A stretch of DNA of 47,702 nt, filler included, from Catajapyx aquilonaris (taxonomy: Eukaryota), in the NCBI GenBank assembly GCA_000934665.2. It is 2 parts of 2 records of this genome, joined end to end, with 100 filler letters (N's around TTAATTAATTAA, not from the genome) between each part and the next. Parts side by side here need not be neighbours in the genome. Positions count along the whole stretch, not along the records: positions 23,903 to 47,702 come from KZ539384.1; 1 more part is not named here. One strand, given 5' to 3'. Every line of letters begins with the position of its first letter. Within the stretch, counting starts at the first letter, position 1. A program made the translations under genes and the position numbers. This document shows, piece by piece, positions 1 through 47,702 of this stretch. The notes under the pieces are model-generated. The model saw only the letters and a program-made list of their open reading frames with translations. It did no database searches and was not told the origin of the DNA.

Positions 1-3000
1 GCATATAATCCGTCTAATGATATATATTTTTATGTTGAGTTTTCCCATCTGTATGCAAGTGGTCCACCACATAACACATCATGGACTTATGGTAATTATT
101 TTCAATTGTTCCAGGTGGCGCTAGAAACATGGATTAATTAATTTATGTCTTGAAAATAATCGCAATGCAACGCCGTTTCGTGTATTGTAAATGAAATGCT
201 GCAGTGTCAAGTGCACTTTATCTTGTAATAAGTGGTTTGTAGCAATTTTATGTGTAAAAATTATGAAGCCTGTCTTGCCAGAACACTGGTGGAGTTGTAT
301 GTTATTCTGACATCTCAGTTGCCTCCCTTAATCACTCTTAAGGATGCTGAGGTACTCTGGAAGTCGGAATTTAATTTGGTTTTCCACCTGCATGTGATGC
401 CTGGTACATGCGTCAAAAGTCGCTAACTTTCTCCATCAGTTTCAGCACAGGTGTTCACCATCACTACTAATGGTTGGGCGCACTTATTGATCAAACCAAA
501 GCAAAGGATCAGAATGGGGTGTGCCACATTCTGGTCGATTTTTGCTGCTGAATGGACGGGAAAGAAAGTGCATATGCTGCCAGAATGTAACGTCAGTTAT
601 GGCCTTCCTGGTACTGTAGTGATAAAGTGGAAGGGAGGTTATATTAATACATTTACATATAGCTATGCAAGATTGGCAAATTAATTTGTCACGATGGCTT
701 TTTTTTAGACATTGAGAGGAAGTTTTCTAGGGAAAGGTGACAAATGTAAGTGACGTGGAAAAATAAACAAACCAGCCTAGGTGCAATGACACCTTATGCA
801 AACGAAGGTGCAATATTCCTTACAATAGTCTGTGCCGGATTATTCCACAGAGAATTTATGAAGGCACTGCCAATCTCTTACACTCATCAGTACACTCTCG
901 CTTCGGATTCATGAGTTTGGTAACAGATCTCCACATGTTAGCGCTTTAATTTTTCATGGTTTCCAGTGATAGCATTTTTTTCAACTGGTCAAAGCGCAAT
1001 TTATGGGTGCTTTATAGCCACCTTGTGTATAATGTAGTTACTCATAATAACCATATTTCAGCTTTTACTCACTGAATGCTGAGGTAAATCTGAAAAGAGA
1101 TTACGTCAAAAGTTGCAATTGATAGTTGCTGAAACTCAAAACTTGTTGCAGGACACCATTAAGACGCTGTGAACAAAGCAAAGTCATCCTCGACAGGACC
1201 TTTTCTCCTTCTTTTGCTTCCGACTAGGGCAGGCGTACCACAAATACATTTCCGTATATATACTGCGCAAGGCCAGTGCAGTGGTTTGAATGTGTCGAAT
1301 AACAGTGTGAATAGTTCTGGTTCAATGACTAGCGTGTCGCTATTCATCATGGATTTATGGGTAAGGAGACTGCACAGTGTCGCAGGAAAGAGAATAAAAA
1401 GTACTCCACAATTTGCAGAATTTCATCATGTCTCCGTGTGTCGTACTTGTATCTCACTACACTTACAAGCACTGATCGGCACTGATGTCGTTCTCTCTTC
1501 GGTCAGTCATAATCATGACAGAATATCATTGAACAATATCTGCTAATTTTATGATTGCAGAGAGCATATCCGTTTCAATATACAACATTTTGGCAGAGGA
1601 GAAATTGTACATGGATATTTATTTTTCCGAAAATATTTCACAAGGACAGTATAGTCTGAACTTGAATCGCACTGGTTCAATGAGTAGCGTGTCGTGATTT
1701 GTATCGCGTGCGTATTAGTCGTCCATTGAGCTTACATAGTGTCGCAAGAAGGAGAATAATAGAAAGTGAAAAATTATGTACCTTGCCAATTCCATCACCT
1801 TCGTATCTTATCGTGATTGGTCATAACGTCTGTCTTCATTTTGGGTCATCATTTAATACAATCATCGGCGCGTGTCCAGTCGAGAAGCTGGGTTGACCAT
1901 GTACTGCACTGTTGAATGGATGGTTGAAAGTGATGTAAAGGAAGGGTGGTTAATGATGTAATAGTAATGTCCTATAGCACTGGCCATGATATGTGTGACT
2001 CGACACATGCAATATGTGAAATTTTACCTAATTACTGTTATCATTCTTTAGTGTTTGGTGGCAAGTTTTCAGTGTGAGAAGCCTTAATACAATAACGTCT
2101 CTCTCCCCGTAAGTTCCCGCTGTTTATTCTGCCATTGTGTGATTGTAACGGCCTTTTATGCCATTGCATTTTGAGCCATTATGCAGCCAATAATTGGGTA
2201 TAATACAGTGTCTCTCTCTAATGCGCAAATGTATTCATCAGGTTGTCTAATAATAAAACTGTTAGAAGCGAAGTTCCGAAGTCGCCCCATGATGGTCAGT
2301 AGCCATTTTGAACTTGAATTACGTACCTCTATCTTCCCAGGGCCTCTTTTTTTCAGTTTATTCTACTGCTGTTAAATGACTTGTTGATAATGTGCCACGT
2401 GTCGAACTCGTGTCGTTCTGTCATATAGTTCTGTTAACTCCTCCGGCTTCGTCCGCCTCACTTTGCTCAAGTCTATAATGCGAGTGAGGACTGAATAAAT
2501 TTGTCTTTCTGGCTATCACTTGAGAGAGATGTGCTTCTTTTCGGTATAGGATAAATCGTCATAATTTTCTAATGACATATAACAGATTGGTTTGTAGAGA
2601 CACGAGAATGATTAATCGTGTTCTAGGTGCTGCTATACTGTTGCCTTGCCAGTAACTCTGACTGAAGTTTCCAAGAATGCAGTCGATTGGGAAGTATCAA
2701 GTTACTACCGGATCACCTTAGATGTCGAAATGTATCGCTTCTCTTCAATCATGACATGTGAGACCCGAATGATGATAAATGTTTTTTCATGAATGAAAGG
2801 AGAAGGTTTTCCTGTTCTTACCTTTTAGATTGCTTTCTGGTGCCTTCTTAACACCTTCTCATTTGTCCTTGGCATTTACGATTCAATCCACTACATGGCT
2901 TACACGTATTGGAAGAGGTCGTCATTACAACATGCTATAGGCATGTCTGAAGATTATCTTCAATTATTGTTACTTGGAGACTTCTAGTGGCAACTTCTAG

Positions 3001-5093
3001 TTGATCTAAGGGAGATGAGAATTACGAAGCAATGCTCGAGGCCAGGTGACCGATCATTGGAGCAGCAAAAGCATTGTTGCCGTTATGGAGGGGGGGATAC
3101 CCTATACATGTAGACCCATCACTCCCTATCTATGCATTATTATGTAGTCTTCAAAGAAGGAACCGATGTCGTGACATGACCTCGCGAAGGAAGGACTACT
3201 CGTTAGATAAGTTCTTGTCACAGCGTTGCAAATGGTTTTTCTTGGGTAGTATAATATCCAGTCAAATTATGACACTATTATATGACTCAGAGTAGCATTT
3301 TAGTAATTAGTAGGAAGGTCTGTTTCTGTCATATCAATACTTCCAAACATGTGGTTCTTACAAGTATAGTCGTAGTCTGGTCGTAGCCTAATGTCATGAG
3401 CTGGAGAAGCTAGGGAAAAGATGATTGATTTGAGTTATCGCTTCCTGAGTGTATCCCTTTATATCACTCACTCATTGTCAGATGAGCGTGGCCATCTGTA
3501 GACTATTGCCTTGTTTTATTTCTCTTGTGGCGTCGCCACTCGTCGTCTCACAGCTGGGTTCGCTCATAAGTAGGAAAAGACATTAACAATCAATATATTT
3601 TAATAACATGGATATGCCGTATACCGAATCAAATGTTAGTGTATCACCCAGTCCGTGGGACTCTCCTAGTTTGCCAAGCGCTACATGCTTTAGGCTTTTC
3701 GTTCGCATCCTTTTGACAGTTGTAATATACTTCTCACCCTTTGCCTTAGCCCAGAATGGTCATTGGTCAGGCATACATAGCTGCGTGTACAACTGTTCAT
3801 GAAGGTTTTTTCTTATCCATTTGCAAAACCTACTTTGGAAAATGAAAGGCGCAATATAGGTCATGATGATCTGTTGTATTGCATCATGAATTTTTCCCCA
3901 TGTCCCTGGCATGCTGGATCGCCCACCTACTATATACGTACGTACCTTACGTGGTGTGATTTCCATGATTGTGGTCATATGGAAAACACAAGGAATGTCT
4001 GAAGATTGTCTTCATATTGTTGTCCCTTGGAGAATGGCAACTTCTAGTGGTAATATTTCAGTTCAATTTTACATGAAAGACATTGCCTTGTCCCAACATA
4101 CTTCATAGTATCAATATTCGTTCTTCAAACCTGTTATGGCAGTAGGCGGATTGATATTGTCACTTTTGCCTTGGGGGCAGTTTCTTCGAATGCAGTCCAT
4201 TAGGAAATATCAAATCTGGATCCTGAATCAGGTTATACGTCGCAACGTGTTAAATAATTATTATTCATCATTTTCTTCCACCGCGACAAACCAGATCCAA
4301 CTCTACATTGCACTGGTTCCAAATATACACACGTTCCTTTCATATTATAATTAAATGTGTTGTTATGATACTGCAGGAACAGAGTCGTTGTAGAAGCGGT
4401 CACAACCATGGACGGACTCTTGCTTTATTTTATCCAGTTTTATGAATATACGAAGGATTAATAATATCCGGAACAGTAAGAGGTAAGGCTCTCAGGAATA
4501 GCCTAAATTAAGGCATACCTTGCATTTGTAATATTAATTGTGCAACTTTACTTATTAACGGGCGATCGGTAATTGCAAAAAGTTTATGTTTATAACATGG
4601 ATTAAAGGTCATACAGAATTACTACATAAGATTGCCAAGCGTTTACTAATAGGCTATATATTGTATACAGTATGATACAAATAAAAGCACACCCTTGTGG
4701 TAATAATAATTATTCCTGCAATGAAATAATGATTTGGGCTCTTTCATATATTGCCATGTAGTTATATCGACAGCATCGAATAAGTTCTGGCTTACATAAA
4801 TAGATACATTGCATAATATGTATTCCCACAATTTTTCTCAAAACCACAATTCATTAAATAGCTAGTCAGTGTGATGCTTGTAGTGTCTGTAGCTTCTCAG
4901 GAAGCATCAGTCATTATTGTCTGTAAGTATTGAGTTCCAGACAGTGGACAGAAATGTTTTGCCGAGATTCCATGTAGCAAAACTTCTAAACATAGTAATA
5001 CAGCGTGACAAGGCACAGTATGTGTTGTAAAATGGTTGAGCCAAAGGGTTGAGCGAAAGAAAGTATTCATTTGATTGGATTTGTTTATAGGCC

Positions 5094-6629
5094 ATGCCTC
5101 GACCAAGAAGTCGCGTATTTCCTCGCCTTGAACACATCACCCTCACGTTTGTCGTCCACCTAATTCTCAAGTGCTGCCGAAAAAACTCCAAAGGACAGTC
5201 CAGGAAAATCCAGGCTCTGTCCAAGTCCGTCCCTGTGTGTCTGGCCAACGAATACATGACTGAAATCATCTCTGTAACACTGTCACGTGCCGATTGCTTC
5301 AAACTGAGCCTCCGCAACGCCCTGTGTCCATGGTGCACCAGTCTACACCTCCACTCGTCCAGATCGGACCTGAGCGTCGCGTCCAGCCTGGACAGACTGA
5401 AGCATCTCACTAACCTGACCGTGACTCCTTCCAACGACGGATTCAATCCCAACGGATACGACATGGTTCGTAAGGTGGCCAGACACCTGCCTCGACTTCA
5501 CAAGCTGAGGTCGCTTCGGTTGGATTGCACAGTCACTGATGACCTCCGCCTCTTCGGAAAGGTGTTGAGAGACTGCCCGTGTTTGGAGGAGCTGTCATTC
5601 CAATGGGGGTTGTCGCTGAATCAGCCTGTGACACTCGGGAGCTGCCAGCAGATCAAACGAGTGTCGATCAAATACACGGGAATGTCCGTAGGAGACGTGC
5701 TGTACATCCTGCTCACCGTGCCACAGCTACACACATTGACTATCCAAGGAGCGCTGCTAAATCCAGTTCTCAAAACATGCCAAGGACCGTACCGCATTCG
5801 AAGGCTGATGATCCAAGACTGTGATGTTGCAGTAAGCGATCTTGATTCTCTCACCTATCACTTTCCGTGTCTAGAGCATGTGAGAATAAGTGGATGTGGC
5901 GACCTGTCGGCAATCAACAGCCTGCATCTGAAGGAACTGGCATTGTCAGAATGCACGCCGTGTCAATTGTCGGTACTGGATCCCAATCTCTTCTCTCGCC
6001 TTGTGAGCCTCAGGTTGACTGAGATATCGGATCTACAGGCGCTGCTTAAGTCAGTCAGTGTCTCACTGGGAAGCACGCACAATCTGGCGCTGACTTTATG
6101 CAACCAGGTCGACCTCGTGAGTGTTAACAGACTATTTCCAGGTCTTAGAGAACTTACGCTGCGATACTGCCATGTGGCAGCTGTACCTGATCAGTCTGAC
6201 TTCAACTCGTTCAAGCACCTAGAGAAACTGATAGTCACAGAGGAAGAGGACACTGTGGAAAAACAGACCCTCTCATACCTGGTGTCGCACTCATCCTGCC
6301 TGGAACATCTGGAAATAACCCAACAATCCAAGCTGGACGACTCCACTGTCCAGTACATGCTCCAGCGCAATCCGATGTCACACATGAAGCACTTGAGTCT
6401 GACCAGCGACGCTCTGACTCCAAGTGTCGTATCGGTGGTGTTTGACTACTTCGGGGAGAACCTGGTGTCCGCGGAATTTGGAGGTCAGCTGATGGAAGAC
6501 TTGCCACCAGAAGTGTTTTCTGAGATCCAGAACAAGATCAAGCCGTACTGGTTCAACATTAGGATAGGAGCGAAAGTGAATGGCATCCTCATTCCTGGAA
6601 GTACGATGTATCTGGCCGTATTTCTGTAG
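5094..6629 (+). CDS. Leucine-rich-repeat (RNI-like/F-box-LRR-like) protein, 511 aa, single coding exon
   Basis: Long uninterrupted, GC-richer ORF with repeated LxxLxxLxL motifs (LPRLHKLRSLRL, CPCLEELSF, VPQLHTLTI, FPGLRELTL, FKHLEKLIV). Splice acceptor TTGTTTATAG|GCCATG lies just upstream; AATAAA at 6704-6709. Confidence 0.85.
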   Translation: MPRPRSRVFPRLEHITLTFVVHLILKCCRKNSKGQSRKIQALSKSVPVCLANEYMTEIISVTLSRADCFKLSLRNALCPWCTSLHLHSSRSDLSVASSLDRLKHLTNLTVTPSNDGFNPNGYDMVRKVARHLPRLHKLRSLRLDCTVTDDLRLFGKVLRDCPCLEELSFQWGLSLNQPVTLGSCQQIKRVSIKYTGMSVGDVLYILLTVPQLHTLTIQGALLNPVLKTCQGPYRIRRLMIQDCDVAVSDLDSLTYHFPCLEHVRISGCGDLSAINSLHLKELALSECTPCQLSVLDPNLFSRLVSLRLTEISDLQALLKSVSVSLGSTHNLALTLCNQVDLVSVNRLFPGLRELTLRYCHVAAVPDQSDFNSFKHLEKLIVTEEEDTVEKQTLSYLVSHSSCLEHLEITQQSKLDDSTVQYMLQRNPMSHMKHLSLTSDALTPSVVSVVFDYFGENLVSAEFGGQLMEDLPPEVFSEIQNKIKPYWFNIRIGAKVNGILIPGSTMYLAVFL

Positions 6630-9600
6630 CCAACCTGGGAAGAGCGGATAACTGTGTGTCTTGTAACTAAATTACATGCCGGATTGGTTTTTTTTAAAGC
6701 GGAAATAAACTTTGGCGATAACAGTACGTATTTCCCTCTACCTCTTCAGTCAAAGTCTTATTATATCTTCTCGTCGGCGTTGTCCGCTCTTTGAACAGAG
6801 TTTTCAGGTAACCTCACAAACACATTTTGACCATATTTACTTTCAGTGAGTTGCTCTTATCGGAAATATTGTCTTCGTGACGTTGATAACACTGTGCTTC
6901 GAGAGATGGATGCTGGTCATGGTTTTATGCGAGAAATGAAGTGAAATGTCGTGTGGAGAAAGTAATATTTCCATCCTCCACTTTAAGAATAGGCGAGCTC
7001 CAATCTTGCGCTGGTTTTATTGCTGGATTGTAATCGTTTTCTAGTCCTTGTCTGCAATTAATCTCTTCCTTGACTGTCAACGCTCCTCAAGAATTGATAG
7101 AATGATGTGGTCGTAGGGAGAAGGTTTCGTGCCACTCCTACTTCTGTTCTTATTTTTGAAAGTTGTTCTACTGCTAATGTGAAGGAAAGAGAAATACTGA
7201 ACGTGTGCTTGGCGCGCATATTATATTCTATACATTCTCCTATTGCTTGGTACGCCATTTCACTTCTGCTACTGAATAGCTTGATGTGAAGGGTGTTCAA
7301 TGTGATACATATCCATCTTTCTTCTTTCGGCCGTGCTCCGACTGTATTAGGGACAAAGGAATGCAGCTTGAGGCATTTTCTCCCACAGGAGCGACCCAGA
7401 GTCATCATGTGCATTTATTCATGGTTATCCTTGAGAGTAGTCTGGAACTGAATTATAAGTTATACCGTTTTACAAGTTTTTAGGCAGCATTTTCTCCTGA
7501 AAGTCTTATCATTTGATGATAACAAGCCATTCAAACCAACTGCTTTCATTGCACGCTATTAGTGGGCGGACTGGAGAGTGGGCGTATTTTGTTAGAAGTG
7601 GCATTTAGTGTCATTGATGATTCCTGTCACAGTAGCCTACACTCATTCTTCTGTCGAATTTGAAGGGACGTCACACAACAACGTCCTAACTTATAGAACG
7701 TCAGCAACACAGTGTGCAATTGTGTCTTTTTTGTCCGACGTCGGAGAGAGTGTTACCTTCTAGCCCTCACCTTCTGTAGTCATGGTCTTGTTATGTTTTG
7801 TCATCAGGGTCTTCGCTTTCCGGATCATGAAAACGTTTGACCACTTTTCCCGTCATTGGCAGAAATGATATTGTCAAGATTCTACTGTGTTTCAAGAGAT
7901 GGTGGCTGAAGAAGAGAACTCTATTCTCATTTCTTTTTTCCTTATGTTTCTATGTACGTATGTCCCATGATTGTACAGTACCTTCTATAGATTTAGTGGT
8001 AAGCGCCTGACCTTTTGCCACATCCCAACCGCTGTTTGTATGGCATTGCTTACAATGGATAAGTGCGGCCTCAAGTTTCTCCTTGTAGAATTTGAGCTTC
8101 TTTGACATGTAGGGATGTTTATCATGTTGACTCATCAATATAGTGAGCTAACATCATGTATCATTAAAGTGTAAACAAAACACTTGTTGCATGTTGTGCT
8201 CTTTGTGATTGAGGAGTGCTACTCTTTGATCGATTAAGAAAGTGTCGCACTTTGTTTTCCTGTGTTGCGACAACAAATGTTATTACTCTTATTAGGATTG
8301 TTTCGAGTTGTTGGTCCTTACCACTGACCTCCTGGCAGAGCGGAGACAAATGTGAACTTAGGTATACTTCCGGTGTAACTGACGTCTGGGATCATGAAAT
8401 ATTCGAACAAAAATTGGTGATCTAATGATTCAAGCCATCCTGGACATAATGCCAATCACCGCAAGTCATGAACTCATTCCGAATGCTATGTACGAGAGCT
8501 CAGGTGAGGAAGGTTTCGTTTTGATGCGGTATTATTTTCAGCTATCGTATCGGTTGCGTAGGTGCCACATATTGCAACAGCTTCATTTTTTAAACTTTTG
8601 ACCGGCTTTTTTACAATCCGGCCTACTGTGATGTCGGTTGCGTAGGTGCCACAACCAGTTTGAGTTTTCTTCTTATTACAGGAAGGCAGGGATTCCGTGT
8701 TCGATCATGGAACTACGTCTACAGCAACGGCATCTTCCGCTGAATGGTGGGTGAATCTATGGCCAAACGATTTAGCAATATTTATATGAAAAAAAGTGAG
8801 TATTCTCTACGTCATAATTATTGCAATGTCCTTTGGAATTTGGGAGTCCAAATAGCCATAATAAGTTTTCCCCCTTTTATATGACAATTAGTGGGATGAT
8901 TCTGCACCTCGTCAGACATTTATTGTGAGGCAATCAGCAAAATACTTGCCACTATAATTATGATAACAGCATCTATCGCACAGTAAGTTGTGTAATTCTC
9001 CTTGCGTACAAAAATGTTGATTTCAGTGAAGATATTCCTTCAGATGTTCGTATATTGTTTGGTTTTGAGAGAGAATGGTCTAATGAAAGTTTTAATGATT
9101 TGATTAATACTTGCCACTCAATACGTATGTATTCATCATTTAATAATTTAATGGGCGGGCTGGATAGTGGGCATGGGTAGAAATGTGCAATAATTTTTTT
9201 GGATTTTGAAGTCATAAGAAGAAGCACAATATTTCCAGTAATATTTATTAATAATGGGAATTCACGTGCCGGCTGTTTGTGATAAAATGTATCACATAAG
9301 TCAAAATTATTGTTGAAAATAATAATATTGTTGTGTAATATTGTGCGTTCAGTTGTCCATTCGTTACTTGACATCTTTGATTCGTCTTTGGGAAGTTGTG
9401 TTTAATTCATGAGTGTCGGTTGCGTATAGTCAACGTACAAAAGGTCGTCATGTACCATTTATTGTGAAGCAAACAGAAAAATAAATGTCGCTATATATTG
9501 ATAAAAGCTTGTCTGATTTTTTATGCCTGCACAAAAAATGTTGGTTCCAGACTTCTAGTGAGTATATTCCTCCAGCTCTCCGTAGTTTTTTCAGGTTTAT

Positions 9601-10649
9601 ATGCAAAATAGTCTTATGAACGAGTATGATATACTTGACGAATAGTTCAAATGTCTAAATCACTGCAATGGGCAGTATTAAGAAGAAAAAAATTGCGAAC
9701 CTAATTGAAACACGCCTTCTCTTCTCAACAAGTGAAGAATTTGGGAGATGGACGAAATAATCATCATCAGATTTTAAATCATCACTATGAAATATAATCA
9801 CTTGAAATGAAGCTCCGTCCCCATCCTTGATGTACTCAGCAGGTACTCCTATTTCATTTCAACTATTTCTATTACTATAATTATTATATACATATTAATA
9901 ATAATATACTCCACCATGCACTCGAATTTTTAAATTGATGATGTAAGTGCCACTAGCTGTACTTTCCGTTCTTGTTCCACAATTTGTAGTCGATAGTAGT
10001 ATAGACAGAGACGGACCATTCAGCGTGAGAATCACTTTTATGTGGATGTGGAGTTAACAGTTTCATCAAGAGGCATCAATTCAGCGTGGAGAAAGCAGAG
10101 TCAGTTAGAGTGACGTAAATTATTGTCATTTCTATTATCGTCATTGAGAACAAGCGAGGTTCAATCTGGAGCTGGGTGTCTTCGTTTTGGTGGAAATTGA
10201 TATAACGGGAGCAGGTCACAAAAAGAAGAAAGTGGGTTCGGATCCAAGACAGCTTTAATTAACCAAAAATAAGGTGTTGGAAAAAAGGATGGCAGAGTAT
10301 AGGGAAAGGTATGGCCAGTGGCCAACCCGGCAAGGGGAGACCAACAGGCCTCGAGGGAACAGAGGTGTGTGGTTAAATAGTGAAGGTGCAAGGCATGATG
10401 TGAAGGTCGGAATCGCAATGCAGGATGGGAATTTGTACAGAGTATGAATGGAAACAAATCAATAAATCAATGGGGTTGAGAAAGTGTACGGAACTGACAT
10501 GTAAACAATACGGTCACATTGGTAACCGGTTACCGGTCGCTCTATATTTTGAATGTTGGACTATGGCCAGAATTGCTTCTTGTAGGTCACCACTGGCTGC
10601 TAGTGGCACCCTCTGCAAAACATTTTCGTAGTAGTTTGATCATCATTTA

Positions 10650-11171
10650 TTTATTTATTTATTTTAACTACCCCGTATCAGGGCCAGAGGCCCTCTTGGG
10701 GGGACACAACTCCAAGTGAAACATTACAGTGAACTTGTCATACAACCTTCATGTTCTGGACTCAATTTTCTTAACGACACATACCAAGAAATTATGAACA
10801 TTGAACACCTGCGACTTTGTTAGGTAATCAAACATAAGGTGAAATTTGTGTGGAGGGAAGGATTGAATCTCAAACAGATATTGCTCTCTAGGAGTATTAA
10901 AAGACGGGCAGTTAAAAAAAAATATGGTGGGGTGAGAAAAATTCTTTGCAATCACACCAAGAACAGTAGTTTTCGAAGTCAAACTGAAGTTTGCGCCCCG
11001 CTAAGTACAAATTTGTCGACCGATGTCTTAAGTTTGACATCATTCGAGTACAACTAATAGGCGTCAGATAAGCTAGATAGTATGCCGGAGCAACAGAAGG
11101 CCGAATCTCTCGGTAATGGGTGTATCTCTAGGAAACTTCTAGCGCTCGGGTACTCTCGTCTAACAGCTTAC
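10650..11171 (-). mobile_element. 5'-truncated non-LTR retrotransposon (LINE) 3' end with ORF2 C-terminal Cys/His zinc knuckle
   Basis: Flanked by an 18-bp direct repeat TAGTTTGATCATCATTTA (10632-10649 and 11172-11189), with a (TAAA)n tail. The minus strand reads ...DFENYCSWCDCKEFFSPHHIFF[frameshift in T run]NCPSFNTPREQYL... Confidence 0.75.
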
Positions 11172-14100
11172 TAGTTTGATCATCATTTACAGCAGTATCA
11201 AGCATTATGGATTGACAAGTATTTTGTCGCAAATAGTCTACTATCAGCTGTACTTATGTCAAGTCCAACAGTCACTGTTGGTGATCAATACAAGTGAGAC
11301 AAGAACACTGGTCCCTTTACTGATGCCAAAATTATGTGGTGACAATGGCATAGTTCAAGTACCAATGAAGCGAATTAAGCGTATACTATTGAAATGCCCA
11401 ATAAAACACGAAATATTGGTTATAACTATAAGGTTGATTATTATTTGGCCCACAACCAAGGCAGCCCATCCTGCATAATTTACCTAAAATATTGTGCGAC
11501 GTATTGTGCGTAAGGTGCGTAATTTTCCATGCTAAGCAATAACGTTGATGATGATGAGAATGAGGATATCGCGCTATCTGCACAAAATAATGTCGACTTG
11601 TGCAGTGTTCCTGCGATGTAAGCGCCTATCTTTACAATCGTTAATAATTTTTCCCTTGGCATGCACGCTGATGCTAAGTATTACATGTGCGCATAATTGA
11701 ATTCTCGTTGGCACGTCCAATCAGTGGTGTCATATTTATCCCATCAATTAAGGGATACTTTAAAGTGTATCTTTACGCCGTTTGGTGTATTAATGAACAG
11801 CTTCCCTCGTCTTTATCCTACTCCCATTCCCTTTGTACTTTTGACTGATTAAAAATGCGTAATGGTGATCTGCAAATTAACTGAATTATGATTTATACAA
11901 TACTTTACTTTGGAATTACAATATCTTTTGGAGTTAGCGGGACAATGATGATCCAAGAGAGATGCGAGTCTTTCCTCTCTTCTCTCCTCTCCTGGTTTCT
12001 AACTCCTGTCTGGTGCAACCGAATGTTGTCTCATCGTGGACCTGGATGATGACTGCTGATAGGTGCTGTGAACGTGGTAATATCGTTCCGCTGCAAAGAT
12101 GTCGTAACTTCATTAGGTTTACGGAATATATCGGAAAGGTAAGCACATCGCATGAGCCACTTGTCGTTGCTTAAAAATTCGGCGTGTTTCCTATATGCCT
12201 GATGCAGAGGAGCAATTACTTTTCCCTCAAAACCTCAAGGAGACAATAAGGGAACTGAAGCATTACGTAACTGGCGACCCACGTAATACAGTCACAAATT
12301 GCCATGTCAAGATATTTTGCAAAGACTCGTGAAGATACGGGAAAATGCCATCAATCTCTTCTAATGTACACAGATATAATATGCCTTACCTCGCCTATAG
12401 AGACTGAGTTCTTCCCCCTCTTGGTAACGGTGTTAAAATCTTGATCACCTGCTGAAGATAAAATGCGTGTAACATTATACCAAGTATTGGGATGTAAACG
12501 GTAAAAATACCGATCTACTGGATAACATTCACATCTTGCTCTATATTCAGTGTAACGTCACCCCAGGACCCTCCCTTTGTGATTGGCGTATTATGAGATT
12601 TTGCTGAAGATGCTCATACTGATTTGAATCCACAATGTTTCAATGGACAGTTGTTGGTCGCCTTTATTAGTCGTGCTATTGCATTGACGCGTACAAATGC
12701 CACGAGATTAACACTCTGGCCCGATACACTTGACTGTACAGTATAGTCTAACGCCTAAGTGGGTGTAGTGTACAAAATTTCCAATCGTCCCCATCAGCTT
12801 CCGTTGTCTCTGTTCTTGTAAACATTTTACACAGATTATATTTAGGCAATTCTTACACCGTAAAACAAGCTTACATTGCGCGATGTAGTCGTTCTTCTGG
12901 TGACAGTTGACAGGGTAATGTTGGGCGATTGTTTACTTTGGTTTATACTCTAGTCTATAATTAGTACTACTACTGTGATTTTTCGGGTCTGTTGTTTGTT
13001 CCATCCCTTCACGTATGTAATACAGGATCACATGCCAATCTGTGCTGGACTTCATGTCCTCGATGTTGTGTAAAATTATTACTGCTCCCATGACCTGGAA
13101 ACCAGGAAAAATAAATAAAAAGTTTGGTGTAATACTGACAGTGAAATGAACTGTACGCCACCTGATGCTGAAAATAGAAGATAATGCGGTTTTTAATGAA
13201 ATACTACATTTATTGCTCTATTCCAGATCAAATCAAGGCTAATAGCATCATTACTACACGCCCATGTGATCGTCCCTGGCATGTTACCAGATTCATGATT
13301 AGAATGTTGTGGTAAATCATACATAATAAAGGAGCCACACAATTAGTACGGTGTCAGGTTATGGACCATTTAACCAGCCAAATAGTAATCCAGTATTGAA
13401 TGTTGTATAATTGAGTTGCGTATAGCGGTCTGCTTTATAGACCAAGTATCTTATTGTGAGCAACGCACACATTTGCGTCGGTCTGGGTAGGTTGAAATTG
13501 TGTGTGATTAACAATAAGTGATGAGCACGCCTGTCGCCAGACCGAGTCTAACCAGAGGGAAGATGGGAGAGTGTGTGACGGATGGAAGGTCGACCCACTT
13601 TTCTCTCGTGTTAAGGCATGCAAAATCCAGTAAACAATTCGATATATTATATTGTGCTCTCTTTACAAAGAATTTTATACACCCTGAGTGCAACTCAGCA
13701 ATGGTTGTCTTATTTGCCACGGAGATACTCGGCTGCCTTTTCTATCATCTGGGGTAGTTCGTCCACCAGTATTGGCTGCTATTGGCTATTGTATAGTGGA
13801 CTTTGTCGTGATAGTTCTCCAAAGTGACTAGGTATAATGTGTTACACTTAAGGATACCATATGAAAGTGAAACACATGCAATTAATTATTTTAATGGGAT
13901 GCAATGGACGATTCCGATACGTTTGGGTGTCAGTCCCATGATTTCCACATTAAGTGCTCTAAACTCTTCATTCCATTGTAGGAGTGTGATTTCCATGGAG
14001 ATGCACACATTTCTCAGAAGTGTAGGGGTCGGACGTGTTTCTTTGTGGGTGGAGCAATAGTTTTGGGGAAACTGCTCCGTAATATCTTTGAAGATGCCTC

Positions 14101-14759
14101 ATAAGACTCCTGCACCTCCTAAGACGCGGAAAATGAGTAGGAGGAAGACCGAACTTGATGCGTCCGTTATTATCGGAGGTAAGGGTGCACTTTAGCGCCC
14201 CCATCCACCCACCCATAGTACATGTTTCTATGCATTTCCTGAATCTACTCGACGATCTGAGTCCAATGACACTATTCGTAGGGTGGAGAAACGTTTAAAT
14301 CAAAAGTCATTGAATTTTGAAATTGAAAATAATAACAGTGAATAAATGAAAATAAACTAGTATTTCTTTGTTCAAACTGTTGACTCCCATTGCTGCGTGA
14401 GGGCATCTCCGTGGTAATTTGAAAAGAACCGTAATTTGCAGGTTGTGAGTCCGAAATGTCACTGTCCATCTTGTGGCGGTGTAGATGTTGTGTTACATTA
14501 GCTCACACCCCCCCCCCCTCNCTCTCTCTCTCTGGCGGGCCCGTTAAGAATGTTTGAAAATAATATATCTCTACAGATACATTGCCAACTAAATGGTTAA
14601 CTAAAATCATCGCGCAAGGCGACGTGCCGTGGCTGGCAGGGCCACAAGACAACGTTTCTCCCCTCTACGAATAGTGTCATTCGACTCAGCTCGTCGAGGA
14701 GATTCAGAAAATATACAGAAACCTGCAATATTTTTGGGCGGGCTAAAGCGTATCAAAGC

Positions 14760-16958
14760 ATGATCGGATTGCAAAAGAAGTGTATGGCCTTGTGTGTGGA
14801 TATGGCCTCCTACAAAGAGAAGACTAACAATTTCAAGATTGAGAGCAAGTGGTTGTTGGAACAGGCTGCTCAGACACGCAAGGAAAATGATATGTGAGTT
14901 GCCCAGATCGGTTATTAGGGAACTAGCAAATGATGTTTTATATAGGTGGAGTCGGCCAAATTTCGAAGATGAACTCCTGGGTGTCATTTTGTTCTCCGAT
15001 GTAGCTATACTAGCACTGATGTGCATATACAGGGTGGTCAGTAAATGGCGCCCAAGCTTCAGGTAGCGAGATTCCTTATGAAAAATCAGCATAAGGAAGT
15101 GAAGGTCATATTGGTCTGCGATGCGTGGTTAGGCCTCACGAGGCCTCCGAAAGTGTGACGTCCTCCAGGAGTTTCGGCAGCGCACTCTTTAGGAAGTCCA
15201 AGTTTACTGTTATAATAACTTTCTGTACTTTATCCTTGTATGAACCATTAATTTTTATCTATGAGACATATACACCTGCGTTAAGTCGGTCGGGAAGACG
15301 GTAGGGTCCAATGAGGATGTTGCCGACGATGCCATCCCGGACGTTAATATCCCATCGGACCTGGTGGCCATGCATACGGACGGAGGTGGGGGTTGTCTGT
15401 GGCCCAGTAGTGACAGTTCTTGTGGGTGTTAAATATGCCTTTCCTCGTAAACCATTTCTCGTCAGTCCACAAAATCCTTGGCAGGAAATCTTGGTCGCCG
15501 TCGGCCCTCTTCAGCAGCCAGCTGCAGTATGTTAGGCGATGCGGGTAGTCCAGAGGTGTCAAAGCTTGCGTCCTGGTATAGTGGTACGGGTGCATGGCCT
15601 CTACATGGAGGATATCCAAAACGACTTGATGACTCACGCCAGGATACCGCTTGGCGTACTCTTCTGGGGCGCAGGCGGCCTTTGCCAGCATTCTTTTTCA
15701 CATGTGTATACAGTGTATCGGTATGTGTATGATTAGCATACTCATATCTCCCAGAATATTTCAACCCTCTTTTTAAAAACTAGGAAACTGTACTATCGCT
15801 ACTTGAAGTGATCTTACCTTGACCATGATTCTACCTTAGATGCTAATACAAGTTTCCATCCTTACACTGTGCTGCCAGGTACTTTACTTGGTGCAATAGG
15901 CGCAATGAGACCAAGATAGACGAGCTGAAAGTATTGAATCGGAAGTTGGAAGAGCAGGCTAAGGAAAGGCATGCAGCCCAGTGCGCCACTCTGGCGGAGC
16001 TCAAATATACGAGAAGGCTAGTAGAACAGGAGATGGTGGAATGTCGTTGGGAGAAGTCGAGATCCATAAAAAACATCCCGAAGTTAAAAGAAAGCAACAG
16101 GTTCGTTTTGGCACACTTGTTTCATTGCTGATATTCTGCTAATGATTTTTTTTTTAACGAGCGCAATCGAGTGTCCACCCACACTCGCTATTACTACTGA
16201 TAATGCCAACCGTGCATGTTGCGCGAACTGTGGTGCGCACTCAGTTGAGAGCGTAAAAAAATTCATCTACGGCAGTGATGTTGACTCTCTTGGCTCAAAT
16301 TCGTTGCAGGACGCTGCAACAGACGATGCTAGACATCATTGCACCGCTACTGGCGGAACTTGAGGAGTACAAGGAACAATACGAGGAGAAAACTCGACAA
16401 CTCAAACGCCAGTTCATAAAGTATGATCTGTCCCTTCATACTGTGTAGTGTCCGCCTCTCTATAACTTTTTTAAACCTCTTGCTGCCAGCAGGGAACGTG
16501 ACGAGCTTATCCGAAAGAATCAGAGCGATGTCTGTTGGTGGAACGCTCAAGTTGAGAAGAACGTGAAGCCCCGCATTCGCCAGAGACTGATGTCGCTCCT
16601 GCCCATCAACGTCCAGACACAGAACAACATGTTCACTAACAAGCAGATGACGGATGAGCTGCAGAGAAAGAGGGACAAGCTGGTACAGATGAAGGCGCGT
16701 CTGAAGAGGGAGACGCACTACTGGGCAGACATGAACAGGATGAGGGAGAAGCAGATGAAGGTAGTGAGGAAGGAGGCTATTAACACAACTGCCAGTCAGA
16801 AGACTGGCGAAGAAGCGTCGGTGGAGACGCCGACGACGGAGCAGACACATGTGATGAACACTAGTCCCATGATGACTTATTCGGATGCGGTTCGCAACAT
16901 TATCTTCGTTGCGCAGGAGAGAAAGAGCCGCATTATGCCTGATTCCCCACAGGCTTGA
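14760..16958 (+). CDS. Uncharacterised coiled-coil protein; exons ~14760-14893 (5' edge uncertain), 15879-16100, 16310-16420, 16490-16958
   Basis: All GT-AG junctions are phase 2 and join in frame (…RKENDM|YFTWCNRR…KESNR|TLQQTMLD…QFIN|RERDEL…MPDSPQA*). Sequence is E/K/R/Q/L-rich and helical-looking. Confidence 0.65.
15030..15670 (-). mobile_element. Truncated Tc1/mariner element (Tc3/DD37D-like transposase fragment) in an intron
   Basis: TA|CAGGGTG terminus at 15030. The 15344-15691 ORF contains HPYHY…QAL…D…R…C…ILWTDEKWF…GIFN…N…YWA…NPH, typical of this transposase group. Confidence 0.8.
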
Positions 16959-17945
16959 GGTGCACAACAGAGGACACGTCCCCCATTTAGGCAATAAATC
17001 TAGCAAAATTTTACCGTCACACATGTATTTTTACTCTGCACAATAGGAAGTGAAGCCAAAATGAATTTAAGGGAAATTAATTACAACATTGTAAATGGTA
17101 CCTTCTGTGTCTTGGTCGTTATGGATTAATATTAAACTCTAACTTAACAGTGGTTTGCTTCGGAATCGTTTTTGAAGGACATTGTGTATCTTTTGGGCAT
17201 TTTATCACCTCGTGGATTTGCAAGTTTGGTTTGCGTTGTCAGAATTTGGCCACTTATTGTCTTTCTCTCTGTCCACGACAAGTGACGGAGTTTGGTCTGA
17301 CAGTATCACACTGTATCAAAATCGAGTGAGATGATTTCGAAATTATAGGTTTTCATGTAATTGCTGTTGTTAAGGAGCGTATGTGCTCAGCAGTACAAGT
17401 ATTGCAAAATCGATGCAAAATCGTGGCATCGATAATCATGATGTCGCTAAAACGCAAATATATCCGTCCTTTGTTGGCAGTTTTCTAACAATTCCATCAT
17501 CACAAGCGAATTGGTCTATTCCCTTCCAGTTCTTGGGGTTACAACCTCAGCAGTGTCACTTTTTTGATTACTAGGAAGGGTAATAGGGCCAATAAGTAAG
17601 CTTACAGATTCAGAGAATGTGGTAATTACCGTTAGCATGATCGGCATTTCTCGTATTTTTGAGGCATTCCATGCAGTGTACAGCAGGCGAAGTCCTACTC
17701 CACTGCGCTTATGCAGGGAATTACTTATGATTCATTCAGAATTTCTCTTACTGCGCAAAATACTGATTTCACACTCTTGTCGTAGTTCAGGAATGGTTAT
17801 TCTAGTGTCTACTAGTGTATTTTTAGTCTTTGTCACCTGGTCATGGGAATATAGACAATTGGGTAATGATCTCATTACCTCTGGATGTGTGGCGCATGGC
17901 AAGATTGACAACCTTCCGGCGAATTGTGTGATTCTATAAGCGTAC

Positions 17946-18016
<71 letters not shown>

Positions 18017-18038
18017 AACAACAACAACAACAACAACA
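17946..18038. repeat. Compound microsatellite (AAT)n(CAA)n
   Basis: Directly visible in the sequence. Confidence 0.97.
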
Positions 18039-18180
18039 CGATATTTCCCTATGAGGGGTAGTCAGCGATGAAGGGAGACGCAAGCTAACCCAACATATGA
18101 ACTAATAAAACCAAGAGCTGATAAAACTCATGAGAATAAACCTAAAAACAACCCGTCCCACTCCCCACCCCTGCCCACCT
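18038..18180 (-). mobile_element. Interspersed repeat (probable retroelement 3' end) abutting the (TTA)n tract; second copy at ~30236-30365
   Basis: Near-identical to the reverse complement of 30236-30365 (…TTTCCCTATGAGGGG.AGTCAGCGATGAAGGGAGACGCAAGCTAACCCAACATATGAACTAA…). Confidence 0.8.
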
Positions 18181-18627
18181 CAGAAACAGACACTCAATAT
18201 CTTTAAATATTACACGATGCAATACTGTATACTTTGTCAAAAACAAGCCCCACCCTCCCCCCTCGCCACCAGCCACTACTCCGGACGCCCTGTGTAACGA
18301 GGTACCTCAAATAAGTCCCAACAAGATGTTTCAGTAGAAATGATGTATTGTCCTTGTTAACAATCACAACGTACACGGTTTGGTCGGTGGCCAAAATAAC
18401 GGCTACTATACACTCCGGATGCTCAACCGCACCCCAAGGTGGTTGGTCTCTATCTGATCTACCAGCTCGCCCCACAGTCCAACAACATTCTTATCAGTGT
18501 ATACAACAAATGGGGCAGGTTCATACATGTTAAATGGAAACACCATTACACCCTGGCCACGCCGACGTGTATGGACTTATGGTCTATGGACCTTATCCTC
18601 AGACATATTTACCTATTTACCCATTAA

Positions 18628-18933
18628 TTAACCTACGCCATTTACACCTATCCAAACAAACAACCCTAGCCTCAGCCACGCCATGGTCCTATTGACACAA
18701 GAACGTCTCGGCTTAACACTAGCAACACCCTTAAGACACTGACCCACCTGGTCCAACCATGTCTTCCTAGGCCTACCCTTGCCCCTCTTACCAACTACTC
18801 CACCCAAATAAACCTTCTTCACAATCTCCTCCTCCTTCATCCTCTCCACATGGCCAAACCACCTTAGAGTAGACCTACTCACCTTATCTTTAACAGCCTC
18901 CTTAACATTGTGACCTTCGTAGTTAGGTCGCAA
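18628..18933 (-). mobile_element. RTE-clade LINE ORF2 C-terminal fragment
   Basis: LRWFGHVERM…G.RG.GRPRKTW.D is the characteristic RTE/BovB C-terminal motif. Confidence 0.85.
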
Positions 18934-19289
18934 CTACTGTTCAGGATGGTTCCAAACAAGTAGACTTTCAACTCAGGATTTCCATCTAATGTCACTGCCA
19001 TTTTACAAACAGGGTGAGCGGTTGATTGGGAGGTAATAGGGGTTGTTCAGATGGAGGAGGAAAAGTAGACGGAAAAAGAGGCATGGCCAGTGGCGGCAGG
19101 TGAGCACCACCAAAGGCCTCGATTGGATACAAGGAGACGGTTTATATAGGAAAGTTTGATGCATTGTGGGTATGTACAACTGGAGATAAGATGACATCGC
19201 AGCATGTCCTTGCTCTTCCGAGTCAAACAGAAAAGGTCAGGTTAGATGGATAGGGGATAAGACCTGCACAGTTATCTGTCCAAATTTTG

Positions 19290-20530
19290 CAAGGTCACAC
19301 ACCCCTATGCTCAGATATCGCTAACGGCGACAAGGATAGGGAAGGCATAAATATATACATTTAACACCCAATCTTTCCAATGGACCCGACCCGGTATAGT
19401 TCTCCGACTGCCGGTTCACTTGGGCTCACGTCCCAAACAATATTCAAAGAAACTACTGGCTCAACTAAAAAGAAGCAGTTCACTCTTATCTTGTCAAACC
19501 ATAAGAAAATGGGGCCAGTAGGTTATACGAACACAAAGTCACATTCACCCGGTTGTCACTCACTTCCCCTGAAGATAACACTTTGTCCAGGTTTACTTAG
19601 GGCCATTCATCTTCTTCCAGAAAGGCCGATGAGTAGGTGCCTTCGGGCAGCGTGAGGTCAATGACGAGGCTGTTCTCCGATGCTAAAGGCGGCTGCATCT
19701 CATCGGCGGCAGGGCTGTAGACAGGGGATGACCTCGGTGAAACGTCCTCTCCGGGGCTAGATGGTGGTCCGTCAGCTTCTAACTAGAAGCAACGGACTGC
19801 AAGGGTTCCACCGGGTTTGGTCGAACATGCGGAATGATGTGGCAAAAGGTCGTACCACGCCGGTGGATCCGTCAGCAACAGGCATCACTCCCGTCAGCAA
19901 TTGACGGGTGGGGTCGATATGTAGATCCCAGCTACACATGAAATCCAGCCCCAGTACAATTGGCAGTGCGGCTTCTTGTAGTACTGCAAAAGGCGTCTGG
20001 AAGACGGCACCAGCCAGACGAATGGGCAATTCAGTCCTCCCAATGGGGTGATTCACGTGGTTCTCTGACGACACCAACACGGCGTCACCAAACGGCAGTA
20101 TAGTTGGTTGGAGCCACTCTGGGATGGCCTGGATGACGCTGTTTGACACTGTTGATAGGACCTCCCCAGGACAGATTTGTCCTATCCACACCTTCTCGTA
20201 GACGGCTATCGGCAGCGTGGCTGCAGTCATCATCAGCATCGTGGTTGCATTCAGGAGGCCGCTGGCCATATTCCGGGTTGTAACGGAAAGTTCTTGGATG
20301 ATGCCCCAACAGCAGTTGGAACTCTTTCTAGTCAAGAGTCAAACGAGCGAGTGATTATAGTCCCCGGCGGGTTAACTTGGCAGTCCCCCCACCCAACACT
20401 CCCAGCCAATGGCGTGCCTGGATTGGGATGGGGGGAAATGGAGGAGTCGAGGTGGAGCTGAGGTGGGGTGGGGTTGAGTGACATTCACCGGAACATCCGC
20501 AGGATCAGTCGCCGGATTCTTCGCCGGAAG
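19290..20530 (-). mobile_element. Degenerate, internally deleted Ty3/Gypsy LTR retrotransposon remnant (retropepsin region ~19772-20335)
   Basis: Retropepsin-like stretch …IGRTELPIRLAG…FAVL…IVLGLDF…LHID, with the catalytic DT/SG motif degenerate. A purine tract (AGGGGAAGTGAG) followed by TGACAACC at ~19570-19550 may mark a 3' LTR start. Boundaries are approximate. Confidence 0.55.
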
Positions 20531-20699
20531 CTAGGCCGGATGCTTGAAACCATGTGTACAAATTGTCATTAAAGGTTTGCTTTAAGATGTGTGACGCAAC
20601 AATTCACGTCATCAATATTTCCAAGTTTAATTGTCATCACAGTAGGGCTTAAGAGGTCTGCGTGGCGGAGGGATGTGACGTAGCAGGCAGCGGGAGGTA

Positions 20700-23110
20700 G
20701 GGGAGAGTGGGGCTGGTTGAACCACTTTTTGCCTTAATTTTTTCCCCCCCAAGTCTATTTCACACACCAACAAATTACAAGAAGAATATGATGGTTTAAA
20801 CCACTGGGAACATGTCAATAATAAAATTGTTATTGTTGTAGTTAATTGTTAGGGAGTAAATAATATTTTAAATTACCCATGCAGCTGGTTCAACCTGCCC
20901 CACGAGTGGGGCAGGTTGAACCAGACTATGGGGTTGGTTGAACCAGGGTGCAAAAATATTAAATTCACATGAGTAGGCAATTTTTTATTCCGGCTGCTCT
21001 TAATAAGAGGCTACATCTTTACATATCCAGGCCTACATGGAGTCATCCGAGTCGCAGTTGTGGCACACGTACCACGGCGTGCCCTCAGTACACAACTCAT
21101 GAGCCCACATCTTACAGTCATTACACTGGACCCACTTTTCCCGGGAGATGCTGTTGCTGTACAACTCGTGACACACCAAACAAAATGTTCCTTCCTCCTC
21201 TGAGTCGCTGTCACTCTCGCGCCGACTCTTTCGCACCTGGTGAGTGGACTTCTTTTTGGTCGCCTTCGATGCAGTAGGCCTACCAAGATGCAAATCTTTC
21301 TTGCACTTTGCCTTTGCCTTTGCCTTTGCCATTTCTTTTTCTTCTTCGAGGGCGGCCTTTTCTGGCGTGTCCGTCAAAATAGCCGATTTCCTCCTTTTAC
21401 GTCCACGCCCAGAGGCTATCCTAGGCCCTGCCTTAGGAAAGGGTCTTACCGCTTCCGGGGAAAATTTTCCAGTCTGCACCTCAGCTTCCTCGGATGAGAG
21501 GCCTGCTGATGACGGCCCTGGTTGGTTGTCAGGTGCTGGTGACGTCCCTGGTTGGTTATTAGGTGCTGATGATGCACTTGATTCTGCAAGTTGAAATCAA
21601 TATTAGCCTAGTTAAAAATTTTTAATAGGCCTATTTTTAGCCCAGTAGCCTAGTGTCAATTAAGCTTACCCTCTGTTGGATCTTTCCGGTCAGTCACGAA
21701 TGATGGAGCAAAATCTGCCTCCTGAAAGATATGCTCATTATATGGGTGTATCCCTGTCACCGCAAACCCATTCTTGATGTTGCCTTGGGTAGCTGCCAGA
21801 GTGAATGCCTTTGCAATGCACCCGGGTAGGTCGTAAATGGTCATCGTTTTACCAGGATTATTCCTAAGCCACGCATCTTGGGCAGAATTCATATAGGTCT
21901 TCATTGGTCCGTAAACAGTTCGATCAAGGGGCTGAAGTTTATGGGAGCAGTGTGGTGGAAATGACAGCAGTACAACTCCGTTATCTTTGGCGATGTTCAG
22001 CATCTCTATCCCTAGATGAGACCCATGGTTATCAAGAAGCAAGAGAACAGGACGCTCTTTTGAAGGCTTCACGTGGTTGATGAAGTGGACCAAGAACATT
22101 ACAAAGTTGTCGTCCTTCATCCAGCCTGACTGGTTCGCAGCTCCGATACATCCTGGTGGGCCATCTCGAATAAAATGGTCTTTAAATTTCATTCTGGGAA
22201 AGATCAGCATAGGCGGGACAAAGTTTCCCAGAGCATTCACGGCTACGCAGAAAGTAACCAAAGTCCCTCGTTCGGCTGACGTCACAGCACCGACTTGCTT
22301 GGTTCCCTTGGTAGCCACGATCTTTGATGGCTTTTGCACTGTAGTGACGCCAGTTTCATCTACATTCCAAATATGTGCAGTTTCAAACTTGTAACGATCC
22401 ATGACTTCGCCAAGTTTGCCAAAGAACATCGCTACATTAGTTTTATTGAAACTAGTGGCCCTGGCCAGACTGGTCGCTTCAGGCACCCGAATAGAGAGAG
22501 AAGGATGTCGTCGTAAAAAGCCTCTGAACCAATCTTTCCCAGCCATTTCGCGTTCTTTCCAGGAAGGTGGGATGTCGATGTCGAATGCATTGGCACAGAG
22601 GAAAGCCAATCGGCGTACATCTTGTGGTGTCAGGCCAAAGTAAATGCTCTCTGCTTTCTTAATGTAACTTTGCAGTTCATTTTCATGATCAGAGGAAAAG
22701 ACCTGCCTGTTTCCAATATATCCAACTGGTAGGCTAGGCAGGGCTACAACATTTCCTCCTAGTGGCGGTTCGTCCTGTCCAGTTGCTGACTTCACCTTCT
22801 TCACATATCTCAGCAGCGTCACGTGACTGATGGCAAACTTCTTCGCTGTAGAGCGTAGGGTCTGCTTTTCACTAATAACCTCAAAAGCCGCCCTTCTCAT
22901 AATGTCAGGGGGAGTGTTCCCCTTCTCCGACTTTCGCACATAAGTACGCACCATTCTGAGAACGAAAATCCCTAAGTTAATGCATAGTATTTCCTGGCAT
23001 TCCTGCCATAGTGTACGATATAGCACTTGAAAAATGCACCATTATAGGTGTGGGGCAGGTTGTACCACCGGTTCAACCTGCCCCACCCCATAATGGTACG
23101 ACCTGCCCCA
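20700..23110 (-). mobile_element. pogo-superfamily (Fot-like, DD35D) DNA transposon
   Basis: TA|GGGGAGAGTGGGGCTGGTTGAACC terminus at 20700. GGGGCAGGTTG(A/T)ACC subterminal motifs recur in both orientations at ~20709-20945 and ~23050-23110. Encodes a transposase. Confidence 0.85.
21033..22954 (-). CDS. Transposase: psq-like HTH + CENP-B/Tc5 HTH + DDE_1 + C-terminal PHD finger; exons 22954-21670 and 21583-21033 (~611 aa)
   Basis: MVRTYVRK start; AGKDWFRGFLRRHPSLS; NVDETG, LLLDNHGSH, LQPLD with 35 aa between D2 and D3. An 86-nt GT-AG intron (21669-21584) joins in frame to CLVC…WVQCNDCKMWAHELC…YVCHNC. Confidence 0.88.
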
Positions 23111-23802
23111 CAGCATATATTTCACATTCATCCGCAAGGAGGAGTCTTTACCATATCCAGGCAGTCAAGCCTAGTCATACTGTTACCTCCTCTAATGGCG
23201 GGTTGCACCGGCTCTCGAAAAGATGTTTCCGCCCGGAAAGTAGAACAAATCCAGTCGAATAGTTCGAAAAGTGTTGCACCGCCACCCGAATTCCGTTTCC
23301 AGGCGCCTTTTCGATCGAATACTTTTACCCCACCCCGAACGGGCCGAATAGTGACTATTCGGGTCGAAAAGTTGTTCGGTGGCTGAAATTCAAGATGGCC
23401 GCCGGTCACTGACCTCGAAGGTTATCCCCGTTCGATCCCGAGGATTCAAGCCTGCAGGAGGTGTTATTCCCCACCCGTTCATTCAGATCAGGTGAGCGAT
23501 GATTGCGCACACATAAATTTGCATGAATTTAGTTTAAATTAATTTAAATTAATTAAAATCGAAAAACAGGTATATTTCACCACTTTTTTGGGGGCCTAAA
23601 GTATGTTTCAAGGGCAAGCACTCACTAGTCTTATTCTTCATTGCTTCCAATTATATTTATAAATTATTGTGGTGCATTTGGGCAGCAGAATTTAGGTACG
23701 AGGACATATAAATGAAGTCATTCAGGGGAAATACATAGCGCTATGCAGAGCTAACAAGTAATAATTTTGCCATAGTGCAGGATGTGTACTGGTACGGCAG
23801 TT

Positions 23803-23902
23803 NNNNNNNNNNNNNNNNNNNNNNNNNNNNNNNNNNNNNNNNNNNNTTAATTAATTAANNNNNNNNNNNNNNNNNNNNNNNNNNNNNNNNNNNNNNNNNN
23901 NN
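23803..23902. other. Artificial scaffold-joining linker (44 N, TTAATTAATTAA, 44 N)
   Basis: Symmetric, exactly 100-bp gap with a central 12-mer that places stop codons in all six frames. Confidence 0.9.
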
Positions 23903-24038
23903 TGTGTGCTGCTATTGGCAGCTAATATTTTCGATGGCGCTGAAGTGGGACATTTTACACGTCGCTGCTACGTCATCGCAAAATCACTGCTATTAATCGG
24001 CGTTATAAAACGACACTTGAAGTTGGACCACCCTGTAT

Positions 24039-24081
<43 letters not shown>
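23903..24081. mobile_element. Right end of a Tc1/mariner-type element followed by (AAT)n
   Basis: …GACCACCCTG|TA at ~24026-24037 is the reverse complement of the CAGGGTGGTC terminus seen at 15030; (AAT)n follows at 24040-24081. Confidence 0.55.
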
Positions 24082-24361
24082 TCCGGGTAGTGCTTGGCCT
24101 CTCGGCATGTAGCACGGTCCTTTATTTGTACAATGTACAGACTAAGGGGGAGTTGTTCTGTTTCTGAATTATAATTTTATTCAACACCCTGCTAGTCCTT
24201 ATTTTTATGTATGACCCAATCAAATACAGTGAAAATGAACAACAAACATGACATGAATAATTACTATGCTGAATATCACAGTGCCCATTTCTTTAGCCAT
24301 TAAGTTAATGGCCAACAAGGTTTTTTTATGGCTCTATACCATTACTTTCTAATGTCTCCAG

Positions 24362-27150
24362 CAACTTCAGCAACTACAAGGCACGATTTTCGATGCCACG
24401 CTCAGATGACAACATGCTGTACAGCTTTGATGTGGGTCCAGTGCATTTCATTGCCATCTCCACAGAGTTCTACTATTTCACAAACTACGGCATCAAGCAG
24501 ATAGTGAACCAGTATGAATGGCTTCTCAATGACCTCAAAGAAGCTCAGAAGAACAGGGCACAGAGGCCATGGATCATTGTGTTTGGACACAGGCCCATGT
24601 ATTGCTCAAATAATGACCATGATGATTGCACTCGGTATGAGACCCTCATCCGAGTTGGAATCCCCTTTTTCCACTGGTTTGGGCTGGAGAAGCTGTTTTA
24701 TGAGTATGGTGTTGATCTGGAGATCTGGGCACATGAGCATTCCTATGAAAGGATGTGGCCTGTCTACAACCGGAAGGTGTACAATGGATCAGTCGCAGAA
24801 CCATACCAGAACCCGAAGGCACCAGTTCACATTACCACTGGATCAGCCGTATGTTTTTTGCACTGTTCATTACTTACATCAAGTCTGCAAATTACACTCC
24901 CATTATAGTTGTCACTTTCAAATCTAGATGCCAGCACAACGGCTCAGAAAAGGGCAGTTAATTATGTGATCATTAGAGTCCGGATTTTTAGGCAAGAAAA
25001 AAAGTCAAATAGGCATGAAAAAAAGTAGAATAGGCACAAAAAATTTACTTTTGCAGATGTATGGAGGATAATGTTACAGAAAATTTAAAAGCTGGACAAA
25101 TTTTATAGGCCTAAAGTATAGGTCACAAACCACAGCAAAAACTGAATAACAATGATAACATTACTGACAGAAAATCACAAAACTTGGGTAAAAGACACAA
25201 CGTGCAAGCAAGTATCACTATCTTGCTTTGGACTCTACCGTTTCAGCCCGCGTTTCCACTTGCACAGTATGTTACCAAATATTTTTCTAAATTTTCCTGT
25301 GATTGGAACCGCCTTCCAGCTCATACACGTCACGGCATCATAATTCGTATTACTTTGGAAAGATTATGGTCCTTTCAGGAGCACAAACAATACTCCGCAA
25401 AGAACCAAACAAGCCTCCGAAGAAATAGGTCCGGAATAGGCCTAAGAAGTCCCGAAATTGCTTCAAAAAGTTCAAAAGCTATCCCAAAAAGGCCAAATAG
25501 GCATAAATCACAAAAACCCAAAATAGGCAAAATAGTTCCCAAAGCCATGAAATATGCAATTTAAGGCACTATAAAACCTACATTTTCTACATCCTGTACT
25601 TATAAAACAGATCTCTTCACAAAACCATCCCAACTGTAAAGGAACTATATAGGCATTTGCCTAAAAATCTGGACTTTAGTGATCATTGATAGATATTGGC
25701 CAAGGTGTTTCACGTTCCAAATCATGTTAATACTGCAGCTTCTTCCTATCTAGCAGTTTTGAGATGGATATGAAATTACTATCTATCACAAGGATAAATG
25801 AAGGTACTCTGCACTGACAAAAGCAAATGGAAGGAATAAGCAAACATAATAATAACAACAACAATAATAACCTTTGAAACCCAGTGTTATAGCAATGAAC
25901 TAACACAAACAAGTGCATGTTGTATGGTGTATCAATCCCAAACCATATCGAAGAATTCCATTTAGGGGGTTTATAACCTGCAACCTGATTTACCACAGTG
26001 TACTTGCTAACACTCTTACCAGTTATCAACATTTTCCTCTGTAATTTCAGGGTTGTCAAGAGGGCACTGATCCATTCATCCGAGTCCGTCCACCATGGAG
26101 TGCCTTCTGCAACAGTGATTATGGTTATGCTCACATGCAGGTGTTCAATAAAACCCATATGTACATGGAGCAAGTATCAGTGGATCAGGTCAGTTTGTTA
26201 CATAAAAATATGTAAAACATCATAAAAGGGACACCATATACATGGTGAAGAGAAAGTCGTGGACAATCACCAGGTAAACTTATAGCACTTGCAAAACTAA
26301 TATAGGGATATGCAATTAGTTTTTGGCTCCGTTGCGTAGTTAATGCGTACGGCACCTTTAAAGTGTCGAGGGCCAGATGGTAAAATACGAGGTAAAAATG
26401 ACAAGTGCACGGGTGTCATATCCGGATTCTTACTCTGACGGGATTTTATCACCTATTGCACGAGGACAATGTGTTAGAGGACCAAGGCAAGGGACCGGAG
26501 GCCCCCGAGCTGACTCTTGCTTCTTTGAAGCTGGCAGAACAGAAGTGACGGCATGAAACTTTGATGGCACTGCACGCATTATGCAACAGAGCCCAAAACT
26601 AATTGCACATCCTTATATTAGTTTTACAAGTACTATCAGTCTACATGGCGATTGTCCCTGAGTTTCCCTTCACCCTGTATACTCTCAAAAATGAAATGTA
26701 GATGAAGATGCCTTCTTGAATGTGAGACATTGAAGGTATTTGAATAGATCCTACTGATTCGGTGGCCAATGCAGGAATACTTTAGGTATCACTTTTACAC
26801 TTTATCTGTTTCATTTCTGTTTGTATGGTGCCTTAAGTTTTTAATGTAGTCTAGAACAGTTGCATCAGATTTTCATAAAGAGTTACTGTAAGTGTCCCAT
26901 GCACAGGACATTGACCAGCATGTCCACATCTGATGCACTGTTAGGGAAGAACTATATGGTGTTGTGGGCATTTTTGAGTCCAGTAGTCAAGCTGATGTCA
27001 TTATCTGAAACGTAGCTCAAGCCCACTGCATGGTTTCTAACATATCCATACCATTTTCAGGGTGGCAAGGTGATCGACAGCTTCATGCTGGTGAAGGACG
27101 AGCATGGTCCATATCCTCCAGTTGCAGATGATGTTGAACCTGACTTTTAA
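24362..27150 (+). CDS. ACP7: Acid phosphatase type 7 (purple acid phosphatase), 5'-partial; exons 24362-24848, 26051-26188, 27061-27150
   Basis: NFSNYKARFSMP, YSFDVGPVHFIAISTEFYYF, RPWIIVFGHRPMYCS, WAHEHSYER, HITTGSA|GCQE…DYGY. All junctions are in-frame GT-AG. Confidence 0.93.
24974..25678. mobile_element. Non-autonomous hAT-like element in ACP7 intron
   Basis: TIRs TAGAGTCCGGATTTTTAGGCAA / TTGCCTAAAAATCTGGACTTTA; 8-bp TSD GTGATCAT at 24966-24973 and 25679-25686. Confidence 0.85.
26241..26677. mobile_element. Tc1/mariner-derived MITE in ACP7 intron
   Basis: TA|CATGGTGAAG…CTTCACCCTG|TA with ~110-bp imperfect inverted arms. Confidence 0.85.
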
Positions 27151-27339
27151 CCTTTTAATATTTAATAATTAAAAAGTCAAGTATGAGTTGTGTTAATTGA
27201 GTGAAACTTCAAGTCATTATGCAGATAAGTTGCAATCATTGTTCCTATTTGGGTTTTAAAACATGTACATAAAATGAATTTTATTATGTAGTCACTTTTT
27301 GTTTGAGCAGTTCATTGCACTCGCAGGTATTTAAACTGT

Positions 27340-29149
27340 TCATAAAATGTTGATAGCCTTTATCATTGCCTTCCCCGATTTGACTGGCATTTCAGGTTCA
27401 TTCACATGCACACATATCCTTCCCATTTCTGATCCTGTCTTCCGTCTTCTACACCCCAACTTGTGACACTGTCTGGAATGTGCCTGGAATCTCCTCAAAA
27501 GATCTGCATCTCCACCTGAAGGTCCTATTACATAATCACACCAATACTGGGGCCTCTTTAAACAACATCGCAAGTGATCAGGGTTGCTTACAAATGCATA
27601 GTTCCAGCGTTCTAATGGAAGTCCAGCAGCTCTTCGCAAGAGTCCTGTGACATACACGTCATCTATCCAAAAGTATGGCACTGTTTGGTTGAGGAGGAGC
27701 ATGGCTGTGTCAGGTGTGGTGATGTAGGCCCATCCAGATAAAAAGTCTGGATATGTTACTGCCTGAAATTCACCATGTGTCACATACCATTTGCTACTGT
27801 GGTCTCGGCGAGGGTTGAGGCCATTGTGGATGTAACCCAGTAGTAACTGATGCCTGTGAAACAGGTAATTTCAATTGTTTTAGAATTGATTTGACAATAA
27901 ACATTAGTCTTGTAACTAATGCACTTTTTAAACTACCCCTTCTATGAAAAACAATGCATGTGTTTTGAATAACCTGTCCTATCATAAAGAACAACCTGTT
28001 ATAAAGTTACACAGAAGTTGAGAATTTTTTTAAATGACGAAACACACTTGTGGGGCTATTGAAAATTGACATACAAATTTTACCAGTGATCCAATTTTCA
28101 GTTGGGTAAAATTTTCTGGGTTAGTATACGACGTAGCAATATCAGGCAGGTAAGACTACAGGTTGGTAATCAAGGCCACTCTGCCAGAGAGTTCAGGTGT
28201 GGTTAGTACTATCAAGAGCTGGTACTATTCCTTGCCACACACCTGTTTGAATACTGCTGCAGCATTTCAAGTAGCTGATACATGTCAATGGCAATGTCGT
28301 CATCCATCTTGAGCACATATGTTGCTTGTGGACAGTATGTAGTTACCCATTTCAGCCCCATCACATGTTTGTAGGTAAGGTTGCGGTAATCCTCTTCAAA
28401 ATTACCCTGATGTCAATGAAAATTCAGTTAATGATACAAAAGATCAATTTGTTACACAGATGTTGAGCCCCCAGCACATCAATCATGCAATTTGCTTCCA
28501 ATATTTGCGTAAGTTCTAGTCACCTACAATATTGTGAAATTAAAATGTGAATGTTACTGCAACATCTGGCCAGGATGCAATGATCATCATCAACGGTATG
28601 GTAGTACATATTTACTCCCAAATCTAATGGCTCATTTTTTAGATCGTCATATTATTTCAATCATAGGCATAAGCACAGTCATAAGCTTCGATAAGGCCTC
28701 AGGTTATAATAATTAGCTCCCTTTTCCTTCACCTGCACAATATCACCGTAACGTTTGCTCTCCTTCCGAATGTCTTCTTCACTGACGGCCGGGTACTCCC
28801 TACTCTCATTACGCCCAGTCCTGGCCAGCAAAAATACTCTTCTCACTTGCAGGTCCCACAGTCTATTTCCAAAATCCTTTCTGTGTGCCCGCCTGAGGGC
28901 AAAGTGGGATGCATGGGAGGTCACCAAGGCCACCAAGCTGATATTGCCTGTCCGACACACATCACTAGTAATCAAATACTTAAAGCTGTGCAGATCCAGC
29001 AGTTTCTGAACATCCCAATCCAGCGGGGAAGGCACTCTTCCCTGATTGACCTTAATAGGTGGCGGAGTCATGTATGTCCAGAGGGATAGAAGCAAAGAGC
29101 AGGAGAGGGTTATGATTAGTAATGGGGCTGCCTTAACTGTTTGGCGCAT
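27340..29149 (-). CDS. Beta-1,3-galactosyltransferase family (GT31) protein, ~364 aa; exons 29149-28733, 28406-28243, 27853-27340
   Basis: N-terminal type II TM anchor; ESKRYGDIVQ|GNFEEDYRNLTYKHVMGLKW; LKMDDD (DxD); SKWYV…YPDFLSGWAY; IDDVYVTG. Junction phases are consistent. Confidence 0.92.
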
Positions 29150-29552
29150 CGCTTATTATCGCTAACACCCTCGTCACTCGGACACAAGCAGTGGGATTGT
29201 TACTGTAACCTGCTGCATACTCAGGTAAACTTGGTCACTGCCATCTTATACCAGTCAGACTGCTTTTTTTGTGGATATTCAAACGTGGGCGGCCATGTTG
29301 AACGGAAAATGCTGAATATGTACTGTTCGCGCAGGAACAGGTGTAACGAGAGCTGATTGGTTCAAAATAACTTGTTGCCAATTGTGGCCAATCATATCTT
29401 TCACGCGTTGCAAAATCGCAGCATGTAAAAACAAGTGATAAATGCAGAATATCTCACTTCACTTCATGATCCAATATGGCTGCTTACATGTGGTAATAGT
29501 GGGCCACCAGAAAGAACCGTCTGTTTTATTTTTGCAGTGCCTGTAGTGTGAT
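29150..29552. promoter_or_regulatory. Probable bidirectional promoter between the GT31 gene and MTRES1
   Basis: ~400 bp separate the divergent start codons. YY1-like motifs GGCGGCCATGTT (~29288) and AATATGGC (~29473) face opposite ways; CCAAT boxes at ~29353 and ~29386. Confidence 0.55.
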
Positions 29553-30385
29553 ATGGCACACGTTCTCAGGCTAGTCACATGTGTCACTCCACAGCGCTGT
29601 GCTGTCAGGAGTTTGGAACGAGTTACTCACTCACCGGTTGTTTACATTGTGAGGTGCAAGTTCAGTAAGACGAGGTCCAAGGTAATTGTTCTTACACACA
29701 CATGTAATCAAGCATGTAGTGGTAAGGAGTACAGGTTATTATGTGTGCTCCTTGTCATGACTAGTTACCCCACACAAGGGCAAGTTATGAAGGAAATTAA
29801 AAAATGTATCGCATTGCAGAGTGAAAATTTTTAAACAGCTGCCTGACCGCAAATTGTCAAAACCATAGTAGCATGCAATGCTCCACACCGTTCCACACTT
29901 ATCGTTCAAGTCTGTGCGCTTATTTTACTCTGCTAGGATCTATACTAGAACGTAATTGGCAAAATGTTCCCATTGAAAACATACGCTATAAGCAATCTTA
30001 TGCGTTTTAAATTGTCAGTTTCAAATGGCATCCAGTCTTAGTGGCCAAAAAAAGCCATATAGGCTAATTATGTCATTTTCATGTGGTACACTGATTGACA
30101 ATGTTTTGAGTACACTCTGCGTGAGAGCTAAATATTTATTATTATTCTTCTTCTTCTTCTTAAAAAAGGGTAAAACCAGTAAAACATAAAAATAAAACAT
30201 AAGGGTATAACATAAGGGTAAAGGGGGTCTGGGAAAGGGTGGGCAGGGGTGGGGGGTGGGACGGGTTGTTTATAGGTTTATTTTCACAAGTTTTAATTTA
30301 GTTCATATGTTGGGTTAGCTTGCGTCTCCCTTCATCGCTGACTGCCCCTCATAGGGAAATGTCGTGATGATGATTATTATTATTA

Positions 30386-30416
<31 letters not shown>

Positions 30417-32297
30417 TTTTAATTGTACCCCGTTCTCGGCGCCTAGGCCCTTTTTAGGGGTGTGGAAATACCACCATCTTTTGGAACCACGTAATATGAT
30501 ATTATTAAATTGTTCCAAGGGTAAGTAGGAGGGGATGTACAAAGTGCAAGTGCAATGTCGCATATTGGTCATTTTGTGATCTCCCCCGGGTGGATTAGTC
30601 TAGCAGAAATTTCCACCAGAGACGAAGCCAGAGATGGCCCAACTCTGCACGAGATGAAGAGGGGAACCCCGGGTTGGGTTCTAACCCGGGACCTTAACAT
30701 CCGTGGGCACACACGTTACCACAGCACCACTCTGCCTCCCCTCATGAGAGGTAAATATTGATTATTACCTGTTTCTTTGCAGGGCAGTCAACAAGATGAT
30801 ACATCCTCATCCTCATCTGACGATGAAGAGCAAAGCATTGGAAAGATTCCAGGAATGCGAGTCATGAAAACATCCTTGCCATCCCTTAGGATTGATGCAG
30901 TACTAAAATCTGGTCTTGGAACATCAAGGAAGTGCGTCACATTGTATGCATAAATTCTTTAATGCCCAGTTTGTCAATATCACTTGGGCCCATTTTCGTC
31001 AATTCCCTGGATTATATCTGGATGCAAACTGTTATTTGTTCTTACAAATCATACGTCGAGTCCCGCTCATAAAGAATGGCACGACTCTATGCAGTAGGGA
31101 ATCTAGGATTTTCAGGGGGATAAAATTTTTGGGGGTCAATGTCACGCAAGCTGAGGTTCCAAAACCTTCCCTTGCTCGAAATTTGGAAAGGGCTGAAAGA
31201 TGTGTCCTATTTTGGAGGATTTGCAGAATTCGGACTGCACATTTCTTAATCCGGACTGTACAAAGTGGGCAGATTACACTCTTAAATTAGGGCCTGTTCT
31301 ACGCTATGCTCTATGTCTATTATAATGGGAATGCATGTTGCCGTCAATATCTCGGTATGTGGAGGTAAAATTACTCCAAAAAGCACCCGTGAATTTACAA
31401 AACTTTTATTCTTCACCAGCATTGGGAAAGGAAAAAATTGTTACGTATTAACATTATAAGCATTATACATTGTAGGAGTGTAGGGACTAGAGAGAGCATG
31501 GAAGGTGGGGAGGGAGGTGCGAGTATGATGTGCGGAGAAGGGAGAAAGGCCAGATATTGATTTGTTTTTTTTTTGCGAGAAAAATATATTGAGAAAAAAG
31601 GTGCTTCCTACGGATGACATGTTTATCCAGACTCTCCAGCATTATTCCCAACCTGATTTCATTGCGACCCTATGGACAACTTGTCCTCGACCTCTGGCGA
31701 CCCGTATGACCCCATCCCTACTTTTTCTGAAATTTTTTTATTACCAAAATGTTCAACCTGGTACAATGCTTATGTAGATTTGAGATGAATTTCCCCCCTT
31801 AAATTTTCTTACTTTGCCTTGTTTTTTTCTTGATGTTAATTGCCTTTTCCCAGCCTTCGTCATGACCCCTAAAAACATGCAGGCAACTTAGGGGTTGGGA
31901 ACAGAATAAACATTTTGTCCACATAGAGTCATACCATTCTTGATAAACGGTACTGTAATTTTAATTACAGCATGTTACCTGCTGATTTACGTTGATTTTC
32001 TATCTTCACAGCAAGATTGAGGCTGCATTCTATGAGAGTCGCCTCCGTCTGAATGGCAACCGTGTCTTGAAAAAAAGTCAGCAGGTCATGGAAGGGGATG
32101 AAGTGGATCTGATCAATGGACCCAGTCACTTAAATCCCACCCAGTTCCTTGACATATCCCGCGTCCATTTAGCCTCAATAAAGCAGCCAGATGAAGAAAC
32201 TGGACGAATCCCAGCTCAACTTCACATATTTAGGAAGTTGACTGTTGAGAATTACCCAGATGCATGGAAAGTTGGAAGTCTTAGTAAAGATAGCTGA
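29553..32297 (+). CDS. MTRES1: Mitochondrial transcription rescue factor 1 homolog (S4-like RNA-binding domain), ~187 aa; exons 29553-29681, 30783-30931, 32012-32297
   Basis: Arg-rich, presequence-like N-terminus; acidic patch; SLRIDAVLKSGLGTSR|NKIEAAFYESRLRLNG…KKS…V.EGDEVDL. AATAAA at ~32342 and ~32361. Confidence 0.88.
30160..30395 (+). mobile_element. Second copy of the (TTA)n-associated repeat, nested at the tail of a SINE
   Basis: Matches 18038-18180 in reverse complement; ends in GTGATGATGA(TTA)n. Confidence 0.75.
30400..30741 (-). mobile_element. tRNA-derived SINE (family B) in MTRES1 intron 1
   Basis: Minus strand starts GGGGAGGCAGAGTGGTGCTGTGG (A box) with GGTTAGAACCC (B-box variant) and ends in a (TAAA)n tail. 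Imperfect TSD TGAGAG(C/G)TAAATATT at 30122-30136 and 30745-30759. Confidence 0.8.
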
Positions 32298-32403
32298 CCC
32301 ACTCAATCCTACACTTTCCTTTACTTAGATATTGCAGCATCAAATAAAAAACCAGCATGGGAATAAATTACTCTGTTTTATTTCTCCGTTTTCATTCAGA
32401 CCC

Positions 32404-32423
32404 NNNNNNNNNNNNNNNNNNNN
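32404..32423. other. Assembly gap (20 N)
   Basis: Run of N. Confidence 0.99.
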
Positions 32424-35400
32424 AAAAAAAAAAGAGACCCACATTTCCTTTTTTCAGCTCTCCAATAAATATATTGCCTTGCCCATTTAGAAACAGTTTT
32501 CTATGAAAATAAATTACCAGAGCAAGTTTAGGTGCAAAAACTGTGCCCTTTGTAATGTCTATAATTTAAAAGAGGACGTAAAACTATTCAACAAGATTTG
32601 TGAAGAGGAATAGCTTCCTCCAGTTTGCATGGGGCAGACTAAAAAGATTCAAGAAGACAACACCGGAAGTAAACAAGCATAAGTGAGGGAAAAACAATGA
32701 TGACCATTTAGCCATCGTAATGATGAGTGATTCCAGGATTGTTATTTGTACAAGTGTAGGAAGTTCACTTTTTTTGCTTGCTTGCTTGCATTTAACAATA
32801 CTGCCACATAATTTGCTTTTGTCAACAACAGGTACAAGTGTCAAGTCTACATCTATGTACAATTTTTGCCTGAGAATATTTTAAACCCCCATCCTGTCAT
32901 GTGTAAGTAGAACTATTATTACATTGACATGATTGCATTCAAAGTGTTATTAGTTACTTGCCTAGTTGATCTCTACACTTGCCATTTATAATGCCTGATT
33001 CTTTCAAGATGAATCTCCATTTTGAAGTTCTGGCAAAACCAACTGGCTGAAAGCACCTGTATCTACTATGCAGTTTGAGCAGCGCATTCATACCAGCCAA
33101 AATACCAAAATAATCCCACCTCTTTTCACATAAAAGCATTACACAAGAAAGCGGTTCCTTAGGCCCAGTTGTACGAACACAAATTACAGAGAGAATCCCT
33201 GATTTTGTACAATGGATATTATGCATAATGAGATTTGTCCTTAATTTGCTTTAATACAACCAGCCCTTAGTGTCAACACAACAACAATAGCAACAGTTAA
33301 TCCATCTGAAATTTGAAAAAAGAACAAAAAATCTATAATTATTAGATATGCTTGTTTTGCACAACCTCATGCCAAACCCAAAGAAAAGTGAAGATCGTGT
33401 TATCATTACTCTAGAAAGCCATTCTACTGTCATATTTCTACACCTTGACAAGTTTTCCTGCGAAAAACCCATTTCCCTCTTTTCCACACAAAACTATACT
33501 CACTCTGGGATGGCAGCACTGATCATTACACCTTTGAAAGGTGACCAGTGGCGTTTTAAATGCTAGATAATCGTAGCATAGGCCTGCATATTCCCACCTG
33601 AAGAATTTGTTGTTCCAAGTACATTAAAATAAATGAGTAACATGATGGTATGCCTGTACAAGGATGATGAAACTGGATAATGAAAATCAGTCTAAATATG
33701 TCAATGTTTGCTACACATCTTCCTTTCCCCATCAAGTTAACATGCAACGCTTACTTCCATATTTTAAAATTTCTCCCCACTTAGGGGGGACAAAGATCCT
33801 GCAGCCAACATAGGTCCCCCCATAAGAAAATCGGCATTCGTCAATAAAACACTCAAGAAAGAATTTGAATTTTTGAAGAGCCACTTGAGGACCCTCCTAG
33901 CCCATTAGGTGGGTATGGACCAAACTTTGGGAACCACAGCTCAATGGTGATCAAATGTGACAATCATGCTCCTAATACGGAGCCTCACAGGGAAGATATT
34001 CCCAAGGAATCAATCTGTTAATAAGTTAGTGCATTCCATTATTATTATTCTTGGTCACAAGCTGCTGTTTGTTTTCTTTGCATAAGCTCTCTGCACTCTG
34101 AAGCATGCAACAACAATTTGAATGGTGCCAAAACACATTAATAATTCATTACATCAAGCATAATCCCAGAAATGGGGTAGCCAGCAAGGACTAGTGTGTA
34201 CACCTAGCCATTAATAATTGTATATTTTAGGTGATAGGGGCAATTTTCCATCATACTAAAGGTAATCCTGTGTGATTCCTCCTCATATATCTGGGGCACA
34301 ACGTCCATATGAAACACCCTGAATAATAAAACTGACTGGAAAATTACTTCTGCGTTTTCAATGAAATCCTTGTTTGTACTGCAAGTCATAATATATTATC
34401 CCATTAGGGTGCATAAAAATGTCCTGGAACAACCACTTCTTCAAATTACATGCTGTCCATTTCCAACTTTTGGTAGCACCTGCCTACCATACCTAAAGCA
34501 TGAAAACCTTTCCTCTGTGGGATATCACAGTTAACACTTCCTTCATATTAGTTGTTCAAATAAATGCCTTTGGTTGATTATAGCAAGTTTAAAAACTCAT
34601 TCAATCTGCATAAATTGTTTGGTGGTAAATACACCTGGATCCTTCTCAAGAGCAGTAACAAAGATGGATCCTCAATCACTCCAACACTACAAGATAGTTT
34701 GGAGGTTTGCAGGACAATATGTAAGATGCATTGTCCAAGGCAGAATGTGATTACTAATTGCTGCATTTCACGGGTTTTGCACCATCCTTTACTTCACTAT
34801 GTCACAACTGCATTTATTACTATATAATTATTATGCACATATTTTATTATGCAACTCATCTTGTTCTCCTTAAAAATTGCAGTGATGTAGTGATGGAGGG
34901 ATCCCATTTGTCACTTTCTGAAATCTGACAGTACTCCCATGAAATATTGCATGGATTAATTCAGGACCAGATGCTAACAAGTAGGGGTGGACATGGAGGG
35001 ACGGAGTGCAACTCTGCAGGCACAAGAATTACTGAATCGAGTCTCTGCAATTTACACATTATTTACTAGATGAGGTACCACATATTGCCCAAGAAAAAGT
35101 AAGCCTGATGCAATTTAAGGCAGAGGTACAGTATATGTTGAGTGCAATGACCAAGTAAGGTAAATTCTCAAGGCACCCATGAGGTACTCAATAGACCATG
35201 TTTGCATTGGGCTGCCATAAACTAGGTGATTACAGGCAACAGTTTCTTGTGCAAGTAGCTGCTGCAGATTTTGTCTGAAGGCGTATCACCTTTGCTTGTT
35301 TCTTACATCCTCCCTTTTTATCTTGCTTGCATGATATCCAAAATGGTGCTGCCCAAAGTAAACTAAAAGTTAGAGGCAAATGAGGTTATTGCATAATATG

Positions 35401-36079
35401 TTTTGATATTCTGTGAGCAGCTGCCAGCCATCTCATCACCTAGTAAAGTTCATTATCATCAACACAATCATCCACGTTCATCACCTAGTTTGTGGCCAGT
35501 TTAATGCTGTAGGAGGGTGCCATGGTGCTAAGGCAAAATTTGCACCAACAATACCAAAAGGCCCAATTTCACACACATGCTTTCCCTTTCTACACCCTCA
35601 AGGTAGAATTCAGATACCTCCCATCTGTCTTCGTTGGAAATTTTACTGATAATCCACACATGGAAAACTCACAAATGCAAAGTAGAGCTCATCACCTGCA
35701 TGTGCAACTCCCATCCAAGTGGCCTGTCACTATAAGGAAGGTCCAAAAGGTACGCTTGTAGCAAATAAAGGTCCGTGCCATATGCCGCAAATGGGGCAGT
35801 GCACTACCCATTATCATAATCACTGTCATTATTACTACCCATGCACTACACGTTATCATTATTATTATTATTATTATTAGTGCACATCTCTATGACACTT
35901 CCTTCCCTTTTAGCACAATGTGGTATCTGGAGTACTGCAGCCAGGGCTTATTGCATTTTATCACACTTATGCAGACTGAAAGAGTAGCTTTTCATTTGAA
36001 CAACTTAGACACTCCACAAACCCTCCTACATATTTTACACTCCCACATACTTTTTTAAAAAACCAGTTAAAACTATTAG

Positions 36080-36877
36080 TCAATGGACTTTGGTCCTAAT
36101 AAATTGTGTCTTATATCTAACCTTCCCTTTGCCCGTCCCAGCTCCTACTCTCCTACGTTCCTCCTTCCCCCCACATGCACAGGTAGCCCCCTCATCATTC
36201 TTCCTTTTTGCACTGCACTGCTTCTTTATAAACCGTCCACAAAATTTGCATCTGGATGATAAAACCCTGGCAACCTCTGGTTTTTTCTTGTCTTTTCCAT
36301 GCACATTATTTAGGTGCCGCTTCACATTTCCTTTAATGGCAAATTGTTGGGGACACAAAGGACACAAATATGTCTTGATGCCAGTGTGAATCCACTGATG
36401 TTCTTTGCATTTTACACGTGTGCGGAACACTTTTGGGCACAGTTCACACCTAATTATTGCCTTTGAGTCTGGATCTGGTGCTTCTGGTTTTCTTCGACCA
36501 TTCTTGCTACCTGCCTTGCTCCTCTTTGGCTTAGGCTTCACCTTCAGCTTCTTTTTGACCTTCAAAGTTGTCTTTTTTTTGCTGCTCTTTGCCTTCTTCC
36601 TATCAGCTTCTTCACTTCCCCGTCCTCGTATGATGATTCGCTTAGCAACACTCCCCCCAAATAGCCGGGGTTCAAACTCCCACACTGGGATGCCACCTTC
36701 AGAACAAATGTCTGGAAGGGGGAGGTAAACCATGGCCAGCTGGTTTGACAGGAATAGATGATGGCTATTGGGTCCGTTTGGGATGATGACTGAAGCACTG
36801 CTGCTTTCTGAAGACTGCTTGTGACAGGCATTGCTGTGGTGTCTGTCTGGGTGCATTGCCCGGGGGAAGCCAGTCAT
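36080..36877 (-). CDS. C2H2 zinc-finger protein (two canonical fingers, Lys-rich NLS-like region); start uncertain
   Basis: CELCPKVFRTRVKCKEHQWIH-TGIKTY-LCPLCPQQFAIKGNVKRHLNNVH; splice acceptor TTTTATTAG| at 36897 upstream of the ATG. Confidence 0.8.
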   Translation of the reverse strand: MTGFPRAMHPDRHHSNACHKQSSESSSASVIIPNGPNSHHLFLSNQLAMVYLPLPDICSEGGIPVWEFEPRLFGGSVAKRIIIRGRGSEEADRKKAKSSKKKTTLKVKKKLKVKPKPKRSKAGSKNGRRKPEAPDPDSKAIIRCELCPKVFRTRVKCKEHQWIHTGIKTYLCPLCPQQFAIKGNVKRHLNNVHGKDKKKPEVARVLSSRCKFCGRFIKKQCSAKRKNDEGATCACGGKEERRRVGAGTGKGKVRYKTQFIRTKVH

Positions 36878-37190
36878 GCCGTAGAATTAGGACACCCTAA
36901 TAAAAGAAGCACAAGGTTAAGATTGCTAAAAATTTAATGTACAGATGTCAATTCAAATAACCAAAGTATGATGCAAAATCACCCCTTATTCATGTTAATT
37001 GCAGAGAGCTGCAAACACCTTTAATTCATGCCATGTTCACAACTGGACAACTCAAAAGAGGTCTTCATTTAAAATGTCTAGTTGTAAAATGCAACCAACA
37101 AATTTGGATTTAAAAATTTTCTTCATTTATATTATGGAGAATCCATCACATGCACCTTTATTAATAGCAACTTAATGGATATTCAAGTAC

Positions 37191-37547
37191 GGGGAGGTGT
37201 AGATGGCCGAGATAGTAACGTCTCGGCTTGCTGAGTGAAAGGCCCCAGGTTCGATCCCCGCCTGGGGAACTTTCCTTTCACCTGCGTCAGGAGGGTCTCT
37301 GACCTGCACCAAGGAGGTGTCTGGCAACCTAACCTCCTGGGGAACAGCACATGACCCCTTTACCGACATTGCACTTGCACCACATGTTCCCTCCTCAAAA
37401 ATCCCTATCCCTACCCATGTCCTTGTCTCCTTGCACCGGAGTCAGAAGAAAAATAGTACACAGTTACTAGAAAACTGATGGTGGTGTGCCACCCCCCTAA
37501 AAAGGCTCCGCCTTATCACGGGGTAACGTAAAAAAAAAAAAAAAAAA
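37191..37547 (+). mobile_element. tRNA-derived SINE (family A), full length
   Basis: GGGGAGGTGTAGATGGCCGAGATAG (A box), GGTTCGATCCC (B box), poly(A) tail; perfect 14-bp TSD GGATATTCAAGTAC at 37177-37190 and 37548-37561. Confidence 0.92.
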
Positions 37548-37560
37548 GGATATTCAAGTA

Positions 37561-37704
37561 CAGTAGACTCCAGATATAACAAGACTCCAATGGACCACGG
37601 AAATCAGTCTGTTATAGCCAAATACACATGACCCTTATGGAAATATGGCAGGACCAGCCTTTTGAGTCTGCTATAGCAGAGGCTGTTATATCCGGAGTCA
37701 ACTG
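37561..37704. mobile_element. Tigger/pogo-type MITE
   Basis: TA|CAGTAGACTCCAGATATAAC…GTTATATCCGGAGTCAACTG|TA. Confidence 0.8.
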
Positions 37705-37885
37705 TATTACATTTCAACAGATGCTGGTTAGTACTTAAAAAACTGTCACACAAAATTGTATGAAGAGTACGAGTGTTAATTTCACCTGGAAAAGGGTACA
37801 ACAGACTGTTAGCCACAAATTTAATTTCATGAGGTATGCTCATTTAGCCCCCATGCAAGAATTATTGAGAAATTAAAAGCTGTTA

Positions 37886-38135
37886 CAATGGGTCCTCCGT
37901 ATCCATGGGGGATTGGTTACAGGGAGCCTATGGATACCAAATTCACGGACACTCAAATCTCCTACATAAAATGGCAGTGTTTGAATATAACCTGTGCACA
38001 TCCTATTGTATACTATAGATTATACTCATAATACCTAATAAAATCCTAATGATATGAAAAGAGCTGTTGTACTGTATTGGATAGTGCTTGGCATGTTGCA
38101 AATTGAAGTTTTGCTTTTGAAACTTTGGATTGTTT
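37886..38135 (+). mobile_element. Tigger-derived MITE fragment resembling MER2/MER2B
   Basis: TA|CAATGGGTCCTCCGTATCCATGGGGGATTGGTTACAGG…GGATACCAAATTCACGGA…ATAAAATGGC…ATATAACCT…ATAATACCTAATA…GCAAATTGAAGTTTTGCTTTT. The similarity is to the consensus as I recall it, not computed. Confidence 0.65.
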
Positions 38136-41100
38136 TATTTCATTTACCAGCCAGATAGCCATAGTTGCTTGGGCTTCTTCCTAATAAACTTAAACTTAAC
38201 TTAGCTCACATTTGTATAACTCTCATGGACGCTAACTTTGCTTTGACTTACACATGTAATTGGAAAGCCCATTTAAAGGTGTTTCCAACAGCCTGCATGA
38301 CTCCACTCCAAATTTGAAGGTAATGTCACAGAGGGGAGTGGAAATTATTGTCTGCAAGCGTTTTACTGATGCAGACAGGAGATAACTTATGAAATATGTA
38401 GCATGTGCAACAGGCAATTGCATCTGCATATGTAACAGTGTAAATCCATACATACCTTTATAATATGTAATCGAAGTTGCAACTTGACAAACCTTGTGAT
38501 AACTTTGGAGTTTTATGTCATATGTTGGCATAACGATGCCACATTTTTCTGATATACTTTTTTCCACACTTCCAACAGATGGTGTGGAAAAAATGGGAAC
38601 AACAATTGCAATTTCTGCAACTTTTGCATTACAAATGTGTAACTTTCAAGTGGTGCAATGTTTCTCTCAGCAGACAGGACTACACTTTGAAATTATACGA
38701 GTATACTAAAACTCTTTGTGGTAAGCTACCTTAATATGCATATGGTTTGAAATGCACACCCCATAATTATCTAGTATTCTAGTTCCATTCACTCAATGGT
38801 TTTGGATTGTTTATAACTGATAACCAAACATTCCTGGCATCACCTGTCAAGCACTTTCTGAACAATACAAACGAGCATGTGACTTGCTATCTCTTTAATG
38901 TGGCATACCACCATGTGCTCTCTTTCATTTCCTAAGCACAAACTATCTATTTCCTCTAACTTCACATAGGAAAGAGTCATACACCAACAGACCTGGTATG
39001 CACGGCACAGATCTTCCAGAAAAGACCATGTGTTCCAGAGTTACACCAAGAGTGGTTACACTCAACACTTCCAATCCCACCTCAAATGTGGCAGCTCCAG
39101 AGCTCCTTCGCCATGTTGCTGGTGGTATGTCATGAATTATATTGCAATGCCAAAGAAATGTGTGTAGGGGGCCCATTCAACTGCCACTGGCTAAGCCCTG
39201 CATTTCTAATGCTGCTGCAACAGACAACTGCAGCCCTCACTTGCCAATCTGCAGCACTCCTGTTTTTGTGTACAAGGAGCCATGAAAAATAAAGCAACTG
39301 ATTAGTTTCCAATCCTGCATTACTCAACAATTAAAATCTGTCTAGAATTAAGTAGCAATGTCCTTTCTGATACACCCTGCACGCGAACATATTTTCATTT
39401 CATTTTCCGCCTCTCCAATCCACTTTTGACATGTTACTTTACATAAAGTTTGCCTCAACACACCTGGCTTAAAGTACACTAAACTTGAACAAACACCCTA
39501 TATGCAAAGAACAATACTATATTTATAACACACAAGCTCCCCGCTTCAAACGAACAATCAATATTTAGACCGCAAAGCAGTCCATAATTTTTGAAAAACC
39601 CTCCCACTATTAGCACATACCATAATCCACACCAGTCATTTAAAAAAACACCCTCCACAATAAATGATATTTAACTACCCTGCACTTGACCCAATTTCTT
39701 CATCCTAGCTCGTCCCCCACTTCCCAAGGCTAAGTGCGTGACCCTGGACGAAAATCTATACCATTTTTTTCCCCCCACAATCAATACACGCACTACTGCC
39801 TATTTACCCATAGCGACGATAAATCCGTCCAAGTCCGCCACCAACATGACCTCGACACAGGTGCTTGCGGAGTTACATAACCTTCCCAGCCGTTCAAGGC
39901 GGGATGTCGGGGTAGGCACAGACATCGGGGTAGCAAAAAGAAACTCACTGATGCACACATAAAATAAAATAAAAAGTTTAAAAGGGGGGTAGAAAGGCAA
40001 AATATTGAACAAGGTCAACGCAACCGATTCTGCGTCGCAGCTAGGCCTAGGCACAGGCATCCCCCCCAACCAGTCCACCTCTCTGCTCTCTCCCGCCCTC
40101 CACCTTCATTCAAGTCCTTCCCTTTCCGCCCCCGATACGAACCTACTAGGTCGGGAGACATGAGATGCCCCCCGAAGGAACGGGTGTCCGAGGTCACGGG
40201 GTGGCATTATCCACCGTATCTGAGGTGGGGGGGGTACCGTATTTGATGAAGGTGGGCAGGGTGGGTAGGTGCAGAGCGCACTTCTCTTGGCTCCCTCTGC
40301 CTCCAATCACAGTTACCAACTCAGTGACGGCCTTCGATTTATGCGGTTCATGGGGCACGGAAATTATGTTTACCCGATACTTTTGCATCTATCGGACGAG
40401 TGGGTATACAGTACGGCGCGGAGTGGCTAGGAAATGCAGGCAAGGCGCAAGTCGGAAAATTAAAGGCCGAATGGATTTTACATTATTTAGATGATTCCAC
40501 GTTGTTTACAGTACCGGTAGTTAAAAGGGCATGTAATAATAAAGCAAATGGTTCCGATTTTTTAGTTACGTAGGCGGACATTGAAAGACACGCCCTTTCC
40601 CCCCACCTACTATATAACTGAAACCGGATTATATAATAATGGAAACTTGAGCTGTACGGAACGTCAATTTAGTCCGATGTTCTATCACATTTATTATCGT
40701 GTGTTGCCGAATTTATTTCCGTATACCGACACAGATGTAAGCTTAATTCTGAAACACACTGTTCAGTACGAAAAATTGGTGGAACAGACACGTAGTATTA
40801 CATCACTCAAGCATACTGAAATTGGACCTCGAGGTCAAGGTTATACCACGTTATACACTATGAGAAGAGCGTCATGTAGACAGTTTAAAAATTACGAAAT
40901 CGCTCTTGGTTCTTTAATCTGGTTGTTTACCATCGGACTTATCAGCTTGTAAATTATTATCCGATAGCAGCATAAAATAATTATGAATAACATTTAATAT
41001 CATGAAGACTCCGGTTGTTGTATTGCCTCACTTATCATGTAGCTTATCATAATGACATCGTTACAAATAGCACCACTATAAATCGTTGCTACACACCGAG

Positions 41101-41612
41101 TATAGGGCCTACAGTGCTTTTTTTTTTTTACAAGGACGATGCGACAACTATTTTTTGTTCTAAAATGTTTCGCTTTCTTGCCCGTAAAATGGTGAGGTTG
41201 TTGCTCTTACGCTCTTACATACCCTCACAAAAAATATAGGTTCTTGTCCTTTACAAGGTGTACGGCAAATCTCCTTGACTCAGGAAGGCAAGGGAAAGAA
41301 AAAGAAGAAGAAAAAAACAACGCAAAATCCATGAAGCGAGACCTTCGCACGAGAATGAGGTTTATTAACCCCCTATATGCAATGACGGGATTTTAAAAGG
41401 GACTAGATTTATTAAAGTCATCATCATCATCTTTGTAAGTTATCTATATGGGGGCTGAGAGATCATGCCCTTTAAAAAAAAAGGTCATCTGCTTCCAATC
41501 CTACACTTATGCTTATGCTCCAGTCTCAGACAGGTCACACGCAAGTCAGTAATCCAGATAGACACAATAATGAGCATTTTAACCGTAACATTTACATCGT
41601 TATAGGAATTTG

Positions 41613-44483
41613 ATGGACAGGGCAACAATGATGAAGTTCGCTGCCCTCATATTTGTATTCTTCCTGTGCCATGCATCCCGCGGGTGTGTGTTTGATGAGA
41701 CAACGGTGCAAAGGATGATGGATGCAGTGAATACGGAAAACATCCGGGAAAACCTGAGGTTTCTGGCTTCTCAGCCACATTTGGCAGGTACACCACGGGA
41801 TGATGAACTGGTACAGTACATCAAAGGTCTGTTCGAGGAGGCTGGATTAGACACTGTGGAGACCACTCCATATGAGGTCATGCTGTCTCACCCGGATTTT
41901 GATAAACCCAACCAGGAAAGTATAGCTTGGGTACCACTTTTCGTACCATAACTTGAAGCTGTTACATTTGCAGGTACATTTGGTGGATGAGAATGGAAAT
42001 TTGATAAGCAACAGCTCGTTCAAAGAGCATATTTATAATGAGACGGAGGACTCGGCCAATTTTGTTCCTGCGTACCATTGCTTTTCACCTGCAGGGGACA
42101 TCACCGGTGACATCGTGTTTGCTAACTATGGGAGACAAGAAGACTTCGACAGGTTGAGGGATATGGATGTGGAAGTAAATGGCAAAATATGTATCATAAA
42201 ACTCGGGAAAATATTCAGAGGCAGCAAGGTATGAGTAGGCTACAGAACATTGTGTTGACTGGTCTTATCCGGTAATAATCTGCGCAGGTAGCAGCAGCTG
42301 CTCAAAACGGAGCTATCGGAGTATTGTTGTATCCAGATCCTGCAGACTATGCAGCTGAAGGTACCGAGGAGGAAAATGTGTACCCTAACAAGTGGTGGCT
42401 ACCCGGCTCGGCTATGCAAAGAGGCAGTGTATATGGCAGTTGGGGTGATCCATTGACCCCCGGATGGCCTTCTATAGGTAGTACTAAGGACATGGTACAT
42501 GCCTGACCGCAATTCAATAATTCACAATTTTGTTTCAAGCTGGGGCTATTCGATTGAATGAATCAGACGTGGAGCATATTCCGAATATTCCAGCCCAGCC
42601 TATAGGATACGACGATGCAAAGCGAATTCTCGAGTAAGGTACACAATAAGAGGATTGAGGCTACGCGTAACTACATCCGATTACTACACTTTATAAAGGT
42701 TAATGGGAGGGGAGCAGGTGCCGCATGAATGGAACGGAGCTGTTCCGGGCGTGGAATACCGTCTGGGGCCAGGGTTCATACACCCTCACAACACCACGCA
42801 GGTGCGACTGGTTGTCAACAACATTCTCAAGTACAATGTCACGATCGAAAACGTCATAGGAATGATTAAAGGAGCTGTCGAACCAGGTACGTCTTCAGAA
42901 AGACACCCAACATGTGTCGTTTAATCAAATTGGTATTGCAGATCGGTACGTGATATATGGTAACCACCGTGATTCTTGGGGATTCGGCGCTGCGGATGCT
43001 GTCAGTGGTACTACCGGTCTCTTGGAGGCGGTCCGGATTTTTGGAGACATGAAACGGCAGGGATGTAGGCCTCGTCGTACCATCATCTTCTGCAGTTTTG
43101 GAGCTGAGGAAGTACCGCTCTTTGGCTCCACTGAGTGGGTAGAGGTAAGTCACAAATGGTGTGCTGTATACCAGAGTGTTGATGTCGTCCTTTAGGAAAA
43201 TCTGGCTCAGTTGGACCGTCGCGGTGTGGCCATGGTGAACCTCGACACCTGCATGGGTGGACCTGCTTTCAGGCCGAAAGTCTCGCCTTTTCTATGGACC
43301 TCGTTCCTCGAAGCAATGCGACAGATCCAGGACGGTATGGACGCAAACAGGACCTTGTACGAGGCATGGGCTAGCACATTTCCCGAGAACCAGGAACCGG
43401 AGCTGGAGCTCCTCAAAATGATGAGTGACCACGTGGCTTTCGATTCGTTTGTCGGCATACCATCCATCACCTTCCGGTACTTTCCGGACGACGTTCTTTC
43501 CGGAAACTATCCCGCATACCACACGGGATATGACACGATTAGATATGTGGAAAAATTTCTCGACCCAGAATACCAGTACATGGCATCGTGTGCCAAATTG
43601 TCCGTCGTTTTTCTCGCCAATTTAGCAGGTTTGAGTACTAGATTGTAGTTACACGTACTGCACGTATTGGCACAAAATCTGCCGGAAAAAACACTCAACC
43701 GTACATGACTTACCTGTCCAATAATTCAGGATTGAAGCTATAGCCTACATTTTGCTTTTTCAGACTCACCCCTCGTGCCATTAGATTCACGTAGAGCTGC
43801 ATTGAAAATGAGGAACACAATACAATCGATGAAAACGAACGGTGTCGAGGCGGAACTAAACAAGCATGATGCTTCCATAGGTATAGTCTGCGTCAATATT
43901 GCTCTACCTGCATAATTCAAACCCCTGACCCCAACTTGATTGCAGATTCGCTAGGAGATACCGTCGACAGGTTTGTGACGGCCGCTGAACGCTGGCATGA
44001 GAATGCTGCAAAATTAATCAACTCTAACAAGTGAGTCGCAGTAGTTATGCGTATATATACAAATACAATACAAATCAGATCCGGATATATCGGACTCACC
44101 TTTCCAGCACTCTGATTGTCCGTATGCTGAGCGATCAGTCTATGTCGGTTCAGAAAGCTTTCCTCTTACCTGAAGGACTACCTGGAAGACCTCTGGCCAG
44201 GTAATTAATCGACAACCGAATTCTGGGCTTATTGTAATTTAATTGATATTCCAGAAACGCGGTGTTTTCGATGGGCCAACACGACCTGTACAATTCCCAT
44301 GCCTTTCCCGGAATCAAAGACCTTCTACACGGCATCGACAAGCTGGACCCAGATAAGAAGATATTGAGGGAAAACCAGCTTCAGAAACACATCTCTGACC
44401 TGCTGGTTGTAGTACATCGGGCTAGTCTGTTGCTCTCTTTGGATCACATACCTTCCGATTGGTTTCCGCCACAGGATGAATAA
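41613..44483 (+). CDS. Glutamate carboxypeptidase II / NAALADase-like M28B peptidase, ~729 aa; exons 41613-41915, 41974-42228, 42288-42477, 42540-42633, 42699-42886, 42942-43144, 43196-43628, 43764-43880, 43946-44030, 44108-44200, 44255-44483
   Basis: [59 protein letters not shown]…[29 protein letters not shown]. All junctions are in frame; nine of ten are canonical GT-AG. Confidence 0.93.
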
Positions 44484-45195
44484 AGTGATCAATCATAACA
44501 ATATTAGACAACAATGTAGCAAATAATGCTTCGCTATACGGAATAAAAATATATATTATATTTATATACCGTTTTTTGTTTTGTTTGTAGTGCAGGCGTT
44601 CTTGCAATGGTTTTGTTGGGTGGATGGGGTATGGGGACATTGAACTTTGTAAACTCCGGCCCTCCATCCAAGTTGTGCGGCCCGGTCCAGTGCGTAAATA
44701 TTTGCAGCGGCCTCGACATAATTTGCGACATGGAGACTGGAATGAGCAATGTGTACACCTGGGGAAATGGTTTGTCCGCAGGATCGGGGCGTCGCGCCGC
44801 GTCGCGCGGTGACCTATAGGTCTGGGACACGGTCTGGGACAACTGTGACGCCTGACGCGGTTAGGCATGTAGCATTATTTTGGGGACGTAAATAGCGAAG
44901 TTTCGACGGGTGTTCAGTAAGCGTATTACTTGTGCGGTACTGTACAGTACACTATACAGCATTGTCGTATGTTATACGCTTATGTATGTATATGGTGGGT
45001 TTGTCGGGATTCCCATAAACTTATGCCATTGACAATAAAATATTTCCGGCTGATAGGTCTGGACGCGCTGAAAAACCTACTAACCGTATGGCAGGCTAGC
45101 TTTTACTTTTGTACCCTATACCGGTACCTTGCCGGTACTGAACCTTACCAGTACGTACCCTACAGTGCGTGCCACACAGGTATGGGCCTACTAGT

Positions 45196-45339
45196 CTATC
45201 GGGTTCAAATACTTTTGGCCACTTTATCCTGGTCTTGAAGCAACCCTTCGCACAGACCCCACGTTAAGGAGGCGAGTGTGTGTGACGGGTTCCTTCAAGA
45301 CCAGGATATAAAGTGGCCAAAAGTATTTGAACCCGATAG
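45196..45339. mobile_element. Short palindromic MITE
   Basis: CTATCGGGTTCAAATACTTTTGGCCACTTTAT..CCTGGTCTTGAAG and its reverse complement form ~50-60-bp arms around a short spacer. Confidence 0.8.
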
Positions 45340-45703
45340 TATGATAGGCCTACCACATCTCCCATGTTGAATTTTCCAAGAAGAAAAAGTGGATTGCCAA
45401 CTATCTACCTGAATTTGCCTAGAACTCATGGAGATACAACTTAATTTAATTTAAATAAATAAATAAAACACTGATGACACACTACAAATTATGTTGATGG
45501 AATTTAATCCGCGGCATCTATACGCTGTGCTATACCTATATTACACCTCTATATGTTACCAAGATGTTACGCTATACGAGAGCCACGAGAGCTATCGCGC
45601 AATATACCGCGCCATACTGTGAGCAAGGGGCCTCTGTCGGCCGAGCGAGCATTTATTTCCACTTATCCGTGGGTTGGAAACAGGGAAATCGACTCATCTT
45701 CTC

Positions 45704-45790
45704 TACAGTATAGAACCCCGATGGCCCCGATTATTCGTCACCCACGGGACTGGGACATCGTCGGATAACCGAAAACGTCGGATAATAATC
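45704..45790 (+). mobile_element. Tigger/pogo-like TIR fragment
   Basis: TACAGTATAGAACCCCGAT…CCCCGATTATTCG…CGGATAA motifs resemble Tigger-like ends; no partner end found. Confidence 0.4.
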
Positions 45791-46123
45791 CAAGGAGTAA
45801 AATAAAACTTTTATGAACCACAACAAAAAGCATAAAAACATGAAAGGGCCTACAATATTATGGTTTTTTTTCAGAATAAATAGTGAAGTATTTTTCTGTA
45901 TACTTCACACACACCCACCTACCCCCCCCCCCCACACACACACACACTACCCGTACTGCATTTGAAGACCTAGGGAGAAAAAACGATCAAGGTCCATCTC
46001 ATATATGTGAAACTGAGATATTGCAATTTCAAATTTTGAAGACCCACCACAATTCTTGTGTATAGGTATACATCCCAAAGTTGGTTTGAAACTTTGAAAG
46101 TCTTTATTAATGGTAGGCTACAT

Positions 46124-46409
46124 CGAGGGGTCTGTGCCAGAGGGGCGTAAGTGACTTTTGGCGAAATCGGTTCTCTTTTGTGTTGCACAGCAAACAGTGG
46201 GTCCAATCTTGTGCCAAAGAGGCGCATATGCACAGGAGTTAGTTCCCGCCATTTTCCGCTGCTCCACATAGGCGGTAGTGACTGGTTCTGGAAACTCATT
46301 TTTCCAAAGGGGCGCATATACCACATACGCCTCTCTGGCACAATGCATGCTACATGCGCCCCTCTGGCACAATGCATGCTACATGCGCCCCTCTGGCACA
46401 GACCCCTCG
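46124..46409. mobile_element. Non-autonomous TIR element with 4-bp TSD (Sola-like?)
   Basis: Perfect 24-bp TIR CGAGGGGTCTGTGCCAGAGGGGCG, flanked by ACAT on both sides (46120-46123, 46410-46413); internal 28-bp tandem copies of the TIR motif. Confidence 0.8.
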
Positions 46410-47702
46410 ACATAATACCATGAGGCACATGCAACAATTAAAACCAATATTGTTGTCAGCATCGGTATCTTTATTAATCAACATCAGTACCACATGTGGC
46501 AAAGGGCAGGTCCACATAAAAATGTCGAATGTCGATAACCCCGGGGTATCAATAATGGCACGAGCTGGTGCTGTTGTTGCTGCTGCAAGTCATTGAATTT
46601 TTCATTTGCGAAATTGGCAGTCACCCTGGATACATCTCACGAGACTGACCGAAAGGTACTTAGGTTCATACTACATGCCTCTTCACACCAATCGACAATT
46701 CCCACGGCCCATCAAAAGTGTTCCTGAGAAAGATGAGCTTGATTGGGTTTGCTTTCAAGGAACTTCCACTCTATCTCTGCTTTTCTGAATAGGAAATGGG
46801 AATTTGGAGACATAGAGTTTTTGTAGGTATGTAATGTAGTGTAGGTCTTAAACATGTCCTGCTCACATTGAATTACGCAAACAGGATTCGACTTTCGACG
46901 TGCATCTGCAAAAATCTTGGCCTAATCAGAAGGAACAATAATAATTGTTTCAGAACATTATTATTGGTATATCAAGCCAAAATCTTTGCCTCACTCCATG
47001 TTTAACTGTGTCCTCTAATAAATGTCACTTGGATTTGTTAGAAACCTATGTACTATTGACCGCAAAAGTAATGTCGCGACTGTTTATGTGCTTTTGTGTT
47101 TATGTGTTGGTAATCCTGGGCGCTGCCAGGCTACGGATATGTTTATTTGGCGATGTTCCGGAATCCACAACACCCTGCTCACCGGTCACGGCCGCGGTCC
47201 CTCGGTCGCACAGTCCCGCAAGTGGCCGCACGGTCTGGGTCGCTGTTTGAGAGCGCCGCTACTATTCGTGCAACTTATTTCTAGTTTGGGTAATTCCATG
47301 TGAGATCATACAAAGATGTTCACCCGACTTTTTTTCTTTTTTCTTAGAAAATCGAAATTTGGCACTTAGGGTCGTATTTTGTCAAGATCACAGGGACATA
47401 TCTTTCAAACCAGATAACCGCTATAGGTCACGAGAAATGAAGAGGTCAAAAATGGGAACTTTTCCATTCTGATGTTTACAATAACCCGATAATTTCTCTA
47501 ATTATGTGTCCCACATGCATGCAAAATGGGGCTTTAAATTCTATACAAGGTAACGCCGAACCCGCAGATAACCTCCAAAAAAATTTTAAGATTAAAATTA
47601 CGTGTCATTTTGGGAGATCATATCCCCTTCAGTAGTGCAAGTTTCATTTTGGCCCTCGTATTAGGGTCCGAGATATCAAAATATCAAATACAGTAAATAA
47701 GG

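Follow-up and report, generated by a model that had tools for sequence, protein, structure and literature searches.

Can an intron that opens with GA instead of GT be a working intron of an animal's major spliceosome? The question is raised by the first intron of a gene resembling those for glutamate carboxypeptidase II (GCPII)/NAALADase in Catajapyx aquilonaris. The gene lies within the window analyzed here (the whole stretch of 47,702 nucleotides, filler included). From the reading frame, homology, and contigs of sequencing runs, we conclude that intron 1 is very probably a genuine U2-type (major-spliceosome) intron with a GA donor and that it is constitutively removed.

The gene and its product

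The gene model is an open frame throughout once intron 1 is removed. The features on which the argument depends are as follows.

41628..44483, + strand: whole gene model, with 11 coding exons, 724 amino acids, and 10 introns (one GA-AG and nine GT-AG)
41628..41915, + strand: first coding exon, with a hydrophobic N-terminus and the end ...DKPNQ (open reading frame, and phmmer matches to human GCPII and NAALADL1)
41913..41921, + strand: 5' splice site CAG-GAAAGT, an 8/9 match to CAG-GTAAGT with a sole mismatch at +2 (A for T)
41916..41973, + strand: intron 1, 58 nt, GA-AG, phase 0, 40% G+C
41949..41952, + strand: TAAC, the only TRAY branch-point-like motif found by a motif scan of intron 1 (putative branch site)
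41966..41973, + strand: ATTTGCAG, the 3' splice site, with GTA directly after it
41974..42228, + strand: coding exon 2, VHLVDENG...FRGSK, opening with GTA CAT (phmmer match to human GCPII, E = 6e-15; piece 41971-42226 in run X5, described below)

An in-frame ATG at 41613, upstream of 41628, is a possible alternative start. Introns 2 to 10 measure 59, 62, 65, 55, 51, 135, 65, 77, and 54 nt, a spread of lengths into which intron 1 falls, and all nine are GT-AG; a previous reading of the sequence alone (the sequence-only reading) had given 51 to 77 nt with one intron of 135 nt, and the nine introns of the gene model agree.

Judging from its sequence, the product is a member of the GCPII/NAALADase family (peptidase M28B). 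Exon-by-exon Pfam searches recovered the domain order PA (E = 4e-5), peptidase M28 (Peptidase_M28; E = 3e-11), and transferrin receptor-like dimerization domain (TFR_dimer; E = 0.003, a match on a short exon that lies below Pfam's cutoff). The best matches in the PDB were GCPII, GCPIII, and NAALADL1. In alignments to human GCPII and GCPIII, the zinc ligands and the catalytic Glu were identical residues, with positions derived from the 9hlw ranges 370-436 and 437-579; in human numbering we take these residues to be H377, D387, E424, E425, D453, and H553. Among protein representatives, 1,229 matches were obtained and no close relative was present, the top identity being 61% over a 56-residue stretch (P0025). 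The named members of the clusters of the 10 top matches came from crayfish, clam, sea anemone, abalone, and salmon louse. Searches for longer homologous proteins found none with exon 2 as the query and a single Sarcoptes protein with exon 7 as the query, and a search of metagenomes for the end of exon 1 gave 0 matches. An Rfam scan of the window detected 0 families and hence no snRNA gene in it.

Intron 1 and its splice sites

Exon 1 ends with AAA CCC AAC CAG at 41915, and the intron opens with G41916 and A41917 followed by AAGT. The sequence-only reading had described a donor in which only the T at +2 is changed to A, a TTGCAG acceptor, an exon 2 beginning at 41974, and an intron of 58 nt; the sequence and all of these coordinates bear it out. 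The intron 1 donor, at 8/9, shares the top score of the 10 donors in the gene, and none of the nine GT donors is a perfect 9/9. The predicted duplex of the intron 1 donor with the U1 5' end (-9.3 kcal/mol) ranked second of the 10, with energies calculated for a U1 5'-end motif that may differ from that of C. aquilonaris U1. A single copy of the 9-mer CAGGAAAGT is present on the two strands of the window (approximately 0.4 occurrences expected at random), and the donor motif by itself is unremarkable against chance expectation. What lies beyond chance is the position of the motif, exactly at the exon end required by homology and reading frame. The repeat CAG-G at the two borders permits other equivalent placements of the cuts (GG..CA, AG..GC, CA..TG, and AA..GG), all of them less plausible than GA..AG.

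The candidate branch A, at 41951, precedes the 3' splice site by 22 nt. As had been noted earlier, keeping the intron leads to a stop: the first three letters of TAAC form an in-frame TAA (41949-41951), 11 codons on. Splicing of intron 1 is obligatory because retention gives this stop.

A U12-type intron has the consensus donor RTATCCTT and the branch site TCCTTAAC. We rejected this class for intron 1, where the donor GAAAGTATAG contains no U12 box and the sole branch-like motif is the TAAC placed as described above. A-to-I editing at +2 was also rejected, by reasoning: the product would be GG and not GT.

Other donors in the same region were considered. The GT at 41920 (AAA-GTATAG) shifts the frame when joined to the acceptor at 41973; its only in-frame partner, the AG at 42025, loses conserved residues and ranks low in the scan described below. 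Two joins that do keep the frame and are free of stops use a GT or a GC, one of which the spliceosome normally requires, and either could in principle be the real donor. The GT at 41931 (TGG-GTACCA), which the sequence-only reading had called a weak donor, leaves a 43-nt intron and inserts ESIAW; it is present, and it matches the consensus at only 4/9 positions. To this we add a GC-AG intron from 41925 (ATA-GCTTGG; 49 nt, inserting ESI), with a donor match of only 2/9.

Homology across the junction

The GA-AG join aligns without a gap to human GCPII, with the Q that closes exon 1 opposite Y127 and the V that opens exon 2 opposite I128, and likewise to NAALADL1, with Q opposite V119 and V opposite V120. 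We compared the predicted products with 151 homologues (150 representatives and the one Sarcoptes protein), for 103 of which the BLASTP match spanned the junction. The GA-AG product gave a higher bit score than the ESIAW product with 92 of the 103, an equal score with 2, and a lower score with 9, and those nine favored the ESIAW product slightly. The GA-AG product was gapless within 8 residues on each side of the junction in 37/103 homologues, a proportion no higher because the loop varies in distant members of the family.

In 27 homologues a P-N pair was aligned to P94-N95. Residues 90-106 were gapless in 21 of these 27 with the GA-AG product and in none with the ESIAW product, and in 24 of the 27 the ESIAW insert faced exactly one gap of 5 residues. 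We also scanned all in-frame, stop-free G[T/C/A/G]-AG or AT-AC joins from 41800 to 42060 (n = 179). By summed bits against the homologues, GA-AG ranked first (3,833), ahead of GC-AG at 41925 (3,702) and GT-AG at 41931 (3,680), which ranked second and third.

DNA and RNA-derived contigs

Contigs from two DNA runs cover positions 37680-45223 (X1 record 4 and X4 record 11, with depths of 30.7 and 18.7). Both contigs, 7,544 nt long, are unbroken across 41917 and contain 0 letters other than those of the reference; therefore, the DNA reads A at 41917 and intron 1 is present in it. The two runs come from one sample, possibly the source of the assembly, and do not represent an independent genotype; they were re-assembled independently of the genome assembly. 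A base-call error at 41917, which the sequence-only reading had offered as one explanation, is unlikely and is disfavored by these contigs.

A third run, X5 (2022), belongs to another sample and study than X1 and X4. Its kind was inferred from spliced contigs: X5 behaves as RNA because its record 21 contig contains five GT..AG skips that are absent in X1 and X4. X5 record 20 (1,021 nt; depth, 7.49) contains the piece 41971-42226 at record positions 524-779, and its cover of exon 1 appears to begin at 41671. The piece begins three letters before exon 2, and these letters are CAG, identical to the end of exon 1; were the donor at 41925 or 41931, the exon 2 piece would not reach back over CAG to 41971.

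The depths of X5 cover point to the same junction. In three bins, the observed depths were 2.55/5.71/5.55, and the GA-AG model, anchored on this piece, predicted 2.55/5.71/5.55. For the first two bins, the GT-41931 model predicted 2.32/5.93, the GC-41925 model approximately 2.41/5.84, and intron retention 1.66/6.59, all missing the observed 2.55/5.71. In the next three bins, the GA-AG model gave 45.79, 69.97, and 57.98 against observed depths of 45.8, 70, and 58. This arithmetic puts zero X5 cover inside intron 1. The presence of the GA-AG junction in RNA and its absence from DNA are thereby indicated indirectly, by one piece boundary and by depth arithmetic in six bins; the joint rows listed include none of the five joints of record 20, whether canonical or not. 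The data are not raw reads but Logan contigs, in which presence is shown but not proportions and minor isoforms are invisible. Together with the homology, this RNA-derived contig of an independent sample supports the earlier proposal that the GA-AG splice is used, as the piece boundary and the depths fit only 41915^41974.

Alternative explanations

The best of the alternatives, although improbable, is that the donor of the reference animal has been disabled by a T>A mutation, private or polymorphic, and that the correctly spliced X5 RNA comes from animals with an ordinary GT. Intron 1 is absent from the X5 contigs, so that these do not show which base the RNA animal has at +2, and X1 and X4 represent a single sample. 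A very recent null allele would keep the 724-aa frame intact elsewhere, and in human minigenes most +2T>A changes abolish normal splicing, with only aberrant transcripts from 5/6 of those tested (PMC12805630). Against this explanation, the remainder of the site is perfect, whereas no GT donor of the gene reaches 9/9, and a random hit on so strong a site is improbable. According to published reports, GA donors that function need just this kind of context (PMC5714493 and PMC7072748): an AG at -2/-1 together with an A at +3 is near-obligate for GA/GG donors in Eurytemora affinis (PMC5714493) and for the GA-AG sites of E. affinis and Oikopleura dioica (PMC7072748). Both features are present at the intron 1 donor. 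Moreover, X1 and X4 offer no alternative letter at 41917, and the X5 pieces displayed match the reference without a difference, which makes the animal behind the RNA a very close genetic match. That the site is otherwise nearly perfect speaks for a functional GA donor with a compensating context more than for a recent splice mutation.

Still less probable is an artefact, in which A41917 would be an error made in sequencing or in assembly, or the junction would come from template switching during reverse transcription or from the mis-joining of contigs at the CAGG repeat. The 4-nt CAGG is found at both borders, such microhomology can make false noncanonical "introns," and the evidence comes from contigs only; PMC7072748 mentions template switching as a possible cause. 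Yet re-assembly of the raw reads gave the A in both DNA runs, and the missing segment is exactly the one whose removal restores the frame and gapless homology, the unspliced form having a stop. Template-switch products are rare. In addition, X5 has no cover inside the intron, so the assembler kept the joined form, and CAG-G at both borders is also typical of an ordinary exon-exon junction.

That the real donor is the GT at 41931 or the GC at 41925 is the least credible of the three and is disfavored by the consensus matches, alignment gaps, piece boundary, and depths reported above.

How a GA donor could work, and what it implies

For a constitutively spliced U2-type intron with a GA donor, we propose the following mechanism. 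Every position of the donor CAG-G-AAGT other than +2 is consensus, and base pairing to the U1 snRNA 5' end, followed by pairing to U6 and U5, would be strong enough to accommodate a single mismatch at +2. The first base of the intron, G, is intact, as the chemistry of splicing requires, and the intron would be completed by TAAC, which resembles an ordinary branch site, and by its CAG acceptor. Splicing of 41915 to 41974 would then yield an uninterrupted GCPII/NAALADase-like protein of 724 aa, and retention would yield a stop.

The sequence-only reading had also suggested that this lineage tolerates GA donors, which holds for the intron 1 site at least. It is unlikely that the tolerance extends further, with the major spliceosome of C. 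aquilonaris accepting G-only donors widely and GA/GG introns forming a regular, mis-annotated minority. GA donors accounted for 1 of the 12 introns read in the window (10 in the NAALADase gene and 2 in a galactosyltransferase gene), a window that was picked for its GA. If G-only acceptance were true, C. aquilonaris would provide a third independent lineage for testing relaxed recognition of +2.

GA donors are rejected by gene predictors and by most RNA-seq mappers. Annotation of the NAALADase gene would therefore lack exon 1, carry a false ESIAW, or call the gene a pseudogene. Many E. affinis genes have been mis-annotated likewise (PMC5714493). Intron 1 would add one more natural case in which a +2 base other than T or C is possible when the other eight positions are optimal, a case that would gain weight if GA donors proved common genome-wide in the lineage.

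Comparison with known GA-donor systems

GA-AG introns are rare, but the kind has been described before. Brackenridge 2003 reportedly concerns rare human GA-AG introns. Human examples in FGFR1-3 and ITPR1 are given in Parada 2014 (PMC4176328); as described there, these donors resemble that of intron 1 in their U2-like consensus around the GA, and such sites are exceptional in the human genome. The FGFR GA site is alternative and reportedly cannot do without a canonical GT that lies 6 nt upstream of it. A "parasitic" GA donor of the FGFR type was rejected for intron 1, as the upstream AACCAG contains no GT and the splice is obligatory. PMC12805630 describes ATM c.6347+2T>A, in which a GA donor still splices and 12% full-length transcript is produced; this shows directly that an ordinary animal spliceosome can use GA donors when their context is strong. 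The ATM site is leaky and mostly mis-spliced, whereas for NAALADase intron 1 the spliced form was recovered in RNA contigs, which give no efficiency.

The tunicate Oikopleura is not known to have a minor spliceosome. Its GA donors have been given a permissive-spliceosome account. O. dioica resembles the present case in its short introns and in GA donors set between an upstream AG and a downstream A (PMC7072748).

The claim that GA donors are common in the copepod E. affinis agrees with the literature (PMC5714493). GA/GG introns make up approximately 10 to 12% of introns in sampled genes of E. affinis and look recently gained. The E. affinis introns (PMC5714493 and PMC7072748) are, like intron 1, constitutive and needed for the full-length protein, and they share with it the exon-final AG, the A at +3, the usual AG acceptor, and a donor with no helper GT nearby.

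A probable GA-AG first intron in a NAALADase gene

The observation of a GA-AG intron in the NAALADase gene was confirmed. The GA-AG reading of intron 1 is supported by homology, by the boundary of an assembled transcript piece, and by depth bins of a sequencing run (X5). It matters chiefly for annotation: this gene would be broken by predictors that accept only GT or GC.

By joining open segments at the best splice sites, we modeled the gene as 11 coding exons with an open frame of 724 aa (41628-44483); an in-frame ATG at 41613 could give five extra residues. The ten introns are, in order, 58, 59, 62, 65, 55, 51, 135, 65, 77, and 54 nt long, the first being GA-AG and the other nine GT-AG. On sequence similarity, the predicted protein is a member of the glutamate carboxypeptidase II (GCPII)/NAALADase family. 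The Pfam domains PA, Peptidase_M28, and TFR_dimer occur in the expected order, with TFR_dimer falling under the Pfam cutoff on its short exon, and the best solved-structure matches of four exons were human GCPII, GCPIII, and NAALADL1. Residues are identical at the positions aligned to human H377, D387, E424, E425, D453, and H553 (positions from printed alignment ranges). Named relatives among the ten top protein hits were crayfish, clam, sea anemone, abalone, and salmon louse, and exon 2 was ~40 to 51% identical to those ten hits.

Borders of intron 1 (window sequence)
41915, + strand: exon 1 end, ...GAT AAA CCC AAC CAG
41916 onward, + strand: donor G41916 A41917 A A G T, the animal consensus CAG/GTAAGT except at +2
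ending at 41973, + strand: acceptor ATTTGCAG
41974, + strand: exon 2 start, GTA CAT TTG GTG GAT

Intron 1 is 58 nt long, in phase 0, with GA-AG ends. CAG/G is found at both borders, and the formal cut can be shifted by up to 3 bases to the left or 1 base to the right, where it would read GG..CA, AG..GC, CA..TG, or AA..GG; GA..AG is the sole placement with both a +1 G and a terminal AG. Retention leads to an in-frame TAA at 41949-41951. The exon 1 end, GAAAGT donor, acceptor, and 58-nt length agree with the sequence-only reading, which had also correctly stated that a retained intron hits a stop and that the other introns are mostly 51 to 77 nt, with one of 135 nt.

Homology across the junction

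Alignment with homologues, a check of the kind that the sequence-only reading had proposed, favored the GA-AG join. Exon 1 ends in Q and exon 2 begins with V; these residues align without a gap to Y127 and I128 of human GCPII (9hlw numbering) and to V119 and V120 of NAALADL1. Among all in-frame, stop-free joins with G[T/C/A/G]-AG or AT-AC ends in 41800-42060 (n = 179), GA-AG 41916-41973 ranked first, its bit scores against the 30 best homologues summing to 3,833. It was followed by a GC-AG join from 41925 (3,702 bits; adds ESI), absent from the sequence-only reading, and by the GT-AG join from 41931 (3,680 bits; adds ESIAW).

Homologues comprised 150 representatives found with exon 2 (of 1,229 hits, E <= 0.001) and one Sarcoptes protein; 103 of the 151 had a BLASTP match extending at least 10 residues beyond the junction in both directions. 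The GA-AG product scored higher than the ESIAW product against 92 of these 103, equally against 2, and lower against 9. Alignments were gapless within 8 residues on either side of the junction, a loop that is variable in distant family members, for 37/103 proteins with the GA-AG product and 1/102 with the ESIAW product. In 27 homologues, P-N aligned to P94-N95; residues 90 to 106 were gapless in 21 of these with the GA-AG product and in none with ESIAW, opposite which 24 of the 27 had exactly one 5-residue gap.

Transcript evidence

Five runs contain the stretch: four DNA runs from 2014 (X1 to X4; one sample, possibly the assembly source) and X5, from 2022 and from another sample and study. 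We compared X5, X1, and X4 over 33000-47702, all as Logan contigs (records). The kind of X5 is unrecorded; it behaves as RNA, because its record 21 (1,126 nt; depth, 96.5) skips five GT..AG introns (51, 135, 65, 77, and 54 nt), and these skips are absent in both DNA runs.

X5 record 20 (1,021 nt; depth, 7.49) contains the listed piece 41971-42226 (record positions 524 to 779). The piece begins three letters before exon 2, which fits RNA with the CAG of exon 1 ahead of GTACAT, and stops two letters short of the exon 2 end, which fits an AG common to the next acceptor. Because all five joints of record 20, canonical ones included, lie outside the joints listed, the exon 1/exon 2 join was tested by depth arithmetic: holding the record at its known length and anchoring it on this piece, we computed how many bases each model would cover in each depth bin.

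X5 depth in bins 41347-41837, 41838-42328, and 42329-42819
GA-AG model (167, 374, and 364 bases), predicted: 2.55, 5.71, 5.55
GT-41931 model, predicted: 2.32, 5.93, 5.55
Retention model, predicted: 1.66, 6.59, 5.55
Observed: 2.55, 5.71, 5.55

In the next three bins, where records 20 and 21 mix, predicted depths were 45.79, 69.97, and 57.98 versus 45.8, 70, and 58 observed. The piece boundary and bin depths thus fit the GA-AG model, which is strong but indirect evidence that the X5 RNA contig runs from 41671 to 41915, leaves out 58 bases, and resumes in exon 2. No X5 contigs were found inside intron 1.

X5 depth differs 13-fold across the gene, from 7.49 for the 5' contig (41671-42990) to 96.5 for the 3' contig (43036-44542), with the break between 42990 and 43036, within exon 6. 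Library 3' bias, an internal start, or partial degradation could account for this difference.

Donor strength and alternative explanations

The intron 1 donor matches 8 of 9 consensus positions, the joint top score in this gene, in which the nine GT donors range from 5 to 8 matches and never reach 9. In predicted pairing with the U1 5' end (a general U1 motif rather than that of this organism), it ranks second of ten, at -9.3 kcal/mol. Intron 1 has a single TRAY motif, TAAC, whose A lies 22 nt from the acceptor. Ordinary U2-type splicing would remove this intron, with strong pairing at the other eight donor positions probably making up for the +2 mismatch. Intron 1 is not U12-like, judged by its donor.

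The animal that supplied the RNA may carry a T at +2: intron 1 is absent from the X5 contigs, so its +2 base there is unseen. A working GA donor would be expected to have an otherwise perfect site, and a random mutation would be unlikely to strike one, as this gene's nine GT donors include no perfect site. X1 record 4 (depth, 30.7) and X4 record 11 (depth, 18.7), both 7,544 nt long, cover 37680-45223 with zero differing letters and zero gaps; both contigs, whose reads were re-assembled separately from the genome assembly, have A at 41917 and keep intron 1. They exclude a consensus error and are compatible with a private allele, because their sample is the probable assembly source.

Template switching at the CAGG repeat could in principle make an apparent junction, but this is unlikely: the X5 contigs contain the joined form and not the unspliced one, and the join recovers exactly the reading frame and the homology. 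Use of GT-41931 or GC-41925 as the real donor is contradicted by the depths and by the boundary at 41971, which the piece could not reach with the TGG or ATA that these joins would place there; transcripts using the 41931 GT had been named as evidence that would count against a GA donor. These sites have 4 and 2 consensus matches, respectively, and GT-41931 is indeed the weak donor that had been described. A base-call error at 41917, one cause offered by the sequence-only reading, is contradicted by both DNA runs.

Neighboring features

Other features of the window
21659-23041, - strand: intact 461-aa ORF with DDE_1 (E = 3e-17) and HTH_psq domains, pogo/Tigger-like transposase
24350-24851, + strand: single recognizable purple-acid-phosphatase-like exon (Metallophos, E = 5e-8), GT donor GCC/GTATGT
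27343-29150, - strand: beta-1,3-galactosyltransferase-like gene, three exons (Pfam Galactosyl_T, E = 1e-9)
31986-32294, + strand: exon with MTRES1 C-terminal domain (E = 3e-12)
36083-36886, - strand: C2H2 zinc-finger ORF, 268 aa, under the unspliced X5 contig 36108-36898

The transposase may still be active. The upstream part of the phosphatase-like gene lies near two N runs (23803-23846 and 23859-23902), and its downstream exons were not found. Both galactosyltransferase-like introns are, by eye, GT-AG (CAG/GTGAAG and CAG/GTGTGT). X5 contigs span 33000-34890 and 34894-35640 without skips, and in 33000-35640 no Pfam-matching long ORF was found; this cover may represent a long UTR, a noncoding transcript, or DNA carryover in X5.

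Very high-copy repeats lie on either side of the NAALADase gene (36928-38400 and 44784-47702), where X1 DNA contig depth sums reach ~212,000 versus a baseline of ~30. A loose-end consensus at ~37274 includes GGTTCGATCCC, which resembles a tRNA B box and suggests a tRNA-derived SINE.

Comparison with known GA donors

Thousands of GA introns are known in Eurytemora affinis, and in that species intron 1 would simply be one more of them. Of the 12 introns read in the window, which was chosen for intron 1, 1 has a GA donor (10 introns in this gene and 2 in the galactosyltransferase-like gene). Humans have 14 GA donors in 222,263 introns (PMC5714493, citing Parada 2014), and PMC7072748 gives a low frequency of GA-AG junctions across animals. 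In human minigenes, normal transcript amounted to 12% with one +2T>A donor that lies in a strong context, and five other such donors gave none (PMC12805630). The FGFR-type GA donor is reported to depend on a GT 6 nt upstream (PMC7072748, PMC4176328); this type was rejected for intron 1, which, unlike it, has no GT in the upstream AACCAG. In E. affinis, GA/GG donors are constitutive without a helper site, with an obligate AG ahead of the intron and nearly always A at +3 (PMC5714493), and PMC7072748 describes the same flanks in E. affinis and Oikopleura dioica GA-AG sites. The intron 1 donor shares this pattern, with AG before the intron and A at +3. In any species but E. affinis, it stands as an isolated case of a class that is rare but already known.
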